NCBI GenBank assembly: GCA_051306295.1 | Contig: JBPPMZ010000125.1 | Location: forward strand, 453 to 64,452 | Origin: Candidatus Limnocylindrales bacterium | GTDB taxonomy: Bacteria; Chloroflexota; Limnocylindria; Limnocylindrales; CSP1-4 | Direction of reading: 5' to 3' | DNA length: 64,000 nt | In this document: positions 1 to 64,000 of the stretch, in pieces | Position numbering within the stretch: the stretch's first letter is position 1 | Layout: every line of letters starts with the position of its first letter | Position numbers and translations under genes: made by a program | The notes under the pieces: generated by a model | What the model saw: only the letters and a program-made list of their open reading frames with translations | Told to the model about the DNA's origin: nothing | The model's database searches: none

Positions 1-753
1 GAAGCCGGGACGACCGTCAAGATCACGGTCCGGGCCGACGGCACCGGGCCGGAGCGTACCTACGACGTGGTCCGAGCGGACGTGCCCATCCAGCCGGTGT
101 CATGGACGCTCGTACCGGGCTCGACGACCGCCCTCATCCGGCTCGACCAGTTCTCGAACGGCGCCGCCGACGACATGGTCAAGGCGCTCGACGGCGCCCG
201 GGCGGCCGGAGCGGACCGCGTCGTCCTGGACCTGCGCGGCAACCCCGGAGGCTACGTGAACGAGGCCGTCGGGATCGCCAGCCAGTTCCTCCAGAGCGGC
301 GTCGTGTACATCGAGCGCGACGCCGACGGCAAGGAGACGACCCACGAGGTGTCGCCCGACGGCGTGGCCACGGACCTGCCACTGGTCGTCATCGTGGACA
401 AGAACACCGCGAGCTCCTCGGAGATCGTGTCGGGGGCGCTCCAGGACGCGGGGCGGGCGGAGATCGTCGGCGAGACGACGTTCGGCACGGGCACCGTGCT
501 CGGCGAGTTCGTGCTTACCGACGGATCCGCACTGCGGGTCGGGACCGTGGAGTGGCTGACCCCCGACGGCCGCCGGATCTGGCACGAGGGGATCGCCCCG
601 GACGTGCCGGTCTCGGCGGACGAAGGTGCGACACCCGCCACGCCCGATGACGTGCGTGCGATGTCGCCGGCGCAGGTCGCGGCAATGGACGACGCGCCGT
701 TGGCGCGAGCCCTGGAGCTCGTGGCGGACGCGTCGGTCGCGACGACGGACTAG
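1..753 (+). CDS. S41-family C-terminal processing peptidase (5' end outside window)
   Basis: Frame 1 is open from nt 1 to TAG 751-753. DLRGNPGGY and NTASSSEIVSGALQDAGRAEIVGETTFGTG align by eye with the Tsp/CtpA catalytic core. Confidence 0.8.
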   Translation, partial: EAGTTVKITVRADGTGPERTYDVVRADVPIQPVSWTLVPGSTTALIRLDQFSNGAADDMVKALDGARAAGADRVVLDLRGNPGGYVNEAVGIASQFLQSGVVYIERDADGKETTHEVSPDGVATDLPLVVIVDKNTASSSEIVSGALQDAGRAEIVGETTFGTGTVLGEFVLTDGSALRVGTVEWLTPDGRRIWHEGIAPDVPVSADEGATPATPDDVRAMSPAQVAAMDDAPLARALELVADASVATTD

Positions 754-1001
754 GGCTCGGGCGGTTCGTCGGTCGGAGCCGCTGGATCGGGTGCCTCGGC
801 CAAGTCGGCGGGCGTCCCCTCGTCGGGGAAGACCAGCTCGAACGTGCCGCCGTCATCACCGCTGATGCCGCGGACCGGCGCGCCCTTCTGGACGAGCTCG
901 TGCGGTGGCGGCAGGGTCCGGAATATCTGCTGGTCGAAGCCGACGATGATCCCGCCCAGGGTCTCGCCGATCGGCCTGCCCTTGCGTCGCTTGCCGGCCA
1001 T
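750..1001 (-). CDS. Small hypothetical protein (83 aa)
   Basis: ATG at 1001. The stop at 750-752 forms a CTAG overlap with the convergent peptidase stop. Third codon positions strongly favour G/C. Basic N-terminus MAGKRRKGRP and acidic Pro-rich tail; no family recognised. Confidence 0.5.
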   Translation of the reverse strand: MAGKRRKGRPIGETLGGIIVGFDQQIFRTLPPPHELVQKGAPVRGISGDDGGTFELVFPDEGTPADLAEAPDPAAPTDEPPEP

Positions 1002-1119
1002 GCGGGCAAGTCTACGAACATCGAACGGAATCGCGACAGGCGACGCCTATAGTGCTGAGCGCGGACGAGGTGGATCGGCTTCGAGCGCCGCCACGGCTCG
1101 TCGCGCGGAGGGATGCACG

Positions 1120-1569
1120 ATGCATATCCAGGCACGGGTGACCCCAGCGGCATCGCCGCCGGACGTTGTGACATTCGTCCAGATCCTGTCCGAACCCGAA
1201 ACCCCGCCAGGACAGTCGACCCGAGTCCCGATCAACATCGAAGGCGTCAGCGGTTCAGACCTTGAGACCGGCGGTCAGATCGTCTTCTCGTTCGATCACG
1301 ATCGGGAAGCCGACGTCCGAGCCTGGCTCGAGGAAGCCGGCTATCGGGATCTCACGTTCCGCAACGCCGATCACGACGAGATCGCCTGGGTCGAACTGTC
1401 GGACAACACCCCGGGGCAGCTGCTCCAGGCGATCCGAGGGGCATCGACCGACAACCTCCCGAGCGGCAAGCTCATCAAGGACGTCCTGATCGGCCAGGAG
1501 ACCGTGCCGGCCGGCGCACCAGCGGGTCGGTTCTACGTGCAGATCGCGTTCCAGGAGATCAAGCGCTAG
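1120..1569 (+). CDS. Hypothetical protein (149 aa)
   Basis: ATG 1120 is preceded by GGAGGG (1107-1112). The upstream part of track ORF 844-1569 looks non-coding and overlaps the opposite-strand gene. No family recognised. Confidence 0.55.
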   Translation: MHIQARVTPAASPPDVVTFVQILSEPETPPGQSTRVPINIEGVSGSDLETGGQIVFSFDHDREADVRAWLEEAGYRDLTFRNADHDEIAWVELSDNTPGQLLQAIRGASTDNLPSGKLIKDVLIGQETVPAGAPAGRFYVQIAFQEIKR

Positions 1570-1587
1570 GCGATCAGTCCGCGTCGG

Positions 1588-3174
1588 CTAGAGGAGCTCT
1601 CCGTGGGCTGACGCGGTCGGCTCACCCTCGAGCGGGCGGGGCTCCTCGCCCGGGCCGTAGTCGGGGCCCGACTCAAGGACCTTGAGCGGCGCCCCGGCCT
1701 GGCCCTGCAACGCCCCGACCCCGAACGGGACCCACTTGCTGGGGTCCTGGAGTCGGTGCGCCTCGGTGTTCCCGCGCTGGTGCGTCTCCTCGAAGCCCTT
1801 GGGCTCGATCCACATCCGCTCGCCCTCCAGGAGCCCCAGCACGCCGGACTGGCCGGGCTCCGGGCGCTCGTGCTGGCAGTACCGGCACGCGCTCGAGTCG
1901 TGGCGCGTGTAGTGCTCGGGTTCCTCGTAGGTCGTGATGTAGCCCTCGTAGTTGCGGAGCACGACCTTGTGGTCCGAGTACGAGATCAGGTAGTTGGGCA
2001 TGACCGGGATCTTGCCGCCGCCACCGGGCGCGTCGATGACGTAGGTCGGGACGGCGTAACCGGAGGTGTGACCGCGCAGGCCCTCGATGATCTCGAGACC
2101 CTTGCCGACCGGCGTCCGGAAGTGCCCAGAGCCCTCGACGAGGTCGCACTGGTAGAGGTAGTACGGCCGGATCCGGTTGGCGACGAGCTTGTGGACGAGG
2201 TTGCGCTGGATGTGCACGCAGTCGTTCACGCCCGCCAGGAGCACGCTCTGGTTGCCGACCGGCAGACCGGCGCGGGTCAGCTTGTCGACCGCGCGGCTGA
2301 CTTCTGGCGTGATCTCGTTGGGGTGGTTGAAATGGAGGTTGATCCAGAGCGGGTGGTACTTGGCCAGCATCTCGCACAGCTCGTCGTCGATGCGCTGGGG
2401 CAGGAAGACCGGCACCCGCGAACCGATGCGGATGATCTCGATGTGCGGGATCTCGCGCAGGCCACGCAGGATCTTCTCGAACAGCTTGGGGGCCAGGGTC
2501 AGGCCGTCACCGCCCGAGATGAGGACGTCGCGGACCTGCGGGGTCCGGCGCAGGTACTCGAGCTGGGCCTCGTGGTCGCGGCTGTTGAAGTTCTGGGTCG
2601 GGTCGCCGACGATCCGCGACCGCGTGCAATAGCGGCAATAGCTCGCGCACTGGGTCGTGACCAGCATCAGGACGCGGTCCGGGTAGCGATGGACGAGGCC
2701 CGGGACCGGCGAGTGGCGGTCCTCCGCGAGCGAGTCCTCCATCATCGCCGTGAAGGCTTGGTGCTCCGAGGCGATGGGGATGACCTGGCGCCGGATCGGG
2801 TCGGTCGGGTCCCTCGGGTCGATGAGGCTGATGAAGTAGGGCGTGACGTCCACCCGGAACTTGTCGGGGGCGGAGAGGCCCTCGCGCTCCTCCGGGGTCA
2901 GGTCCAGGATCTGCTCGATCTCGGAGAGCTCGTTGACCCGGTGGCTGAGCTGCCAGCGCCAATCGTTCCACTGCTCGTCGGGCACGTCCTCGTAGATCGG
3001 CGCGCGGCGGCTGACCGCCGGTCGACCGTCCGCGCCGAGGGCGCGCGCCGGATCGGCGAGGTTCACGAACGGGGTCTCGGCGAGGGCCCGCTGTTCGGCC
3101 TGGTGCGCGACGGCGCTCTTGATCTCCTGGGCGTCCACGCGGGCGGCCTCCGGCTGGTCGGTCGGTTCGGTCAT
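1588..3174 (-). CDS. kamA: L-lysine 2,3-aminomutase (radical SAM, KamA/AblA family)
   Basis: 528-aa ORF with the radical-SAM cluster motif CASYCRYCTRS, ISGGDGLTL, and KamA-like sequence throughout. ATG at 3174. Confidence 0.9.
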   Translation of the reverse strand: MTEPTDQPEAARVDAQEIKSAVAHQAEQRALAETPFVNLADPARALGADGRPAVSRRAPIYEDVPDEQWNDWRWQLSHRVNELSEIEQILDLTPEEREGLSAPDKFRVDVTPYFISLIDPRDPTDPIRRQVIPIASEHQAFTAMMEDSLAEDRHSPVPGLVHRYPDRVLMLVTTQCASYCRYCTRSRIVGDPTQNFNSRDHEAQLEYLRRTPQVRDVLISGGDGLTLAPKLFEKILRGLREIPHIEIIRIGSRVPVFLPQRIDDELCEMLAKYHPLWINLHFNHPNEITPEVSRAVDKLTRAGLPVGNQSVLLAGVNDCVHIQRNLVHKLVANRIRPYYLYQCDLVEGSGHFRTPVGKGLEIIEGLRGHTSGYAVPTYVIDAPGGGGKIPVMPNYLISYSDHKVVLRNYEGYITTYEEPEHYTRHDSSACRYCQHERPEPGQSGVLGLLEGERMWIEPKGFEETHQRGNTEAHRLQDPSKWVPFGVGALQGQAGAPLKVLESGPDYGPGEEPRPLEGEPTASAHGELL

Positions 3175-3187
3175 CGATCGGCAGTCG

Positions 3188-3206
3188 GTGCATAGAACCT
3201 ATGCAC
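3188..3206. promoter_or_regulatory. Perfect palindrome GTGCATAG-aac-CTATGCAC just upstream of the kamA start
   Basis: Read directly from the sequence. It lies 13 nt from the kamA ATG in a locally AT-richer stretch, so it is a candidate operator or 5'-UTR hairpin. Confidence 0.3.
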
Positions 3207-3454
3207 TCTGCAAGTCGGCGCATCATAGCGCCGCTCCGACAAGGCGGTCCAGCACCCCGGGAGTCCTGGGTCGTCGCCGCCCTTCCCCGCGGCTTCTGCG
3301 CCAAGCGCAGCAGGCAGCGGTTGGCGGCGCGAATCTCGGTTCCCCGCCGGTCGCCTGCTTCGTTCAGCGCCGAGATCGAGCAGGAAGTGCGCTCACCGAA
3401 CACAACGACGGCCGGCGTGGTCGCGTGCGGTGGCGTGCCGGTCGCCTGCTTCGC

Positions 3455-4045
3455 TCAGCGCCGAGTGGTGCGCGATGCCGCCGTCAGTGCCGCCACGGCG
3501 CGTGCCAGCCGCTTCGGGAGATCAGGCACGGTCCCAGTCGGCAGACCCTTGACCGGCCACCACGCCACCGCGTCGCTCTCAGCAGAGGTCGCCGGCAGCG
3601 TGTCGGGCGGGATCACGGCCAGGAATCCCACGTCCAGGTGTTCTCGGCAGCGGCCGAACGCCGCCGACAGCCTGTGCCGATCGACGTCGATGGGCTCCGG
3701 GTGGACCAGCTCGAGCATCGCGATCCCGGACTCCTCGCGACCCTCGCGCCGCGCGCCGTGCGCCAGGCTCGCATCGCCGGCTTCGAGATGCCCGCCGAAC
3801 TGCACCCAGAAGCGTCCCTTTCGATGCAGCGACAGCAGCGTCAGTCGGCCGGACGGATCCAGGACCAGGCACGAGGCGGTCAGGTGAGCCGGCGGGCCGT
3901 CGCGTGAGCAACCGTCCGGGTGGGTCGCGAGGTGGGCCAGGTAGTGGAGCCGCAGCGCATCCTGGTCAGGCGCGGCCGGGCGCCAGTCGGACAGGGTGTT
4001 CGTCGCGCTCGCGTGGAGGGCCGCCGCGGCATCGAGCGCGGCCAG
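3455..4045 (-). CDS. NUDIX hydrolase (start codon uncertain)
   Basis: Nudix box GGHLEAGDASLAHGARREGREESGI. Family-like sequence starts right after the upstream gene's stop. There is no ATG/GTG/TTG near the expected start; CTG at 4045 is used as a placeholder. Confidence 0.7.
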   Translation of the reverse strand: MAALDAAAALHASATNTLSDWRPAAPDQDALRLHYLAHLATHPDGCSRDGPPAHLTASCLVLDPSGRLTLLSLHRKGRFWVQFGGHLEAGDASLAHGARREGREESGIAMLELVHPEPIDVDRHRLSAAFGRCREHLDVGFLAVIPPDTLPATSAESDAVAWWPVKGLPTGTVPDLPKRLARAVAALTAASRTTRR

Positions 4046-4047
4046 AG

Positions 4048-4368
4048 CTATTCCCCGATCACCGACCAGAGGAAGCCCATCATGATGAAGAAGCCCGTGA
4101 ACAGGGCGATGAGGCCCATCGCGCCGTAGGGCGAACTGGCCCCGACGTGAGGCACCAGCTGGAGCCCGATCCCGAACACGACCGCCCAGGCGATGAACAG
4201 GAAGGTGAACAGGAACTTCGTGTTCGGGTTCGTGACCTTCTTGACCCACTTGGCGCCGCCCTCGCTCGACAGCGCCGACTTCAGCATCACGCCGATCATC
4301 AGGATGACGACGGCGGCCGAGATCCCGAACGGGATGGGCTGCTGGAAGGCGATCAGGAAGAGCTGCAT
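4048..4368 (-). CDS. Small integral membrane protein (about 106 aa, 3 hydrophobic segments)
   Basis: ATG 4368 (MQLFLIAFQQ...). G/C-biased third codon positions despite lower overall GC. Hydrophobic segments AAVVILMIGVML, FLFTFLFIAWAVVFGIGL and GLIALFTGFFIMMGFLW. Confidence 0.6.
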   Translation of the reverse strand: MQLFLIAFQQPIPFGISAAVVILMIGVMLKSALSSEGGAKWVKKVTNPNTKFLFTFLFIAWAVVFGIGLQLVPHVGASSPYGAMGLIALFTGFFIMMGFLWSVIGE

Positions 4369-4506
4369 CGAGCGGATGCTAGCAGATGCGCATAGGCGCA
4401 TCTCGGTACTCCCGGCGCCGTCTCCGGGCGTCGTTTCGCGTTCATGCCGGAACGCCCGGCCGCGACGTCGGGGCTACGATGATGCCGAGGGGCGCCGCCC
4501 CATCCA

Positions 4507-6819
4507 GTGACCGACACGACCCGAACCCCTGACGTGACCCCCTTCGATCGACTCGGCCAGTTCGTCGTGCGCCGCGCGCGCCTCGTCATCGGGGCGTGGG
4601 CGCTATTGCTGCTGCTGGCCCTGCCGCTGGCACCGCAGGTTCCGGGTGCCCTGTCGGCTGGTGGGTTCATCCTGGACGACCTCGAATCGGCCCGGGCCAA
4701 GGCCGTCCTGGAGGCCGAACTCGGGGCGCCACCATCCGCGCTCGTCGTCGTCTTCTCCAGTCCGACCCTGGAGGCCGGCACGCCCGCATTCGAGCTGGCC
4801 GCCGCCGAGGCGATGCGCGATGTCCCCGGCGCCCAGCACGTGGCAGGCGTCGTGTCGCACCTGCTCCAGCCGCGGCAGGTCTCCACCGACCGACACACCG
4901 CCTACGACATCGTCTTCCTGGACCTCCCCCCGGACGACTCCCCCGACGCGGTGCCGATCGTGCGCGAGGCCCTGCGCGAGGCCCCGGACCTGACGGTCGA
5001 GCTCGCGGGCGGCCCGGCGTTCTATGGCGATGTCCAGGCGGTCAGCGAGCGCGACCTGCAGCGCTCCGAGATCATCTCGTTGCCACTCGCGGCGCTTGCC
5101 CTGTTGCTCGTCTTCGGGTCGGCCGTGGCGGCGGGTGTGCCACTGGTCGTCGGCGGGGCATCGGTCCTGGTCGCCCTGGCCGGCATCTTCCTGATCGCGC
5201 AGGTCACGCCGATGAGCATCTTCGTGCTCAACCTGGCCACCCTCCTGGGACTCGGCCTGGGGGTGGACTACTCCCTGCTCATGACGAGCCGGTTCCGCGA
5301 GGAGCTGGCCAGGCGGGACGCCACCGCCCCAGACGCTGTCGGCGAGGCCGTCCGAGTCACCGTCGCGACCGCCGGCCGGGCCGTCTTCTTCAGCGGCCTG
5401 ACGGTCCTGCTCGGCCTGCTCGGCCTGATCCTGTTCGAGTTCATGATCCTGCGCTCGGTCGGCATCGCGGGCGCGATCGTCGTGGCCCTCGCGGTCAGCG
5501 CCGCACTCACGCTGCTCCCGGCGATCCTGACCCTCCTGGGCCGCCGCCTGGACCGCCTGGCCGTGCGGAAGGTGACCGTCGCGCCGCACGCCGATGGTCC
5601 GTGGGCCAGGCTCGCCCGCCGGGTCATGCGCCGACCGTGGGCCGTTCTCATCCCGACGTTGGGCCTCCTGCTCATCCTGGGCTCGCCGTTCCTGCACGTC
5701 CGCTTCAATGCCCCCGATTCGAGCGTCCTCCCGCCGGACGTGCCGTCGCGCCAGGCGTTCGATCGACTGCGCGAGGACTTCGGCGACGGCGAGTTCGCGC
5801 CGATCTCGCTGGCCGTCCGGACCGAGGGTCCGGCCACCACCCCGGCCAACCTCGAGCGCCTGTTCGACTACTCGCGCCGACTTGCCGCCGACCCACGCAT
5901 CGCCCGCGTGGAGAGTCTCGTGGACGTGGATCCGCGCCTCAGCTTGACCCAGTACGCCCTCCTGTACGGCGACCCCAACGGCCCCCGTGACCGCTTCGTG
6001 GCGACCGGCCTGGCGGCCACGACCCGCGGTGACATCACCGCCTTCACCATCTACACGCCCTACGGCCCGAACCGCGACGAGGGCCGCTCCCTGGTCGGCG
6101 ACCTGCGCGACCCGGCCGGCGCTCTTGCCCCACCGGAAGGTTTCACCGTCCTTGTCGGTGGTGGCGCCGCGGACGTGACGGACGTCGTCGATCGCGTCGC
6201 CCAGGACTTCCCGCGGACGGCCCTGTTCATCATCGTGACCACCTATCTCGTCCTGTTCATGCTGCTGCGGTCCGTGGTCCTGCCGGCCAAGGCGCTGCTC
6301 ATGAACTCCCTGTCGTTGACCGCCAGCTTCGGCGCGCTGGTCTGGATCTTCCAGGACGGCAATCTCTCGGCCCTGCTCGGCTTCCAGCCATTGGGGTTCG
6401 TGGAAACGACCCTGCCGGTCATCCTGTTCTGCGTCCTGTTCGGGCTGTCCATGGACTACGAGGTGTTCCTGTTGTCGCGGATGAAGGAGGCCTGGGACCG
6501 GACCGGCGACAACACGGAGGCCGTGGCCCGCGGCCTGGAGCGGAGCGGGCGGATCGTGACCAGCGCGGCCCTCATCGTGGTCGTCGTGGCGGGCTCGTTC
6601 GCCTTCGCCGACATCGTGCTCATCAAGGCCCTCGGTCTGGGCGTGGCCATCGCGGTGGCCCTGGATGCCACGGTGGTCAGGGCGCTGCTCGTGCCGGCCA
6701 CCATGCGGCTTCTGGGTCGCTGGAACTGGTGGATGCCAGCCGTCCTGGAGCGCGTCATCGCCAACCGCCTGCCGGCGTCGGAGGCCGAGACCGAAGCCGC
6801 CCAGGAGGCCTCGCGATGA
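4507..6819 (+). CDS. MMPL-family (RND superfamily) membrane transporter
   Basis: 770-aa ORF starting at GTG 4507. Two 6-TM bundles with large extracytoplasmic loops, and typical MMPL motifs (GLGVDYSLLMTSRFREEL; GLSMDYEVFLLSRMKE). Confidence 0.9.
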   Translation: MTDTTRTPDVTPFDRLGQFVVRRARLVIGAWALLLLLALPLAPQVPGALSAGGFILDDLESARAKAVLEAELGAPPSALVVVFSSPTLEAGTPAFELAAAEAMRDVPGAQHVAGVVSHLLQPRQVSTDRHTAYDIVFLDLPPDDSPDAVPIVREALREAPDLTVELAGGPAFYGDVQAVSERDLQRSEIISLPLAALALLLVFGSAVAAGVPLVVGGASVLVALAGIFLIAQVTPMSIFVLNLATLLGLGLGVDYSLLMTSRFREELARRDATAPDAVGEAVRVTVATAGRAVFFSGLTVLLGLLGLILFEFMILRSVGIAGAIVVALAVSAALTLLPAILTLLGRRLDRLAVRKVTVAPHADGPWARLARRVMRRPWAVLIPTLGLLLILGSPFLHVRFNAPDSSVLPPDVPSRQAFDRLREDFGDGEFAPISLAVRTEGPATTPANLERLFDYSRRLAADPRIARVESLVDVDPRLSLTQYALLYGDPNGPRDRFVATGLAATTRGDITAFTIYTPYGPNRDEGRSLVGDLRDPAGALAPPEGFTVLVGGGAADVTDVVDRVAQDFPRTALFIIVTTYLVLFMLLRSVVLPAKALLMNSLSLTASFGALVWIFQDGNLSALLGFQPLGFVETTLPVILFCVLFGLSMDYEVFLLSRMKEAWDRTGDNTEAVARGLERSGRIVTSAALIVVVVAGSFAFADIVLIKALGLGVAIAVALDATVVRALLVPATMRLLGRWNWWMPAVLERVIANRLPASEAETEAAQEASR

Positions 6820-8009
6820 GCCGCGGGTTCGGACGCCTGCTCGGCCTGCTCCTCGTCGCCGCCACCATCGGCGCCTGCACGACGTCGGGTGCACCGATCC
6901 TCGCCAACCCGACCGCACCGCTCCCGCCGATCGCCTCACCGACGGCGTCGCCCGCGCCGGTCGCGGACCCCCAGCCGATCCAGTTGCCCCGCGACGACGG
7001 CCCGCACGACCGCCTCACCGAGTGGTGGTACTACACCGGTCACCTGCGAGCGACCTCCGGCGAGCGCTTCGGCTTCGAGTACGTGATCTTTCGCGCCGAG
7101 CGCGGCTCGTTCCCGACCACCTGGGCCTCGCACCTGGCCATCACGGACGAGACCGGTGACCGATTCCTGTACGGGCAACGCCTGGACGTCGGACCGCAGG
7201 TCGATCGCTCGCCGCGCGGGGTGACCGGCGAACTCGTCGGCTTCGACCTGTCAGTGTCGGGCATCGATCCGACCGATCCGTCGACCTTCGACCGACCGGC
7301 CTGGACGATGGGCGGCCTCGGTGGCGTCGATCGCCTGGCCGCGGCGCTGTCGCCCGACGAAGCGGCCGACGCCGGCGCCCCTGGCGGTCTCGGCCTGAGC
7401 CTGGACCTTGCCGCGACCAAGCCGCCGGCCCTCCACGACCGCGACGGCTGGATCGACTTCGGTCCGGCCGGCGGCTCGTACTACTACTCGCGCACCGCGA
7501 TGGATGCGACCGGCACGATCCTCCTCGACGGCGAGACGCTGACGGTGACCGGCGAGGCCTGGTTCGACCACCAGTGGGGCGACTTCATCAGCGTCGGCGG
7601 CGGGGGCTGGGACTGGTTCGCGGTCAACCTCGAGGACGGCACGGACCTCACCCTGTCGCTGGTTCGCGACGCCGACGGCAGCTATCCACTCGTCTACGGC
7701 ACGACCGTCGACGCGAACGGCACGACCCGCCACCTGGACCGGGACGCATTCAGCGTGGAGGTCACGGATCGCTGGACCAGCCCGCTCACCGGCGCCGACT
7801 ACCCGGCCGGCTGGTCGATACTGATCCCGGGCGAGGACCTGCGGATCGCCCTGACACCGACGGTCGCCGCCCAGGAGCTGGACACGCGGGCGACCATGGG
7901 CGTCGTCTACTGGGAAGGATCACAGGACGTGCGCGCGACACGCGGTGGGCGCGCGCTGGGTGGCCAGGCCTACGTGGAGCTGACGGGCTACGCCGCGGCT
8001 GCGGAATAG
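6816..8009 (+). CDS. Lipocalin-like / CrtC (AttH)-family lipoprotein
   Basis: ATG 6816 overlaps the MMPL stop (ATGA). Signal peptide with lipobox IGAC. DDGPHDRLTEWWYYTGHL and WFDHQWGDF are typical of hydroxyneurosporene-synthase/AttH-like proteins. Confidence 0.7.
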   Translation: MSRGFGRLLGLLLVAATIGACTTSGAPILANPTAPLPPIASPTASPAPVADPQPIQLPRDDGPHDRLTEWWYYTGHLRATSGERFGFEYVIFRAERGSFPTTWASHLAITDETGDRFLYGQRLDVGPQVDRSPRGVTGELVGFDLSVSGIDPTDPSTFDRPAWTMGGLGGVDRLAAALSPDEAADAGAPGGLGLSLDLAATKPPALHDRDGWIDFGPAGGSYYYSRTAMDATGTILLDGETLTVTGEAWFDHQWGDFISVGGGGWDWFAVNLEDGTDLTLSLVRDADGSYPLVYGTTVDANGTTRHLDRDAFSVEVTDRWTSPLTGADYPAGWSILIPGEDLRIALTPTVAAQELDTRATMGVVYWEGSQDVRATRGGRALGGQAYVELTGYAAAAE

Positions 8010-8019
8010 GAGGCCCGAA

Positions 8020-8817
8020 CTACGGCGTAGCGGCCGCCGGGATGGTGGCAGGTGGCATCTCGAGATCGACCGTCCTGGCCAGGCTCCGCGCTTCGCTGTC
8101 GAGGGAACGCAGGGCGCCAAGGACATCGAGCATCTGTCGCGCGGCGGAGACATAGGCGGCGTCATTCGAGAGGGCGTTGCGCAGGCCCTCGCGGGCGGTC
8201 GCACCGATCGTGGCATAGAGGTCGGTCAACTCGCCGGACAACCCGGTCGCCTGCGACCAACTGGCGAGGTCCGGGGCGATGCGGTCGCCGAACGACGCGC
8301 TACTCGCGAGGTTGCGCAGGATGCGCGACAGGTGGGCTGACGATGGCGATACGACGGCCAGGGCCTCGCTCAGGCGGACGCCGTCGTCGCTCAGCCGGAG
8401 ATTGAGCAGGGCCGATTGGCGCAACGCCGACAGGGCGCTGCTTGCGACGCCCGGGTCGACGACCGGGCCGGCGCTGATGGCGGGTGCAACGGTGGCGATC
8501 GGAGCAGCACTGGCGAGAGGCGTGACGTTGGCGACGGTCCTGGCCTCGTTCAGGGCGGACACGCCAGCCATCACGCCACCGCCGACCAGGAGGCCGACCA
8601 CGAGCCCGGAGGCGATGAACCCGATCGCGCGAGGAGCCTGGACACCGGCGATCAGTCGCGAGCCGCACCCAGGACAGCGCGATGCGCCCGCACCGAGCGG
8701 GCGGGCGCACGCCGGACAGTTGAAGATATTGGCGTCCAGCTCGCCGATCGGGAGTCCGTTCTGGCCCTGGCCCCTGGCCGTTCGTCGGCCCTTGCCGGGC
8801 AGCGCGTCGATGGTCAT
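8020..8817 (-). CDS. Zinc-ribbon membrane-anchored hypothetical protein
   Basis: ATG 8817 is preceded by AGAGGA. CPAC...CPGC zinc-ribbon, then one TM segment (IGFIASGLVVGLLVGGGVMAGV) and an Ala/Ser-rich helical domain. Confidence 0.6.
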   Translation of the reverse strand: MTIDALPGKGRRTARGQGQNGLPIGELDANIFNCPACARPLGAGASRCPGCGSRLIAGVQAPRAIGFIASGLVVGLLVGGGVMAGVSALNEARTVANVTPLASAAPIATVAPAISAGPVVDPGVASSALSALRQSALLNLRLSDDGVRLSEALAVVSPSSAHLSRILRNLASSASFGDRIAPDLASWSQATGLSGELTDLYATIGATAREGLRNALSNDAAYVSAARQMLDVLGALRSLDSEARSLARTVDLEMPPATIPAAATP

Positions 8818-8963
8818 CGGGTTCCTCTCGCGACCGGGCACGGGTGCCGAGCGTCGTCCCGGTGAGTGTGCCGTCCGTGCGACCGGGCGAGCATCCGGAC
8901 GATGGTCCCGACCACAGGGGGTACGGACGGCGCTCGCCGGTCGCTCGGCGGATACTGGGCGGC

Positions 8964-9395
8964 ATGCGGCTCGAACTCACCCGGCGTGGCGACTACGCGG
9001 TGCGCGCGATGGTCGCGCTCGCCGCGCCGCCGGCAGCGGACTGGTCGAGCGTGCCGCGCATCGCGGCCGAGATGGCCATCCCGGAGCGGTTCCTTCCACG
9101 CGTCATGCGTGACCTCGTGCGAGCCGATCTCGTCGAAGCCCGTACCGGGCGGTCCGGTGGCTACCGCCTCGCTCGGGCGGCCGCCAAGATCACCCTTCTC
9201 GACGTCATCGACGCCGTGGAGCCACCGGATGACGACCGGCGTTGCGTCCTGCGCGGGATCCCCTGTGGGTTGGATGGCCTGTGCATCGTGCACGAACCGT
9301 TCACGGATGCACGGGCGGCGCACCGCGACCGACTGGCGGCCACCTCCCTGGCGATGCTCGTGCCGGCCACCGAGTCCATGCCGCCCGGCCCATGA
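8964..9395 (+). CDS. Rrf2-family transcriptional regulator (NsrR-like by context)
   Basis: MRLELTRRGDYAVRAMVALA N-terminal wHTH typical of Rrf2. C-terminal Cys cluster CVLRGIPCGLDGLC. Sits directly upstream of nirK. Confidence 0.85.
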   Translation: MRLELTRRGDYAVRAMVALAAPPAADWSSVPRIAAEMAIPERFLPRVMRDLVRADLVEARTGRSGGYRLARAAAKITLLDVIDAVEPPDDDRRCVLRGIPCGLDGLCIVHEPFTDARAAHRDRLAATSLAMLVPATESMPPGP

Positions 9396-9439
9396 ACCAT
9401 GGGCCGGATGGCCCGTTCCGCGAGCCCGCAGATGGTGGA

Positions 9440-9470
9440 CTATTCACACACCAGATAGGTATGTGAATAG
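9440..9470. promoter_or_regulatory. AT-rich inverted repeat CTATTCACA-N13-TGTGAATAG upstream of nirK (candidate Rrf2 operator)
   Basis: Perfect 9-bp arms read from the sequence. It is the only AT-rich patch in the Rrf2-nirK spacer, 10 nt upstream of the nirK RBS GGAGG (9481-9485). Confidence 0.5.
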
Positions 9471-9491
9471 CTTGACCCGCGGAGGCCAGAC

Positions 9492-10871
9492 ATGCGCTCC
9501 AGATTCGCCCTTTCCATGGTCGTCACCCTGGCCCTCGCGGCGTGTACTGGGGCTCGGACCCCCACGTGGACGTTCGCGCCGGAACCCGCAGGTGCGCCCG
9601 TGGCCACCGGCGCTCCGTCCGCCACGAGTGCCGTCGCGGGGGGGCTACTCGGGACGATCGATCTACAGGCGTTCGACCTGGGATTCACCCCGGCGACCGT
9701 CACCGTCCCGGCGCCGGGCCGTTATGCCGTCACCCTCGACAACACCGGCGCCGTGGCGCACGACATCACATTCCCGGCCGGCGAACAGGCGGTCGCTGAG
9801 CCCGGGGCATCGGCCACGGTGGAGGTCGACGTCCCAGCCAGCGGCCTCACCTTCCTGTGCTCGATCCCAGGACACGCGGCCGGTGGGATGACCGGTACGG
9901 TCGTCGTCGAGGGCGGGGTGGCTGTCGCGTCGCCGGCGCCGGACGACCACGGCGGACCGGCCGTGGTCACAGACGTCAAGGCCGACCCGAATGCTCCCGC
10001 CCCTGTCACCTTCGATGCCACGGCACCCGCGCGTCTCGAGGGCTCGACCCACGACATCGAGCTGGTCATGACCGAGCAGGCGATGACGGTCGCGCCCGGC
10101 TTCGTCCAGATGGTCTGGACGTTCGGCGGCACCGTGCCCGGTCCGGTCATCAGGGTCAAGGTCGGTGACACCATCCGCGTCCACCTCAAGAACCCCGCGG
10201 AGAACCAGCTCTCGCACTCCATCGACTTCCATGCGAGCCAGGTGGCGTGGAACGACGAGATGACCTCCATCGCCCCGGGCGAGGAGAAGGTGTATGAGTG
10301 GACCGCGGACTACGCCGGCGTGTGGATGTATCACTGCGGGACCGCACCGGCGCTGCACCACATCGCCAACGGCATGTATGGGATGGTCATCGTCGAGCCG
10401 GCCGAGGGCCTGCCCCCCGTGGATAAGGAGTTTGCCCTGGTCCAGAACGAGTGGTATCTGGGCCCGCAGGGCGATCCGGTGGACCTGGCCAAGGCCATGG
10501 CCGCGGCGCCGGCGCCCGACTTCGTCACCTTCAACGGCGTCGCCGACCAGTACAAGGACGCTCCCCTGAAGGTCGAGACCGGGGAGCGGGTTCGGATCTT
10601 CATCCTGGACGCGGGGCCCAGCATCGACTCCTCCTTCCACATCGTCGGCACCATCTTCGATACGGTCATCAAGGAGGGGGTCGCGCTCACCAAGGGCAAC
10701 GCCGGGAACTGGGGCGCCCAGGCCGTGGACCTGTCGCCGGCCCAGGGAGCCATCGTGGAATTCACCACCGCGGAAGATGGCCTGTACCCGATCGTCACGC
10801 ACGCCTTCAACTTCGTCGGCCGAGGCGCCCTGGGCCTCGTGCAGGCGGGCGACGGGGACCCGACGAACTGA
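9492..10871 (+). CDS. nirK: Copper-containing nitrite reductase with N-terminal cupredoxin domain; lipoprotein
   Basis: Lipobox LAAC. N-terminal type-1 Cu pattern (AHDITF...CSIPGHAAGGM). NirK core motifs HSIDFHAS and YHCGTAPALHHIANGMYG. Confidence 0.9.
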   Translation: MRSRFALSMVVTLALAACTGARTPTWTFAPEPAGAPVATGAPSATSAVAGGLLGTIDLQAFDLGFTPATVTVPAPGRYAVTLDNTGAVAHDITFPAGEQAVAEPGASATVEVDVPASGLTFLCSIPGHAAGGMTGTVVVEGGVAVASPAPDDHGGPAVVTDVKADPNAPAPVTFDATAPARLEGSTHDIELVMTEQAMTVAPGFVQMVWTFGGTVPGPVIRVKVGDTIRVHLKNPAENQLSHSIDFHASQVAWNDEMTSIAPGEEKVYEWTADYAGVWMYHCGTAPALHHIANGMYGMVIVEPAEGLPPVDKEFALVQNEWYLGPQGDPVDLAKAMAAAPAPDFVTFNGVADQYKDAPLKVETGERVRIFILDAGPSIDSSFHIVGTIFDTVIKEGVALTKGNAGNWGAQAVDLSPAQGAIVEFTTAEDGLYPIVTHAFNFVGRGALGLVQAGDGDPTN

Positions 10872-12250
10872 TGCCCCGAGCCGGACTGCCCATCGTCGAA
10901 CAGGCTCCCGCCGAGACGGGAGCCTGTTGCGCGGCCTGCGCGGCAACGCCGGCGCCGGCGGCTACCGCGCGGGTCTCGCGCCCGACCATCGAACGCGACC
11001 GCGACCGACAGGTGACGATGGCCGGACTGCTGGTGACGCTCGGCTTCTTCGTGGCTGCCCTCGCCACGTGGGCCATCGGGTCGGGGGAGGGGCGCCCGGT
11101 CTGGTTGCCGCTCCACCTCGCGCTGGCGGGCGGGGCCGCCACGGCCGTGGCCTCCGTGTTGCCGTTCTTCACGGCCGCGCTGGCGGTCGCCCGGCCCGCC
11201 GCGACCTGGATCCGCGTCCTGTCCATCGCCCTCGTCGCTGGCGGTGCCGTCGCCGTCAGCGTGTCCGTCGCAGGCGGACAGCCGGGGCTCGGCGCGGTCG
11301 GGGGCTCGGCCTACATCGCGGGTGTCCTGGGCGTGGGCGTCGCCGCATTCCGACCGCTCCACGGCTCGCTCGGCACGCGTCGACGCCTCGTCGAGCGGGC
11401 CTACGCGATCGCCCTCGTCCATGTCGCCGTGAGCGCTGCTGCGGCCACCGCGCTCCTTGCCGGCTGGCTGCCGATCGCCGCGCGATGGGTCGCCTGGAAG
11501 CCGGCGCATGCGTGGCTCAACCTCGTCGGGTTCGTGTCGTTGATCATCGTGGCCACCCTCGTCCACCTGGCCCCCACCGTGGAAGGGGGCCGGATCCAGC
11601 CGCGCCGGAGCGCGACGATGGCGATCGCCGGGCTGGCGCTCGGCGTGCCGACGATCGCCATCGGGTACGTGCTGTCCGCCGACTTACTGACCCGCCTGGG
11701 CGGCGTCCTCGTTGCGGTGGGAGCCATGGCCGTCCCGGTCCATGCGCTCGTCATCTGGCGCAGCCGCGGTCGGTGGACCACCGACCCGGGGTGGCATCGC
11801 CTGACGGCCTGGAGCCTTCGGGCGGCTGGTGGCTGGTTCGCCGCGGCTGTGCTGGTCGGCGTCGGGCGACTCCTCTGGTTCGGGGCCGACCCCAGCGGAT
11901 GGTCGCTCGCCACGGTCGTGGCTCCCCTGGCCGTCGGCTGGATCATCCAGGTCGTCCTCGGATCCATGACCCACCTCCTGCCGGCGATCGGGCCAGGCGA
12001 CCAGGCCGTCCATCGAGTCCAGCGTCACCGCCTTGGGTCCCTTGCCACCGCGCGGCTGCTGGCGCTGAACCTGGGAGTCGCCGGGTTGTGGGCCGGCCAC
12101 CTGGCGGGATCCTCGGGGTTGGTCCTGGCCGGGGCGCTGGCGGTGGCGGCCGCGCTGCTCGGGGCGGTCGCGCTCGCGGTTCTCGCACTCGCTGCCGGCG
12201 GTCCGTGGCAGGCCTTTCGGCTCGCTTCATCCCAACCGTCGCGGTACTGA
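10871..12250 (+). CDS. Polytopic membrane protein translationally coupled to nirK (family not recognised)
   Basis: ATG 10871 shares its A with the nirK TGA (TGATG). N-terminal Cys-rich peptide GACCAACAA, then at least ten hydrophobic segments with intramembrane His residues. Confidence 0.7.
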   Translation: MPRAGLPIVEQAPAETGACCAACAATPAPAATARVSRPTIERDRDRQVTMAGLLVTLGFFVAALATWAIGSGEGRPVWLPLHLALAGGAATAVASVLPFFTAALAVARPAATWIRVLSIALVAGGAVAVSVSVAGGQPGLGAVGGSAYIAGVLGVGVAAFRPLHGSLGTRRRLVERAYAIALVHVAVSAAAATALLAGWLPIAARWVAWKPAHAWLNLVGFVSLIIVATLVHLAPTVEGGRIQPRRSATMAIAGLALGVPTIAIGYVLSADLLTRLGGVLVAVGAMAVPVHALVIWRSRGRWTTDPGWHRLTAWSLRAAGGWFAAAVLVGVGRLLWFGADPSGWSLATVVAPLAVGWIIQVVLGSMTHLLPAIGPGDQAVHRVQRHRLGSLATARLLALNLGVAGLWAGHLAGSSGLVLAGALAVAAALLGAVALAVLALAAGGPWQAFRLASSQPSRY

Positions 12251-12294
12251 TACTCAGTCTCGACAAGGCGCCCGATATCGGCTATCGTCGTGGC

Positions 12295-12735
12295 ATGGTC
12301 GATGCCATCCCGCTCCTCGCCGCCCTGGACCGCAGTGACTACCGCATGACCGAGCCGCGGCGGGCGGTCGCCCAGTTGATCGCCGATCGGTCGGGTCACT
12401 TCTCCGCAGCCGATCTCGTCGATGAGGCTCGCCAACGTCGACTCGCCATCGGCCGGGCGACCATCTTCCGTACCCTCGAGGTGCTCGCCGACCTCGATCT
12501 GGTCGAGCGCATCGACCTGCCGTCCGGCGAGCACGCCTATGTGGCCTGCGAGCCGAGCCACCACCACCACGTCGTGTGCTCGGGCTGCGGCAGGAGCCAG
12601 GATATCGACGACGCCGGCTTGCGGGCCGTGGTCCGCGATGTCGCCCGACGGACCGGCTTTCGCATCGACGATCATCGCCTGGAGCTGTTCGGACGATGCG
12701 CCGACTGCCTGGCGGCAGCGGAGCCCGCCGGATGA
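12295..12735 (+). CDS. Fur-family metalloregulator (Zur-like by context)
   Basis: MTEPRRAVAQLI...ATIFRTLEVLADLDLV wHTH. HHHHVVCSGCG and CADC metal sites. Overlaps the downstream ZIP gene by ATGA. Confidence 0.85.
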   Translation: MVDAIPLLAALDRSDYRMTEPRRAVAQLIADRSGHFSAADLVDEARQRRLAIGRATIFRTLEVLADLDLVERIDLPSGEHAYVACEPSHHHHVVCSGCGRSQDIDDAGLRAVVRDVARRTGFRIDDHRLELFGRCADCLAAAEPAG

Positions 12736-13484
12736 CGATCGAGGCCATCGCCGTCTCCCTGGGCGCCTTCCTGTCGGCGATGTCCGGCGGCTGGCTGGCC
12801 CTGCGCGCGGTGCGCTACGTCGGGGCGATCATCGCGGTCGGGGCCGGGATCCGGATCGGTGCCGCCTTCGTGGACCTCATCCCCGAGGCCATCGAGCACC
12901 TCGGCTCGCTCGACGCCGCGATGTTCTGGACGACCCTTGGATTCGTGTCGTTCTACGTCGTCGACAAGCTGACCAGCCTGCACGTCGGCCATGAGACGGC
13001 CGCCGAGCTGGACCACGAGGAGGCCGATCACCAGCACATCGGCGTCGTCGGTGCGGCCGGGATGGGCATCCACAGCCTGCTCGATGGTGTCGCCCTCGCC
13101 GCCGGACTGGCAGCCGGGGGCGCCATCGGGACCATCATCGCCTTCGTCGTCATCGTCCATCGATTCAGCGACGGCATCGGCGTCGTGAGCTTCCTGCTGA
13201 CCAGCCGGATGGAGCCGCGGATCGCGATGCGCTGGGTCGCCATCGTCGCCGCGGCACCGCTGGTCGGTGTGGTCATCGGGTCGCTCCTGACCGTGCCCGA
13301 GTCGGCCCTCGGCGCGATGCTGGCGTTCTTCGCCGGCTTCTTCCTGTACGTCGGTGCAGCCGAGCTCCTGCCGGAAGCGCACCGCCGCGATGGCTCGCGC
13401 TACATCGTCCTCGCGACCCTCGCTGGCGTCGCCTTGATCTACGGCTTCTCGATCTGGGTCGGCTCGGTCGGCGTGGCCCATTGA
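12732..13484 (+). CDS. ZIP-family divalent metal (zinc) transporter
   Basis: 8-TM-like profile. A His-rich loop (HETAAELDHEEADHQH) followed by HSLLDGVALA and HRFSDGIGV, typical of ZupT/ZIP. Confidence 0.85.
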   Translation: MTIEAIAVSLGAFLSAMSGGWLALRAVRYVGAIIAVGAGIRIGAAFVDLIPEAIEHLGSLDAAMFWTTLGFVSFYVVDKLTSLHVGHETAAELDHEEADHQHIGVVGAAGMGIHSLLDGVALAAGLAAGGAIGTIIAFVVIVHRFSDGIGVVSFLLTSRMEPRIAMRWVAIVAAAPLVGVVIGSLLTVPESALGAMLAFFAGFFLYVGAAELLPEAHRRDGSRYIVLATLAGVALIYGFSIWVGSVGVAH

Positions 13485-13597
13485 GGACAGTCTGACGTTC
13501 GTCCCAGGGTTGCCTGCGACCATCGTCGGACCGGGATCTAAACCTTTCCCGCGCGGCCGGGCTCGACGGAGTAGGCACTTCGCCTCCGGCTGAGGGG

Positions 13598-14524
13598 TCA
13601 GTCCGCCGTCGATGCGGCCAGAGCGGTGTCGATCTCCACGCCCGTGGGCATGCCCTCGCGAGCACCAGGGCGGGTCACGGCGAGCGACGCGGCCGCCACG
13701 GCGCGCGACGCGGCCTTGGGGAGTGTCTGGCCGTCGGCGAGGCCCGCGGCCAGGGCGCCGTTCAGGGTGTCGCCGGCGCCGACCGTGTCGATCGCGTGGA
13801 CGGTCAGGGCTGGGATGGTCAGGTCGCCGTCCGCGGTGGACAGGCGGGCACCCGCCGCACCGAGGCTGACGAGCCAGGCCGTGGTCCCGCCATGGACCGT
13901 CGACCCCGCCGCCGCCAGCACGACAGCCTCGCCCTCGTTCGGCGTGACGACGTCGGCCATGGCGACGATGGCGGCATCCAGGCCATGCGCCGGTGCCGGA
14001 TTGAGGACGGTCGTCGCCCCGCCGCGTCGGGCCGCCGCCAGGGCCGCGGCCGCGGTGCCCGTGTGGATCTCGTGGCCGACCAGCACGACGTCCAACGGTC
14101 CCGGTCGGAGCGCCGCCAACGCGTCGTCGACGTGGGAGCGCGTCAGGCGTCCGTTCGCCCCGCTGGCGACCGCGATGCTGTTCTCGCCCGCGGCGTCGAC
14201 CAGGATCAGGGCGACGCCGGTCGCGGCATCAGGCAGCGTGAGGAGGAAGGTCGTGTCGATGCCCTCGTCGTGCAGCGCGGCGCGTGCCTCGCGGCCGAAG
14301 GCGTCATCGCCGATCGCCCCGACGAGGGCCACCGTGGCTCCGAGTCGAGCCGCCGCCACGGCCTGGTTACCACCCTTCCCGCCATGGTGCTGCGAGAAGG
14401 TGCCGCCCGTCACGGTCTCGCCAGGCCCGGGCAGGCGCTCCACGTTCGCGACGAGATCGATGTTGACCGAGCCGACGACGATGACCCGCCCGGCAGGCGC
14501 GGCACCGCCTACCGCTTCACTCAC
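13598..14524 (-). CDS. rbsK: Ribokinase (PfkB family)
   Basis: GTG 14524 overlaps the upstream stop (GTGA). VIVVGSVNIDL, GGKGGNQAVAAARLG and C-terminal DTVGAGDTLNGALA motifs. Confidence 0.8.
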   Translation of the reverse strand: MSEAVGGAAPAGRVIVVGSVNIDLVANVERLPGPGETVTGGTFSQHHGGKGGNQAVAAARLGATVALVGAIGDDAFGREARAALHDEGIDTTFLLTLPDAATGVALILVDAAGENSIAVASGANGRLTRSHVDDALAALRPGPLDVVLVGHEIHTGTAAAALAAARRGGATTVLNPAPAHGLDAAIVAMADVVTPNEGEAVVLAAAGSTVHGGTTAWLVSLGAAGARLSTADGDLTIPALTVHAIDTVGAGDTLNGALAAGLADGQTLPKAASRAVAAASLAVTRPGAREGMPTGVEIDTALAASTAD

Positions 14525-15342
14525 GATCCGGTGATGAACTCGCCGCCGTCCACGCTGATGATGTCGCCGTTGATGAACTCGGTGCCGTCGCCCGACAGGG
14601 CGAGGATGGCGTTCGCGACATCCTGGGTCGTGGTCATCCGGCCATGCGGATTCCGCTTCATGGTGATGTCGATCATCGTCTGCGATTCGGGGATCTTGAG
14701 CAGTGCCGGGGTGACGGTCACGCCGGCCCGGATGCAGTTCGCCGTCGCACCCGTCCCGTGGCGGGCGAGCTCCATGGCCAGCTGGCGGATGTGCGACTCG
14801 AGGGCCGCCTTGGCCGACGACACGACCCCATACGAGGGCACGACGCGGGTCGACCCCTCGGAGGTGAGGGCGTAGATCTTCGAACCCTGACCCAGGAACC
14901 CACCGCGCCACAGGTCCTGGACCCAGTAGACGAGGCTGTTGGCCATGACGTCCTGGGTCATCTCCATCTTCTTGCGATCCGCGCCGCCCTTGGGGTCCTC
15001 GGACAGGAAGGGCACGAGCGACCCGAACGCCAGCGAGTGCATGACGACCCGCACGTAGGGATCGCGTCCGTCCGCCCGGGAGCGCTCGAACCGCTCACGC
15101 AGGGTCTCCAGGGCCGCGGCGCGCTTCTCGTCGTCGGCGGCATTCATGTTGATGTAGATCGCCTCGGACCCAGCGGCGACGATCGCGGCCTTGACCTCCT
15201 CGACGTGCGCGAGGGCGGCTCGGAAGTCGAGGTGCACCCCGAAGATCTTGTAGCCGGCCTTCGCGAGTGTGATGGCCGTGGCCTCGCCCATCCCCGATGA
15301 GGCTCCAAGGATCAGCGCCCAGCGCTCGCGGTCGTCGGTCAT
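14521..15342 (-). CDS. SDR-family oxidoreductase (enoyl-ACP reductase FabL-like)
   Basis: ALILGASSGMGEA dinucleotide motif and a YGVVSSAK (YxxxK) catalytic motif. RBS GGAGG upstream of ATG 15342. Confidence 0.8.
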   Translation of the reverse strand: MTDDRERWALILGASSGMGEATAITLAKAGYKIFGVHLDFRAALAHVEEVKAAIVAAGSEAIYINMNAADDEKRAAALETLRERFERSRADGRDPYVRVVMHSLAFGSLVPFLSEDPKGGADRKKMEMTQDVMANSLVYWVQDLWRGGFLGQGSKIYALTSEGSTRVVPSYGVVSSAKAALESHIRQLAMELARHGTGATANCIRAGVTVTPALLKIPESQTMIDITMKRNPHGRMTTTQDVANAILALSGDGTEFINGDIISVDGGEFITGS

Positions 15343-15457
15343 CTCGGGTGAGCCTCCAGGTCAGGTCGGTCGGATCGGGTCGCGTCGGGCAACGCCGGCC
15401 GAGTCTAGCAGCGACCCAAGCGCGACGACCCGGTCGCGTGCAGGTGTGCACGGTCAG

Positions 15458-16723
15458 TCAGATGACGCCACGCTCGCGAAGGCCGGCGACCTCCCTCGGG
15501 TCGTAGCCCAGGCCGGACAGGATCTCGGCGGCATGCTCGCCGAGCAGTGGCGGCGCCGTCCGGATCGACCCCGGCGTGCGCTCGAACCGGAGGGGGATCC
15601 CGACCTGACGGAGCACGCCGAGGGCCGGATGCTCGATCTCGACGGACATCTCGAGAGCCGCCGTCTCGGGCGAGTCGAAGGCGGTGACGATGTCGGTGAC
15701 CGGTCCGCACGGCACGTCCGCGGCCTCCAGAGCGGCCTGCCACGCCGTCGATCCGCGCTCACGGAACCGCGCCGCGAGGATGGGCCGCAGTGTCTCTCTG
15801 TGTTCGACCCGATCGCCGTTGGTCGCGAACCGCGCATCGGTCGCGAGATGCGACAGGTCGAGGGCGGCGCACAGCCGCGGCCACTGTCGCTCGGACCCGA
15901 CGGCCACCGCGAGCTCGCCGTCCGCCGTCGCGAAGGTCTCGTACGGGACGATGTTCGGGTGCGCGTTGCCTCGCCGGCCCGGTGCCCGGCCCGTGACGAA
16001 GGCGTTCTGGGCCTGGTTGACGAGCACGGCCAGCGTCGAGGCCAGCAACGAGGCGTCGATGCGCTGCCCGGGCGCGGACCTGACGCCGGCGCCCGGACTT
16101 GTCGAACGCTCCAGGAGTCCGGCCAGGATCCCGATCACGGCGTACAGGCCGGTCACGACGTCGCTGATCGCCACCCCGACCTTGGTCGGTGCTCCGCCGG
16201 CAACGTCGTCCTGACCCGTGATCGACATCAAGCCGCCCACGGCCTGGATGACGAAGTCGTACCCGGGTCTGGTCGCGGCCGGACCCGTCGGGCCGTAGCC
16301 GCTGATGGCCAGATGGATGAGGGCGGGTCTGAGCGTCCGCAACGCGTCGTCGTCGAATCCCAGGCGAGCCATGCCGCCCGGCCGGAAGTTCTCGATCAAC
16401 ACGTCCGATCCGGCCAGTAGTCGGCGCAGGATCTCGGCACCCTCCGGCGTCCTGAGATCCAGGCGCAGGGACCTCTTGTTGCGGTTGACCGCCAGGAAGT
16501 ACGCGGCGGTGCGCGTTCCGGCATCGTCGGAGCCGACCCACGGCGGACCCCAGCCGCGGGTGGCGTCGCCCTCCGGGGGCTCGACCTTGACCACATCCGC
16601 GCCGAGATCAGCCAGGATCATCGTCGCGTACGGTCCTGCGAGGACGGTCGAGAGGTCGATGACGCGCAGGCCGTGCAGCGGCCCGGTCGGTGGGGCCGGA
16701 TGGTCCGTCAGCTCGGGCAGCAT
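15458..16723 (-). CDS. CaiB/BaiF family III CoA-transferase
   Basis: LHGLRVIDLSTVLAGPYATMILADLGADVVKVEPPEGD N-terminal signature. 421 aa. Confidence 0.85.
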   Translation of the reverse strand: MLPELTDHPAPPTGPLHGLRVIDLSTVLAGPYATMILADLGADVVKVEPPEGDATRGWGPPWVGSDDAGTRTAAYFLAVNRNKRSLRLDLRTPEGAEILRRLLAGSDVLIENFRPGGMARLGFDDDALRTLRPALIHLAISGYGPTGPAATRPGYDFVIQAVGGLMSITGQDDVAGGAPTKVGVAISDVVTGLYAVIGILAGLLERSTSPGAGVRSAPGQRIDASLLASTLAVLVNQAQNAFVTGRAPGRRGNAHPNIVPYETFATADGELAVAVGSERQWPRLCAALDLSHLATDARFATNGDRVEHRETLRPILAARFRERGSTAWQAALEAADVPCGPVTDIVTAFDSPETAALEMSVEIEHPALGVLRQVGIPLRFERTPGSIRTAPPLLGEHAAEILSGLGYDPREVAGLRERGVI

Positions 16724-16732
16724 CCCGCCATG

Positions 16733-17437
16733 CTAGCCGCCGGCGGCCTCGCCGAGATCGCTCATGATCTGGCCCGTGAAGTCCTTCACCAGTGGGCCCT
16801 GGCCCGGGGCGACCGGCATGTCGAGCGTTTCCGGGACGCGGATGTCCTCGTCGACGGCGGTCGTGATCCAATCGATCTGCTCGCGGTTCACGACGAGCGT
16901 CCCGACCTGCCGGCGCTGGTGCGTCCCCCCCACGACGAATTCGACCCAGGCATCCGTGATGGGCACCATCGGCTTGCGACGGCGGATGGCCAGCAGCGGG
17001 TCGCTACCCGGCAGGGCGTGCAAGTAGCCGCGAACGTGATATGGGCCCAGCTGCATGGCCACGGGGTGGGGCCGCGTGCGCTGCCGCCGATTCGGGCTGC
17101 CGCGAGGGCCCGCGGCATGGACCAGCAGGATCTCGTCCCGGTGCACCAGCACGGCCTGCGCCTCGGCCGCCTCCGGCGTCTCGAGGCTCTCGACCATGAC
17201 GTCGATGAGCTCGTACTCGTCGTGGTCGTTGAGCATGTCCGACAGCCGCTCGGCAGCCAGGCGGATCCGGCCCGACAGCAGGCAGTCCTCAGCGTACGCG
17301 ACGAATTCGACGATGGGCTGGAGCGGTGCGGCCAGCTCCGTCGCGTCACCCACGGCCGGATCCGGGGCGGTCGTGCCCCCGAAGATGACGCGCAGTCGAC
17401 GGCCGAAGCTGTGGATCATGCGTGCATCGTGCTGCAT
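16733..17437 (-). CDS. Conserved-looking hypothetical protein (start uncertain: 17437, 17419 or GTG 17515)
   Basis: Coding-like composition and a good G/C third-position bias. No family recognised. Confidence 0.5.
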   Translation of the reverse strand: MQHDARMIHSFGRRLRVIFGGTTAPDPAVGDATELAAPLQPIVEFVAYAEDCLLSGRIRLAAERLSDMLNDHDEYELIDVMVESLETPEAAEAQAVLVHRDEILLVHAAGPRGSPNRRQRTRPHPVAMQLGPYHVRGYLHALPGSDPLLAIRRRKPMVPITDAWVEFVVGGTHQRRQVGTLVVNREQIDWITTAVDEDIRVPETLDMPVAPGQGPLVKDFTGQIMSDLGEAAGG

Positions 17438-17585
17438 CGGCCGCGGGGCCAAGGAGGACCCGGAGGTACCGGTTCGGGCGGACTGGTGTCCCAGTGCACC
17501 GGTGCGCGGGTGCACGTCCTGCCCGGCGGATAGCCCGAATAGGCCATGTTCGGCCGACTCGGGCCGTGGGCACTACCATCGACCG

Positions 17586-18539
17586 ATGAACGACGTCCCC
17601 GACCACGTGCCCACCTTGATGACGGTCCATGCCCACCCCGACGATGAGACGATCGGGACCGGAGGGACGATGGCCAAGGCCGTCGCCCAGGGCCGACGCG
17701 TCGTGCTCATCACCTGCACGCGCGGGGAGATGGGCGAGATCGTCGTGCCGGACATGGACACCCCGGACAACCACCGGCGACTAGGCGAGATCCGAGCTGG
17801 CGAGCTGGAGCGGGCGATGGGCGTCCTTGGCGTGACCGAGTGGGAGAACCTGGGCTACCACGACTCGGACATGATGGGCCGGGCCGGCAACGGCGATCCG
17901 CGGACCTTCTGGCAGGCCGACCTGGATGAGGCCGCCCGCCGCCTGGTCTGGATGATCCGCCGCTACCAGCCGGACGTGGTCACGACCTACGACGACTTCG
18001 GTGGGTACGGGCATCCCGACCACATCCGCGTCCACGACGTGACGGTCCGCGCCTTCCCACGGGCCGGCGACCCCGCCTGGTACCCGGAACAGCTCGCCCC
18101 GGAACATGGCGGCACGGGACCGGCGGCGGCGGGCGGCGGCCTGGCTCCATGGGCACCGGCCAAGCTCTACGAGCAGGCCATCCCGGCCTCGGTGCGCAAC
18201 GCGATGCGCGACCAGATGGAGGCGATGGGCAAGACGAGCGTCTGGTCGCCGCCGCCGGACGCGACCCCGGAGCAGCTCGCCGAGTTCGAGGCCTTCCAGG
18301 CGAAGATGCTGGTCCCCGATGAATCCGTCACCACCTGGATCGACATCAGCGGCGACCCGGTGGACCGCAAGTGGCACGCGATCCGCGAGCACGTGACTCA
18401 GATCAGCGACGAGAGCCCGTTCATGGTCTTCGGCCTGGACGGCTGGCGTACGTGGTGGGTCAGGGAAGCCTTCATCCTGCGCGAGTCCAGCGTCAAGACC
18501 GACGTTCCGGAGTCGGACGTGTTCGCGGGGATCGTCTAA
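17586..18539 (+). CDS. PIG-L family deacetylase (MshB/Mca-like)
   Basis: TVHAHPDDETIGTGGTMA and HPDH motifs of LmbE/PIG-L zinc deacetylases. ATG 17586. Confidence 0.8.
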   Translation: MNDVPDHVPTLMTVHAHPDDETIGTGGTMAKAVAQGRRVVLITCTRGEMGEIVVPDMDTPDNHRRLGEIRAGELERAMGVLGVTEWENLGYHDSDMMGRAGNGDPRTFWQADLDEAARRLVWMIRRYQPDVVTTYDDFGGYGHPDHIRVHDVTVRAFPRAGDPAWYPEQLAPEHGGTGPAAAGGGLAPWAPAKLYEQAIPASVRNAMRDQMEAMGKTSVWSPPPDATPEQLAEFEAFQAKMLVPDESVTTWIDISGDPVDRKWHAIREHVTQISDESPFMVFGLDGWRTWWVREAFILRESSVKTDVPESDVFAGIV

Positions 18540-18573
18540 GCCCGGGCCCGGCGGCCCTCGACCCGCGCCGCGC

Positions 18574-20226
18574 TCACCAGGGCAACATACCCGGTGGGCC
18601 GCCGAAGACCTGGCTCATCACGATCTTGCCGTCGCCTGCTGGGTCCAGGAAGTTGGGCTGGCTCTTGTCCAGGATGATGTGCGGCCGGATGCGGACCTGG
18701 GCCAGGGTCCCGCCGCGGAACGTCAGCTCCAGCGTCACGCCCTCCATCGTCGGCTCCGACCAGGTCTGATCGAACACGAAGTTGCCCAGGGCGTACCAGA
18801 TCGGCTTGCCCTCGTAGACCTCCATGGCCGCCGCCCAGTGCGCGTGGTTGCCGATGATCATGTCCGCCCCGGCATCGATGATCTGGTGGGCCAGCGCCTG
18901 CTGCGCGGCGAACGGTCCGTCGCGGTACTCCGTCCCCCAGTGCGGGAAGATGATGACCACGTCCGCGCCGGCCTCGCGCGCCTTCCGGATGTCGACCGCG
19001 ACACGCTTCGCCGAGAGCGGCGCAGACCCGGCCGTGTCGGCATCGGCGAAGTAGTACTTGGCGATGCGGTCGTAGGCAAGGATCGCGACGGTCGTGCCAT
19101 GCACATCCAGCATCGCGGGCCGCCGCGCGGCCGCCTCGTTCTCGCCGGCACCGGAGTACGCGAGGCCGCGCTTCTCCAGGTTGCGGATGGTCTGGGCGAT
19201 GCCCGCCCGACCGGCATCGCCGATGTGGTTGTTGGCGAGGCCCACGTAGTCGATGCCGGCGGTGACCAGGCCGTCGATGATCCCGGGGTCGGCGGAGAAC
19301 ACGGTGCCCTTGGTGTGCCAGCGGACCTTGTTGGGCGCCGGGTTCTCGAAGTTGGCGATGGCCAGGTCCGCGCCGCCGATCAGCTCGCGCATGGCGCCGG
19401 CATTGCCGGTCCGCTTGGTGCGCGGCAGCTCCCAGCCGAAGGACGAGCAGCAGTACCGGCTGGTGATCTCCGCGGTCCCACCGTCGAACGGGAAGTCCAC
19501 GCCCTTGTCCTTGACCCGGATGGTCTCGTACACGCCGCGGTCCAGCAGGATGTCGCCGCCGGCGAACAGGGTCCAGGTCGCGCCGGCGTCGAACGCCTGG
19601 CCGGCGGGCGCCGTGGGCAACATGGCCGTCAGGCGCCACTCGGCGAGGTCCGTCAGCCGGCCGACGCCGAACAGCGTCCGCGACCCCCAGGCCAGGGCCC
19701 GAACCGCCGGGGTGACCGCATCGGCACGCAGGAAAGCAAGCCGCTTGCGATGCTTGGCGAGATCCCTGGTGAGGGCGCCTGGGGTGTCGGCCAGGATCAG
19801 ACGCGACGGATCGGCCGGCCGGTCCTGCCCGAGGGCCGCGAGGATGGCGTCCGCTTCCTCAGCGACGAGCTCCAGCGCCTCGTAGCGCTTGCTCGTGCCG
19901 GCCAGGACGTCCGCGACCTCCTCGCTGACGGTCGTGGTCCGCGTCGAGCGGAAGTGTGTCACGGGCACGACCGCGACCTCGGCATGCGGTGTGTCCGTGG
20001 GGCCAGGTGCGGGCGTCTCCGGCTGTGCCGTCGATCCGGCCGTCGATCCGGCCGTCGGCGCGGGAGGCGTCAGCGACGCGCCTGGGAGAAGGCTGGCGGT
20101 CGGTGCCGCGGCGACCCCGGTCGGTCGTGCGCTGGGTGTCGAACCGCCGTCAAAGACGCCGGAGACGGTCGCCATGACCGATACCGCGAGGAGCGCCGCG
20201 ACGACCAGGACCGGAGACCGTTTCAC
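18574..20226 (-). CDS. CapA-family (poly-gamma-glutamate capsule synthesis / metallophosphatase-like) secreted protein
   Basis: ANNHIGDAG, FPHWGTEY and GNHAHW motifs. GTG 20226 gives an N-terminal signal/anchor (VKRSPVLVVAALLAVSVMA). Track ORF codons above 20313 overlap tRNA-Asp, so they are excluded. Confidence 0.75.
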   Translation of the reverse strand: MKRSPVLVVAALLAVSVMATVSGVFDGGSTPSARPTGVAAAPTASLLPGASLTPPAPTAGSTAGSTAQPETPAPGPTDTPHAEVAVVPVTHFRSTRTTTVSEEVADVLAGTSKRYEALELVAEEADAILAALGQDRPADPSRLILADTPGALTRDLAKHRKRLAFLRADAVTPAVRALAWGSRTLFGVGRLTDLAEWRLTAMLPTAPAGQAFDAGATWTLFAGGDILLDRGVYETIRVKDKGVDFPFDGGTAEITSRYCCSSFGWELPRTKRTGNAGAMRELIGGADLAIANFENPAPNKVRWHTKGTVFSADPGIIDGLVTAGIDYVGLANNHIGDAGRAGIAQTIRNLEKRGLAYSGAGENEAAARRPAMLDVHGTTVAILAYDRIAKYYFADADTAGSAPLSAKRVAVDIRKAREAGADVVIIFPHWGTEYRDGPFAAQQALAHQIIDAGADMIIGNHAHWAAAMEVYEGKPIWYALGNFVFDQTWSEPTMEGVTLELTFRGGTLAQVRIRPHIILDKSQPNFLDPAGDGKIVMSQVFGGPPGMLPW

Positions 20227-20312
20227 CGACGCGATGCTACCCGACCGACCGCCCGTGGCATGAAGAACGCCCCGTCCGGGCGGGCGGACGGGGCGTAGGA
20301 AGATGCGAGGAA

Positions 20313-20389
20313 TGGCGGACCCGACCGGATTCGAACCGGCGATCTCCAGCGTGACAGGCTGGCATGTTGGGCCGCTACACCACGGGTCC
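20313..20389 (-). tRNA. tRNA-Asp (anticodon GUC), CCA encoded
   Basis: Hand-folded cloverleaf: acceptor GGACCCG/CGGGTCC, anticodon stem CCAGC/GCTGG with loop CUGUCAC, T-loop GGTTCGAATCC, and 3' GCCA. Confidence 0.95.
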
Positions 20390-20507
20390 AGTTGCGGCGA
20401 GGCCGGACTATAGCAGGTGCGACCCGGGTTGTCGCACATCGGCTAGCCTTGGAGACTGAGGGCTCCGAGCCCCGACCGTGCCCTGCCATCGACCCGACGA
20501 GGACCGC

Positions 20508-21809
20508 ATGACTCCCGACTCGCGCATCGCAGTGATCGGCCTCGGCTACGTGGGTCTGCCGCTCGCGGTGGCCTTCGCGGAGGCCGGACTCCAGGTCCAG
20601 GGTGTGGACGTATCGGAGGCTCGCATCACCGAGCTGGCGGATGGTCGATCGCCCATCGATGACATCTCCGACGAGCGGCTGCGATCGGTCCTCGACCGCT
20701 CGCTCACCGTGGCGACCACGGCCGACGCCGATATCGCGGCCGCCGACGCGATCTTCGTGTGCGTCCCGACGCCGATCAATGCCACCAAGGACCCCGACCT
20801 CGGCCCGGTGCTTGGCGCGGCCGCCTACCTGGCGGCCCGGGTCCGCCCCGGACAGTTGGTCGTCCTCCAATCCACGACGTTCCCAGGGACCACGTCCGGA
20901 CCGTTCCGGTCGGCGCTCGAGGAAAGCGGCCTCAGGGCCGGGCAGGACTTCGACCTGGCGTATGCCCCCGAACGGGTCAACCCAGGCGACCCGGCCAGTT
21001 CGTCGCGCGCGGTGCCGCGACTCGTCGGTGGCTTGACACCGGCCGCGACGGAACGGGCCGCGACCCTGCTCCAGCAGATCAACGACCGCGTCGTGACGAT
21101 GTCGTCACCGGACGCGGCCGAACTGTCCAAGCTGCTCGAGAACGTCTTTCGCAACGTGAACATCGCATTCGTCAACCAACTCGCCCTGCTCTGCGAGCGC
21201 ATGGATCTCGACGTCTGGGAGGTCATCGACGGAGCGGCGACCAAGCCGTTCGGGTTCATGCGCTTCACGCCCGGGCCGGGAGTCGGCGGCCACTGCATCC
21301 CGGTCGATCCGTACTACCTGTCGTGGCGCGCCCGCAGCTTCGATTTCATCGATCGCTTCATCGAGCTCGCTGGCGACATCAACCTCGCGATGCCCCGTCA
21401 CGTCGTCGAACTCGTCGCCGAGGCGCTCAACGATCGCGCTCAGGCGCTGCGTGGAGCGAAGGTCGGCATCATCGGGGTGGCGTTCAAGCCCGATGTCCGG
21501 GACGACCGTAACTCGCCCGCGGCGGACGTCATCGCGGGACTGGCCGAGCGCGGCGCGGACGTCCGTTTCCATGACCCGCACGTGGCTCGGTTCACCGACG
21601 CGGCGGGCGTCGCGCGCGAAAGCGTCGATCTCGAGGCGCTCATCGATTGGGCCGATGTGATCGTCGTCGTCACCGCCCATCGGTCGATCGACTGGCCGCA
21701 CGTGTACGCGACCGCGGACCTCGTGGTCGATACCGTCAACAGCTCGGCCGGTCAGGCAGCGCAGGCCCGTCAGGTCCTCCGACTCGGGGCGGGGTGGAGC
21801 CACGCATGA
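20508..21809 (+). CDS. Nucleotide-sugar dehydrogenase (UDP-glucose/GDP-mannose dehydrogenase family)
   Basis: IAVIGLGYVGLPLAVAF Rossmann motif. Catalytic GGHCIPVDPYYL. Confidence 0.85.
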   Translation: MTPDSRIAVIGLGYVGLPLAVAFAEAGLQVQGVDVSEARITELADGRSPIDDISDERLRSVLDRSLTVATTADADIAAADAIFVCVPTPINATKDPDLGPVLGAAAYLAARVRPGQLVVLQSTTFPGTTSGPFRSALEESGLRAGQDFDLAYAPERVNPGDPASSSRAVPRLVGGLTPAATERAATLLQQINDRVVTMSSPDAAELSKLLENVFRNVNIAFVNQLALLCERMDLDVWEVIDGAATKPFGFMRFTPGPGVGGHCIPVDPYYLSWRARSFDFIDRFIELAGDINLAMPRHVVELVAEALNDRAQALRGAKVGIIGVAFKPDVRDDRNSPAADVIAGLAERGADVRFHDPHVARFTDAAGVARESVDLEALIDWADVIVVVTAHRSIDWPHVYATADLVVDTVNSSAGQAAQARQVLRLGAGWSHA

Positions 21810-24800
21810 CCGCGGCCGATGACGGGCTGCCTCCTGACGAGGCGCGCAGGACGAGCGAGGAGGAAGCGCGACGCCGGACGGCCGCGGAGATCTCGCTGCG
21901 AGCCGAGCGGATCCGCATCCTGTCGGAAGAGCTTCGACTAGCGAAGCGCGAGGCGGAGACCGTCAAGCGCGAGCTGGCGACCCTCCGTCGACGCCGCGCC
22001 GTTCGCGTCGCGCTGGCCGTCGCCGAACAGGCGCGCCCGGCGGCCGTCGTAGCCCGGCGGCTGCGGTCCACCATGCGCGACATCCTGGCGCAGGTCCCAG
22101 GAGCCTCGGGGTCAGAGCGAAAGCCGCGCAAGCGGATCCGGGTCACTGCCGCCGAGGACGCCGACTTCCGCGCGCGACTGGATGCGGCGCTGCTGCCCAG
22201 CGCGACCACGGCCGGACCGCTCGTGTCGGCGATCGTGGTCAATCGCGACGGGATCGAGCATCTTCGGCGGTTGCTCCCATCCCTGGCCTCCATCGCGTAT
22301 CGGGAGATCGAGGTCGTGCTGGTCGACAACGGCTCCACCGACGCAAGCGTTGCGTTTGCCACCAGCCTGCGGCTCCCCTACCCGCTGCGCGTCGTCCGCA
22401 ATCCGGACAATCGGTCGTTCTCCGAAGCCAACAACCAGGGCGCAGCGGCCGCAGGCGGTGATCTCTTCCTGCTCATCAACAACGATGTCGCGCCGGCCGG
22501 TCCGCACGTCCTTGGCCACATGGTCGAGCGGCTGCTGCTCGACGAGTCGGTCGCCGCCGTCGCGAGCCGCCTCATCTATCCGCGTCGAAAGGGTCCGCAG
22601 ACCGGCCCATCCACCGCCCACGCCGATCTGAGCCTGCAGCATCGGGGCATCACGTTCGCCACGATGGATGGGTCGCCGCTGGGCCGCAACCTGGGCTCCG
22701 GGGAGGACCCACTCGGCGAGGCCGCCAACACGCGCCGGGATGTCCAGGCCGGGACGGCGGCCTGTCTCCTGGTCCGTCGCACCGCATTCGCCGCGGTCGG
22801 CGGCTTCACGCTGGGCTATGACTACGGCACAGAGGACGTCGACTTCAGCCTGAAGATCCGGGCGACGGGCGGACGGATCGTCTATGAGCCACAGGCCACC
22901 TTCTGGCATCACGAGTCGGCGACGCAGCACCTGGAGGAGCGTGGGGCGCGCGGCATCCGACAGCGCGCCAATCGCGAGCTGTTCGCCGACCTGTGGGGTC
23001 CGCGCATCTTCCGAGAGGTCTTCCTGGACCGCGTCGGCGATGCCGACGGTCCCGCTGGTGCGTGGTCCGAAAGCCCGCTGCATATCGGGATCACCCTGAC
23101 GCGAGACGACCCGAGGGCCGGCTGGGGGGACTACTACACGGCCCACGAACTTGGCGACGCCCTGGCCGGACTCGGCTGGCAGATCAGCTACCTCGAGCGC
23201 TGGCGCGACGCCTGGTACGACCCGGACCCGACCATCGACGTCGTCGTGTCGCTGCTCGACGCCTTCGATGTCCGACGCCTGCCGGAGGGCGTCGTGAGCA
23301 TCGCCTGGGTCCGCAACTGGACGGACCGCTGGCTCGGCCATCCGTGGTTCGATGAGCACGACATCGTCCTGGCCTCCAGCGCCCGCTCGAAAGCGCTCAT
23401 CGACGCCCGCAGCGCGCACGTCGCCCGCCTGTTCCCGCTCGCGACCAACCCCGAGCGCTTCCGCAAGCCCGAGTCGCAAGGCGAACCGACCACGGATGTC
23501 GTCTTTGCCGGCAACCACTGGGGCCAGGACCGGGGGATCCACGAGATCGTGCCGCGCCTGCTCTCGGCCGACCACTCGGTCGCCGTCTACGGCAAGGGCT
23601 GGGAAGGGGTCCCGGGCGTCGCCGCCGTGGCGCGCGGATCGCTTCCCTACGACGACCTGCCGGCGACCTACGCCGGGGCAGCGATCGTGCTGGACGACAC
23701 GGCCACGCCGACCCTGCCGTACGGTGCCGTGAACTCGCGCGTGTTCGATGCCCTGGCGGTCGGCACGCTGGTCGTCACCGACAACGGCGCCGGGGCCATG
23801 GAGCTGTTCGGCGACCGCCTGCCCGCCGCGGACGACGCCGCTGGTCTTGCCGCGCTCGTCGAGACCTACCTGGCCGATCCCGAGGCCCGCCGGGCGCGGG
23901 CCGATGAGCTTCGGGCCATCGTGCTCGAACGTCACACCTACGCCCATCGGGCACGCGAGTTGCGATCGATCCTGCGCGACTGGGCCGACACTCGGCACAT
24001 CGACATCGCGATCGGCCCGCCCACCTGGGAGGTCGCGACGAGGTGGGGCGACTATCACTTCGGCCGGGCTGTGCAGCGCGCGCTGCAGCGACGCGGCTAT
24101 CCGACCCGCATCCGCCTGCGAGCGGCCTGGGACGGCCCGACCGCGACCCGGGCCGACGTCGCGATCCACATCTTCGGTCTGGCCCCCCGACGCGTCCGGA
24201 GCGGCCAGCTCTCGGCCGTCTGGATCATCAGCCACCCGGAACTGGTCACCCTGGACATGGTCCACGACCACGACCTGGTCTTCGCCGCGTCGGACGTCTT
24301 CGCGGCCGACCTCGAGGCGCGCACCGGGCGGTCGATCATCCCGCTCCACCAGGCCACCGATGCGGCGCGGTTCCGGCCGATCCCAGGCGGCCCTGCCCAC
24401 GAGCTCCTGTTCGTGGCCAATTCGCGCGGCGTCCGTCGCCGCATCGTCGACGAACTCACGCCGACGGATCGTGACCTGGCCGTCTATGGTCAGAGCTGGA
24501 CCCCGGAGCTCCTGGACGGTCGCTACCTGCGCGGCGAGCACGTGCTCAACGACGAGCTCGCGGCGTACTACTCGGCGGCGCAGATCGTCCTCAACGACCA
24601 CTGGGCGGACATGGCCGCCCACGGCTTCCTGTCAAACCGGCTGTACGACGCGACGGCCTCCGGGGCGTTCGTGATCTCCGACCACGTGCCGGGCATCGAG
24701 GACGAATTCGACGGCGGGATCGTGGCCTTCACCGACGGGGAGCACCTGCGCTCGCTCGTCGACCACTACCTCGGGGCACCCGATGAGCGTGGCGAACACG

Positions 24801-24997
24801 CCCGCCGAGCCGCCGCGGCCGTCGCGTCTCGCCACACCTTCGACCACCGGATCGACGAGCTGCTGCGGGTCATCGAGCCGGCCCTCGGGTTGCAGCCCGC
24901 GCGAATCGTGGCCGCCGAGCCGGCCCCGGGCGAACAGGGGGCTGACCGGATCGCGTCCGGGCCTGGCGAGCCCTCAGGCGATGCCGATGACGCGTAG
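21806..24997 (+). CDS. Multidomain glycosyltransferase, 1063 aa (coiled-coil + GT2 + two CgeB/GT1-like C-terminal modules)
   Basis: ATG 21806 overlaps the upstream stop (ATGA). Heptad-like N-terminus (EEEARRRTAAEISLRAERIRILSEELRLAKREAETVKREL). GT2 core (VSAIVVNRDG...VVLVDNGSTD...LLINNDV). Two repeats resembling the CgeB/DUF3880 family (VFDALAVGTLVV... and LYDATASGAFVISDH...). Confidence 0.8.
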   Translation: MTAADDGLPPDEARRTSEEEARRRTAAEISLRAERIRILSEELRLAKREAETVKRELATLRRRRAVRVALAVAEQARPAAVVARRLRSTMRDILAQVPGASGSERKPRKRIRVTAAEDADFRARLDAALLPSATTAGPLVSAIVVNRDGIEHLRRLLPSLASIAYREIEVVLVDNGSTDASVAFATSLRLPYPLRVVRNPDNRSFSEANNQGAAAAGGDLFLLINNDVAPAGPHVLGHMVERLLLDESVAAVASRLIYPRRKGPQTGPSTAHADLSLQHRGITFATMDGSPLGRNLGSGEDPLGEAANTRRDVQAGTAACLLVRRTAFAAVGGFTLGYDYGTEDVDFSLKIRATGGRIVYEPQATFWHHESATQHLEERGARGIRQRANRELFADLWGPRIFREVFLDRVGDADGPAGAWSESPLHIGITLTRDDPRAGWGDYYTAHELGDALAGLGWQISYLERWRDAWYDPDPTIDVVVSLLDAFDVRRLPEGVVSIAWVRNWTDRWLGHPWFDEHDIVLASSARSKALIDARSAHVARLFPLATNPERFRKPESQGEPTTDVVFAGNHWGQDRGIHEIVPRLLSADHSVAVYGKGWEGVPGVAAVARGSLPYDDLPATYAGAAIVLDDTATPTLPYGAVNSRVFDALAVGTLVVTDNGAGAMELFGDRLPAADDAAGLAALVETYLADPEARRARADELRAIVLERHTYAHRARELRSILRDWADTRHIDIAIGPPTWEVATRWGDYHFGRAVQRALQRRGYPTRIRLRAAWDGPTATRADVAIHIFGLAPRRVRSGQLSAVWIISHPELVTLDMVHDHDLVFAASDVFAADLEARTGRSIIPLHQATDAARFRPIPGGPAHELLFVANSRGVRRRIVDELTPTDRDLAVYGQSWTPELLDGRYLRGEHVLNDELAAYYSAAQIVLNDHWADMAAHGFLSNRLYDATASGAFVISDHVPGIEDEFDGGIVAFTDGEHLRSLVDHYLGAPDERGEHARRAAAAVASRHTFDHRIDELLRVIEPALGLQPARIVAAEPAPGEQGADRIASGPGEPSGDADDA

Positions 24998-26188
24998 CCC
25001 GCGGGCCGTCACCTGGATCCCCGCGATCAACGCGTTCCCGAGCCAGGGCCAGCGCCCGGCGGCCTGACGGGCAAGCTTCAGGGCAGGCGCCAGGCGACGA
25101 CTGCCGATCATCTGCCAGGTGGCGCTCGGATCCGCCGCGGCGACGATGTCGAGGATGCGCCACAGGCTCTGCCTGCCCGCCGGCGACAGGGTCCGCCAGT
25201 GGCGCCAGGTCGGACGGAGGATCGAGCGCAGGACGGTATCGGGCGGCGAGAGTATCCAGGCCGGCATGGCCGCCAGCAGATCGCCGAGCGCCTCCAGCAG
25301 GATCGGGGTCTCCGGGTCGCGACGGTCCAGGGCGGAACGCAGCGCTGCACTGAAGTCCGACCGGATCAGGCGCTCGGCGTAGGCGAGCTTGACGCGCCGA
25401 CGATCGCCCTCATCGGCGATCTGCACGTCGACCTCGTCGGCGACCTCCCGGAAGGCGCGCTGGGCGATGGTGGCCGATGCTGCGGACCGGCTGGCTGAGG
25501 CCCGCGTGGAGGCGGTGATCCCGGTGGCCTGGTCAGGATCCGGCCGCCACCACTCGTAGACATCGTCGGCGATGACCTCGATCCCGTCGCCGGCCCGGAG
25601 CAGGGCCCGGATGGTCGGCGGCTGGTCGCCCAGGACGCGACCCTCGAAGCGCAGGCCATCGAAGGTCGATCGGTGGAACGCCCTGCCCGTCGCCGACATG
25701 TAATACAACAGGCCGGGATGGGTGACGATGGACTTGCGACCCGGCTGACGGATATCGGGGATGTCATACAGCGCCGAGACCCAGGTCCGCCGGCCGTCGG
25801 TCCAGATGCGCTGACCGACCACCGCGCGAACGGCCGGATCGCTGGTCGGACGCATGAGCGCCGCGACGCCACCCGGCAAGAGTCGATCGTCGGCATCGAC
25901 GAACGCGAGCCACTCGCCGCGCGCCTGTTCCAGCCCGACATTCCGAGCCGCGGACGCGCCCTGGTTGGTCGCCAGCACCGTCAGCCGCACGCGCGGGTCA
26001 CGCACCGCATAGGCCGCCACGCGCTCTGCCGTGCCGTCGGTCGACGCGTCGTCGACGACGACGCACTCCAGGGCCACGGCCCGTTCCTCGAGGATGGAAT
26101 CCAGGCAACGCTCGATCGTGCCGACCGACATCCAGCTCGGGATCAGGACGCTGAGGAGCGGGCGCTCGGGCTCGGCTGCGGCGGTCAC
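24974..26188 (-). CDS. GT2-family glycosyltransferase
   Basis: LSVLIPSWMSVGTIERCLDSIL...VVVDDASTDGT...FVDADD motifs. GTG 26188 overlaps the upstream stop. Its 3' end overlaps the convergent giant GT by 24 nt. Confidence 0.85.
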   Translation of the reverse strand: MTAAAEPERPLLSVLIPSWMSVGTIERCLDSILEERAVALECVVVDDASTDGTAERVAAYAVRDPRVRLTVLATNQGASAARNVGLEQARGEWLAFVDADDRLLPGGVAALMRPTSDPAVRAVVGQRIWTDGRRTWVSALYDIPDIRQPGRKSIVTHPGLLYYMSATGRAFHRSTFDGLRFEGRVLGDQPPTIRALLRAGDGIEVIADDVYEWWRPDPDQATGITASTRASASRSAASATIAQRAFREVADEVDVQIADEGDRRRVKLAYAERLIRSDFSAALRSALDRRDPETPILLEALGDLLAAMPAWILSPPDTVLRSILRPTWRHWRTLSPAGRQSLWRILDIVAAADPSATWQMIGSRRLAPALKLARQAAGRWPWLGNALIAGIQVTARGLRVIGIA

Positions 26189-27516
26189 GGCTCGCGCAGG
26201 AGCCGGGCGATCTCGTCGGCGAACGCGAACTGCGGCCCCGAGTCGAGGAATCCAGGGTGGAGCAGGACACCCCGGTCGCCCTCGGTCGGGTCCTCAACGA
26301 ACCGCCGGCAGAGCAGCTCCAGATCGGCGCAGAAGCTGCCAGCCGAGAACGCCGACAGCGACGCGATGTTGGAGTGCCAGCTCGCCAGATCCTTGTGATC
26401 GAACCGATTGGTGAGGACCAGCATCCCGAGCTGGGCCATCTCGAGGGGCGGGTAGCTGGGGTGCGGCGAGGCCATCATCGACACGCCGATGGCCGACGTC
26501 CGCAGGAGATCCCCGTAGGTCGGGAGGTCGAGCTTGCCGAGCGAGCGCATCCACATCCCATCGCCCAGATCGACGTCGGGGTGCGGCTGGCCCGCCGACA
26601 CCACGCTCCAGGAGGCGGCGTCGGGCGTCGACGCACGCCACGCCCTGAGACCGTCGACGATGAAGGGGAACATGTTGCGCGGCTTGCCGGGGCGTCCATA
26701 GACCACGATCCGTCGGGCCCGTGGCTGCGCTTCGTGGCTCAGCCAGGCCCGCAGGGTCGGCGACAGGCGAGGCTCGAAGCTGAACTCCGACGACAGGCGC
26801 AGGCCGGCCGCGTGAAAGTAGTCCTGCAGCAGGGACGTGTGGTACACCGCGATCGTCGACGATGGATCCTCGTACGTCGAGCGGGCCAGCAGGTGCTGGG
26901 CGGACCACGGATAGAAGCCGGGCTCGTAGTCCTGGATGAGGTAGGCGAACCGGCCTGGCGCGACACCGAACGCGTCGGCCTGCAGGCGCCTGATGTCCAT
27001 GACCAACGCGGCCGTCGTCCAGTGGGTGGCGACGAAGACGTCGTGACGTCGGATCGGGATCGCGTCCACCTGGGGCGTGGCGATGGAGATGATCTGCCGA
27101 CCGTCGGATGGGTCGTCGGGTCCGGTGACCAGGGTGTACCCGGTGAGGCGCGCCACGTCGTCGGGGCCGACCGCCTCGACGCTGATGATGCGGCGATGCT
27201 CCGCCGCTGAGACCACCGCCTCGAACAGGTCGAGCGCGGTCTGGATCCCGGCGAAGGTCGAGGCCTGGGCCACGGCCGGCACGATGAGGTTGACCCGATG
27301 ACCCGGCGCATCGCTGGCCCTGATCGATGCCCGGATCAGCTCGCGGACACCCTCGACCGGCGCGATCGGACGCGGCGCAGGGGCCACGGTTGGCGACGGC
27401 TTGGCGGCGCGCTTCCTGGCCTTGGGCGGCGGACCCAGGACGAAGCCTCGGAGGCCGCGCACGAGCGCGACCAGCCTCCCGGAGCGTCGAGCCGCGGAGC
27501 GCAGTCGACGGATCAT
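26185..27516 (-). CDS. Putative glycosyltransferase (WsaF-like rhamnosyltransferase family, tentative)
   Basis: The N-terminal pattern RVNLIVPAVAQASTFAGIQTALDLFE resembles WsaF-type GTs from memory. Lies in an operon with GT2 and a methyltransferase. Confidence 0.5.
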   Translation of the reverse strand: MIRRLRSAARRSGRLVALVRGLRGFVLGPPPKARKRAAKPSPTVAPAPRPIAPVEGVRELIRASIRASDAPGHRVNLIVPAVAQASTFAGIQTALDLFEAVVSAAEHRRIISVEAVGPDDVARLTGYTLVTGPDDPSDGRQIISIATPQVDAIPIRRHDVFVATHWTTAALVMDIRRLQADAFGVAPGRFAYLIQDYEPGFYPWSAQHLLARSTYEDPSSTIAVYHTSLLQDYFHAAGLRLSSEFSFEPRLSPTLRAWLSHEAQPRARRIVVYGRPGKPRNMFPFIVDGLRAWRASTPDAASWSVVSAGQPHPDVDLGDGMWMRSLGKLDLPTYGDLLRTSAIGVSMMASPHPSYPPLEMAQLGMLVLTNRFDHKDLASWHSNIASLSAFSAGSFCADLELLCRRFVEDPTEGDRGVLLHPGFLDSGPQFAFADEIARLLREP

Positions 27517-27541
27517 GGACGTGGCCGATCGATGATGGACG

Positions 27542-28294
27542 TCAGCGGACTCGTCGCAGGAACCCGCGCGGGTTCATGGTCAACATGAACCGCTCGCGAT
27601 CGCGATCGGAGATGAAGTCCTCGTTCGAGCTGACGAAGGCGAGCAACGCGGCCATCGGGCCCGGATCGTCGTCCTGCCAAACGGGATTGCCGCCGATGTT
27701 CGCGTCATCGACGATCAGGTACCCGCCCACGTGGACGAACTCCGGATAGATCGCCAACTCGTTGGCCACGTGCGCTGCCGAGTGATCCGAGTCCAGGATG
27801 ACCATGGTCCGTTTGCCCGCCGCCGCGCGCCGCACTTCGGCCACGATCGCGGGGTCGGTCGAGGAACCGGCCAGGTAGCGGATCCGCGGGTGCTCGGGTC
27901 GCTGGGGCGCCGTGTCGGTGTCGATCGTGATCACCTGCCCATCGCCCCCGACGAGGTCGAACAGCGATGCAAGGAAGAGGGCGCCGCCGCCGTAACGCGT
28001 CCCGCATTCGATGATCAGTTGGGGGCGCGTCTCGGTGAAGATCTCCTGGTACGTCCACAGGTCGAACGGACACTTGAGCATCGGCCATCCCAGCCAGGAC
28101 AGGACCACCGTCCGCCGTTGCTCGATGCGCTGCTCGTAGTACAGCTTGTGGAAGTCGTCGACGATCGCCTGCTGTTCCGGCTCGAGCGGGGCAAAGCCCG
28201 TCGGGGCCCGGAACGTGCCGCGCTTGATCGCGCGCGTCGGCTCGCCGCGGAGGGCACGCAGGGCCCTGCGCAGCCGGCGGAAGTAGCGATGCAT
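27542..28294 (-). CDS. CmcI/cephalosporin-hydroxylase-family SAM-dependent methyltransferase (sugar O-methyltransferase-like)
   Basis: ATG 28294 with [25 protein letters not shown]...VITIDTD...VILDSDHS is typical of the CmcI family. Confidence 0.75.
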
Positions 28295-28420
28295 CGAGCC
28301 TCCGGTATGGGTCGTTCGTCGGCAGTATAGGTCGCCCTGACCGGTCGCCCGGCCCCCCGCGCATCCCGGGCTGTGCCTCGTCGGCTGCATCCCACGTCGC
28401 TCGACCTATACTCCCGAGCC

Positions 28421-29521
28421 ATGCCCGAACCAACGATCGACCTGCGCAGCGACACCGTCACGCGGCCCACCGAGGCGATGCGCCGCGCGATGGCTGCCGC
28501 ACCCGTGGGCGACGACGTCCTGGGCGAGGACCCGACCGTCAGCGCCCTCGAGGAACGCGCGGCCGACCTGCTGGGCAAGGAGGCCGGCCTGTTCGTGGCG
28601 AGCGGCACGATGGGCAATCTCGTGGCCCAGCTGGCCCACCTGGGACGCGGCCAGGAGACCATCGCGGGCCGTGAGCACCACATGACCCTCGATGAGGCGG
28701 CGGGCCACGCGGTCATCGTCGGGACCAGCATCCGGGCGCTGGCGGACCAGCCGGACGGGACCCTGGACCTCGCCGACATCGAGGAGGCCTTTCGCGACCC
28801 GACCGATATCCATGAGCCGATCACCGGACTCATCACCCTGGAGAACGCCCATGCCCACTCGATGGGTCAGCCGCTGACGCCGGCCTATACGCAGGCCGTG
28901 GCGGCCATCGCCCGCCGGCGCGGCGTGGCGCTGCACATCGACGGGGCGCGCTTCTGGAACGCGGTCGTGGCCCAGCGGGCTGCCGGCGTCACCGCGCAGG
29001 ACCTAGCCGCGCCCGCCGACACGGTCACCTTCTGTATCAGCAAGGGCCTTGGCTGCCCGGTCGGCTCGCTCGCGGTCGGCGATCGCGCCGTCATCGCCCG
29101 GGCGCGTCGGGCGCGCAAGCTCGTCGGCGGCGGGATGCGCCAGGCGGGGATCCTGGCGGCGGCCGGTCTCGTCGCCCTGAGTGACGGCCCGGACGGGATG
29201 ATCGACCGCCTGGCCGACGATCACGCCAACGCTCGCCGCCTGGCCGAGGCCCTGGCGGAGATGGGCGGCGTCCGGAGTGCCGGCGGCGTCGCCCAACCGG
29301 AGGGTGATCGCCTGGACCCGGGTCGCGTCGCGACGAACTTCGTGCTCTTCCGCGTGGACCGCGACCGGTCGGCCTTCCTGGCCGCCCTGCGAGCGCGAAA
29401 CGTGCTCATGGTGGAGTATCCCCACGGACAGGTCCGTGCCGCGACCCATCACGACGTGTCCCACGCCGACATCGACACCGTCATCGGAGCCACGCGCGCG
29501 GCGCTCGCCGAGACCGCCTGA
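28421..29521 (+). CDS. ltaE: Low-specificity L-threonine aldolase
   Basis: [36 protein letters not shown]-terminal signature and the PLP-lysine region [13 protein letters not shown]. Confidence 0.85.
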
Positions 29522-29588
29522 CGGCACCGACCCCAGCCCGCGCCCGGCCCACCCCGCCGATGCCGGACCACCCAGGAGAGGCGCTCCC

Positions 29589-31274
29589 GTGACCGACGAC
29601 CTCGATACCTATCCGCTGCCGCGCCCGGCGACGTCGGACGACGCCGGCCCGGGCGACGGCGCGTTCTACGACCTCGTGGAGGCCCGCGTCCGGCGGCTCG
29701 TGCGTGACAACCCGGTCCTGGGCACCGCGCTGGGCCTGCATGCCGGTGATGCGGAGCTCGGCGACGGCCGGCGCGAGGCCGTGCTCGGTGAGCTCGCCGA
29801 TGAGCGGGCGCATCTCACCGCCGTCGAGGCGATCGACGAGGGCGGCCTGTCGCCGTCGGCCCGGTTCGAACGGGAACTCGAGCTGCACAACGTGCGGCGG
29901 AGCATCTTCGACACCGACGTGCTCCGGATCTGGGAACGGCGATCGCTCGCCCTCGACACGATCGGCGACGGCCTGTTCCTGCTGTTCGCCCGCGACCACG
30001 CGCCGCTCGATGAGCGCCTGGCCGCCATCACCGGTCGGCTGGAGGCGATCCCGCGCCATCTCGACGAGGCCCGGACGCGAGGCGGAGGGGCCGCCCAGGT
30101 GCGGATCTGGCAGCGGCTCGAGATCGAGACGGCCGGCGAGCTGCCCAGCTTCTTCGACGAGATCGCGGCGGCCGCGGATGGTGTGCTCGGCGCGCCGGAG
30201 CGACGCCGCCTGGACCGTGCGATCGGCACGGCCAACGTGGCCGTCGAGCTGTACGGCTCGTGGTTGGAAGTGACGCTCGCGGAGGGCACCGACGACTGGC
30301 CGATCGGCCGAGAGCGACATGACGCGATGGTCGAGCACCGGGCGTTCGATGGCCTCGATGCCGATGCGATCCTCGCGCTCGGCTGGGAGCAGCTCGCCCG
30401 CGAGAAGGCGGCCCGCGTGGCCGCGGCGAAGGAGATCGACCCGGACGCCACGGAGGCCGACGTGGTCGACCGCATCAAGTCCGATCAGCCGGCCGACTTC
30501 GACGCGGCGCTCGATGCGTACCGCGATGCGATGCATCGCGCTCGAGCCCACCTCCTGGAGCGCGACCTGATCACGATCCCGGACGATGAGCGGATCAGCG
30601 TCATCGCCACGCCCGAGTACCTGCGCAACGTCATCCCGTTCGCGGCCTACTTCTCGCCCGCGCCGTACGACCGCGACGCGCAGGGCATCTACATCGTCAC
30701 GCCCTCGGTCGGCGGCGACCCGAAGGCGATGCGCGAGCACAACTTCGCCTCGATCAGCAACACCAGCATCCACGAGGCTTACCCGGGTCACCACCTGCAG
30801 CTGGACGTCGCCCGCCGCCACCCCTCGCTGACCCGACTCATGACCGACGCCCCGGAGTTCGTCGAGGGCTGGGGGATGTACTCGGAGCTGATGATGCGCG
30901 AGCACGGCTTCGACGACGACGCGCGCTACCGGGTCGTGGTCCACACCGACGCCATCTGGCGGGCCTGCCGGATCATCCTCGACGTCCGCCTGCATCGCGG
31001 CGAGATCGGCGTGGAAGAAGCGACCGACTTCATGGTCGAGCACACGAGCTTCGAGCGCGCCAACGCCCACGCGGAGGTGACCTGGTACACCTACCGACCG
31101 ACCTATCCGCTCTCATACCTGCTCGGCCGGACACTGCTCCTCCAGCTCCGGGCGGACGAATCGCGCCGGCTCGGCGACGCGTTCTCCTTGAAAGCCTTCC
31201 ACGACACCCTGATGCGTAATGGCTCGCTGCCCATCAGCTTCCATCGACGCCTGCTGGCCGGCGAGGGACGCTGA
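29589..31274 (+). CDS. DUF885-family protein
   Basis: GTG 29589 follows AGGAGAGG. HEAYPGHHLQ and EGWGMYSE motifs are typical of DUF885. Confidence 0.75.
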   Translation: MTDDLDTYPLPRPATSDDAGPGDGAFYDLVEARVRRLVRDNPVLGTALGLHAGDAELGDGRREAVLGELADERAHLTAVEAIDEGGLSPSARFERELELHNVRRSIFDTDVLRIWERRSLALDTIGDGLFLLFARDHAPLDERLAAITGRLEAIPRHLDEARTRGGGAAQVRIWQRLEIETAGELPSFFDEIAAAADGVLGAPERRRLDRAIGTANVAVELYGSWLEVTLAEGTDDWPIGRERHDAMVEHRAFDGLDADAILALGWEQLAREKAARVAAAKEIDPDATEADVVDRIKSDQPADFDAALDAYRDAMHRARAHLLERDLITIPDDERISVIATPEYLRNVIPFAAYFSPAPYDRDAQGIYIVTPSVGGDPKAMREHNFASISNTSIHEAYPGHHLQLDVARRHPSLTRLMTDAPEFVEGWGMYSELMMREHGFDDDARYRVVVHTDAIWRACRIILDVRLHRGEIGVEEATDFMVEHTSFERANAHAEVTWYTYRPTYPLSYLLGRTLLLQLRADESRRLGDAFSLKAFHDTLMRNGSLPISFHRRLLAGEGR

Positions 31275-31278
31275 CCTG

Positions 31279-31980
31279 ATGCTCGTCATCCCGGCCATCG
31301 ACCTCGATGGCGGCCGGTCACGGATCGTCTACTGGCCGGGCGCGGCGGCCGGTATCGGCGCGCCGACGGACCGACCGGATCGCATCGTCGAGCGCCTCGT
31401 GGCCCAGGGCGCGACCCTTGTCCACCTCGTGGACTTCGATGGCGCCCGCAACGGCTCGCCGGGTAACCTGGAGGTCGTCGGGGCGATCGCTTCGCGTTCC
31501 GCCGTCCCGCTACAGCTCGCCGGCGGCCTGGAGTCGCCCGAGGCGATCCAGCTGGCCTTCGCCGCCGGCGCGACCCGGATCGTGCTGACCACGGCCATCG
31601 CCGACCGCCCGGACGACCTGCGCGCCTGCCTGGCCGTGGCCGGTGACTGGCTGGCCGTCGGGCTGGACCCGCGCCCCGAACGCCTGGCCGCGTTCCCCTG
31701 GCGCCGCTCGGCGCCACCGACCGTGGATGCCCTGGTCGGCGAACTAGTCGGGGCCGGGGTGAGCCGGTTCGTGGTCGCCCACGGCGGCACCGATCCCGAC
31801 CTCGAGCGGGTGCGATCGCTCGTTCGGTCGTACGATGCCGACATCCTCGTCGCGGGCGGGGTCCGCGACCTCGACGGTCTGCGCCGCCTGCGCGACACCG
31901 GGGCATCGGGCGTCATCCTTGGCGAGGCGCTCCTGTCCGGTGCCATCGAACTCCCTGCCGCCCTGGAGGCCGCCGCATGA
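31279..31980 (+). CDS. HisA/HisF-family (beta/alpha)8-barrel protein
   Basis: MLVIPAIDLDGGRS...LVHLVDFDGA...LQLAGGL pattern of HisA-like isomerases. Not in a his operon context. Confidence 0.65.
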   Translation: MLVIPAIDLDGGRSRIVYWPGAAAGIGAPTDRPDRIVERLVAQGATLVHLVDFDGARNGSPGNLEVVGAIASRSAVPLQLAGGLESPEAIQLAFAAGATRIVLTTAIADRPDDLRACLAVAGDWLAVGLDPRPERLAAFPWRRSAPPTVDALVGELVGAGVSRFVVAHGGTDPDLERVRSLVRSYDADILVAGGVRDLDGLRRLRDTGASGVILGEALLSGAIELPAALEAAA

Positions 31981-32639
31981 CCCGCCGCTCCTTCCCTGGG
32001 CTCGCTGCCCTGCTCGCCGGTGTCCTCGTCGCCGCCGCCTGCACGGACGCCGGTGCTGCGGGCGGCGAGGGCGCTGGCCAGGGCGGTGTCGATGCGAACG
32101 GCTGCCCCACATCCGAGCCAGCCGCTCTCGGCGCGGGTGAGACCCGGACCGTGGCCATCGTCACGGAGCTCGGCACCATGGAGCTCGAGATCAAGGCCGA
32201 CCTGTCGCCGATCGCGGCCGGCAACTTCGTCGCCCTGGCCGAGTGCGGCTGGTACGACGGGGTCGTCTTCCACCGCGTCGTACCGGGCTTCGTCATCCAG
32301 GCCGGGGACGGCGAGAACGGCCGCTCGCCGAACGTCAATCCGGCCCTCGTCGGCTCGGGTGGGCCCGGCTACACCATCACCGATGAGCCGGTCATCGCGC
32401 CGTATGGCCGCGGCGTCGTGGCGATGGCCAGGACATCACGCCCGAACTCGGTCGGCTCCCAGTTCTTCATCGTCCTCGACGGTGAAGCCCAGAGGTCGCT
32501 CGGGCAGGCCAACACCTACCAGATCATCGGCTCCGTCACGAGCGGGATGGAGGTCGCCGATGCGATCACCGCCGCAGCGGATGCCGAGATCCCCAGCCGG
32601 CCCGTCGTCATGACCGACGTCACCGTCAGCAACCCGTAA
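31977..32639 (+). CDS. Cyclophilin-type peptidyl-prolyl isomerase, lipoprotein
   Basis: ATGA overlap with the HisA-like gene. Lipobox VAAAC. FHRVVPGFVIQAGD and GSQFFIV motifs. Confidence 0.9.
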   Translation: MTRRSFPGLAALLAGVLVAAACTDAGAAGGEGAGQGGVDANGCPTSEPAALGAGETRTVAIVTELGTMELEIKADLSPIAAGNFVALAECGWYDGVVFHRVVPGFVIQAGDGENGRSPNVNPALVGSGGPGYTITDEPVIAPYGRGVVAMARTSRPNSVGSQFFIVLDGEAQRSLGQANTYQIIGSVTSGMEVADAITAAADAEIPSRPVVMTDVTVSNP

Positions 32640-32669
32640 CCTTCGAACCCACAGCAAGGAGCCGCGCCC

Positions 32670-33161
32670 ATGACCCGTGCCACCATCGCGACCGAGATCG
32701 GCGACATCGAGATCGACCTGTTCGACGAGTCCGCGCCAAAGGCCGCCCAGAACTTCATCGATCTCGCCAAGAAGGGCTTCTACGACGACGTGATCTTCCA
32801 TCGCGTCATCCCGGGCTTCGTCATCCAGGGCGGGGACGGCCAGTACGGCAAGAAGTCCGCGCTGGAGTCAGGTCGCGTCGGGACCGGCGGGCCGGGCTAC
32901 AAGTTCGCCGATGAGCCGGTCAAGGGCGACTATCTGCGCGGCTCGCTGGCCATGGCCAACTCCGGCCCGAACACCAACGGCTCGCAGTTCTTCATCTGCA
33001 CCGACGACCTGACCGGCAAGCTGCCCAAGAACTACACGCTCTTCGGCCAGGTCACCAAGGGCCTCGACATCGTGGACAAGATCGTTTCGGCACCGCGCAA
33101 CAGCCGCGATCTTCCGGACGCGCCGGTAGCCATGACCAAGGTGACGATCCACGAGGACTGA
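32670..33161 (+). CDS. Cyclophilin-type peptidyl-prolyl isomerase, cytoplasmic
   Basis: RBS AAGGAG upstream. FHRVIPGFVIQGGD and NTNGSQFFI motifs. Confidence 0.9.
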   Translation: MTRATIATEIGDIEIDLFDESAPKAAQNFIDLAKKGFYDDVIFHRVIPGFVIQGGDGQYGKKSALESGRVGTGGPGYKFADEPVKGDYLRGSLAMANSGPNTNGSQFFICTDDLTGKLPKNYTLFGQVTKGLDIVDKIVSAPRNSRDLPDAPVAMTKVTIHED

Positions 33162-33230
33162 CCCGACGTTTGTCACGTGGTCGCAAGGGCATTGGTTAAG
33201 GAATTTACACAGACTGCTATGCCAAAACCC

Positions 33231-33259
33231 TTGGAAAACGGCCCCTCGACGGGTAGGAT
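33231..33259 (+). promoter_or_regulatory. Candidate sigma-70-type promoter TTGGAA-N17-TAGGAT
   Basis: Read from the sequence in the only AT-richer part of the 332-nt spacer. It would give a leader of about 230 nt for the multicopper oxidase gene. Confidence 0.3.
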
Positions 33260-33493
33260 ATCCGTGCTGCTCAGGCAGCCGCTGCCCCAGCGTCAAGGTC
33301 ATGGGTAGGTAGGGTCAGGGTAGTCGGTGCAGCCGACGTGATAGATGCCTTTGGCGCGTGGCAGAAGTGTCCGTTTCGGCGGACTCCTTCACCGGGACAG
33401 CATCGAGGCGGCTCCTTCGGGGGCCGCCTCGGCTTGTGTCCGCCTCACCGGTGAGCGCTTCGGCCCCTGCGAAACGGGCCGGAGGTCACATCC

Positions 33494-34861
33494 GTGCCAC
33501 CTGCCCCTCCGGCTATGGTTCGAGGCATGGACACACGACCCCCGGGCGACCTGCCCATCCCGCTCCTCGACGACCCGTCCCTGACTCGCCGTCGCTTCCT
33601 GCGCGGCGCGGCCCTCGCGGGTGGCGGCCTGATCGCCGCCGGCGTGGCCGCCTGTGCGCCAGTCGCGAGTCAGGCTGGCTGGACGTTCGGTCCCCAGGGG
33701 ATCCCGTCGCCCGCACCTGGCGCGGCGTCGCCGAGTCCTGCTGCCAGCGCGGATCCCGGGCACTCCATGGCTCCGAGCGCTGCCCCATCCGGCTCCGCGG
33801 CCCCATCCGGGCCCATCCCGACCGGCTGGAGTGCCCACGACGTCGAGGCCCGCGACGTCGTGCGTCGATATCTCGGCAACCTGACGCCGGCCCTCAAGGG
33901 CATCTACGGGGACGCGGCGTTCGCCAAGCTCGCCGACATCCTGGGCGCCGCGGATGCCTATCCGGCCCTGACCCAGAAGCCTTCGTTCGTGCAGGTGCCG
34001 CAGCTCTTCCTCAACGATGCGCTCACCCCGCTGACGCCGACGCTGGACGGGGACGTCAAGGTGTTCGAGCTGACCATCGATGAGATGGATTGGCAGATCG
34101 ATGAGCTGAAGCCGTCGGTCAAGGCCCTCGGCTACAACGCCCAGTGGCCGGGTCCGACCATCCGAGTCAACCAGGGCGACAAGGTCCGCGCCATCTTCAA
34201 GAACAACCTGAAGGAAACGACCGGCGTCCACTTCCACGGCGTCGAATTCGAGGACTTCTTCATGGACGGTGTCCCGTTCGTGACCCAGAAGCCGATCATC
34301 CCGGGCGACTCGTTCACCTATGAATTCACGGCGGTCAATCCGGGCTCGCTGATGTACCACTCCCACCACAACGCAACGGACCAGGTCGGCCGGGGGCTAC
34401 TCGGCGCGTTCATCGTCGATCCGCCGAAGCCGCAGGCCGCCTATGACCGCGAGTACATCTGGATCTCGAACGACACCCTGGGCGGCTTCACCATCAACGG
34501 CCACGGGTTCCCGGCGGTCGTGCCGGTGCTGGCAGCGGCGGGCGAGCGGGTCCTCATCCGATTCATGAACGAGGGCCTGATGATGCACCCGTGGCACCTC
34601 CACGGGTACTCGATGGAGGTCGTCGCCCGCGACGGCATCCCGCTGGGCAGCGCCGCGTTCCGGGCCGACACGATCGGCGTGAATCCCGGCGAGCGCTGGG
34701 ACGTGATCGTCACCGTCGACCGGCCGGGTGTGTGGGCGTTCCACTGCCACATCCTTTCGCACGTCGAGGGGATGGCCGGCATGTTCGGGATGGTCAGCAC
34801 CCTGATCGTCGTCCCGGAAAAGGCCCATGTTGATGCGATCGTCGGGTTGCTCACGGCGTAG
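33494..34861 (+). CDS. Multicopper oxidase with twin-arginine signal peptide
   Basis: GTG 33494 lies 8 nt after GGAGG. TAT motif TRRRFLRGA. Four Cu motifs: HFHG, YHSHH, HPWHLHG and HCHILSHVEGMAGM. Confidence 0.85.
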   Translation: MPPAPPAMVRGMDTRPPGDLPIPLLDDPSLTRRRFLRGAALAGGGLIAAGVAACAPVASQAGWTFGPQGIPSPAPGAASPSPAASADPGHSMAPSAAPSGSAAPSGPIPTGWSAHDVEARDVVRRYLGNLTPALKGIYGDAAFAKLADILGAADAYPALTQKPSFVQVPQLFLNDALTPLTPTLDGDVKVFELTIDEMDWQIDELKPSVKALGYNAQWPGPTIRVNQGDKVRAIFKNNLKETTGVHFHGVEFEDFFMDGVPFVTQKPIIPGDSFTYEFTAVNPGSLMYHSHHNATDQVGRGLLGAFIVDPPKPQAAYDREYIWISNDTLGGFTINGHGFPAVVPVLAAAGERVLIRFMNEGLMMHPWHLHGYSMEVVARDGIPLGSAAFRADTIGVNPGERWDVIVTVDRPGVWAFHCHILSHVEGMAGMFGMVSTLIVVPEKAHVDAIVGLLTA

Positions 34862-34960
34862 AGCTCGCTGACGGAGCCCAGTCCGGCTTACCACCGTCTC
34901 CGCGCTATGATGCGGGGCCGCACGGGCCGGCCCATGACGAGCCGGAGACGAGCGGATCGC

Positions 34961-35036
34961 GCGCCTGTAGCTCAGTGGATAGAGCGTTGGGTTCCGGACC
35001 CAAAGGTCGCAGGTTCGAGTCCTGTCGGGCGCGCCA
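34961..35036 (+). tRNA. tRNA-Arg (anticodon CCG), CCA encoded
   Basis: Hand-folded cloverleaf: acceptor GCGCCTG/CGGGCGC (one G-U), D-arm GCTC-AGTGGATA-GAGC, anticodon stem TTGGG/CCCAA with loop TTCCGGA, T-arm GCAGG-TTCGAGT-CCTGT, discriminator G, CCA. Confidence 0.95.
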
Positions 35037-35039
35037 TTG
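35021..35039 (+). repeat. att-like repeat copy 1 (3' end of tRNA-Arg, CCTGTCGGGCGCGCCATTG)
   Basis: Identical 17-19-mers occur at 36354-36370 and 53105-53123. Confidence 0.85.
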
Positions 35040-36353
35040 TCTTGAGTCGCGACATATGAGTCACATGAGTCGGGACATCCGAGTCACATGTGATCATCCG
35101 GTCGCTTGGGACCCCGGCCATCGGCCGGGGTCTCGTCGTGTGTTGCGCCAGTAGCCCTTGTCGGGCTCGATACGGTGGGTCGAGAGGACCTCGCCGGTGT
35201 CGAGGGCGACGACCGTAACCTCGACCTCGTCGACGATGGCGAGGACCCGCCGGCGGGCATGGGCGGCGCCGATCTTGAGGTGGTACAGCCGGCCGGCCCG
35301 GCGCAGGGTCATGGCGCCTCGGCTGTCGGTGACGTCGTAGCGGAGCCGGAAGTGACCCGAGGCAGCGCGGCCGACGGGCTGCGCCCGAGGGGTCGCCCGG
35401 TACGCCTCGCCCGGGGTGATCCGCCCGGTCGCCCGGTGCGGTCGCTGTTCGTCGTAGGCGGTCCGGAAGGCATCGAGCTGGACCTGCAGCTCGGGCAGCG
35501 TGGCGGCGGCCGGCTGCCGCCGGAGCCAGCGCTTCAAGGTCTGGTGGAAGCGCTCGATCTTGCCCTGGGTCTGGGGGTGGCCGGGAGCCCCGTTCTTCTG
35601 CCGGATGCCGAGGTAGGCGAGCAGGTACTCGAACCCGTTGCGGCCGCCGGTGAAGCGCGCCGTGTAGACGGCGCCGTTGTCGGTGAGCGTGGCGGCCGGC
35701 CAGCCGTGCTCGTCGCCCGCAGCGGTGAACGTGGCCACGACGTCGTCGCCCGACACCCGCCCGAAGGCCGCGCACGAGAGCAGGTAGCGCGAATGGTCGT
35801 CGAGCCAGCTCAGGATCTCGACCTCGCTCCCGTCGGCCAGGCGCCAGTGGGTGAAGTCCGACTGCCAGCACTCGTTGGGCGCCGCGGCCTCGAACCGGTG
35901 CCACGAGCTGCGCGGGCGCTTGCGCGGCTCGGGGACGACGAGGCCGGCGGCGTACAGCACCCGCCGGATGGTCGAGCTCGACGGGACCGGGTGGCCCTCG
36001 CGGCCGAGGTGCCAGGCGATCGTGACCGGGCCGGCGTCGAGACCCCGGGCGGTGAGCTCGGTGCGCAGGGCGACGATCCGCGCCCGGATCGCGTCCGGCG
36101 TCCGGCCCGGGTTGGTCAGCGGTCGGCGGGAGCGAGGCTCCAGCGCGTCCAGCCCACCGTCGCGATAGCGGCGGACCAGACGCGTGAGCTGTTGCCGGCT
36201 GATCCTGTACTCGGCCGCGGCGGCGGTGACGGACAGCTGCTTGGAGACGACCTTGAGGACGGCCACCCGATGCTTCGACATGGGCCCGACTGTCACGCAT
36301 GTCGCGACTCATCTGACTCGCATCACCTGACGCCTATGTCCTGAACTCGGACA
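35038..36353 (-). mobile_element. IS481-family insertion sequence
   Basis: Imperfect terminal inverted repeats TGTCTTGAGTCGCGACATA (left) and TGTCCGAGTTCAGGACATA (right, reverse complement). Subterminal GAGTC...ACAT repeats at both ends, a single DDE transposase ORF, and a flanking 16-17-bp direct repeat. Confidence 0.85.
35094..36296 (-). CDS. IS481-family DDE transposase (rve integrase core)
   Basis: N-terminal HTH (LSVTAAAAEYRISRQQLTRLVRRY). Catalytic blocks WQSDFTHW, LTDNGAVY and HPQTQGKIERFHQTLK. Confidence 0.9.
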   Translation of the reverse strand: MTVGPMSKHRVAVLKVVSKQLSVTAAAAEYRISRQQLTRLVRRYRDGGLDALEPRSRRPLTNPGRTPDAIRARIVALRTELTARGLDAGPVTIAWHLGREGHPVPSSSTIRRVLYAAGLVVPEPRKRPRSSWHRFEAAAPNECWQSDFTHWRLADGSEVEILSWLDDHSRYLLSCAAFGRVSGDDVVATFTAAGDEHGWPAATLTDNGAVYTARFTGGRNGFEYLLAYLGIRQKNGAPGHPQTQGKIERFHQTLKRWLRRQPAAATLPELQVQLDAFRTAYDEQRPHRATGRITPGEAYRATPRAQPVGRAASGHFRLRYDVTDSRGAMTLRRAGRLYHLKIGAAHARRRVLAIVDEVEVTVVALDTGEVLSTHRIEPDKGYWRNTRRDPGRWPGSQATG

Positions 36354-36370
36354 CTGTCGGGCGCGCCATT
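36354..36370 (+). repeat. att-like repeat copy 2 (CTGTCGGGCGCGCCATT)
   Basis: 17/17 identical to 35022-35038. Immediately follows the IS481 right end. Confidence 0.85.
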
Positions 36371-36443
36371 ACAACCTTTTCGGGCAGCGCCAGCGCCAAT
36401 CCGTGTGCGTAGGCCGCCGCGGTCAGGCGAAAGGGCTTAGAAC

Positions 36444-37046
36444 GTGCCGAAGATCTTTGTCGAACTGACGATGTCGTTGGACGGGTACGTCGCAGGTACC
36501 GACGTGAGCCTTGAGGATCCGCTGGGTAAGGGCGGTGACCGACTGTTCGAATGGTTCGAGGGCGGCGATTCCGGTCAGCCGTCGGCCGTTGACCGGGAGA
36601 TCGCGGCAAAGAAGCTCACCGGCACCGGAGCGATCGCGATGGGCCGGCGCATGTTCGACGTCGGCGAGAAGCCCTGGGGCGATAACAGCGCCTTTGGAAG
36701 ACCGTGCTTCGTCGTCACCAACCGGCCTCGCGAGGCGCTCGTGAAAGGCCCGACCACGTTTACGTTTGTCGATGGCGAATTCGCCGATGCGCTCGCACAG
36801 GCCCAAGCCGCCGCAGGAGAAGGTGACGTCTGTGTCATCGGCGGTGCCAACATCGCGTAGCAGGCCATGGCTGCAGGGGTCGTTGACGAGCTCCGCCTCC
36901 ACGTGGCGCCGGTGCTGCTGGGCGCCGGAACCAAACTGTTCGCCGATGCAGACCACCGCATCGAGCTGCTGCCGGTTCGAGTGATCGACACCCCAATGGC
37001 TGCGCACTTGACCTATCGTGTTCTTGAAGTAGCCAAGCGGAGCTGA
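36444..37046 (+). pseudogene. RibD_C-type dihydrofolate reductase-family gene interrupted by an in-frame TAG
   Basis: VPKIFVELTMSLDGYV...VIGGANIA-TAG(36858-36860)-QAMAAGVVDELRLHVAPVLLGAGTKLF. Family similarity continues in the same frame across the stop, to TGA 37044-37046. Confidence 0.7.
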
Positions 37047-37299
37047 GGTCCTGCCCTTACATCATCCCTGGCTTGTTCCCGAATGCGAACAGCCTCTCGA
37101 CCTCGTCGCTGATCACCCGTGCCGCCGTTGGCACTCGCCAGCGTTGGGTGTACTGCGTCAACCAGTAGGAACTCCGCCACGGAACCAGAGGACCAGCGAC
37201 TGATCGTCGTGTCCAGCCGAGGCTGAGCACCTCCCACGTGCATGCGGAGCGATCATCGGGTCGCGAGGAGCCCGACCGCTCCCGGGGTATCGTGTCGCC

Positions 37300-40122
37300 A
37301 TGCCCCCTGTCGATCTCGCGGCGTCGTCCTCTCCCGACATCGTCGGCCGGTCGATGGAACTTCAGGCGGTCGAGGATCTTCTTGCGGCGGCGACATCGGG
37401 CACTCAGGGAGCGGTCGGGCTGCTCATCGAAGGCGACGCGGGCGTCGGCAAGTCGATGCTCTGGCGAGCTGCGGTGAGGCTGGCCAACGAGCGCTTGATG
37501 GATGTCGTGCTGTGTGCACCGGCGGCGGTCGAGCAGGCGCTCTCGTTCGTCGCACTGCGCGACCTGATGGGCGGACTGCCGAGTGAGGAGTTGGATCGGC
37601 TGCCTCCACCGCAACGCAAGGCGCTCGGAGCGGCCCTGCTTCGGTTCGACGCCGACGCGGCGGTGGACCAGGGCGCGCTGGGCGTCGCACTCACGGCCGT
37701 CATCCGGCGCCGAACTGACGATCGACCGACCCTCCTGGCCATCGACGACACCCAGTGGCTGGATCCGCCGTCGGCTCGTAGCCTCGCCTTCGTCCTGCGC
37801 CGCCTGGCCGATGCCCGCCTCGGAGTGCTCATGACGCGACGTTCCGGTGAGGAAGCCCCGCTCTTCGAAGCGGCCGATCAGACGCTCGAGGCGCGATCGC
37901 AGCGGATCCGTCTCGGCCCTATCAGTTTCGGGGCGCTGCATCGTCTCCTCACATCACGGACCGGCCACCGATTCGCGCGCCCCGTCGTGGCGCGGATCGA
38001 ACGCGCCTCAGGTGGCAACCCGATGACGGCGCTCGAGATAGCGCGAGCGCTCCTCGAGTCCGGCGCCGGCGAGCTGGGTCCCGGCCAGGACCTGCCTGTC
38101 CCCGATCGGTTGCGCGACCTGCTGGACGCCCGGCTTGCGCGACTTAGCTCCCAGGGCCGGGCGGCGGTGCTCCTTGCGGCCGCATTGTCGCATCCGACTA
38201 CCGCGCTGATCGCCGCGGCCTCGCACGACCAGGCGGCGGCAGGCGATGGGCTTGCGGAAGCCGAGTCGGCGGGCATCGTCGCGATCGACGAGGGCCGGGT
38301 GCGATTCAGTCACCCACTGTTCGCATCGGTCGTCCAGGCCACCGCAACCACCGCGACTCGGCGTGCCGTGCATCGGCGCCTCGGGATGGTCGTGGCCGGC
38401 GAGGAGGAGCGCGCCTACCACCTCGCACTGGCCGCGACCGATCCGGACGCGGACCTTGCGGATCAGCTCGAAGTCGCAGGTCTCCAGACGTATCACCGGG
38501 GAGCACCTGATGTCGGGGCCGGGTTGCTCGCTCGGGCCGGGGCCCTGACTCCGACCACTGACCTCGTTGCACGAGGACGCAGGGCCGTCCTGGAGGCGGA
38601 GGCCCGAATGGAGGCCGGTGACCTCGCGGGCTCTGGGGACGTGCTCGAACGGGCGCGCGCCTGGATCCCGCCCGGGCGCCAACGTGCCGACGCGCTCCTG
38701 CTCCTCGGCACGGTCCACTGGTACCTCCACCTGGAACAGGCGATCGCGACGCTGGAGGAGGCACTGGCGGACGCCGCAGATGACGCGACGCTCCGCGGCC
38801 GTATCCATAGCCGGATGGCTCTGTTCGAAACTGATGTCGAGGCCAGTCGGGCGCACGGTCGGGCGGCCGTAGCGCTCATCGACCCCGCGATCGATCCGTC
38901 TGGACGCGCCTTCGCTCTGTTCGGGCTCTTCTTCGCTGACCTGCAAGCCGGGTCGCCCCCGGATCTGCAGGCGTTCGAGTCGGCGCTTGCGATCGAGCCC
39001 GATATCCCCTCCTGGGAAGCAAGCACGGTTCCCGCGCTCTGGTGGATGTACATCGACCAGCACGACCGCGCACGAGCGCGGCTCGAGAGGCACCTCAAGT
39101 GGGCGCGCGACTCGGGCGACGAATCGTCCGACGCCGACCTCTACGTCCACGTCGCGGAGCTCGAGCTCTATGCCGGCAACTGGTCGGCGGCGGACGCGGC
39201 GGCCGACCGCAGCGTCGACGCTGCCGAACAGATGGGTCAGGTCGCGCCTGACCCATCGCACCGGGTCCGTGCCCTCGTGGATGCGCACCTCGGCCGACTG
39301 GACCGAGCGATCGCCGAGGCGGCGGCGGGGGCCGCAGGCTGCCGCGATGTGGACCCGGAGCTGGAGGCGATGTACCTGGACGTGCTGGGCACGGCCCAGC
39401 TGGCCGGGGGTGAGTCTGCATCCGCGGCGGAGGCGTTCGACCGGATGGCGCTCATTCTCGAGGCCCGCGGCGTACGCGAACCGCTCCGCCACCGCACCGA
39501 GCCCGATCACATCGAGGCCCTCGTCGGGATCGGCGCGGCAGATCGCGCGGCGGCGCTGCTCGGCCGACTGGAACGGCGACACGAGATCGTGCCCCGCCCA
39601 TGGATCGCGGACGGGCTGCCACGTTCACGGGCGCTGGTTCGACTGGCTCGCGGAGACTCCGTTGGGGCAGCTGCCGAGCTCGCCGAGACTCTTGAGTCCG
39701 CCACGGCGTCGGATGCCGACGCATTCGCCTTGGGCCGATCCCTTCTTGTTCTCGGCCGCCTCGAACGACAGTTGGGCCATCGTCGGAGCGCCGGGGAAAG
39801 ACTCGACCGGGCCGTGGCCCTGTTCGACTCACTGCCGGCCCCGGCCTGGTCCGCCCAGGCGCGGCAGGAGAGCGACCGGCTCGGGCGCCGGCGCGGGGCT
39901 GGCGACGAGCTCACATCCGCTGAAGCGCGGGTCGTCGAGCTCATCGCCGGCGGCCTGACGAACCGGGCGGTCGCGGACCGGCTAGTCCTGAGTCCCAAGA
40001 CAGTCGAGGCGCACCTGGCCCGCGCGTACGCCAAGCTTGGCGTCCGATCAAGAGCGGAACTCGGGCGGCGCCTGGCAACTGGCAACGCCACCTCCGTGGA
40101 GTCAGACGACCCCGCGTTGTAG
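37300..40122 (+). CDS. LAL-type regulator (large ATP-binding LuxR family: AAA ATPase + TPR-like + C-terminal LuxR HTH)
   Basis: Walker A GDAGVGKS. Long helical-repeat middle. C-terminus LTSAEARVVELIAGGLTNRAVADRLVLSPKTVEAHLARAYAKLGV. Confidence 0.9.
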   Translation: MPPVDLAASSSPDIVGRSMELQAVEDLLAAATSGTQGAVGLLIEGDAGVGKSMLWRAAVRLANERLMDVVLCAPAAVEQALSFVALRDLMGGLPSEELDRLPPPQRKALGAALLRFDADAAVDQGALGVALTAVIRRRTDDRPTLLAIDDTQWLDPPSARSLAFVLRRLADARLGVLMTRRSGEEAPLFEAADQTLEARSQRIRLGPISFGALHRLLTSRTGHRFARPVVARIERASGGNPMTALEIARALLESGAGELGPGQDLPVPDRLRDLLDARLARLSSQGRAAVLLAAALSHPTTALIAAASHDQAAAGDGLAEAESAGIVAIDEGRVRFSHPLFASVVQATATTATRRAVHRRLGMVVAGEEERAYHLALAATDPDADLADQLEVAGLQTYHRGAPDVGAGLLARAGALTPTTDLVARGRRAVLEAEARMEAGDLAGSGDVLERARAWIPPGRQRADALLLLGTVHWYLHLEQAIATLEEALADAADDATLRGRIHSRMALFETDVEASRAHGRAAVALIDPAIDPSGRAFALFGLFFADLQAGSPPDLQAFESALAIEPDIPSWEASTVPALWWMYIDQHDRARARLERHLKWARDSGDESSDADLYVHVAELELYAGNWSAADAAADRSVDAAEQMGQVAPDPSHRVRALVDAHLGRLDRAIAEAAAGAAGCRDVDPELEAMYLDVLGTAQLAGGESASAAEAFDRMALILEARGVREPLRHRTEPDHIEALVGIGAADRAAALLGRLERRHEIVPRPWIADGLPRSRALVRLARGDSVGAAAELAETLESATASDADAFALGRSLLVLGRLERQLGHRRSAGERLDRAVALFDSLPAPAWSAQARQESDRLGRRRGAGDELTSAEARVVELIAGGLTNRAVADRLVLSPKTVEAHLARAYAKLGVRSRAELGRRLATGNATSVESDDPAL

Positions 40123-40140
40123 GGAATCACCGGATGCTGT
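40117..40140 (+). promoter_or_regulatory. Conserved island motif copy A: TTGTAGGGAATCACCGGATGCTGT
   Basis: The 12/12 identical core TTGTAGGGAATC plus a similar extension recurs at 45337-45360. Lies 29 nt upstream of ATG 40169 and overlaps the LAL stop codon. Confidence 0.45.
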
Positions 40141-40168
40141 CCGGACGCGCGGCCCACATCGTGTCGAG

Positions 40169-40504
40169 ATGACACCTGACCGCTTACCGGCTCCGCGCAC
40201 GTCGTTCCGGACCTTCCTCGCCGAGCGCTACCGCGCGGGCACCTCCCAGGCGATCGCTCGCCGCGAATCCGAAGCCGCACGAGTCGCGACCGTGGAGCTG
40301 TCAAAGGAGGGTCGTTTGGTGACGCTCATCGGATCCCTCCTCGTTCCGAGCGACGAGACGGTCTTCTCGCTGTTCGTGTCGGCGTCACCCGACGACGTCG
40401 CCGCCGTGGGCGAGCGGACCGATCAGCCATACGACCGGATCTCGGAGGGGGTCCCTGTCACGCCATCACGGGCTCGCACCGTCAAAAGACGGGCACCCCG
40501 ATGA
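40169..40504 (+). CDS. DUF4242-like small protein (111 aa)
   Basis: The pattern ...FLAERYRAG...AARVATVELSKEGRLVTLIGSLLVPSDETVFSLFVSASPDDVAAVGERTDQPYDRISEGV resembles the actinobacterial DUF4242 family from memory. Confidence 0.5.
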   Translation: MTPDRLPAPRTSFRTFLAERYRAGTSQAIARRESEAARVATVELSKEGRLVTLIGSLLVPSDETVFSLFVSASPDDVAAVGERTDQPYDRISEGVPVTPSRARTVKRRAPR

Positions 40505-43500
40505 CCGACTCCCAGCCCTCGTTCCACGCACGACCGGTCCGGTCGCTGATCGCGGGGCTCTTGACTGCTGCGATCGTCGCGGCGTGTTCGAGCACGCCAC
40601 CGACGGCCAGCCCTGGAGCCTCGGCTGCCCCGTTCGGATCGGCCGACGTCACGGCGGCAGTCCAGACGCTGGCATCGGCCGGCGTCGCGGTCCGTGTCAG
40701 GCCCGCGGATGCGCCGCTCCTGACGCCGACCGGCCAGAGCCGGGTCGCATTGCTTCGATTCCAGGTTCGCAACCTGGCCCTGGATGCGCGCGGCGGCGGT
40801 CTGCGCGGCTCCGAACTGGACGAGGTGGCGGTGGCAAACGGCGGACTGCCGGCCTCGTATCTCATCGCAGCCTGGGCGGAGGGCGCCGGCACGCTGGCCG
40901 CCGCCGCGGGCTCGAAGCTCCTCGGTGAGATGACGTCGACCGACCCGCCGGCGATGCGCTTTCCCGGCCTCGCCGTTGCGTTGTTCCTCGCGGACACGCT
41001 GCCGGATCCGGCCACTGCGACGGGAACCCCCAAGTTGGCGGCGGTCGGTCAGGTCGCCGCGGCGCCGATCGGTTTCTGTGATGAGGTCGGCGCCTACTTG
41101 AGCGGGGTCCTCGAAGGCATGCTCGACCCGACCCAGGCCCTTGCTCCCGCCTGGCTCGAGGGCGCCATCGACCGATACGCTCTGTTGGAGAGCGACCCCG
41201 TCAAGCTGCGCAACGCCGTCGCCGCGACCGCCATGCTCGTCTACGCGACGAGCATCTCCCGCCCATGGGTCGTCGAGATGGTCACTAGCCCGGGCGCGGT
41301 CCACTACCTCGTCGGTGACGAGGGCCAGCTCACCGGGGTGCCGCCCAACTCGGTCCGGATCGGAGTCGATGCAGGCGACGGGACCTTCGCCGACGAGGTC
41401 AACGGCTGCGCAGAGCTAGCCAGCGCCCAGCTTGCGGAGACTGACGTGGACGGCAGCCCGGTGACCTGGATCATGCCCCGCCTCGAGGGCCACGCCGAAG
41501 AGATCCCGATCGACGATATCGACGACGAGCTCGACGAGAATGGTGCCGCCGGCGTCGAATACACGACCCTGGATGAAACCACGAAGATGCACGACGAGGG
41601 CACCGAAGAGCGGGAGTTGGTGGTCGTCTGGGCCTTCATCGAGCGGCAGGACGTGACCTCGCTGAAGGCCCTCGTCGAACAGCTCATCGGCGGCACCGGG
41701 ATCCTCGCCCCCAACAGCCGGGCCGTCTACGACCGAGTCAAGCCTCAGCTCGACTCGCTGCTTGTCCCCCGTGCCTGGGAACAGGTCGATGTCTCATGGC
41801 ACGAGGCGCTCGAGCCGAGCCCGAGCCCCTCGCCGCCGCAGCCGTGCGCCGCGGGTTGCGCCGGCAGCAACGGCGATCCGCATCTGCGCACGGTCAACGG
41901 CGTCAGGTACGACTTCCAGGCCGCGGGCGAGTTCACGCTCCTCCGTTCACAGGATGGCTTGACCGAGATCCAGGCACGGCAGGAGCCCGTCTCGGTCGGT
42001 CGGGGTGTTGCCATGAACACCGCCATCGTCGTGCGCTCGGGAGACCACCGGATCGGCGTCTACGCGACAAAGGCCGGCACGACGGTCCGGCTCGACGGTC
42101 AGCCGGTCGACGCCTCGGGACCGACCGACCTGGGTGGGGGCCTGCGTCTCTCGATCCGACGATCGGGTGTCGAGGTCGGCCTTCCCGACGGGACCGTGAT
42201 CTACGCGATGGCTTTCGGCCGGATCAACCTCCAGATCGCTCCATCCGACGCGATGCGCCGCGCCGCCGTGGGGATCCTCGGGCCTGTGCCCGACGGCGCA
42301 AGTCTGCCCGCTCTGCCCGACGGCACCGTCCTGCCGGTCGACGGCGATCGGGTGCCGTTCCTGTACGGCCCGTTCGCCGACGGATGGCAGGTGACCGACA
42401 GCACGAGCCTGTTCGACTATGAGCAGGGGACGTCGAGCGCGACCTTCGCCAAACCTGAGTTCCCGTCTCCTGACGACATCGTGACCATCGATCGGCTGGA
42501 CCCGGGCGTCCGAGTGGCCGGCGAGACGGCGTGCTCCACGGTCGCCGACCCGGGGTTGCACGAGGAATGCGTCTTCGACGTCGCGATCACCGGCGACCTC
42601 GGCTACGTTGCTGGCTACGACCTGACGGATCAGTTCTTTCGCACCGGAACGGAAGCCTTTGGCCAGCCGGACGACCCGGTCGGTCCGCAACCGGCCGCCT
42701 CAGCGACGCCACTGCCGGTGGGCCCCCTATCGGAGGGCATCGTCGAGGTCCTGCCGAGCGTCGCCAGGTTGCTTGGCTCGGCCATGGGGCCGGACGGGAC
42801 GCTCTATCTCTCCGTGCAGCTGGCCCAGGGCACCTTCGAGGTGGTCGCGGCCGACCCGAAGACCGGGCGGATCACGGCCCGCGTGGAGGCACAGGGCGGG
42901 GGACAGGTCGCGCTGACCGCGGGCGCCGTGTGGGTGGGTGAGTTCGCCGGCGGACCCGCGTGCTCGGTCACCCGCCTCCAGCCAGCGACGCTCGTCGTCG
43001 AGGCGACGATCGCGACCGCGTGCACGACTTTTTACACGGAGCTCGCGGCGACGGCAAACGCGCTGTGGTACCAGGACACTGCCGGGCTCCGGGCGGGTGA
43101 TCCTGGCGCCAAGGTGCGCTGGATCGATCCTGCGACGAACAAGGTCTCGGGCTCCGTCGACCTGCCGTCGACCGTGGTCCCGGATCGGGCGACTGATCTG
43201 CGGGCGACCGACACAGCGGTGTTCTTCGGCTTCGACTCGGACGCTGGATACAGCGAGCTACGCCTCCGTGTCGGACAGGATCGATTCACTTCGGTCCGCA
43301 CGCCCGGCTCTCGAACACTGGTCGCTGGCGATGGCATCTGGGTGCAGGAGGTAGCGGCAGCCTCGTTCTACTCCACCGGCGGAGTGGCCGATCGCACTAT
43401 CCAGATCGAGGGCTCACTCGTCGCCGCCGATGAGCGGGCGCTCTATGTGCAGCGCTTCGGCGCCCAGGGGTCTGTGCAGGAGCTCTGGCGCCACCCGCTC

Positions 43501-43692
43501 GATGGGCAGTCGCCCACACGCCTCGCCAGCGGCGCAACGATCGGCTCGGCGTGGGGTGACCGGAGGCTCGACTACTTCGACGGCGGACCGATCCTCAGTG
43601 CCCCGTCGGCGCTCGTGAAGCTCTGGCTCGTCTACGCCAGCGAGGACACCAGCGAGAGCCGCGTGCTCGCGCAGTGGACCCGCCGTGAGTGA
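40501..43692 (+). CDS. Giant lipoprotein (1063 aa) with central von Willebrand factor type-D (VWD) domain and repeat-rich C-terminus
   Basis: ATGA overlap with the upstream gene. Lipobox VAAC. GDPHLRTVNGVRYDFQAAGEFTLL...GILGPVPDG...FADGWQVTDSTSLFDY...ACSTVADPGLHEECVFDVAITGD matches the VWD pattern. Confidence 0.8.
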   Translation: MTDSQPSFHARPVRSLIAGLLTAAIVAACSSTPPTASPGASAAPFGSADVTAAVQTLASAGVAVRVRPADAPLLTPTGQSRVALLRFQVRNLALDARGGGLRGSELDEVAVANGGLPASYLIAAWAEGAGTLAAAAGSKLLGEMTSTDPPAMRFPGLAVALFLADTLPDPATATGTPKLAAVGQVAAAPIGFCDEVGAYLSGVLEGMLDPTQALAPAWLEGAIDRYALLESDPVKLRNAVAATAMLVYATSISRPWVVEMVTSPGAVHYLVGDEGQLTGVPPNSVRIGVDAGDGTFADEVNGCAELASAQLAETDVDGSPVTWIMPRLEGHAEEIPIDDIDDELDENGAAGVEYTTLDETTKMHDEGTEERELVVVWAFIERQDVTSLKALVEQLIGGTGILAPNSRAVYDRVKPQLDSLLVPRAWEQVDVSWHEALEPSPSPSPPQPCAAGCAGSNGDPHLRTVNGVRYDFQAAGEFTLLRSQDGLTEIQARQEPVSVGRGVAMNTAIVVRSGDHRIGVYATKAGTTVRLDGQPVDASGPTDLGGGLRLSIRRSGVEVGLPDGTVIYAMAFGRINLQIAPSDAMRRAAVGILGPVPDGASLPALPDGTVLPVDGDRVPFLYGPFADGWQVTDSTSLFDYEQGTSSATFAKPEFPSPDDIVTIDRLDPGVRVAGETACSTVADPGLHEECVFDVAITGDLGYVAGYDLTDQFFRTGTEAFGQPDDPVGPQPAASATPLPVGPLSEGIVEVLPSVARLLGSAMGPDGTLYLSVQLAQGTFEVVAADPKTGRITARVEAQGGGQVALTAGAVWVGEFAGGPACSVTRLQPATLVVEATIATACTTFYTELAATANALWYQDTAGLRAGDPGAKVRWIDPATNKVSGSVDLPSTVVPDRATDLRATDTAVFFGFDSDAGYSELRLRVGQDRFTSVRTPGSRTLVAGDGIWVQEVAAASFYSTGGVADRTIQIEGSLVAADERALYVQRFGAQGSVQELWRHPLDGQSPTRLASGATIGSAWGDRRLDYFDGGPILSAPSALVKLWLVYASEDTSESRVLAQWTRRE

Positions 43693-43743
43693 GCCCATGG
43701 CTCATTGGACTGTTATCGGGATCCATCCGAAGGAGATAGCCTC

Positions 43744-45285
43744 GTGAGAACGTTCGTTGCCGTCGTGCTCGTCGTGCTGATGACTGCTGCGTGCGGCGGG
43801 TCGTCGCCGCTGGCCCCGAGCCCGCCACCTGGTGGGTCGGCGACGACCGGATCAACCTCGACCGTCACGCCCGGCGGAGCGACGTTTGCGGTCACATCTG
43901 GCGCGGCGTCGCCCGGCATCGCAGACGTCACATCGGCGTACGGCCTACCGCCCACCACCGACGGGTCGATCACCTATCAGCCTGACGTGGTCATCGTGGA
44001 CGGCGGCGCACGGGCCGTCCGGTCGGTGAGCTCCGATGGCATCAAGTGGACGATCGATGCCAACGCGGGACACGCGTCGGAACTCCAGCTCGACCGGATC
44101 ATGTTCCTGACGAGCCGCGCCGTCGGCCGCGTTCTCGCGATCGTGAGGGAAGGCGACGAGCTGACCGTGACATTGGGTCCGGTCGACCTGACGGACGTCA
44201 TCACGGAGGGTCGTATTGAGGTCAGCGCGGAGATCCCGCTCGACTCGCTGACGGGGCTTGCGGTGCCCGGTGAGCCCACCGCACTGGACTACGCCGAGAC
44301 GCCGACCCAAGGCCGCGTGGACGGCAGCGCGACACTCGCCCTGGCGCGCATCGCGGATCCGACGACCGTTGATGGGCCGCGTAACGACGTCGGCGAGCCC
44401 ACGCTACCGCCGACGACGACCGGCAGCACCTCGGAGATGAGCCTCGGGCCATTCAATGTCGAACTCTCCCGCTCGTCTGCCGACGGAGGGAGGCTCGGCC
44501 TCAAGGCGGGCTACCAGAAGAATGGCGTGACGATCGGTGTTGACTTCGGCGCTGTCCTCCAGAACCCGGTCTACGACGTTGCCCTGGACATCGCCGCCGG
44601 CCGGATCAGCAGCGCGCGGATGCGCATCGATGGGCTCGAGCAACTGACCGTCAAGCTCGACGGCAGCAGCACGACGGGCCTGGCAGGCAACTTCAAGGCG
44701 CGCGCGGAGGTCCCGTTCGAATTCAACATCCCGATCGCCGCGCCGATCCCCATCAATCTGAGCATCCGCCAGAAGTTCATCGTGGAGACCGCCTTCAGTG
44801 CCAAGAACAGCACGATCAGTGCAACCGGCGTCTTCGCGGTCGATGGACCGATCGGGTTCGATTACAAGGGTGGCTCCCTGACCCTGCTCACGCCGAAGGT
44901 CACCGAAACGCAGCCGCTCATCGATTCCCTCAGTGGGATCTCGGTCGGGGTCAACGGGATCGTCGTCGCCTACCAGCTGAAGGTGCTGGGCGGCATCGGC
45001 GTCCCGTTGTTCACGGCTGGACCGTTCGCGGCGATGACGGTATCGACGGGTCTGACCGTCGGTTCGGATCTCGGCATCGTGAAATGCCGGATCGCGTCGC
45101 TCGATGTCGTCGCCGCAGGTGGCCTGGGGTACACGATCTCATCGAGCGGCAAGGGGCTCATCGAGAAGTTCTTCCGGAAGCTCGGCGTGAGCGAGGCCAA
45201 ACTCGACTCGGAGTATTCGAGCGTGACCCAGACGCTTGTGCACGCGGTCCGCTCGGCCCCCGACGTGCCGGTCTGCAAGGGATGA
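43744..45285 (+). CDS. Lipoprotein of unknown family (513 aa)
   Basis: RBS AAGGAGA (43731-43737) and GTG 43744. Signal peptide ending LMTAACGG. Beta-strand-rich Gly/Ser/Thr/Val composition; no family recognised. Confidence 0.7.
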   Translation: MRTFVAVVLVVLMTAACGGSSPLAPSPPPGGSATTGSTSTVTPGGATFAVTSGAASPGIADVTSAYGLPPTTDGSITYQPDVVIVDGGARAVRSVSSDGIKWTIDANAGHASELQLDRIMFLTSRAVGRVLAIVREGDELTVTLGPVDLTDVITEGRIEVSAEIPLDSLTGLAVPGEPTALDYAETPTQGRVDGSATLALARIADPTTVDGPRNDVGEPTLPPTTTGSTSEMSLGPFNVELSRSSADGGRLGLKAGYQKNGVTIGVDFGAVLQNPVYDVALDIAAGRISSARMRIDGLEQLTVKLDGSSTTGLAGNFKARAEVPFEFNIPIAAPIPINLSIRQKFIVETAFSAKNSTISATGVFAVDGPIGFDYKGGSLTLLTPKVTETQPLIDSLSGISVGVNGIVVAYQLKVLGGIGVPLFTAGPFAAMTVSTGLTVGSDLGIVKCRIASLDVVAAGGLGYTISSSGKGLIEKFFRKLGVSEAKLDSEYSSVTQTLVHAVRSAPDVPVCKG

Positions 45286-45336
45286 GCTGCCACAACGTGT
45301 GACGGGACAGGCTGAGCGGCGGAACCGGCCACCAAC

Positions 45337-45360
45337 TTGTAGGGAATCGCCCGATGCCGC
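45337..45360 (+). promoter_or_regulatory. Conserved island motif copy B: TTGTAGGGAATCGCCCGATGCCGC
   Basis: Second copy of the 40117-40140 motif, 83 nt upstream of the collagen-like gene ATG 45443. Confidence 0.45.
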
Positions 45361-45442
45361 CCCGGGTGACGCGACCTAGCTTCGGTATGGCGGACGGTGA
45401 CCCGAACCTCGCGTCGCGATCCCGCCGATCGGAGGAACGCTG

Positions 45443-46198
45443 ATGTCCCGACTTCGTCCCTGGCAGCGGTTCGGACCGCGCCGTATCTTCGCTCTCGGGC
45501 TCGCTCTGACCCTTACCGTCGCGACGACCGCGGTGGTCGCCGCCGTCGTAACATCGGACCCCGGCCCGTTCACCGGATGCCTTGCGACGAAGACGACCGC
45601 GAAGGGCACCCTCTACAACGTCGCGATCGGATCCGCGCCGACCACGGCCTGCGCGAAGGGTGATGGTCAGGTCACCTTCAGCAATGCGCAAGGTCCGATC
45701 GGTCCGCAAGGTCTCCAGGGGCCGATGGGCGACCCGGGCGCGAACGGGATCGACGGCACGAACGGGATCGACGGCACGAACGGGATCGACGGCACGAACG
45801 GTGCAGCGGGGCCGGCGGGGCCGGCCGGTGGCGTGACCGATTCGTATGGTTCGTACGGTGCCGCCAACGTGCCGATCCTCTTGGGTCAGCTCAATACGAA
45901 CGTCGTCCGTTCCGAAGTCGTACCGGCCGGGAACTATGCGATCTTCGCGACCGGGATGGCCCAGAACCTGGATCGCGACGCCTTCTTCCAGTGCTTCATC
46001 CGGGCGGCGGGAACGATCGTCGCTGAGAATGACGCCCTGACCGAAGACGGTTGGCTGCACAACTCCACGATCTCGATCGTCGGTCAGGCGTCGATGCCTA
46101 GCGGGGGAACGATCGAGTTCCTCTGCCAGACCGCCTACGCGGGTGCCGAGGTGCGCCACGGCTCGCTGGTCGCGCTCAAGGTCGGCGCACTGCATTGA
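45443..46198 (+). CDS. Membrane-anchored collagen-like (G-X-Y) repeat protein with globular C-terminal domain
   Basis: RBS GGAGG. N-terminal TM (IFALGLALTLTVATTAVVAAVV). 15 uninterrupted G-X-Y triplets (nt 45692-45829). About 120-aa C-terminal domain. Confidence 0.8.
   Translation: MSRLRPWQRFGPRRIFALGLALTLTVATTAVVAAVVTSDPGPFTGCLATKTTAKGTLYNVAIGSAPTTACAKGDGQVTFSNAQGPIGPQGLQGPMGDPGANGIDGTNGIDGTNGIDGTNGAAGPAGPAGGVTDSYGSYGAANVPILLGQLNTNVVRSEVVPAGNYAIFATGMAQNLDRDAFFQCFIRAAGTIVAENDALTEDGWLHNSTISIVGQASMPSGGTIEFLCQTAYAGAEVRHGSLVALKVGALH
45742..45801 (+). repeat. Exact 18-nt tandem repeat GAACGGGATCGACGGCAC x3.3 inside the collagen-like region
   Basis: Read directly from the sequence. Encodes (N)GIDGT repeated three times. 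Confidence 0.9.
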
Positions 46199-46289
46199 CT
46201 ACCTCTTCAGGCGCTTCCACGTCCGCCTCCGCGCGTGTCGGACGCGCCAAGCGGAGACAACCTGCCAATCTACCTTCAGGAGTTCAGTC

Positions 46290-46979
46290 ATGAAGCAAGT
46301 ACTCGGACGAGTCGCGCTTGGCGCGATCATGGTTGCGATCCTTGGTTGTGGCGGGGGGGCCCCGAACCCACTGGCCTCCGGTTCCGCTGCGACCGCACCT
46401 TCGTCGACGACGGCCGGCACCTCGATGGAGGTGCCGAGTGCGCCGGCAGCGGCATCACCATCGGCGACAGCCGATGCGTCATCGCCCGCGGGCCTGCCAT
46501 CTCTGCCCGCGATCTTCTCGAGTCACGCCGATCCGGCACTCGAGGGCCAGCTTCCAGCGGAGGTATCCGGGACCACATTGCAGCACTACAGCCTCACGCT
46601 GTCCGAGGTCCTGGACGCCGGTGGCGACCGGGCATCGATCGACGCCTTCCTCCAGGGGATCGGCAAGACCGAAGCGGACGGAAGCTTTGCGGCTGCCCTC
46701 GATCCAGGCAACGCGCTCGGAGGCGGGATCTTCGCGTTCAAGGTCAAAGGCGCCGATACGGCAACGCTGCTCGCGGGCATCGTGGCCGTCGAGCAATCGG
46801 ATTTGGGCGGTGGTGCGACGACGCGGCAGGCAACCGTCGGCGGCAAGAGCGTGACCATCGTGTCGGTGGGAACGGGCGTCAACGATACGGAGTGGATCTA
46901 CGGACGCGGCGACGTCGTGTTTGTCGTGCACGCAGGCGACGAGACGCACGCGGCTGCCTTCCTCCAGGCGCTTCCGTAA
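46290..46979 (+). CDS. Lipoprotein of unknown family (229 aa)
   Basis: RBS AGGAG and ATG 46290. Signal peptide with lipobox ILGC, then an Ala/Ser/Pro-rich linker and a globular domain. Confidence 0.7.
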   Translation: MKQVLGRVALGAIMVAILGCGGGAPNPLASGSAATAPSSTTAGTSMEVPSAPAAASPSATADASSPAGLPSLPAIFSSHADPALEGQLPAEVSGTTLQHYSLTLSEVLDAGGDRASIDAFLQGIGKTEADGSFAAALDPGNALGGGIFAFKVKGADTATLLAGIVAVEQSDLGGGATTRQATVGGKSVTIVSVGTGVNDTEWIYGRGDVVFVVHAGDETHAAAFLQALP

Positions 46980-47167
46980 CAAGGCACGCCACCTCGTCCA
47001 GCCCAACTCCAATTGTTGGCTCCTTCGATCGGAATCAGCGTGATTCTCGAGTGGGTACCCGCACGCCCAACGTGGCGGGGCGGTCAACCCGGGGCGCCTC
47101 TACACGATCGTTCCATAGTGTTGGGGACGGTCTGCCCATCACTGCGGCCAGGATCCACGCCTCGGCT

Positions 47168-47818
47168 TTAGTGGAGACCGAAGAGCAGCGCCAGCCCAAT
47201 CGCGAGGGGAGGGAGGAAGAGCGTCAAGGGCGGTACGTCGCCTGCGATCACGAAACCCCCCAAGACGAGCAGAGCGAACACGCTCGTTCCGGCTCCAACA
47301 AGCGACGAGACTGGCCCATCGACCGCGAGGGCGAGGCCGACAGCGATGAGACCAGCTGCTCCGAGGACGACGAAGGCGCCATACAGGCCGCCTGCCCACC
47401 GGTCGGCGATCTCGGCCGCCGGGTCAACGATGCCCATCGCCGCGAACCGGCTGGCAACCGTCGGGACCACCGCCAGGCGATGGACGAGCGACGTGGCCCA
47501 GAGCACCGCCGCAACGCTGAAGCTGACGGCCCCGGCGGCCGCCAGCAGGGCGGTCCCCGAGTCGGCAACCTGCGCTGGCACGATGTCGAGCCCGGCGGTC
47601 GTGACGACGGTCCCCGCGAGGAGGCAGAGGTTCGCGAACCGCCAGAGGCCGGGCCGGCCGTGGATCGAGGCGAGGTACTGGTCGGGCGGCACCCGCATCA
47701 CGGTCCAGAAATACGCACCCGCGCCAACGAGGAAAAGGGCGGGCCCGACTACGAGCAGCCAGCCAGTCAGGGTGACGCCGCTCATCGCCGTCCGAGCCTC
47801 GACGGCGTCAGCACTCAT
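47168..47818 (-). CDS. Integral membrane protein of unknown family (about 6 hydrophobic segments)
   Basis: 216-aa ORF (ATG 47818, alternative ATG 47785). Continuous hydrophobic helices; no family recognised. Confidence 0.6.
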   Translation of the reverse strand: MSADAVEARTAMSGVTLTGWLLVVGPALFLVGAGAYFWTVMRVPPDQYLASIHGRPGLWRFANLCLLAGTVVTTAGLDIVPAQVADSGTALLAAAGAVSFSVAAVLWATSLVHRLAVVPTVASRFAAMGIVDPAAEIADRWAGGLYGAFVVLGAAGLIAVGLALAVDGPVSSLVGAGTSVFALLVLGGFVIAGDVPPLTLFLPPLAIGLALLFGLH

Positions 47819-47911
47819 GCATCACCCCACTGGTGCAAACCCCAAGAACTGCGGATAACTGAGAGCTCGTCGCGCCTTGACGGTTTCTCAGTTAGCCCGC
47901 AGACTGCGCCC

Positions 47912-49693
47912 GTGGCCAGCCTATTGGAGACACTCGACCTGATCCGCGACGGCGCGGTGCCCCGCGACCTCGAATCCGAGCAGCTCGAGTTCAAGCAGGA
48001 GGAGTCCGCGGACCCGCGCCGGTCGCTCGAGATGCTCGCCGACGCCGTCGTGTGCCTTGCGAACGCCGAGGGCGGGACGATCGTGGTCGGGGTGGTCGAC
48101 GCCGTCGGCGGCCCCGCGGCGTTTCGGGGCGTCTCGACCCGCCTGACCGCCGACGTGATTCGGAAGGGGATCTTCGACCGCACCCGGCCGTCGCTCTCGG
48201 TGCCGGTCGCGGAGGTCCTCGAGGGCACCGCCCGTCTGGTCGTGATCACCGTCCCGAAGGGGGCGGTCTTCTACGCCAACGCCGCGGGCACCGCGACCCG
48301 GCGCGTGGGGAGCGAGTGCCGGCCCTTCCCGCCCGAGGAGCAGCGGCAGGCGATGGCCGCCCGCGGCCTGTCGGACTGGTCGGCCGAGGCGACAGACCTC
48401 GGGATGGAGGCCGTATCCGCCGACGAGGTCGCCCGCATCCGCAGGCTGCTCCTGCTGGCCGGCCGGGAAGACCTCGCCAGGGCTGACGAGCGCAAGCTCG
48501 CCCGGGACCTGCGCCTGCTCACGTCCCACGGCAAGCTGACGCGGGCAGGACTGCTGGTCCTCGGTGACGCCGAGACGATCGCCGCGGCCATCCCCAACCA
48601 CGGGTTCTCCTACCAGTACCGGGCGAGCCCGGGCAGCGAGTCGACCGCCCGCATCCGATCCACGCGGTCCCTGCTCGCCGCCGTCGAGTCCCTCCTCGAC
48701 GCGGTCGCCGTCCGCAGCCGGGTGCACCCACTTAGCGCGTCGGGCGGCGTCCAGATCCAGATCCATGACTACCCGGCAGACGCCGTCCGCGAGCTCGTGG
48801 TCAACGCGCTCGTCCACCGCGACTACGAGCTCGCGGGCGCGGTCGACGTGGAGCACTCGCCCGACTCGCTGGCTGTCACCAGCCCGGGGGGCCTTGTCTT
48901 CGGGGTCACCCCCGAGAACATCCTCACTCACCCGTCCACGCCACGGAACCGGCTCCTGCTCGAGACGGTCACGGCGCTGCAGGTCGCGGAGCGGACGGGC
49001 CAGGGGATCGACCGCGCGTACCGGGAGCTGCTCCGCACCGGGAAGGTCCCGCCCACCTTCGGCGACGACGGATACCAGGTACGCGTCCTCGTCCAGGGCG
49101 GGACCGGCAACGACGCGTTCGCGCGGTTCGTCGCTGAGCTCGCGCCGGAGCTCGGGGGTGACGTTGACGTCCTCCTGGCACTGTCGCATCTCCGCGACGC
49201 GCGCAACATCGACGCCGCCCGGCTCGCCGCGATCGCCCAGCGGTCGACGAGCGAGGCGCAGGGCGTGCTCGAGCGGCTGGCCCTGGCGCGGCTCGTCGCG
49301 CCGACTGCCCGGACGGCAGCTCGGGCGCTCCCTACGTACGTCCTCACCGGCTCTACGCTGGCCAGCCTGGGCAGGGCGGTGCGCTATCACGTGCGCCGGG
49401 CCGATGAGACCGACCGCAAGGTCGCCGATCACATCCGCGAGTACGGCCACGTCACCAACCAGACGCTGCGGCGCATGTTCGACGTCGACGTCGCGGGGGC
49501 CAGGGATCTGCTGCGGGCACTGCAGCAGCGGGGGGTGATCGTCAAGCTGGACCAGGGCCGCGGCGGACCCGGAATCCGGTACGGCCGCGGACCGAAGATG
49601 CCGGCGGGCGAGAGCCGCCCCTCGAGGACGGCCCGCGGCGAGCCGGCCGATCAGCTGGCGCTTGACGAGCTCGAGCGGGCCTCCGACGAGTAG
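47912..49693 (+). CDS. COG2865-type protein: Schlafen/AlbA_2 divergent-AAA domain + HATPase_c_4 + C-terminal wHTH
   Basis: ESEQLEFKQE...ANAEGGTIVVGV (AlbA_2 pattern). AVRELVVNALVHRDY...TPRNRLL...ERTGQGIDR (HATPase_c_4 pattern). C-terminal wHTH (VTNQTLRRMFDVDVAGARDLLRALQQRGVI). Start at GTG 47912 or TTG 47924. Only the 3' half of the 1152-aa track ORF is coding. Confidence 0.75.
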   Translation: MASLLETLDLIRDGAVPRDLESEQLEFKQEESADPRRSLEMLADAVVCLANAEGGTIVVGVVDAVGGPAAFRGVSTRLTADVIRKGIFDRTRPSLSVPVAEVLEGTARLVVITVPKGAVFYANAAGTATRRVGSECRPFPPEEQRQAMAARGLSDWSAEATDLGMEAVSADEVARIRRLLLLAGREDLARADERKLARDLRLLTSHGKLTRAGLLVLGDAETIAAAIPNHGFSYQYRASPGSESTARIRSTRSLLAAVESLLDAVAVRSRVHPLSASGGVQIQIHDYPADAVRELVVNALVHRDYELAGAVDVEHSPDSLAVTSPGGLVFGVTPENILTHPSTPRNRLLLETVTALQVAERTGQGIDRAYRELLRTGKVPPTFGDDGYQVRVLVQGGTGNDAFARFVAELAPELGGDVDVLLALSHLRDARNIDAARLAAIAQRSTSEAQGVLERLALARLVAPTARTAARALPTYVLTGSTLASLGRAVRYHVRRADETDRKVADHIREYGHVTNQTLRRMFDVDVAGARDLLRALQQRGVIVKLDQGRGGPGIRYGRGPKMPAGESRPSRTARGEPADQLALDELERASDE

Positions 49694-50085
49694 CCCACGT
49701 CGCCACCCGCATGGGCGCCGGCCGCCCAGCCCGGGCCGCCTCGAGCTCGGTGGGTGGGATCGGCCAAGGCCTGGGCCAAGGCGCCCCTCCGGCGCCCCGT
49801 GGCGCCCGGCGGCGAAGACGCCCCGATCCATCTCCTCCTCAGGCTCCGGGAGCAGCGGAGCCAGATCCACACGAGCTGCTTGGTCGTTGGCGCACGCATC
49901 TTGGACCGGGCGCTCGCCAGGTGGTGCCTGACGGTCGAGTTAGACAGGCCCAGGCGGTGGGCGAATACGCTGTCGCTGTGTCGCCCGCACGATCCGGTGA
50001 GGACCCGCGGAAGCGCCCCGTCAGATGCGCTCGTACACGCCAAGCACGGCGAGGATTCGCCCTTCGGCGCTGTTGCGCGCGACAT
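49651..50085 (-). pseudogene. LuxR-type HTH paralog 1, frameshifted just after the HTH relative to paralogs 2 and 3
   Basis: HRLGLSNSTVRHHLASARSKMRAPTTKQLVWI matches paralog 3. Nucleotide alignment shows ATC-TGGCTCCG here versus ATCCTGGCCCCG in paralog 3 (one nt missing); the corrected frame would read ILAPLLPEPEEE. No clean start downstream of the methyltransferase stop. Confidence 0.5.
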
Positions 50086-50851
50086 TCGCGCCCATCTGCG
50101 GACCGCTCGGTCCGTTCAGGAGGCCGGGGTTGAGCGCTGGATGCGAGGACCCTTTGCCGGTCTGCGAGTCCGGGCGATCGAGCTCCGCCTCAAGGTCGTC
50201 GCCGACCATCCATGCGATCTCGCGGAAGCCGGACTGGGCGATCAGGGCGCGGGTCTCGTCGGGCGCCAGGAGGAAGTTGAAGGACGCGTCGGACGCCCAC
50301 GGAACCGGGAAGTGAATCGGCTGGTTGGGCCCTGCGAGGACGTCGAAGAACGCCAGCCGGCCGCCGACTCGGACGACCCGGGCCATCTCCCGGTAGAGGC
50401 CTGCCTTGTCGTCGATGTTCATCGATGCGTGCTGCGTCCACGCGACGTCGAAGCTGCCATCAGGAAAGGGCATGGCGAGCGCGTTCCCGCAGACGAACGA
50501 GACCTTGTCCGCGAGGTTCGTCCAGGCAGTCAGCGTCTCACCCACGGCGCAGTACTCTGCGGTCAGGTCCAGGACCGTAACGCGGCAGCCAGTCCGATGC
50601 GCGAGCTGGCGGGCCGGGCCGCCGATGCCACCCCCGACGTCGAGCACGCTGTCTTCGGCGCTGATCGCGGCCGCGCGCGCCAACGCCAGGGTGCCGGCCA
50701 GTCGGTGCCAATGGTAGTTGTCGACCGGTGCCAGTTCATCGACCGTGACTCGCGTCGGATCGATCCCGTTCCGGCGGATCTCCGCCTCGATGGTCTCCAT
50801 CAGCCCGGACCATCCGTAGTGGCGGCTGACCCGCTCGTCGATCTCGTTCAT
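50021..50851 (-). CDS. Class I SAM-dependent methyltransferase
   Basis: ATG 50851 with RBS AGGAGG. Motif I VLDVGGGIGGPARQLA. Methyltransf_11-like core. Confidence 0.8.
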   Translation of the reverse strand: MNEIDERVSRHYGWSGLMETIEAEIRRNGIDPTRVTVDELAPVDNYHWHRLAGTLALARAAAISAEDSVLDVGGGIGGPARQLAHRTGCRVTVLDLTAEYCAVGETLTAWTNLADKVSFVCGNALAMPFPDGSFDVAWTQHASMNIDDKAGLYREMARVVRVGGRLAFFDVLAGPNQPIHFPVPWASDASFNFLLAPDETRALIAQSGFREIAWMVGDDLEAELDRPDSQTGKGSSHPALNPGLLNGPSGPQMGANVARNSAEGRILAVLGVYERI

Positions 50852-50936
50852 CGAACCTCCTGGGCGCACCGATCCCTCTCTCCTTGAAGCAAACGCAATC
50901 CTCTCCGTCAGCTGGCACCGAGTCAACCGTGCACGT

Positions 50937-51126
50937 CTATCGGACGGGGTCATCAGCCGCCCGGGATGAATGTTCGACGCCCTGCGCTTCACCTTCGGCA
51001 TCAGGCAGCCGCGCGCCAAGGATCCACACCAGCTGCGCCGTGGTCGTCGCCCCGACCTTGGACCGTGCCTTCGCCAGGTGGTGCTTCACGGTCGAGTGCG
51101 AAGGGCAGAGGTGGTAGGCCGGGCAA
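50937..51126 (-). pseudogene. LuxR-type HTH paralog 2, 5'-truncated fragment
   Basis: Translation LPGLHLCPSHSTVKHHLAKARSKVGATTTAQLVWILGARLPDAEGE parallels paralog 3 but lacks the first helix. An in-frame stop lies at 51139-51141. Confidence 0.45.
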
Positions 51127-51197
51127 GGACTCGCGCGCTCAGTCAGCTTTCAAGAATGTCACGTGAACCCGGCCGCTGGGACAACCCAAGGGACAGA

Positions 51198-52553
51198 TCA
51201 GACATCCGCGGGCGGGATGTTCGCGTTGAAGCGGAAACGGTTCGCGGGATCGAGGCGCCGCTTGAGCTGCTGAAGTCGAGCCCACGAGTCCGGCGGGTAT
51301 GCCGCCGCCACCCGCGCCGCCGTCTGGTCGAGCTCGGGGTAGTTGAGGTAGCCGCCGCCTCGGAGCGAGAGCGGCGAGACACGATCGGCGAACCGGCGTG
51401 CCCAGGCGATCTCCGCCTCGTCGTCCGCCGGGTCGCTCCAGATCGCGAGCGCGGTCACGTTTGCCACAGCGGCCCGGCCGCCGAACGCAGCCGACGACTC
51501 CGGGATCCGATGCGCCCGGCCGTGGATGAGCTCGACGAGCGCGAATGACTCGTTCGTCTCCTCGGATGCAGACGCGATCAGGGCGTCGGCGAGGGTCTCG
51601 TCCAGGCGCCCGACGAGATGGCCCTTCCAGTACTGCCGGAGCCCGAACGGGATCGGCTGGTACAGGGACTGCTGCTGGAGCCAGCTCATCGCCTTGAGGT
51701 CGGTTTCATAGCAGGCGGGATGGCCTGCGAGGGCACGGATCGCCGCGGCTCCGCCCTCCGGATCGCCGCGCCATCCGACGTTCACCGAGATGCCGGGCGA
51801 GCCGTCCTCGGCGCGCCACGCGACGATCGCGAGGACGAGTTCGTCGGGCGCCGACGCCTCGACCTCGAACGTCCGAAGGATCGCCTCGCGGAGGGCGGGG
51901 CCACGGAACCGGAGGCGACCGCCGAACATCGCTGGCACCGGCGTCAGCGCATACCGCAGATGCGTGACGATGCCGAAGTTGCCGCCGCCGCCGCGAAGGC
52001 CCCACAGCACCTCGGGCTCGCGCTCCTCGTCGACCTCGAGCACGTCCCCGTCCGCCGTCACGAGCTGGGCGCCGATCAGCGCGTCGCACGCGAACCCCTC
52101 CGACGACAGGAGCCAGCTGATCCCGCCGGTCAGGGTCAAACCACCGATCCCGGTGTCGATGAAGGTCCCGGACGGCGCAGCCAAGCCGTGGGCGAAGGTT
52201 GCCGCGTCGAGGTCCATCAACCGGGACCCCGCGAGCGCGTCCGCCGTTTTCGCAGCCGGGTCGACCGTCGCTCCGCGCCACCGCGACAGGTCGATGAGGA
52301 GCGCTCCGTTCGGAGAGGAGTGGCCCGCGACGCTGTGGCCGCCGCCCCGAACGCCGATCGCGAGACCCGACTCCCCTGCCCAACGCACCGCAGCGATGAT
52401 GTCGGGCAGGTCGGCGGGCCGGAGAATTGACACCGGACGTCCGGTCGCCATCGCGTTGTACGCCGCTCGAGCCGCCTCGTACCCTCCGTCGCCCGGCTCC
52501 ATAACTTCGCCGCGCGTCCGCCCGCGGAGATCACGAACCGCCTCGCTCAGCAT
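51198..52553 (-). CDS. FAD-linked oxidase (PCMH-type FAD binding domain + BBE-like C-terminus)
   Basis: ATG 52553 lies 7 nt after GGAGGA. IGVRGGGHSVAGHS FAD motif. C-terminal GGYLNYPE...RLDPANRFRFNANI BBE-type signature. Confidence 0.85.
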   Translation of the reverse strand: MLSEAVRDLRGRTRGEVMEPGDGGYEAARAAYNAMATGRPVSILRPADLPDIIAAVRWAGESGLAIGVRGGGHSVAGHSSPNGALLIDLSRWRGATVDPAAKTADALAGSRLMDLDAATFAHGLAAPSGTFIDTGIGGLTLTGGISWLLSSEGFACDALIGAQLVTADGDVLEVDEEREPEVLWGLRGGGGNFGIVTHLRYALTPVPAMFGGRLRFRGPALREAILRTFEVEASAPDELVLAIVAWRAEDGSPGISVNVGWRGDPEGGAAAIRALAGHPACYETDLKAMSWLQQQSLYQPIPFGLRQYWKGHLVGRLDETLADALIASASEETNESFALVELIHGRAHRIPESSAAFGGRAAVANVTALAIWSDPADDEAEIAWARRFADRVSPLSLRGGGYLNYPELDQTAARVAAAYPPDSWARLQQLKRRLDPANRFRFNANIPPADV

Positions 52554-52607
52554 CGGCACTCCTCCATTTTGATCACGCAGTCGATTGTGCAGTGGACCGA
52601 ACCGGTG

Positions 52608-53027
52608 TCAATCCGCAGAACTCACCGTCGCTCGAATCGGACGTTCGGGACCACCGTGTGGATGAAGGGCGTCGGCGGACTCTTCGCTCAGCGTGACCTC
52701 ACGTGACGGGGCAAGCGCCTCCACGACCGGAGCTATGGGCACGATGCGCGCGGGGCGGACCGGCACAGGACGATCCCTTCGCGAAGTCCGCTGTTCGTCC
52801 GTTGAGCTCGAGTCCTCGGGCTCGGGCAGACGCGGGGCCAGGATCCAGACGAGCTGCGCCGTCGTGGTCACCCCAACCTTCGACCGGGCATTCGCCAGGT
52901 GATGCTTCACGGTCGAGTGCGACAGGCCGAGGCGGTGGGCGGCCGCCTTTTCCGATCCGGCAGCGACGACGGCCGCGACCACGCTGACCTCCCGGTCAGT
53001 CGCGCGAGCCGGAGCCCGTTCCCTCAC
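52608..53027 (-). CDS. Small LuxR-type HTH protein (paralog 3; HTH N-terminal, about 75-aa non-HTH tail)
   Basis: GTG 53027. TDREVSVVAAVVAAGSEKAAAHRLGLSHSTVKHHLANARSKVGVTTTAQLVWIL. The track ORF runs on to 53246 through the att-like repeat, which is probably non-coding. Confidence 0.55.
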   Translation of the reverse strand: MRERAPARATDREVSVVAAVVAAGSEKAAAHRLGLSHSTVKHHLANARSKVGVTTTAQLVWILAPRLPEPEDSSSTDEQRTSRRDRPVPVRPARIVPIAPVVEALAPSREVTLSEESADALHPHGGPERPIRATVSSAD

Positions 53028-53104
53028 GCGAGCCGCCTCGCCGCAGCCAGCCACTCGTCCCGGCCCTGGATCGGGATCTCGTAGGTTGCTAACGCGCGCC
53101 CAAC

Positions 53105-53123
53105 ACCTGTCGGGCGCGCCATT
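53105..53123 (+). repeat. att-like repeat copy 3 (CCTGTCGGGCGCGCCATTG)
   Basis: 19/19 identical to 35021-35039. Preceded by GCGCGCC (53094-53100), which can pair with GGCGCGC (53112-53118). The following ~55 nt resemble 36371-36425. Confidence 0.85.
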
Positions 53124-53408
53124 GACAGCCTCGGGCAGTCCCAAGGCGAGTCCGTGGGCGTAAGCCGCCGCGGTAGGCCGAACACCGACGATCTCGGGCG
53201 CAGCCATCGTGATCCGCTCGTAGGCGGGCTCCGAGAAGAACCGCATGAAAGGCCGCGTCGCTGCGGCGAGCGCTTGGACTCAGGCCGAGCTCATTTCGTC
53301 GCTCATCGGGGCGTCTCCGTCAGCTTCACGATGACCCTCGCGAACCCTGCCGGGACCGGACGGTCCGCACAGGGTCGGCGAATGTCGGACCGAACCTGCC
53401 ACACGACG

Positions 53409-53969
53409 TCAGGCGACCGCTGCGCTCTGGAAGACGTCCGCGAAGTCGCGGGCGAACTGCTCGAACGACCGGGCGGGGTGGCCCGTCAGCGTTGCCACGT
53501 TGCCCGTGATCTGGCTGGCGAACCCTTCGCTGAAGCCTTCCGACAACTCGATGAACCCGCGCGAGACCCATTCCGGGAACCCCATCCCTGTCATCGACTG
53601 CAGCGCGGCTTCGCCCGGCACCGGGACGTAGGTGATATCCCTGCCGAGGACGGCGGAGAACGTGGCCGCCACTTCGTGGAACGAGATGCCGCGGGGCCCG
53701 TCAGGACGTACCTCTGGCCTTCGTGACCGTCCTCGGTCAGCACGGACACGGCGACGTCGACGATGTCGCGGACGTCGATCATGCCGAGCCGGCCATCCTT
53801 CATGTCCCAGTAGATGACGCCGTCAGTTGGCTTGCAGCGGTCGTGCCTTCGCCTCGTCGCGCACGAGCACGCGCACGTCGACACCCGCCGCGAATAGCGC
53901 GGAGACGAGTCCCGGGCCGGTGTTGCCGGTCGCTCCCGTGACGAGGACCTTGCCGGTGGTTGCCGTGGT
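53409..53969 (-). pseudogene. NmrA-family NAD(P)-binding protein, decayed (no start, internal deletion, frameshift)
   Basis: Family-like pieces lie in three frames: KVLVTGATGNTGPGLVSALFAAGVDVRVLVRD; DGVIYWDMKDGRLGMIDVRDIVDVAVSVLTEDGHEGQRYVLTGP; GISFHEVAATFSAVLGRDITYVPVPGEAALQ...FARDFADVF. About 100 residues expected between pieces 1 and 2 are absent. Confidence 0.7.
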
Positions 53970-54098
53970 TCGAGTCTCCTTGGTCGGACGGGCTCGGGCC
54001 CCTGATCCTGGACCAGGGCGGCACCGAGTCGGCGGGTGGTACGGGCCGCGAAGCCGCCTGCTGGCCGGGGCGGGCAGGCGGCTCCGAGCGAGCACGGA

Positions 54099-54368
54099 TC
54101 AGGCGCGCTGGGCGAACCAGATCGTGGGTGCGCCGACGACGCCGGCGTCGTGCATCGCGCTTCGCAGCTCGGGGCTCCCGGCGAAGGCCTGGGCCGCCTC
54201 CAGGGTCGCGAAGTCGTGGGTCACGGTGATCTCGTTGGGGTTGTCGGCGGCCTGGTAGACCGTGTCGGCCTGGACGCCGAGCGTCCTCGCCTTCGGCTGG
54301 AACGCGTCGTAGGCCTGGCGCCATGCCGCGTAATCGGCAGCCTCGTGTCGCACGAAGAGCGTGGTCAT
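54099..54368 (-). CDS. Small ferredoxin-fold-like hypothetical protein (89 aa)
   Basis: ATG 54368. MTTLFVRHEAADYAAWRQAYDAF...ITVTHDFATLEAAQAFAGSPELRSAMHDAGVVGAPTIWF resembles a widespread small actinobacterial family of unknown function. Confidence 0.6.
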   Translation of the reverse strand: MTTLFVRHEAADYAAWRQAYDAFQPKARTLGVQADTVYQAADNPNEITVTHDFATLEAAQAFAGSPELRSAMHDAGVVGAPTIWFAQRA

Positions 54369-54482
54369 GGTGGTGGCTCCCTGTCGTCGAGGGCCACGGT
54401 GGGTATGTCTCACCGTCGGTCCTGCATACGAGTGTACAGGCAACTACTGCAATGTCAATCAGTGCGCCGACAGTTATTGTCG

Positions 54483-54502
54483 TACCAGAGACTGATCTGG
54501 TA
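54483..54502. promoter_or_regulatory. Inverted repeat TACCAGA-N6-TCTGGTA overlapping a TATACT -10-like box (candidate MarR operator)
   Basis: Perfect 7-bp arms. TATACT (54501-54506) ends 6 nt before ATG 54513, suggesting a leaderless transcript. Confidence 0.45.
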
Positions 54503-54512
54503 TACTCCGCCC

Positions 54513-54995
54513 ATGGAACAGGCCAAGGACCCCACCCGACCCGCGACCACTTGGGCCGATGCGTGGCGCGGCGTGCTGTTTGCGAGCGCCAAGGTGCTGC
54601 GTATCGCTGAGCGCGATCTCGTCGAGCGCGAGGGCTTCCCGATGGCATGGCTCGACGTCCTGGCCCAGCTCTACGACGCCTCCGACCACGGGCTCCGGAT
54701 GCAGGAACTCGAGGAGCGCTCGCTCTTCACGCGGAGCGGCCTGACCCGGCTCGTGGATCGTATCGAGGCGGCCGGTCTCGTGCGCCGAGAGCCGGTCCTC
54801 GGCGACCGGCGCGGAGTCCGCGTCGCCCTGACGCCCGAAGGGCGGCGGCGACACGACAAGGCGTTCGTCGAGCACATGCGCGTCATCGAGCGCGAGTTCG
54901 GCGGCCGGTTGACGCCGGCCGAGCAGCAGGCCGTGGCCGACGCCCTCGGCGGCTTCTGGCACGGCGATCTGGAGCGTCCGACGACGACCGGGTAG
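54513..54995 (+). CDS. MarR-family transcriptional regulator
   Basis: LRMQELEERSLFTRSGLTRLVDRIEAAGLVRREPVLGDRRGVRVALTPEGRR wHTH-wing pattern. Confidence 0.85.
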   Translation: MEQAKDPTRPATTWADAWRGVLFASAKVLRIAERDLVEREGFPMAWLDVLAQLYDASDHGLRMQELEERSLFTRSGLTRLVDRIEAAGLVRREPVLGDRRGVRVALTPEGRRRHDKAFVEHMRVIEREFGGRLTPAEQQAVADALGGFWHGDLERPTTTG

Positions 54996-55403
54996 GCCGA
55001 CGCCGCGCAGCCGTTGCGCCGAATGAGCCTCGCGAGCCCGGTTCCCGGCCCAACCCCGCAGGATCCATTCTCTATCGTGATGGGGGCCGCGCGCCACGGC
55101 AGCCGAAGGTTAAGCTCATCAGGGACTGGGCCGGCGCCCCGGCAGCGTCGACTCGCGAGTTCCACTACCAGAGTGACGCCATCGTCGAGGCGCCTGGACG
55201 GGGTCACCACCCATCGCTACCTGGTCGACGAGGGTGGCTCGATCCCGAGCACGAGGCGGCGATGGAGGAACGACGCGCGGCCGAGGCGGAAGAGGTAGAT
55301 GGCCATTCGGACTCCCCGTGAAGGTGGATGGAGCCTGGTCGAAGAAGGAAGACACCCGTTGAGGCGAACTTCGTGCGAGCGAGTGGACCTCGGCACGCCG
55401 AGG

Positions 55404-55916
55404 TCACTCGCGCGATCGATCGCTAGGCAACGCAGATGCCGGTGAGGACGGGGACTCTGCGTGCGCAATGCGCTCGCCTGCAGCGACGGCTCGACCGAGG
55501 AGGCCATGGAGGTCGGCCAAGTCGTCGTCGGTCAGCGCGTCGAAGACGGCGCGGAACCCTTCACGCCTCACGCCGAGGATCTCGTCGATGAGACCGGTGC
55601 CCGCGGCTGTGAGGACTACCTCAACGACCCGCCGGTCACGCTCCGGATGACGGCGCTCGACGAGGCCGTGGCGCTCGAGCCGATCAACGATGCCGGTCGC
55701 GGACGCGTTTCGCCTGGCCAGCCACTCGGCGATCTGGTGCATCGGCACGGGCCCGAATCGGCGGAGCTTCATGAGCAGCTGGATCTGCCCGATAGTCAGG
55801 TTGGTCTCGGCCCACGCGGGCGGCGCGATGTAGGTCCGCAGCCGAAGGATCGCCGACAGGTCATCGATCGCCTGCTCGACAAGGGCGCGGCTCGGCTCGT
55901 CCGTAGCTCCGCTCAC
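55404..55916 (-). CDS. MarR-family transcriptional regulator
   Basis: GTG 55916 overlaps the MFS stop (GTGA). MHQIAEWLARRNASATGIVDRLERHGLVERRHPERDRRVVEVVLTAAG. Confidence 0.85.
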   Translation of the reverse strand: MSGATDEPSRALVEQAIDDLSAILRLRTYIAPPAWAETNLTIGQIQLLMKLRRFGPVPMHQIAEWLARRNASATGIVDRLERHGLVERRHPERDRRVVEVVLTAAGTGLIDEILGVRREGFRAVFDALTDDDLADLHGLLGRAVAAGERIAHAESPSSPASALPSDRSRE

Positions 55917-57616
55917 TCCCGTTGGCCGGGGTTGCCGACCGCGGTCGACGAGGTGGCCAGCTTCGAGGGCGACTGGGGCTCGAGATCGTCGAGATCGTCG
56001 ATCAGCGGTTCGTGGTCCGAGTCGGACTGGCCGAGTTCGAGCATCAGCTCCCGGCCGGCCTCCTCCGCCGCCTGGAACCGGGTGTGCTTGCGAAGGGGGA
56101 TCTCGCGCAGGAGCAGCACCGCCACGAACGAGATCGCGATGAAGGGCAGGGCCGCCACGAAGACGTTGTGCGTCGCGAGGGCGAGGGCCTCGCGGATGGC
56201 CACCACGATCGGCGCGGGAAGCTGCCCGAGCTGCGCGGGGTCGAGCAGCGCGCCGACGCCCTGTCCCCCGCCCGCGGCACCCAGCTGCCCCAGGGCTTCG
56301 GGCGGCAGCCGCCGCGGGATCTCATCCTGCAGGGTCTGGGTCATCACTGTGCCGAGGAGCGCGATGCCGACAGTGCCCCCGATCGAGCGGGAGAGCTGGG
56401 TCGCGGCGGTCGCGATGCCCATGTCGCGGTGCTCGACGGCGTTCTGGACGATGAGCGTGAAGGTCTGCATCACCATGCCGAGGCCGAGCCCGATGACGAT
56501 CATGTTGCGCACGACGATCTCGTTCGTCGTGCTGGTGTCCATCTGGGCGAGCAGCAGGAAGCCGATAGCGAGCGCGCCAACGCCGGTGATGATCGGGAGC
56601 TTGTAGTGCCCGGTCCGCGTGATGAACTGGCCATTGATCACGCTGGCGACGACGAGGCTCAGGCTCATCGGGATCAGCAGCGCGCCGGAGTTGGTCGCGC
56701 TGTCGCCGATGACGCCTTGGACGAAGACCGGGATGAAGTAGATCGCGCCGAACATGCCCATCGCGACCGCGAGGCCCGCAATGTTGGACAGGGTGAACGT
56801 TCGGATCCGCCACAGGTGCAGCGGGATGATGGGCTCCACGGCGCGCGACTCGATGACCACGAACCCGACGATCGCGACCACCGACACGGCGTACAGCCCG
56901 ATGATCTCGACCGACCCCCACGGGTACTGCGTCCCGCCCCAGACGGTGGCCAGCAGGCCCGTCAGCAGGGCGATCGACAGGGCGAAGATGCCGGGATAGT
57001 CGATCGCGTGCGGGCGGCGGACGTGGGGAATGTGCATGAAGGGCACGATGAACCCGAGCGCGAGCAGCCCGACCGGCACGTTGAGGAAGAACAGCCAGCG
57101 CCACGTGGCGTTGTCGGTAAGGTAGCCGCCGACGAACGGGCCGACCACCGAGGCGAGACCGAAGACGGCGCCGATGAGCCCCTGGTACTTGCCCCGCTCG
57201 CGGGGCGAGACGATGTCGCCGATGATCGCCTGCGACAGCGGCATCATCGTGCCCATGCCGACACCCTGGACGACCCGGGCGAGGATCAGCGTCTCGAACG
57301 TCGGCGCGAGCCCGGCCAGCACCGAGCCGACCAGGAAGATGACGATCCCGCCGACGTAGAACGGCTTCCTGCCGTACAGGTCCGAGAGCTTGCCCGCGAT
57401 GGGGACCGTGATCGTGGAGGCGATCAGGGCGGACACCGCGATCCAGCTGTAGTGCTCGAACCCGCCGAGCTCGGCGACGATCCGCGGCATCGCCGGCGCG
57501 ACGACCGTCTGGCTGAGAGATGACAGGAACATGCCGAGCATCAGCCCGGTGAAGATCCGGCGGACGTTCGGTGCGGTGACGACGGGCTCGTCGAGATCCA
57601 TCTGTGCGGTCGTCAC
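55913..57616 (-). CDS. MFS transporter, DHA2 (EmrB/QacA, 14-TMS) drug-efflux type
   Basis: 567 aa. Motif A-like GKLSDLYGRKP. 14 hydrophobic segments by eye. GTG 57616 overlaps the upstream marR stop. Confidence 0.85.
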   Translation of the reverse strand: MTTAQMDLDEPVVTAPNVRRIFTGLMLGMFLSSLSQTVVAPAMPRIVAELGGFEHYSWIAVSALIASTITVPIAGKLSDLYGRKPFYVGGIVIFLVGSVLAGLAPTFETLILARVVQGVGMGTMMPLSQAIIGDIVSPRERGKYQGLIGAVFGLASVVGPFVGGYLTDNATWRWLFFLNVPVGLLALGFIVPFMHIPHVRRPHAIDYPGIFALSIALLTGLLATVWGGTQYPWGSVEIIGLYAVSVVAIVGFVVIESRAVEPIIPLHLWRIRTFTLSNIAGLAVAMGMFGAIYFIPVFVQGVIGDSATNSGALLIPMSLSLVVASVINGQFITRTGHYKLPIITGVGALAIGFLLLAQMDTSTTNEIVVRNMIVIGLGLGMVMQTFTLIVQNAVEHRDMGIATAATQLSRSIGGTVGIALLGTVMTQTLQDEIPRRLPPEALGQLGAAGGGQGVGALLDPAQLGQLPAPIVVAIREALALATHNVFVAALPFIAISFVAVLLLREIPLRKHTRFQAAEEAGRELMLELGQSDSDHEPLIDDLDDLEPQSPSKLATSSTAVGNPGQRE

Positions 57617-58095
57617 AATCCTGAATGCTCCCTATGGGCGGGTGAGGCGGGGTCGAAGACTCGACGGAGGTCTCCGAAGGCGGCCTCGAGGCGTCGGCGC
57701 TCGGCAGGGGTCAGTCGCTCGAGGACCTCGTCGAGGGCCTCGGCGACCACCTGCTCGCCACGCGCCAACTCGGCACGACCCGAATCGGTGAGGGCGAGCA
57801 TGACGGACCGTCGATCGGCCGAATTGGCGATCCGCATGGCCAGGTGATCGGCGACCAGGCCGTCCGCCAGACGGGTCAATGCCGCCGGCGACAGGACGAT
57901 CTGGCCGGCGAGGTCGCTGCTCCGCAGCGGCCTCGCTTGCAGCACGTGCAGCGCCTTGAACCGTTCCACCGAGATCGCTCCGCGCTCGCGGAGACGCCGT
58001 CCGAGATAGCGGACGAGCGGCGTGAGCACGGTGAGCACGAGGTCGGCGATCTCGCTGCTACCGGACGGAGCAAGGGGCTGTCTGGAAGTTCTCAT
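57613..58095 (-). CDS. MarR-family transcriptional regulator
   Basis: ATG 58095 (TTG 58107 is an alternative). LRSSDLAGQIVLSPAALTRLADGLVADHLAMRIANSADRRSVMLALTDSGR. Confidence 0.8.
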   Translation of the reverse strand: MRTSRQPLAPSGSSEIADLVLTVLTPLVRYLGRRLRERGAISVERFKALHVLQARPLRSSDLAGQIVLSPAALTRLADGLVADHLAMRIANSADRRSVMLALTDSGRAELARGEQVVAEALDEVLERLTPAERRRLEAAFGDLRRVFDPASPAHREHSGL

Positions 58096-58128
58096 TGCAG
58101 TCTGCAATAGTATTGACCTGCAAGGTCA
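58094..58128. promoter_or_regulatory. Two adjacent palindromes ATTGCAGTCTGCAAT (58094-58108) and TGACCTgcaAGGTCA (58114-58128) in a divergent promoter region
   Basis: Read from the sequence, in the AT-richer spacer between marR (minus strand) and the cytidylate-kinase-like gene (plus strand). Confidence 0.45.
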
Positions 58129-58155
58129 TCTGTCCAATCCGAGGCCAAAGGGACC

Positions 58156-58830
58156 ATGGCGATCATCACCATCAGTCGCGAGTTCGGAGCCGGCGGGTCG
58201 TCAGTCGCGAGGATCCTTGCCGCCGATCTCGCGGCCGACGTCGTCGATGGCGCGCTGGTGACCGAGGTCGCTCGCCGCCTGGCGGTCCCGGAGCCTGACG
58301 TCGAGCGCGAGGATGAGCGCCCGGAGACGTTCGCCGATCGACTGCTGGCGACGCTCAGGTACCTCGCGCCGGCGCAAGAGTTCTCGTGGCAACCTCAGGT
58401 TGACGGCAAGCTCGTCGAGCCTCGACAGGAGATCGTGAGGCTGACTCAGGAGCTGATCCGCGAGGTTGCGCGGCTTGGCAATGCCGTCGTCGTTGGGCGC
58501 GGCGGAGCCTTCATCCTGCGTGATCACCCGAACGCGCTGCACGTCTTTCTGATCGCTCCCGAGGAGGTGCGCCTCGGGACGGTCATGAGCCGGCTGATGG
58601 TGAACGAGCAGGCTGCGCGCCTTCGGATGCACAAGGCCGATGCTGACCGCGCCGCCTACATCCGGCAGCTCTACCACGCCGACTGGCGCGACAGTGCCAA
58701 CTACGACCTTGTGATCAACACGGGCCGGTTCGGCGTCGCGCGCGCCGCCGACATGGTCGTCGATGCGGTCGCCCGGCGACTCGGGAGAGAACCGGGGTCG
58801 ATGTCGTTGCCCACTCCGGTGGCCGAGTGA
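58156..58830 (+). CDS. Cytidylate-kinase-like family (Cytidylate_kin2) P-loop protein
   Basis: MAIITISREFGAGGSSVARILAADL N-terminal signature of the family. Confidence 0.7.
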   Translation: MAIITISREFGAGGSSVARILAADLAADVVDGALVTEVARRLAVPEPDVEREDERPETFADRLLATLRYLAPAQEFSWQPQVDGKLVEPRQEIVRLTQELIREVARLGNAVVVGRGGAFILRDHPNALHVFLIAPEEVRLGTVMSRLMVNEQAARLRMHKADADRAAYIRQLYHADWRDSANYDLVINTGRFGVARAADMVVDAVARRLGREPGSMSLPTPVAE

Positions 58831-58838
58831 GTCGTTGA

Positions 58839-59084
58839 ATGGCCGATCGGGACCGCGGTGACGCCGATCCATTGCGCCTGATTGCGGCCTGGTTCGAAGA
58901 TGACAGGGACTCTGAGGCTGCCCTGAACGAGCTTCGGGGCACCAGACCGGAGTTGAGCGTGGTTCGCTCCAGCACGCTCGACGAGCCCGTCGATCCTGTT
59001 GCCGCAGGGCACGTGCTGATCGCTCGCGTTCCCGCAGCCCAGGTGTCGTGGGTAAGTCGACTCTGCTTCGGGGGTGATCGATGA
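58839..59084 (+). CDS. Small hypothetical protein (81 aa); the C-terminus may be IS-derived
   Basis: ATG 58839. Overlaps the transposase fragment start by 11 nt. No family recognised. Confidence 0.3.
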   Translation: MADRDRGDADPLRLIAAWFEDDRDSEAALNELRGTRPELSVVRSSTLDEPVDPVAAGHVLIARVPAAQVSWVSRLCFGGDR

Positions 59085-59855
59085 GGCGGCCATCCGGATG
59101 CGCTACGGGGCACTGTCGGCGGCCCTCGACGAGCGGGCCCGGCGGCTCCTGCTGGGCGCCGAGGCACTCGCCGCGGGACGGGGCGGCCAGGCCGCGGTAA
59201 CCCGCGCGACGGGCGCCTCGCCCGCGACGATCCGGCGCGGCCTCATCGAGATCGGTGAGCCGGTCGGGCAGCTCGCCGGGGGCCGGATCCGCCGGCCGGG
59301 CGGCGGCCGCAAGCGGACGGTCGAGCTTGACCCGACCCTGCGGACCGACCTCGAAGCGCTCATCGAGCCGACCACCCGGGGCGATCCCGAGTCACCGTTG
59401 CGCTGGACGACCAAGAGCGTCCGCCGGCTCGCGGCGGAGCTCGGGCGGCAGGGCCATCGGGTCAGCTACCGGATCGTCGGCGAGCTCCTCCACGAGATGG
59501 GCTACAGCCTGCAGGCCAACCGCAAGACCCTCGCCGGGACCGACCACCCCGACCGCAACGCCCAGTTCGCCCATCTCAACGCGGCGGTCCAGCTGCAGCT
59601 CAGCCTGGGCCAGCCGGTCATCAGTGTCGACACCAAGAAGAAGGATCTCGTCGGCCCGTTCAGGAACACGGGCAAGGAGCTCCGCCCGAAGGGCGACCCG
59701 GAGCGGGTGCTGATGCACGACTTCCTGATCCCCGAGCTCGGCCGGGTCAGTCCCTACGGGGTCTCCGACGTCGCCCACAACGAGGCCTGGGTCAGCGTCG
59801 GGACCGACCACGACACGGCCGCCTTCGCCGTCGAGAGCATCCGGCGCTGGTGGGC
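59074..59855 (+). pseudogene. ISAzo13-family transposase, 3'-truncated (N-terminal ~260 codons only)
   Basis: RYGALSAALDERARRLLLGAEALAAGRGGQAAVTRATGASPATIRRG...RWTTKSVRRLAAEL...PDRNAQFAHLN...ISVDTKKKDLVG...AFAVESIRRWW. The family match stops near 59850 and the rest of the DDE core is absent. Confidence 0.75.
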
Positions 59856-60479
59856 ATGCTCCCGCACCGGGTCGATCCGAACACGCCGATGGAGGAGACC
59901 CTGGGCGCGCTCGATACCGCTGTGCGCTCGGGCAAGGCGCTGTATGCCGGCATCTCGTCCTACTCTGCGGAGCGGACGCGGGCAGCTGCCGGGATCCTGC
60001 GCGACCTCGGCACGCCGCTGCTCATCCACCAGCCGTCGTACTCGATGCTGAATCGCTGGGTGGAGGACGGCCTGACCGACGTGCTCGAGGCGGAGGGGGT
60101 CGGGGCCATCGCATTCTCTCCGCTCGCGCAGGGTCTGCTCACGGATCGCTACCTCGGCGGCATCCCAGCCGATTCACGCGCCGCCCGGCAAGGCTCGTTC
60201 TCCCAGGATCGCCTGACCGACGAGACGCTGGCCCGGGTGCGAGCCCTCGACGATATCGCGAAGGGCCGCGGTCAGACGCTCGCCCAGATGGCCATCGCCT
60301 GGATCGTCCGCGACCCCCGGATCACCTCGGCGCTGGTCGGCGCGAGCTCGGTCGAGCAGCTGACCGACACGCTGGGCGCGCTCGACCGGCTCGACTTCAG
60401 CGCCGACGAGCTGGCCGAGATCGACCGCCACGCGGTCGAGAGCGGCATCAACCTGTGGGTGCCATCGATCACGGCCTGA
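59856..60479 (+). pseudogene. Aldo-keto reductase (YghZ/Mgr-like), 5'-truncated fragment
   Basis: HRVDPNTPMEETLGALDTAVRSGKALYAGISSYS...LLIHQPSYSMLNRWVE...IAFSPLAQGLLTDRYL... corresponds to roughly the C-terminal two thirds of YghZ-type AKRs. No N-terminal third is present upstream. Confidence 0.75.
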
Positions 60480-60656
60480 CCCAGCCGGCGTGCGCCCAGC
60501 GAAGCAGGTGACCGCCGATCGGTGGCCCACCCGCCGAACGCTGCGCTGAGCGGCTGGCCTGGCGGGCGACGGGCGCACGAACCGCTGATCGCTTCGCTGA
60601 ACGAACAGATCGACCACCTCGCCCGTCACCTGCTGCGCCCAGCGAAGCGAGCCCGG

Positions 60657-61199
60657 TCAGACGAGCTCGTCGCGGAGCAGGTCCAGGAGCAGGCCGTCGT
60701 GGAACGTGCCATCCGGGCCGCGTTCGTAGCGGCGCTGGACGCCGACCGGGCGGAAGCCGATGGCCGTGTACGTCCGGATCGCACGTTCGTTGGCCGCGGA
60801 GGGGTCGATGGTCAGCCGATGGTGGCCGCGCTCCTCGAACAGCCAGCGGGCAGCGGTCCGGATCGCGTCCGAGCCCAGACCCCGCCCCTGGAACGCCGCC
60901 CCCAGGAACAGGTCGATGCCGGCGTGGCGGTAGTCGGGGTCCGATTCTTCGGCGGTCTGGAGGCTGCCGGCGACCGCGCCATCGACCTCGATCGTCCAGA
61001 CCGTCGTGTCCGGGTCGGGATCCAGCCAGTCATCGGCGACATCCAGGTCCGGCCGGACGGGTCCCCACCAACGGGCGACGGACGGGTCCTGAAGGTGCGT
61101 CCGCAGGATCGCGACGTCCTCCGGCTCGACCGGCCGCAGGTCCACGCGGCCACCGCGCAGGGTCGGGGCGGGCGCGCGCGGCTCGTCAGGCGGGCTCAA
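60657..61199 (-). CDS. GNAT-family N-acetyltransferase
   Basis: LRGGRVDLRPVEPEDV...FQGRGLGSDAIRTAARWLFEERGHHRLTIDPSAANERAIRTYTAIGF. Start TTG 61199 is tentative. The rest of the 412-aa track ORF is out-of-frame overlap with the thioesterase gene. Confidence 0.7.
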   Translation of the reverse strand: MSPPDEPRAPAPTLRGGRVDLRPVEPEDVAILRTHLQDPSVARWWGPVRPDLDVADDWLDPDPDTTVWTIEVDGAVAGSLQTAEESDPDYRHAGIDLFLGAAFQGRGLGSDAIRTAARWLFEERGHHRLTIDPSAANERAIRTYTAIGFRPVGVQRRYERGPDGTFHDGLLLDLLRDELV

Positions 61200-61959
61200 G
61201 GCGAGCCCGCAGGAGGGCGGTGCCGTCGGCGTCGTCCACGCGGCAGGACCATCCGGCACCGCCCGGGTCCGACCAGGTGGTGGCCTGGACGGTCGCCGCC
61301 CGTTCGGCCGAGCGGGCGTACTCGAGGCGCGCCAGGCGAGGCAGCGCGCGCGTCGCCGCGATACCCGCCTCCCCACCGGCCGCGATGACCCGCTCATCGA
61401 GCCAGTCCGCATACACGGCGTTGTTGGCGTGATCCATCGGGTCGAGCTCCTGTGGCCGAACGGTGAACGTGGCCCGTTCGGCGTCGGGCGGTCCCTCGCC
61501 AAGGTCCACGCGGGCCAGGGCGAAGGCGGCCGGCGGCGCACCGAAGGCCGCGTCGAACTCGGGCGGGATGCGCGTCGGCGCCCCGCGCCCGTCGAGCAGG
61601 ATCCAGTCGATATTGCACCAGACCACCAACTCGCCGGCTGCGTCGCGGAACTCGGAGCGGCGACGCGCCCAGACCCGCCGGAACCCGACAGCCTTCGTCG
61701 CCCCCTGCAGTACATCACCGACGCGCACGGGACGGAGCACCGCCACCTCAGCCGCCCGGACCAGCCATCCGATACCGCGGGCTGCATACCACGCCCGGTC
61801 GATGCCGACGAGGGCGGAGTGATGGCTGGCGAGATCCTGCGCGTAGCGAAGCAGCACGCTCGTGCGCAACAGCCCGTCCGGGCCGCACTCGTCAAAGCGG
61901 ACCCGGAACGGGGACCGGCCGATCCTGGCGGTCTCGTCGGCCTCGATCATGGCCGTCAT
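61186..61959 (-). CDS. Acyl-ACP thioesterase-family (double hotdog) protein
   Basis: FRVRFDECGPDGLLRTSVLLRYAQDLASHHS...GWLVRAAEVAV...VRPQELDPMDHANNAVYADWL pattern. Confidence 0.7.
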   Translation of the reverse strand: MTAMIEADETARIGRSPFRVRFDECGPDGLLRTSVLLRYAQDLASHHSALVGIDRAWYAARGIGWLVRAAEVAVLRPVRVGDVLQGATKAVGFRRVWARRRSEFRDAAGELVVWCNIDWILLDGRGAPTRIPPEFDAAFGAPPAAFALARVDLGEGPPDAERATFTVRPQELDPMDHANNAVYADWLDERVIAAGGEAGIAATRALPRLARLEYARSAERAATVQATTWSDPGGAGWSCRVDDADGTALLRARLEPA

Positions 61960-62624
61960 CGCGAGGCCAGTCGACCAAGGGCCTCGAGGCCGATGACCTC
62001 CGTCCCGGCGCGCGGCGCCGTCTGTCGATCAAGGCGCACCGCGCACGACCGCGCGGCGTCGAACACGACCAGCCCGACCCGCAGCGGCTCGTCCTCGTCA
62101 GCGGCGTGCGTCCGGGCGTCGTCGAGCTGGTGCAGCACGTCCGCATTGATGCCGCGCGCGCCCCACTTGCAGTCCCAGGCCTCGGCCGCGCCGTCGCGCT
62201 CGACGGTCACGTCATAGGGATGGATCTCCGCCCGGACGCCATCGAACAGGATGCGGCGCTCGCGATGGACGACGGTCGCTGGCAGGCGGCGTGCCAGCAG
62301 CTGCGCGGTGAGCTCCTCGACGATGGCGCCCCGGAACTGGCTCCGCACCTGCTCGCCCCGGTCCGCGACCTGCAGCGCGACCGCGAGTACGGCGTCGGCG
62401 TGCTCGCGGGGCTCGGCGGCGACACCCGCCCCGAACAGGGTCGGGAACATCGTTCGCCATATCTCGGGCTCGATGGACTCGCCGTTCATGACGGCCCGGG
62501 CCAGGACGCGCTCAGCGTGGCTCGCGTCGGCGAGCAACGCCGCAGCCCGGGCCACGAGCGGGTCGGCCTGGATCCCGGCATACACGACGGCGCGCCCATC
62601 GCGTGCCGCGTCCTGGAACCTCAT
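61956..62624 (-). CDS. Hypothetical protein (222 aa), possible PD-(D/E)xK nuclease-like fold
   Basis: ATGA overlaps at both ends. HPYD-x13-DCK resembles a D...(D/E)xK motif, but this is weak. Confidence 0.5.
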   Translation of the reverse strand: MRFQDAARDGRAVVYAGIQADPLVARAAALLADASHAERVLARAVMNGESIEPEIWRTMFPTLFGAGVAAEPREHADAVLAVALQVADRGEQVRSQFRGAIVEELTAQLLARRLPATVVHRERRILFDGVRAEIHPYDVTVERDGAAEAWDCKWGARGINADVLHQLDDARTHAADEDEPLRVGLVVFDAARSCAVRLDRQTAPRAGTEVIGLEALGRLASR

Positions 62625-62926
62625 GGCTGCTCGCCCAGGGCCAGGAGCACGACCTGCGGGAAGGTGGACAGCCAGTCGATCGCCCGATGCGGGTCCGTCA
62701 GACGGCCGATCTCCGCGCAGGCCGCGTCGATGGCCGCTTCCACCTCCGGCTCCACGACACTCCCGCCGCGGGTCGCGACGACCTCGTCGATCCGGTCACG
62801 CCACGCGCCCGACAGGTCGTTGACATAGGACCACTCGTCCTCGATGTCCTCGCCCAGCGACGTCAGGGCCTCGTAGGCCTCCAGGGCGCGCGCGATGACG
62901 TCATCGACGGTGGTGGATCCGGGCAT
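62621..62926 (-). CDS. Hypothetical acidic protein (101 aa)
   Basis: ATG 62926. Its stop overlaps the downstream ATG (ATGA). No family recognised. Confidence 0.5.
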   Translation of the reverse strand: MPGSTTVDDVIARALEAYEALTSLGEDIEDEWSYVNDLSGAWRDRIDEVVATRGGSVVEPEVEAAIDAACAEIGRLTDPHRAIDWLSTFPQVVLLALGEQP

Positions 62927-62978
62927 CCCGTGAAGCGTACGGCCGTCCGCGCGACCGCGCTGCGGAAGCCGTCGCCGG

Positions 62979-63269
62979 TCAGCGGTCCGGAACGGCGGTC
63001 GGCGGCACCGAGCGGCTGAGGCGGGGCAGTGTTCGGCGGGCACCCCGGCCCAGACGGCGCTCCGCCCGGGTGGGACGACCGGCGTCGCGCAGCAGGCTCA
63101 GGAGGCTCCGACGGGCCCGTTCGTCCCATGCGCGCGAGTAAGCCGCCGTCGCCTGGCGACGGACGCGACCGGCCGCCGCACGCTCCCCGCCCGCCTCGAG
63201 TTCGGCGACGCGGTCAAGGATGGCGCGGTACAGCGCGGGCAGCTCTTCTGCTGGGCTGGTCGGGTCCAC
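62979..63269 (-). CDS. Hypothetical small protein (about 96 aa)
   Basis: GTG 63269. Helical Arg/Ala-rich sequence. The upstream part of the 253-aa track ORF overlaps the acylphosphatase gene out of frame. Confidence 0.35.
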   Translation of the reverse strand: MDPTSPAEELPALYRAILDRVAELEAGGERAAAGRVRRQATAAYSRAWDERARRSLLSLLRDAGRPTRAERRLGRGARRTLPRLSRSVPPTAVPDR

Positions 63270-63346
63270 ATGGACACGATGGGCCTCGGCGCCGTCCGCG
63301 GGAATAGCCCAGCGGTCCCGTTCGTGCGCGCCGAACGGGTCAGCCG

Positions 63347-63673
63347 TCAGTCCCCCGTGTGCCCGCCGCTGCGGATCCCGAACGGCCGGAGCGTGCCGGT
63401 CCCAGGCCCCCACGCCGCGATCACCCGCTCGACCTGGGCGCTGGCCGGACCGGTCTCGAGCGTCGCCATGAGGGTCTCCAGGTCCGGGCGCGGACCCTCG
63501 GCGCGGCAATGGACAGAGCCGTCCGACTCGTTGGCGACCCAACCGGTCAGCCCGAGGTCCATGGCGCGGCGAAGCACGTGGTAGCGGAAGCCGACACCCT
63601 GCACCCGACCTCGGACCGTGGCGTCGAGACGGACGACGCCGCCCGGCCCGCTGCCCGGCTCGCGGCCACTCAC
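63347..63673 (-). CDS. Acylphosphatase
   Basis: VRGRVQGVGFRYHVLRRAMDLGLTGWVANESDGSV signature. GTG 63673 overlaps the upstream stop. Confidence 0.8.
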   Translation of the reverse strand: MSGREPGSGPGGVVRLDATVRGRVQGVGFRYHVLRRAMDLGLTGWVANESDGSVHCRAEGPRPDLETLMATLETGPASAQVERVIAAWGPGTGTLRPFGIRSGGHTGD

Positions 63674-64000
63674 GCGCCGGCTGGCTCGGGTCGTGGCCAG
63701 CGCAGGGCCAGGTCGTCGAGGACGAGCTCGGGCGACACATTCGAGCGCAGCAGGAGGGCGGCTCGACCCAGGCGGTCCAGGAATCCGGTGACCGCGGACT
63801 CCGACAGGCGACTGGCCATCGCGGTGGACTCCTCGAGCAGGTCCATGCCGCGGACGTCCCGGCCGAGCCCGCGTTGGCATAGCGCCAGGTCGCGAGTCAC
63901 GTCGGTCCACAGGGCGACGAGGGACTCGGCCGCGCGTCGACGCTCGGTGGCAGGCGTCCGGATCGGCGCCAGCGCGTCGTCAACCGAGGCGGTCCCGCCG
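63670..64000 (-). CDS. C-terminal part of a DNA polymerase III delta-prime (HolB)-like protein, 5' end outside window
   Basis: The frame is open to the window edge. The helical C-terminal sequence ...LVALWTDVTRDLALCQ...LLLRSNVSPELVLDDLAL resembles the HolB C-terminal domain from memory. Confidence 0.35.
   Translation of the reverse strand, partial: GGTASVDDALAPIRTPATERRRAAESLVALWTDVTRDLALCQRGLGRDVRGMDLLEESTAMASRLSESAVTGFLDRLGRAALLLRSNVSPELVLDDLALRWPRPEPAGA

Follow-up and report, generated by a model that had tools for sequence, protein, structure and literature searches.

A promoter box common to two transcription units of exported proteins beside a LAL-type regulator gene in a Candidatus Limnocylindrales genome

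LAL regulators are known mainly as switches of antibiotic clusters and of the maltose regulon, where MalT, the prototype of the family, acts at repeated MalT boxes. The LAL regulators with which we compare ours include SCO0877 and SCO7173 (PMC3282765). Parts of the locus resemble other described proteins, namely the nickel-binding protein SCO4226 (PMC4186839), the VWD domains of FCGBP, MUC2 and MUC5AC, for which self-cleavage at GDPH is documented (PMC10880436, PMC8267560), and the DUF3558 lipoproteins of actinomycetes, for which the SigM/ESX-4 regulon shows enrichment in M. abscessus (PMC13491425). In the literature searched, SCO4226 and DUF3558 are barely characterised, and no paper mentions DUF8403/DUF8402. 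Here we describe a locus in a Candidatus Limnocylindrales (Chloroflexota) MAG whose regulator is similar to MalT-type LAL proteins in its size of 940 aa, its AAA_16 domain with Walker A and B motifs, its putative TPR-like sensor region and its C-terminal GerE domain, and whose regulator gene likewise adjoins its presumed targets. These targets, however, are exported lipoproteins rather than genes of sugar catabolism or antibiotic synthesis, and a small DUF4242-like gene always comes first among them. Where MalT has its series of boxes, the LAL protein would have one palindrome as its operator, placed at the stop codon of its own gene. We consider it most likely (probability about 0.6) that the locus is a two-promoter regulon of lineage-variable exported cargo run by the adjacent MalT-like LAL activator.

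Genes of the locus and their products

ORF calling finds six genes on the + strand of the window (the whole stretch of 64,000 nucleotides analysed here), exactly where a sequence-only reading of the same DNA had placed them, and their base composition fits coding sequence (GC3 0.76-0.84 against GC2 0.52-0.61). The regulator gene (37300..40122) encodes a protein within the range of ~900-1000 aa seen in the family. Its N-terminus matches AAA_16 (PF13191, E 1.4e-16, residues 15-173) in Pfam, with Walker A (GDAGVGKS) and Walker B (LLAIDD) readable in the sequence, and its C-terminus matches the GerE/LuxR helix-turn-helix (PF00196, E 2.2e-13, residues 870-921); the middle part reaches 28.9 bits for TPR_12, slightly below the cut-off of 30.1 bits. 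These matches bear out the LAL-type identity proposed earlier.

The next gene (40169..40504) encodes a protein of 111 aa with a predicted ferredoxin-like fold and no signal peptide, which had been called DUF4242-like. As a single sequence it reaches only 15.2 bits (E 0.025) against SCO4226-like/DUF4242 (PF14026), below the cut-off of 28.5, but an 8-member profile of its family (A4) has 4oi3 (SCO4226) as its top PDB match (E 0.001, 22.3 bits), a marginal similarity that covers the C-terminal half only. A weak precomputed PF14026 match is also found on a neighbour of P0004. The protein is similar to SCO4226/DUF4242 proteins in being small (~80-110 aa) and cytoplasmic, and differs from them in its sub-threshold Pfam score, in the lack of any conserved histidine among the members of its family, whose invariant residues are F, E, Y, D, V and R, and in its place as the first gene behind the LAL box.

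The stop codon of this small gene is joined to the start codon of the next one by ATGA at 40501-40504, verifying the overlap behind the proposed translational coupling. The downstream gene (40501..43692) encodes a lipoprotein of 1063 aa, in which an N-domain and a VWD domain are followed by a C8-like helical segment and, from about residue 745 to residue 1063, by a beta-propeller at the C-terminus. The VWD match (PF00094, residues 457-594) scores 24.6 bits against a cut-off of 22.9, GDPH lies at residues 458-461 and is kept in 35 of 36 aligned homologues, and in Foldseek the AF2 model of the protein matches the D assemblies of VWF, mucins and FCGBP (VWF D1-A1, E 3.5e-9; FCGBP D10, E 3.4e-7) as well as BamB/WD40 propellers. 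Both the VWD domain and the propeller-like C-terminus noted from the sequence are therefore upheld. The likeness to FCGBP, MUC2 and MUC5AC (PMC8267560, PMC10880436) extends to the Pfam match, GDPH, the conserved cysteines and the D-assembly fold matches, but the window protein is a bacterial lipoprotein whose VWD domain is preceded by an uncharacterised N-domain and followed by a beta-propeller, with no TIL/E modules and no mucin repeats, and its cleavage is presumed. The N-domain (about residues 41-440) has no Pfam family in the local copy; it is a new domain with 251 relatives, some of them fused to a DUF3558-like domain.

After a gap of 51 nt follows the gene of a lipoprotein of 513 aa (43744..45285), with a GTG start and GGAG 9 nt upstream. 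The protein itself has no Pfam match in a model set that did not contain PF28445 and PF28444, whereas all 105 of its homologues, including P0121 (92% identity) and the L001 orthologue, carry a precomputed PF28445 (DUF8403) match and 104 of them also PF28444 (DUF8402), P0225 being the one with PF28445 only. The 513-aa protein, once described as having no recognisable family, is thus provisionally assigned through its homologues to the DUF8403/DUF8402 family. No solved fold is matched: its AF2 model (pLDDT 75.5, pTM 0.72; called confident) shows two beta-rich domains, and Foldseek returns nothing at E <= 0.001 in PDB or BFVD.

The second transcription unit contains two genes. The first (45443..46198) encodes a collagen-like protein of 251 aa. 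A hydrophobic anchor lies near its N-terminus (residues 18-36, directly after RRIFAL), and residues 84-131 make up 16 G-X-Y triplets (DNA 45692-45835; PF01391, 30.5 bits, cut-off 27.2). Its C-terminal domain of ~120 aa has just one homologue in a set of 5.8 billion protein clusters. The N-terminal anchor and the repeat agree with what had been read from the sequence. In sequence, the C-terminal domain is not similar to any PDB chain and not detectably so to BclA or C1q. The NCBIfam matches to SclA/SclB reach 23-29 bits, far under the cut-offs of 325-400, and those to Lcl and SclB are weak and at the level of the repeat. BclA, Scl1/Scl2 and Lcl share with the window protein a G-X-Y segment followed by a globular C-terminal domain and predicted surface exposure; the latter protein, however, has 16 triplets only and its orphan head, and is anchored by its N-terminal hydrophobic segment (no LPXTG is present) instead of an LPXTG signal or a sequence for exosporium targeting. 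Upstream of the collagen-like gene lies the second box, and downstream of it the gene which that box drives directly in the closest relative. The last gene (46290..46979) encodes a lipoprotein of 229 aa for which no family was found in Pfam or NCBIfam.

The predicted export of the four larger products is consistent with this inventory: in addition to the anchored collagen-like protein, inspection finds lipoboxes in the 1063-aa (IVAAC29), 513-aa (MTAAC17) and 229-aa (AILGC20) proteins, each ending the most hydrophobic 19-residue stretch of its protein, with Cys29, Cys17 and Cys20 as the predicted lipid-anchor residues. None of the four matches well-known enzyme or solute-binding families, in line with the earlier failure to recognise an enzymatic motif.

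The promoter box and its distribution

Both transcription units are preceded by the palindromic box GTAGGGAA(T/A)CnCCnGAT(G/T)C, which is followed 20 nt further on by a -10-like hexamer. The window contains exactly two copies of the motif, starting from 40117 and 45337, where 0.01 would be expected by chance, so the earlier claim of a common upstream motif stands. Promoter 1 (40119..40162, + strand) consists of the imperfect palindrome GTAGGGAATCACCGGATGC (40119-40137), within which the TAG stop codon of the LAL gene falls, and the weak -10-like CATCGT (40157-40162). Because the ATG of the small gene lies only 6 nt past this hexamer, a leaderless mRNA is suggested for this gene. Promoter 2 (45339..45382, + strand) has the box GTAGGGAATCGCCCGATGC at 45339-45357 and the -10-like TAGCTT at 45377-45382, and it is homologous to the promoter that directly drives the gene of the 229-aa protein in L001. 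No terminator or canonical sigma-70 promoter was found delimiting the two units.

The architecture and spacing of promoter 1 are the same at >40 sites in other loci, with the -10 hexamer and the start codon at a fixed distance from the box. The same promoter is present in dozens of Actinomycetota and metagenome loci, usually at the LAL stop codon and immediately before the small-protein gene, which starts 42-53 nt downstream of the box at 18 metagenome sites; the box ends in GATGC at both sites of the window and usually in GATTC in actinomycetes. In 80 genomic loci selected solely for a gene of the 513-aa family, we found 52 box sites compared with ~7 in shuffles, and the box lies on the same strand <=2.2 kb upstream of that gene in 38 of the 80. 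Full-length LAL homologues (35-42% identity) are upstream of the 513-aa-family gene in 17 genomic loci, and the box is present in 14 of these but in 24 of the 63 without such a homologue (P = 0.002, Fisher's exact test). In a separate, box-anchored sample of 80 metagenome loci, 30 have a LAL homologue beside the box, its gene either ending at the box, with the TAG stop inside, or being divergent from it. We infer from this arrangement that the box is probably the LAL operator. On the other hand, a factor other than LAL could bind the box, because in 24 genomic loci it is present with no LAL gene within 10 kb.

Conservation of the locus and variation of its cargo

The LAL, small, VWD and 513-aa genes are syntenic in the window and in only three further Limnocylindrales-like lineages, L001/L090, L007 and L089; no LAL gene was detected in L007, which is a short contig, and in L089 the small-protein homologue follows the 513-aa gene instead of preceding the VWD gene. 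These close contigs are metagenomic, and L001 and L090 represent one population (98.4% identical DNA), in which five of the six genes are syntenic. The 229-aa protein is kept in the L001/L090 lineage only (68% identity) and its gene is missing in L089. The collagen gene is missing from the closest relative, where 77 bp correspond to ~925 bp in the window; on this comparison it is a strain-specific insertion of ~0.9 kb behind promoter 2. Homologues of the VWD protein at ~40% identity stand alone in housekeeping contexts and have a different N-domain bearing HExxH, and in none of the 80 genomic loci that encode 513-aa-family proteins do the 10 kb around the gene contain a homologue of the VWD, collagen or 229-aa gene. 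The co-conservation that the sequence-only reading proposed to test is thus found for four genes, with the exceptions in L007 and L089, for the 229-aa gene in L001/L090 only and not for the collagen gene, and a fixed six-gene module is not supported.

Across phyla, the recurring core consists of LAL gene, box and small gene; a DUF8403/8402 protein and DUF3558-like lipoproteins often come next, and the cargo behind the same box varies from locus to locus. In actinomycetes the operon runs in the order LAL gene, box, small gene, one to two DUF3558-like lipoproteins and the DUF8403/8402 protein, where the lipoproteins of ~180 aa at the position of the VWD protein reach up to E 1.1e-6 and 29.2 bits against DUF3558 (cut-off 34.1). 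The window has no DUF3558-like gene and its link to DUF3558 lipoproteins is indirect, through domain fusion: some relatives of the VWD-protein N-domain carry the DUF3558-like domain that also neighbours 513-aa homologues.

Explanations for the locus

If the locus is the two-promoter regulon that we favour, the LAL protein, loaded with ATP and a ligand, would bind through its GerE helix-turn-helix to the imperfect palindrome TAGGGAAnC-N4-GnT(T/G)C, which overlaps the -35 region and has a -10 hexamer of the TAnnnT type 20 nt downstream, and would turn on both unit 1 (the tightly linked genes of the small protein, the VWD lipoprotein and the 513-aa lipoprotein) and unit 2 (the collagen-like protein and the 229-aa lipoprotein). 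The small ferredoxin-like protein would remain in the cytoplasm and, because it is the first target of the box throughout, would most likely be a partner or feedback modulator of the LAL regulator. Acylation would tether the three lipoproteins to the outer face of the cytoplasmic membrane, where the VWD protein would probably cleave itself at Asp459-Pro460 so that the tethered N-domain holds the VWD/C8/propeller fragment, and the collagen-like protein may form a short trimeric stalk with a globular head. At most, the function would be inducible binding or remodelling at the cell envelope. Besides the loci that have the box and no LAL gene, several observations count against this explanation: both boxes of the window have the GATGC ending, the -10 of promoter 1 is weak, no delimiting terminator or sigma-70 promoter was found, no biochemical activity can be assigned to the cargo, the DUF8403/8402 model matches no solved structure, and the close contigs come from metagenomes, with L001 and L090 as one population.

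It is also conceivable that the six genes form a dedicated cell-surface machine, that is, one adhesion or surface-decoration complex inherited as a unit. The common strand, the extracytoplasmic products, the box shared by both units and the synteny of five genes in L001/L090 agree with such a machine; nevertheless, a collagen gene unique to this genome, a 229-aa gene missing in L089, VWD homologues that stand alone elsewhere, 80 loci with 513-aa homologues without the VWD, collagen and 229-aa genes, and a cargo that differs behind the same box make it quite unlikely. Another candidate is a substrate-inducible capture system in the manner of the MalT regulon, in which the LAL protein would sense the breakdown product of an extracellular polymer and induce surface proteins (the propeller, the VWD domain and the collagen stalk) that bind this polymer and hold it for uptake. 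MalT is the prototype of the family, and in some other loci the box drives an ABC transporter together with its binding protein (L162), a protein of glycosidase size that resembles a TIM barrel (L132, by inspection only) or a PD40 propeller. Such a system is still unlikely in the window, whose module has no transporter or hydrolase and no carbohydrate-binding or catalytic family detected in Pfam or NCBIfam, and whose VWD protein lacks the HExxH of the distant homologues.

A metal-responsive envelope module, in which binding of nickel or some other metal by the small SCO4226-like protein would lead it, together with the LAL protein, to adjust the surface lipoproteins, is brought to mind by the best solved relative of the small family, nickel-binding SCO4226 (PMC4186839), and by a multicopper oxidase gene at 33494-34861. 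We consider it very unlikely, as the similarity to SCO4226 is marginal (E 0.001), histidine is absent from the invariant residues of the small family, and between the module and the oxidase gene, for which relatives show no synteny, lie a transposase and a 194-aa ORF without a family. We give the least credence to a last reading, in which the genes would encode a contact-dependent toxin or be left over from phage tail fibres. Weaker matches do place VWD domains beside RHS repeats and Peptidase_M91 domains, the collagen-like protein matches phage tail-fibre PHROGs, and transposases flank the wider region. The PHROG matches, however, span the G-X-Y repeat only, Pfam and NCBIfam find no toxin domain, RHS repeats, immunity gene or phage gene, and plasmid matches are likewise absent; as a lipoprotein ending in a beta-propeller, the large protein is not a secreted RHS-type protein, and PADLOC gives no defence-effector match, just two CARF-model matches (E 1.6e-9 and 0.0018) on the LAL helix-turn-helix region.

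Returning to the regulon with variable cargo, we put forward tentatively, with some doubt, a wider reading in which LAL gene, box and small DUF4242-like gene together would make up a regulatory cassette, so far undescribed, that is widespread in Actinomycetota and Chloroflexota from soil and freshwater, and into which interchangeable exported sets are plugged in each lineage: the novel-fold DUF8403/8402 lipoprotein, DUF3558-like lipoproteins, VWD-propeller proteins and, in the genome studied here, a newly captured collagen-like fibre. One conserved signal would then remodel the cell surface in lineage-specific ways. As found here in two phyla, one LAL subfamily is accompanied by a promoter box of sharp conservation and a small partner gene that stays the same, while the exported cargo varies. 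This places DUF8403/8402, the lipoproteins resembling DUF3558, the VWD-protein N-domain and the DUF4242-like proteins in a common and testable regulatory context. The cassette is present in culturable Micromonospora and Streptomyces strains, in which its genetic dissection is possible.

Genes of the module and their shared promoter motif

Because spurious ORFs abound in high-GC DNA and the G+C content of the window is ~70%, we checked the GC content at each codon position. The six plus-strand ORFs listed by the sequence-only reading show GC3 of 0.76–0.84 and GC2 of 0.52–0.61, as expected of genuine genes, and their GC3 is lower than that of most flanking genes (~0.9). Two other long ORFs are artefacts of high GC: a 649-aa minus-strand ORF (47921–49870), which is the shadow of a plus-strand gene, and a 1152-aa plus-strand ORF starting at 46235. 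Every element ascribed to the six genes was found. The first gene (37300–40122) encodes a LAL-type regulator of 940 aa, with Pfam matches to AAA_16 (E = 1.4e-16), GerE (E = 2.2e-13) and, near the threshold, TPR_12, and with Walker A and B motifs in its sequence. The small gene (40169–40504, 111 aa) overlaps the VWD gene (40501–43692, 1063 aa) by ATGA at 40501–40504. The VWD protein bears a lipobox at Cys29, a VWD domain of 24.6 bits (Pfam cut-off 22.9) and a GDPH motif at residues 458–461. Lipoboxes are also present in the 513-aa protein (43744–45285; Cys17) and in the 229-aa protein (46290–46979; Cys20), and the collagen-like protein encoded between them (45443–46198, 251 aa) consists of an N-terminal hydrophobic segment, 16 G-X-Y triplets and a C-terminal domain of ~120 aa.

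The motif reported as common to two transcription units is real as well: TTGTAGGGAATCnCCnGATGC occurs exactly twice in 64 kb (0.01 expected), in promoter 1 (40119–40162) and promoter 2 (45339–45382). We scanned the 80 genomic loci bearing relatives of the 513-aa protein for the box pattern (G/A)TAGGGAA(A/T)CnCCnGAT(T/G)C with two mismatches allowed, and found 52 sites compared with ~7 in shuffled sequence; 38 of the 80 loci have the box on the strand of the 513-aa homologue and no more than 2.2 kb upstream of it. A TAnnnT hexamer (usually TAGCGT) is nearly always located at position 39–44 from the box start and is followed 4–8 nt downstream by an ATG or GTG start codon, a spacing which suggests that box-driven transcripts may be leaderless. 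The box reads as an imperfect palindrome, GGGAAnC-N4-GnTTCC (a perfect one in locus L074), and would sit across part of the -35 region, where a dimeric helix-turn-helix activator is expected to bind. In many loci, the window included, the TAG within the box is the stop codon of the LAL gene, and the box is commoner in loci with an adjacent LAL gene (14/17) than in those without one (24/63; P = 0.002). A scan for consensus promoters and terminators found none.

Tandem promoters with both box and -10 hexamer lie ~700 bp apart in loci L029 (3058 and 3756) and L037 (7753 and 8500). Each precedes an ORF beginning with MTRR or VTRR, and for the second L037 box this ORF was confirmed as a small-family gene; the arrangement looks like a duplication in which the small gene was copied along with its promoter. 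In the window, a near-perfect palindrome, CGGAATCAGCGTGATTC (47030–47046), is found 50 nt past the stop codon of the 229-aa gene. It has the GGAATC/GATTC half-sites of the LAL box, but with a 5-nt spacer and no -10 hexamer; it may be an operator on the terminator side or may have arisen by chance.

Conservation of the regulator, the box and the small gene

Whether the VWD protein is conserved together with its neighbours depends on the distance of the relatives compared. In the related locus L001 (VWD protein 77% identical), the LAL, small and VWD genes and genes for a 512-aa and a 226-aa protein are present and the collagen-like gene is absent; L090 represents the same population as L001 (DNA 98.4% identical). 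Locus L007 (VWD protein 63% identical) carries the small gene, the VWD gene and the start of the 513-aa homologue, with no LAL gene detected on this short contig. In L089, the LAL gene and the box are followed by a frameshifted VWD gene and a 507-aa homologue, the small-protein homologue sits after the 507-aa gene, and the second unit is absent. Beside more distant homologues, however, the partners are missing: VWD homologues of ~40% identity (~1170 aa) stand alone among housekeeping genes, and homologues of the VWD protein, the collagen-like C-terminal domain and the 229-aa protein occur within 10 kb in none of the 80 genomic loci with 513-aa relatives.

The regulator and the small gene are found much more widely. 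A full-length LAL homologue, typically 35–42% identical over nearly the whole length, is present in 17 of the 80 loci, and in 15 of these 17 its gene precedes that of the 513-aa homologue on the same strand. Clustering of neighbouring ORFs shows that a lipoprotein of ~190 aa directly adjoins the 513-aa homologue in 35 of the 80 loci, and that in 10 the LAL gene is separated from the lipoproteins by a gene for a ~90-aa protein. The ~190-aa lipoproteins are DUF3558-like (E = 1.1e-6, slightly under the Pfam cut-off). The ~90-aa proteins align end to end with the small protein of the window and have the motifs F..ERY, PxDExV..L.E and DRI in common with it; the top PDB match of the joint family profile is the nickel-binding SCO4226 structure 4oi3 (E = 0.001). 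The typical gene order in actinomycetes is LAL, small gene, one or two DUF3558-like lipoproteins and the 513-aa homologue, a DUF8403/8402 protein. In 14 actinomycete loci (L023, L027, L028, L035 and 10 further ones), a SARP/BTAD-TPR regulator of ~745 aa, not LAL, is directly upstream of the DUF8403/8402 gene. No promoter-like box was found upstream of this gene in the four cross-checked SARP loci (L023, L027, L028 and L035), which suggests a swap of the regulator.

To avoid the bias from anchoring on the 513-aa protein, we also scanned metagenome contigs for the exact box. Many exact 19-mers are expected by chance; among the matches listed there are at least 84 sites, and 36 of 84 have a -10 hexamer at the right distance, compared with roughly 8% expected. 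A small-family gene begins 42–53 nt 3' of the box at at least 18 of the listed sites (E = 1e-8 to 1e-17), and a LAL gene ends at or diverges from the box in 30 of 80 metagenome loci among these matches. Genes farther 3' vary, and among the matches listed most encode secreted proteins or lipoproteins without a family; others encode a PD40 propeller, a DUF11 protein, an ABC transporter, a dehydrogenase and one relative of the N-terminal domain of the VWD protein. Because the downstream genes vary, it is LAL, box and small gene that make up the widely conserved unit, while the exported cargo changes.

The proposal of a single undescribed six-gene surface module is supported only in part: the LAL, small, VWD and 513-aa genes are linked in close relatives, but the cargo varies between loci. 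The module is better described as one variant of a LAL regulon in which the putative operator is conserved, the small partner gene is fixed and the exported cargo is exchangeable; the best-supported reading is a regulon of a MalT-like activator. The LAL protein would bind the box and switch on both the small cytoplasmic partner and exported proteins specific to the lineage, here a putatively self-processing VWD-propeller lipoprotein, the DUF8403/8402 lipoprotein, a probably recently acquired collagen-like stalk protein and the 229-aa lipoprotein. Searches with PADLOC and PHROGs and tblastn of the 513-aa protein against plasmids found no signature of a defence effector, phage, plasmid or toxin; the sole PADLOC matches are two of CARF models to the helix-turn-helix region of LAL (E = 1.6e-9 and 0.0018). 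Rfam gave no RNA family at E ≤ 1 over 36000–48000.

The exported proteins

The AF2 model of the 1063-aa protein (mean pLDDT 72.5) matches the D assemblies of VWF, mucin and FCGBP (Foldseek, E = 3.5e-9 to 1e-6) and also BamB/WD40-type propellers, which confirms the predicted VWD domain with a propeller-like C-terminus. By analogy with the GDPH self-cleavage in FCGBP and mucins (PMC8267560, PMC10880436), we infer that this lipoprotein may process itself at its GDPH motif. The ~40% identical homologues carry HExxH (HEVxHCYQ...EGxAxY) in the N-terminal domain, and the clade of the window does not. The possibility that the window-type N-domain is a degenerate protease was dropped, as hhalign against the HExxH N-domain showed no homology; the VWD family is thus modular: the N-domain varies, and VWD, C8-like and propeller parts come after it. 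A profile search of PDB with the VWD family gave nothing useful. Paralogues with HExxH, VWD and propeller (~1170–1190 aa; L003/L004 10001–13576 and L005 10001–13516) occur in Chloroflexota MAGs as single genes whose housekeeping neighbourhood is conserved; in L003/L004, ftsZ, ftsA and murB are all less than 10 kb away. These paralogues are apparently envelope metalloproteases of an uncharacterised family.

Residues 41–440 of the VWD protein, its N-domain, retrieved 251 relatives in an exhaustive HMMER search, most of 550–680 aa; profile searches found no Pfam family and no PDB relative for this domain. Several relatives end in a domain matching the DUF3558-like lipoprotein model (P0330, 3e-10; P0311, 3e-9; and others). 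The DUF3558-like domain is thus a neighbour of DUF8403/8402 in actinomycetes and is fused elsewhere to the N-domain whose gene adjoins the DUF8403/8402 gene here, which is indirect evidence that these extracytoplasmic parts may work together. The single substantive DUF3558 paper in the searched literature leaves the function of DUF3558 open, and DUF8403/8402 is not mentioned in that literature.

All 105 homologues of the 513-aa protein have precomputed Pfam DUF8403 matches and 104 also have DUF8402; they come from Chloroflexota, many Actinomycetota (Micromonospora, Streptomyces and Plantactinospora), Acidobacteriota and Gemmatimonadota. The AF2 model is confident (pLDDT 75.5, pTM 0.72): its N-terminal domain is small and of beta type, and long paired strands make up the C-terminal one. 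Foldseek found no match in PDB or BFVD at E ≤ 0.001, the best matches being generic long-strand beta proteins with TM-scores ≤0.2 normalised to either chain; the family profile had no useful match among PDB sequences, and tblastn against plasmids gave none. A membrane beta-barrel was rejected, as charged residues are located on both faces of the predicted strands. The invariant residues are mostly Gly and Pro plus two Cys, a pattern that suggests a structural or binding role rather than an enzymatic one.

The second unit differs even between the window and L001. Three blocks align, the 513-aa gene (81%), a 29-bp box block (93%) and the 229-aa gene (74%), and the interval from the box block to the 229-aa gene is 77 bp in L001 and ~925 bp in the window, where it includes the collagen-like gene; this gene was thus inserted behind promoter 2 or lost in L001. 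For the C-terminal domain of its product, a search of 5.8 billion clusters gave one homologue, and there was no similarity in PDB or PHROGs, the PHROGs matches being to the repeat only. The 229-aa protein and the DUF3558-like lipoproteins aligned in hhalign at the lipobox alone. From the expected transcription start of promoter 2, an 18-codon ORF, MADGDPNLASRSRRSEER (45387–45443), runs to a TGA overlapping the collagen ATG (TGATG); its ATG is missing from the homologous L001 leader, so it may be incidental. The N-terminus of the collagen-like protein (45443–45550) is MSRLRPWQRFGPRRIFALG, in which RRIFAL resembles a twin-arginine (Tat) export motif; such a motif would predict export after folding. 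An inverted repeat, GCGCGT-GTCGG-ACGCGC (46231–46247), lies between the collagen-like and 229-aa genes inside the inserted segment and has no T-run.

Flanking DNA

Upstream of the module are two cyclophilin genes, a multicopper oxidase gene and, ~1 kb from LAL, a minus-strand transposase gene with an integrase core (rve, rve_3 and HTH_32; 35094–36296). The minus-strand ORF between transposase and LAL (36423–37007) has no family and is a doubtful gene. Downstream lie a minus-strand gene for a polytopic membrane protein and a real plus-strand gene with AlbA_2/Schlafen and HATPase_c_4 domains (47912–49693; 593 aa as called from 47912), and farther on methyltransferase, BBE-type oxidase, MarR, MFS and DDE transposase genes. 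The genes after the module in L001, from a thioesterase onward, match the window at 61.4–64 kb, and ~14 kb between module and thioesterase block (window 47000–61400, L001 9400–10000) is absent from L001. The module thus occupies a shared chromosomal site with ~14 kb of extra DNA on its 3' side in the window, and the term island, given to the module in the sequence-only reading, fits this extra DNA better. The extra DNA is marked by transposase and carries methyltransferase, BBE oxidase, ABM monooxygenase, MarR, MFS and cytidylate-kinase-like genes. The DDE_Tnp_ISAZ013 transposase (59074–60051, within 59074–60479) overlaps the 5' side of an aldo/keto reductase fragment matching profile positions 109–289 only; it looks like the transposase insertion truncated the reductase.

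What the first reader, a model, noticed from the sequence alone, without database searches (positions are those of the whole stretch)
40117..40140. Shared 24-nt motif (TTGTAGGGAATC + RCCSGATGCYG) upstream of both island operons
TTGTAGGGAATCACCGGATGCTGT (40117-40140) and TTGTAGGGAATCGCCCGATGCCGC (45337-45360) share a 12/12 identical core and a similar extension. Copy A lies 29 nt upstream of the DUF4242-like/VWD operon and overlaps the stop codon of the LAL regulator. Copy B lies 83 nt upstream of the collagen-like gene. I did not see the core anywhere else while reading the window. It is a plausible shared operator for the LAL regulator, or a promoter element for a dedicated sigma factor (GGAAT resembles ECF -35 elements).
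Basis: seen in the sequence. Interest (0 to 1): 0.6.

Follow-up and report, generated by a model that had tools for sequence, protein, structure and literature searches.

The report
Operator site of a LAL regulator
The repeated 12-letter word is the core of a 19-base promoter site, conserved across an uncultured Chloroflexota family (Limnocylindrales), that almost certainly serves the large LuxR-type (LAL) regulator encoded next to it; it is a well-supported but ordinary kind of regulator-operator pair.

Summary
TTGTAGGGAATC occurs exactly at 40117 and 45337, and nowhere else in the 3.2-Mb genome (about 0.06 copies expected by chance).

The conserved unit is R-TAGGGAATC-R-CCS-GATG-C; the leading TT is not conserved.
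- I collected 37 non-redundant copies from related Limnocylindrales MAGs. In 30 of them a TAnnnT/CAnnnT -10 box lies exactly 19-20 nt downstream, against at most 1 at any other offset.
- A start codon often follows 5-8 nt after the -10 box, which implies leaderless mRNA.
- The site therefore spans about -49 to -32 and overlaps the -35 position.
- 26 of the 37 sites have a LAL gene within 1.5 kb. In 8 of them the site's TAG is the LAL stop codon.
- A paralogous LAL clade carries a different conserved block at the same promoter position. The HTH recognition helix co-varies with site type: SPKTVEA[HNT]L in 21 of 21, against APKTV[DG]NVL in 4 of 4.
- Strain variants in metagenomes change the flanks and spacer but not the motif or the -10 box.

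Best reading: this is a MalT-like, class II-type LAL activator site driving both island operons.
- The alternative-sigma idea is not supported.
- Binding, the transcription start sites and the direction of regulation are all untested.

The parts
37300..40122 (+). LAL-type regulator gene (940 aa): N-terminal AAA_16 P-loop NTPase, TPR-like middle region, C-terminal LuxR/GerE HTH with the helix LSPKTVEAHLARAY. Its TAG stop codon (40120-40122) is the first triplet of operator A.
   Evidence: Pfam AAA_16 1.4e-16, GerE 2.2e-13, TPR_12 just below cut-off. The helix type co-varies with the site type.
40117..40140 (+).
40119..40137 (+). Operator A: the conserved 19-nt unit G-TAGGGAATC-A-CCG-GATG-C. It spans about -50 to -32 from the predicted start at 40169.
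   Evidence: Consensus of 37 sites. Invariant in strain variants while the flanks change.
40157..40162 (+). Predicted -10 box CATCGT, 19 nt after operator A.
   Evidence: A [TC]AnnnT hexamer lies at offset 19-20 in 30/37 sites and in at most 1 at other offsets. The same hexamer occurs in the orthologues L021 and L030 and in a metagenome contig.
40169..40504 (+). Small 111-aa ORF, weakly SCO4226/DUF4242-like. The ATG lies 6 nt after the -10 box and there is no Shine-Dalgarno sequence, so a leaderless first gene of operon A is predicted.
   Evidence: orthologues 65-71% identical in L021, L023 and L059
40501..43692 (+). 1063-aa protein with a VWD domain (operon A, second gene).
   Evidence: Pfam VWD 3.6e-05
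43705..45285 (+). 526-aa protein with no family match (operon A, third gene). Homologues follow the site in other genomes.
   Evidence: L054, L056, L058; L099, L111
45337..45360 (+).
45339..45357 (+). Operator B: G-TAGGGAATC-G-CCC-GATG-C.
   Evidence: Invariant in strain variants, although a 38-nt deletion and 7 substitutions lie just upstream.
45377..45382 (+). Predicted -10 box TAGCTT, 19 nt after operator B.
   Evidence: TAGCGT at the same place in L018
45387..45443 (+). Possible leaderless 18-codon uORF. Its ATG lies 4 nt after the -10 box, and its TGA overlaps the ATG of the collagen-like gene (TGATG). Function uncertain.
   Evidence: read from the sequence
45443..46198 (+). Collagen-like 251-aa protein, first long gene of operon B, preceded by GGAGGAA.
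   Evidence: Pfam Collagen 3e-07; NCBIfam collagen-like adhesin hits far below cut-off
46235..49693 (+). 1152-aa protein with SLFN AlbA_2 and HATPase_c_4 domains (operon B, second gene).
   Evidence: only domain-level hits in PADLOC

Best explanation
The two copies are operators of the island's own LAL regulator (37300-40122).

Proposed mechanism:
- Each operator is a 19-bp site, R-TAGGGAATC-R-CCS-GATG-C, containing the imperfect dyad GAATC-N4-GATGC.
- Each ends 19 nt upstream of a housekeeping-type -10 box: CATCGT at 40157 and TAGCTT at 45377.
- That places each site at about -49 to -32, centred near -41, where it replaces or overlaps a missing -35 element.
- The ATP- and effector-controlled LAL would bind there through its C-terminal LuxR-type HTH.
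- It would then recruit RNA polymerase holding the primary sigma factor, in the class II manner of MalT at MalT boxes.

Predicted targets:
- Operon A: a leaderless small SCO4226-like gene, the VWD protein and the 526-aa protein.
- Operon B: the collagen-like protein, the Schlafen/AlbA_2 ATPase, and possibly more.

Shown here:
- conservation of the site;
- fixed spacing to a -10 box;
- start codons at a leaderless distance;
- linkage to LAL genes;
- co-variation of the LAL recognition helix with the site type.

Inferred, not shown:
- that the LAL is the protein that binds;
- that it activates rather than represses;
- the exact transcription start sites.
For: 1. Uniqueness. There are only two copies in the genome, both inside one tRNA-Arg-linked island that also encodes the LAL.

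2. Phylogenetic footprint.
- With up to 2 mismatches the 21-mer occurs 29 times in 21 of 401 genomes of the order, against 2 hits for the reversed control.
- A scan of all 185,579 species genomes with core plus -10 box found 27 stretches. By my reading of the record titles, at least 22 are Chloroflexota or Limnocylindrales MAGs.
- The orthologous loci L021, L023 and L059 (LAL 60-70% identical) keep the site.

3. Promoter geometry.
- 30 of 37 non-redundant sites have [TC]AnnnT exactly 19-20 nt after GATGC, against 0-1 at any of the 34 other offsets tested.
- Leaving out the five sites that were found with a -10 requirement gives 25 of 32.
- About 16 sites have ATG or GTG 5-8 nt after the box, opening an ORF of 99 aa or more.

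4. Linkage to LAL genes.
- 26 of 37 sites have a LAL gene within 1.5 kb.
- 15 lie right after the LAL 3' end and 8 are divergent from its 5' end.
- In 8 sites the TAG of the site is the LAL stop codon.
- Two genomes with 'orphan' sites hold a matching LAL with its own site on another contig.

5. Specificity co-variation.
- 21 of 21 LALs followed by this site have the helix SPKT[VI]EA[HNT]L.
- 4 of 4 LALs of a separate, 100%-supported clade have APKTV[DG]NVL.
- That clade is followed instead by CGCCYCTTTCRTCG at the same promoter position, before the same kind of small leaderless gene.
- One genome (G041) holds both pairs.

6. Micro-evolution.
- In related strains from other metagenomes, 6 substitutions fall in the 25 nt upstream of copy A.
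- Upstream of copy B there are 7 substitutions, a 3-nt insertion and a 38-nt deletion.
- There are also 3 changes in the spacers.
- None falls in either motif or either -10 box.

7. Precedent. The Actinoplanes LAL MalT has a motif that overlaps the -35 region and ends 34.4 +/- 1.0 nt from mapped start sites. The paper gives a similar position, overlapping the -35 region, for the E. coli MalT box (PMC7567727). Here the site ends about 32 nt from the predicted start.
Against: - There is no experimental binding, transcription start or expression data. The organism is an uncultured beach-sand MAG, and the only 'RNA' run holding it is doubtful and also covers the region upstream of promoter B.
- A site overlapping the -35 position could equally be a repressor site, and at least one LAL (SCO6993) is a repressor (PMC9628970).
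- The site collection was built by similarity to the window's motif, so conservation inside the core is partly circular. The independent signals are the unspecified positions, the -10 box, the LAL linkage and the helix co-variation.
- 11 of 37 sites have no LAL within 1.5 kb.
- MalT needs several boxes per promoter, whereas here there is one site per promoter.
- The dyad is weak (4 of 5) and the left arm is longer, so the binding stoichiometry is unclear.
Confidence: 0.72

Rival explanations
1. The same LAL binds the same site but acts as a repressor. By sitting on the -35 position it blocks RNA polymerase until an effector releases it.
For: The site overlaps the -35 position. The LAL SCO6993 represses by binding promoter regions (PMC9628970). 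The operons could receive read-through transcription from the LAL gene, whose stop codon lies inside the site.
Against: The promoters show no conserved -35 hexamer of their own apart from the motif's own 'TG'. That is the hallmark of activator-dependent promoters. The best-studied LALs with sites at this position (MalT of E. coli, Klebsiella and Actinoplanes) are activators (PMC7567727).
Confidence: 0.14
2. The motif is a promoter element for a dedicated alternative sigma factor, with GGAAT as an ECF-type -35, or for sigma-54.
For: GGAAT resembles ECF -35 elements. The motif has GG...GC. The LAL HTH gives weak cross-hits to sigma-70 region 4 models.
Against: Information content is about zero at the place where an ECF -10 box would lie, 16-17 nt after GGAAT. 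The conserved TAnnnT lies 29-30 nt from GGAAT. GG and GC are 11-12 nt apart rather than 10. No Sigma54_DBD match above cut-off exists in a 94.7%-complete genome. No sigma-factor gene was found among the island ORFs scanned.
Confidence: 0.03
3. The site is bound by some other transcription factor, and LAL genes are merely frequent neighbours or targets.
For: 11 of 37 sites have no LAL within 1.5 kb. The island also holds small LuxR-HTH proteins, such as 52608-53027.
Against: The recognition helix of the adjacent LAL co-varies perfectly with the site type, in 25 of 25 cases. The small HTH proteins are not found next to sites in other genomes. Sites occur only in genomes with the matching LAL type wherever this was checked.
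Confidence: 0.07
4. The two copies are direct repeats left by recombination or a mobile element (att-like or cassette ends flanking 40129-45336), or they are a structured RNA leader.
For: They are two same-strand copies 5.2 kb apart inside a genomic island.
Against: In other genomes sites are single, divergent, or in tandem arrays 0.8 kb apart. They always point toward a downstream gene at a fixed distance from a -10 box. No integrase lies between them. There is no Rfam match. The motif lies upstream of the predicted start, so it would not be transcribed from its own promoter.
Confidence: 0.02

Closest known systems
MalT boxes of the MalT (LAL/STAND) activator in E. coli and Klebsiella, and the MalT regulon of Actinoplanes sp. 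SE50/110 (PMC7567727)
   Same: - The regulator has the same architecture: P-loop NTPase, helical repeat sensor and C-terminal LuxR HTH.
- The site overlaps the -35 region and ends about 32-35 nt from the start.
- The regulon is a horizontally mobile gene block of poorly annotated genes.
- The motif is conserved upstream of ORFs in related genomes while the gene order is shuffled.
   Different: - The sequence is different: TAGGGAATC-N-CCS-GATGC, against GGGGA(T/G)GAGG or TCATCC-N5-GGATGA.
- There is one site per promoter rather than several.
- The protein matches the NCBIfam MalT model only over the HTH and far below cut-off.
- The phylum is different (Chloroflexota).
- Several target mRNAs are predicted to be leaderless.
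- The operator often contains the regulator's own stop codon.
Class II activator sites (CRP/FNR at -41.5, LuxR lux box at about -42.5); from my own knowledge
   Same: The site is centred at about -41, the -35 element is absent, and the -10 box is of the primary-sigma type.
   Different: The regulator family is different from CRP/FNR. Unlike the 20-bp symmetric lux box, this site is markedly asymmetric.
Streptomyces LAL regulators with mapped sites, e.g. SCO6993 (PMC9628970)
   Same: It is a large ATP-binding LuxR-family protein that binds short imperfect palindromes in promoter regions, including its own.
   Different: SCO6993 is a repressor with no derivable consensus. Here a sharp consensus exists across dozens of loci.

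Membership tests
LAL (large ATP-binding LuxR-family / MalT-like STAND) regulator: the protein at 37300-40122 | N-terminal P-loop NTPase domain | tested here: met
   Pfam AAA_16 residues 15-173, E 1.4e-16, 61.9 bits against a cut-off of 32.6
LAL (large ATP-binding LuxR-family / MalT-like STAND) regulator: the protein at 37300-40122 | C-terminal LuxR/GerE-type HTH | tested here: met
   Pfam GerE residues 870-921, E 2.2e-13
LAL (large ATP-binding LuxR-family / MalT-like STAND) regulator: the protein at 37300-40122 | Helical-repeat (TPR-like) sensor region between the two domains, and a size of about 900-1000 aa | tested here: inconclusive
   The size is met (940 aa). TPR_12 scores 28.9 bits, just under the 30.1 cut-off.
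MalT orthologue | Full-length match to the NCBIfam MalT equivalog model | tested here: not met
   PRK04841 scores 27.3 bits against a cut-off of 537, over the HTH only
MalT-box-type (class II) LAL activator site | The site overlaps the -35 region, with its 3' end about 32-35 nt upstream of the transcription start | tested here: inconclusive
   This is met relative to the predicted -10 box (19-20 nt spacing in 30/37 sites) and to leaderless start codons. No start site has been mapped.
MalT-box-type (class II) LAL activator site | GGA(T/G)GA core hexamer | tested here: not met
   The consensus right arm is CGATGC. Only copy A reads GGATGC. The left arm, TAGGGAATC, is unrelated (PMC7567727).
MalT-box-type (class II) LAL activator site | Bound by the cognate LAL, with ATP- and inducer-dependent activation | not testable with these tools
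   Only indirect evidence exists: gene linkage and helix/site co-variation.
ECF sigma-factor promoter | A GGAAC/T -35 element followed 16-17 nt later by a conserved CGT-type -10 box | tested here: not met
   There is no information content at that distance. The conserved box lies 29-30 nt away.
Sigma-54 promoter | GG-N10-GC spacing and an rpoN gene in the genome | tested here: not met
   The spacing is 11-12 nt. The best Sigma54_DBD hit scores 20.4 bits, below the cut-off.
Known RNA family (Rfam) | Covariance-model match | tested here: not met
   No match at E <= 1 in 36000-52000
SCO4226-like / DUF4242 (PF14026): the small first gene at 40169-40504 | Pfam match above the gathering score | tested here: not met
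   15.2 bits (E 0.025) against a cut-off of 28.5. Relatives score 17-23 bits. A profile of nine relatives hits the SCO4226 structure 4oi3 at only E 0.021 and TrkA C-terminal domains at 8e-05. The resemblance is only suggestive.

The most novel reading that the evidence does not exclude
The LAL gene, its operator and the small leaderless gene may form a portable three-part regulatory cassette that has diversified into mutually orthogonal regulator/operator pairs.
- At least two types exist, A and B, and they coexist in one genome (G041).
- In this reading the regulator's stop codon is deliberately embedded in its own operator, so that the two cannot be separated by recombination.
- The small SCO4226-like protein would be a dedicated partner of the LAL, acting as co-sensor or feedback modulator.
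- The cassette would then be a general plug-in switch for island-borne surface-protein operons in Limnocylindrales.
Probability: 0.25. Interest if true: 0.55.

Novelty: new member of a known kind. Interest (0 to 1): 0.4.

Why it matters
- No regulator-operator pair has, to my knowledge, been described for Limnocylindria, a widespread but uncultured soil and freshwater Chloroflexota class. My only literature check for the motif itself returned 16S rRNA sequences.
- This finding gives a precise, testable operator, its promoter geometry and a cognate regulator clade.
- It also gives a second, apparently orthogonal pair (type B).
- It suggests that leaderless transcription from TAnnnT-only promoters occurs at these loci in this lineage.
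- It defines a two-promoter regulon of surface or secreted proteins (VWD-domain, collagen-like) on a tRNA-linked island, so their co-expression can be assumed in later work.
- For specialists in LAL/STAND regulators it adds a clean natural example of helix/operator co-variation, which could help decode LuxR-HTH specificity.
- It does not reveal a new mechanism.

Tried and rejected
- **Sigma-70 -35/-10 consensus scan and terminator scan** of 36500-51500: nothing found. The simple scanner requires a -35 match, and these promoters lack one.
- **Rfam:** no match.
- **Exact 12-mer in 40 relatives:** absent. This first suggested the motif was private to this genome. It was misleading, because the leading TTG is not conserved. 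A relaxed core finds it even in a same-genus genome (L009).
- **First genome-collection scan**: four of seven hits were in low-GC Firmicutes, Acidobacteria and Desulfobacterota, inside coding sequence. I set these aside as chance (about 4 expected for 19 specified bases in 596 Gb).
- **Family scan with -10 box**: I mis-set the gap by one base, so it caught only the 19-nt spacing class. I used it only as extra sites and excluded them from the -10 statistic.
- **RNA evidence:**
  - No true metatranscriptome holds the locus.
  - The run labelled RNA-Seq (X9) has a contig ending at 40165, 4 nt before the predicted start.
  - The same run also covers DNA upstream of promoter B, so it may be DNA. 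I do not count it.
- **Hits outside Chloroflexota**, none counted:
  - Virgisporangium ochraceum has the core plus TACGGT between an EF-hand-like ORF and an ABC transporter, with no LAL nearby. This is probably chance.
  - The Mycobacterium sp. MAG hit (L114) and one MAG labelled 'Actinomycetes' (L113) also lack a LAL.
- **Anti-phage defence reading of the island:** PADLOC gives only domain-level HTH hits. Rejected.
- **Direct-repeat or att reading:** rejected on orientation and context in other genomes.
Full report
**Observation**

Copy A (40117-40140) overlaps the TAG stop of a 940-aa ORF (37300-40122) and ends 28 nt before the ATG at 40169. Copy B (45337-45360) lies 52 nt after the stop of the 526-aa ORF and 82 nt before the ATG of the collagen-like gene (45443).

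The 12-nt core is present only twice in the whole 3.2-Mb, 181-contig assembly. From the 70% GC composition I calculate about 0.06 copies expected. A relaxed core with up to 3 mismatches gives no other credible site in the genome.

**Genes and setting**
- Pfam shows the upstream ORF to be a LAL-architecture regulator: AAA_16, a near-threshold TPR, and a GerE HTH.
- Operon A has three genes:
  - a 111-aa protein with only sub-threshold SCO4226/DUF4242 likeness;
  - a 1063-aa VWD-domain protein;
  - a 526-aa orphan.
- Operon B starts with a collagen-like protein, followed by an 1152-aa AlbA_2/HATPase_c_4 protein.
- The block lies in an ~18-kb island next to tRNA-Arg(CCG) (34961-35036). The last 19 nt of that tRNA recur at 36353 and 53106.
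- The genome is a beach-sand MAG.
- It shares a GTDB family with MAGs that NCBI labels Candidatus Limnocylindrales or Chloroflexota. The high GC content therefore does not mean it is an actinobacterium.

**What the motif is**

A scan of one genome per species with TTGTAGGGAATCNCCNGATGC returned three Limnocylindrales loci plus four hits at chance level.
- Two of the three (L021, L023) repeat the copy-A arrangement: a LAL ending in ...L-TAG, the motif, then the small gene.
- The third (L018) resembles copy B.

An order-wide scan allowing 2 mismatches found 29 hits in 21 of 401 genomes, against 2 for the reversed control. I collected 37 non-redundant sites. Their consensus is R-TAGGGAATC-R-CCC-GATG-C.
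- Four positions that the search left free (0, 10, 13, 18) are nonetheless biased.

The decisive feature is downstream.
- 30 of 37 sites carry [TC]AnnnT (mostly TAGCGT, TACGGT or CATCGT) exactly 19 or 20 nt after GATGC. At most one site has such a hexamer at any other offset from 0 to 35.
- Dropping the sites that were found with a -10 requirement gives 25 of 32.
- In about 16 sites an ATG or GTG follows 5-8 nt after this hexamer and opens an ORF of 99 aa or more.
- In the window, CATCGT (40157-40162) is followed after 6 nt by the ATG of the small gene, with no Shine-Dalgarno sequence. This is the signature of a leaderless mRNA.
- Copy B has TAGCTT (45377-45382). An ATG 4 nt later opens only an 18-codon ORF whose stop overlaps the collagen-like ATG. 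The main gene has its own GGAGGAA.

The motif is therefore an upstream promoter element spanning about -49 to -32 and centred near -41. No separate -35 hexamer is present.

**Who reads it**

Linkage to LAL genes:
- 26 of 37 sites have a LAL gene within 1.5 kb.
- 15 lie immediately after the LAL 3' end, 8 are divergent from its 5' end, and 1 is upstream of it.
- In 8 sites, involving LALs only 35-70% identical to one another, the site's TAG is the LAL stop codon.
- The closest full-arrangement relative (L059, LAL ~70% identical) keeps two sites although the gene order differs. One follows the LAL and precedes the small gene. The other is divergent from the LAL and precedes Schlafen-like and VWD-like genes.
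- Two genomes whose site had no neighbouring LAL (G041, G215) encode a matching LAL with its own site on another contig.

Specificity co-variation:
- Same-genus LAL paralogues at ~38% identity (L010-L013) are also followed by a leaderless small gene of the same type.
- They use a different conserved block, CGCCYCTTTCRTCG, 15-16 nt before a TAnnnT box.
- These LALs form a separate clade with 100% support.
- Across all LAL C-termini held, the recognition helix reads SPKT[VI]EA[HNT]L in 21 of 21 LALs followed by the TAGGGAATC site. It reads APKTV[DG]NVL in 4 of 4 LALs followed by the other block.

This helix/operator co-variation is the strongest available argument that the LAL itself reads the motif.

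**Micro-evolution**

Related strains are present in other metagenomes.
- Six substitutions fall in the 25 nt upstream of copy A, and one in its spacer.
- Upstream of copy B there are seven substitutions, a 3-nt insertion and a 38-nt deletion. There are also two substitutions in its spacer and a 1-nt insertion after its -10 box.
- Nothing changes in either motif or either -10 box.
- One contig from another locus shares only the 31 nt around the motif. It then has an unrelated 19-nt spacer, CATCGT, 6 nt and ATG.

**Mechanism and rivals**

The geometry matches that reported for LAL activators.
- The Actinoplanes MalT motif overlaps the -35 region and ends 34.4 +/- 1.0 nt from mapped start sites.
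- That paper gives a similar position, overlapping the -35 region, for the E. coli MalT box (PMC7567727).

I therefore read both copies as class II-type activator sites of the island's LAL. I put 0.72 on this overall.

The rivals fare as follows.
- **Repressor role at the same site.** This remains possible, since SCO6993 is a LAL repressor (PMC9628970).
- **ECF or other sigma -35 element.** This is contradicted by the lack of any conserved element 16-17 nt after GGAAT.
- **Sigma-54 promoter.** This is contradicted by the GG..GC spacing and by the absence of rpoN.
- **Repeat, att or RNA readings.** These are contradicted by the orientation and context of sites elsewhere and by the absence of any Rfam match.

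**Comparison and novelty**

The protein has LAL architecture but is not a MalT orthologue. The site shares position, but not sequence, with MalT boxes. This is a new member of a known kind. The small twists are the stop codon embedded in the operator, the leaderless targets, and at least two apparently orthogonal LAL/operator pairs in one bacterial family.

Nothing here has been tested at the bench. Binding, start sites and the direction of regulation remain predictions.

Noticed in passing
L010:4352-4475, L012:4385-4510, L011:4310-4420, L013:1345-1470(-), L088: A second LAL clade in same-genus and same-family genomes has its own conserved block, CGCCYCTTTCRTCG, 15-16 nt before a TAnnnT box and a leaderless ATGGACC small gene. 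Its HTH helix is APKTV[DG]NVL instead of SPKTVEAHL. Genome G041 holds both types.
   Followed up: partly
window 34961-35036, 35021-35039, 36353-36371, 53106-53124: The last 19 nt of tRNA-Arg(CCG) recur twice and bracket an ~18-kb island that contains the LAL and both operons. No integrase gene was seen among the ORFs scanned.
   Followed up: partly
window 45387-45443: An 18-codon ORF starts 4 nt after the predicted -10 box of promoter B and ends in a TGA that overlaps the ATG of the collagen-like gene (TGATG). In the L018 relative the equivalent ATG is in frame with the long ORF.
   Followed up: partly
window 45284-45321: Related strains in two other runs (X6, X9) lack these 38 nt just upstream of operator B and have an extra C after 45386. 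Other strains (X5, X7) have a TGA insertion after 45312.
   Followed up: yes
window 45737-45801: There are three in-register, overlapping copies of an 18-nt unit inside the collagen-like gene (G-X-Y repeats).
   Followed up: no
window 49838-49962, 50995-51119, 52816-52940: A 125-nt segment is repeated three times (62-82% identity). The ORF at 52608-53027, which overlaps the third copy, encodes a small LuxR/GerE-HTH protein (Pfam GerE 9.3e-08).
   Followed up: partly
L064:12818-14388(-) (G373:C6, = L094): Three tandem copies of the site, each with its own TAGnGT box, are spaced ~780 bp apart on one strand. A fourth copy lies upstream of a fragmented LAL gene.
   Followed up: no
L108:6682-6725(-), Virgisporangium ochraceum NBRC 16418: A perfect core plus TACGGT at the right spacing occurs in a cultured actinomycete, between an EF-hand-like ORF and an ABC-transporter ORF, with no LAL nearby. 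It is probably chance but remains unresolved.
   Followed up: partly
alignment A2 (small proteins after the site): A profile of nine of these ~100-aa proteins hits TrkA C-terminal (RCK_C-like) domains (E 8e-05) better than the SCO4226 nickel-binding protein (E 0.021). The DUF4242 label is therefore insecure.
   Followed up: partly
L095, L096, L097, L102: Contigs that carry the site next to a LAL gene are labelled in NCBI as 'uncultured Actinomycetes', 'Sulfomarinibacteraceae' or 'Anaerolineaceae'. L096 and L102 correspond to contigs of genomes (G275, G172) that the genome search places in the window's GTDB family, so those labels look inconsistent.
   Followed up: no
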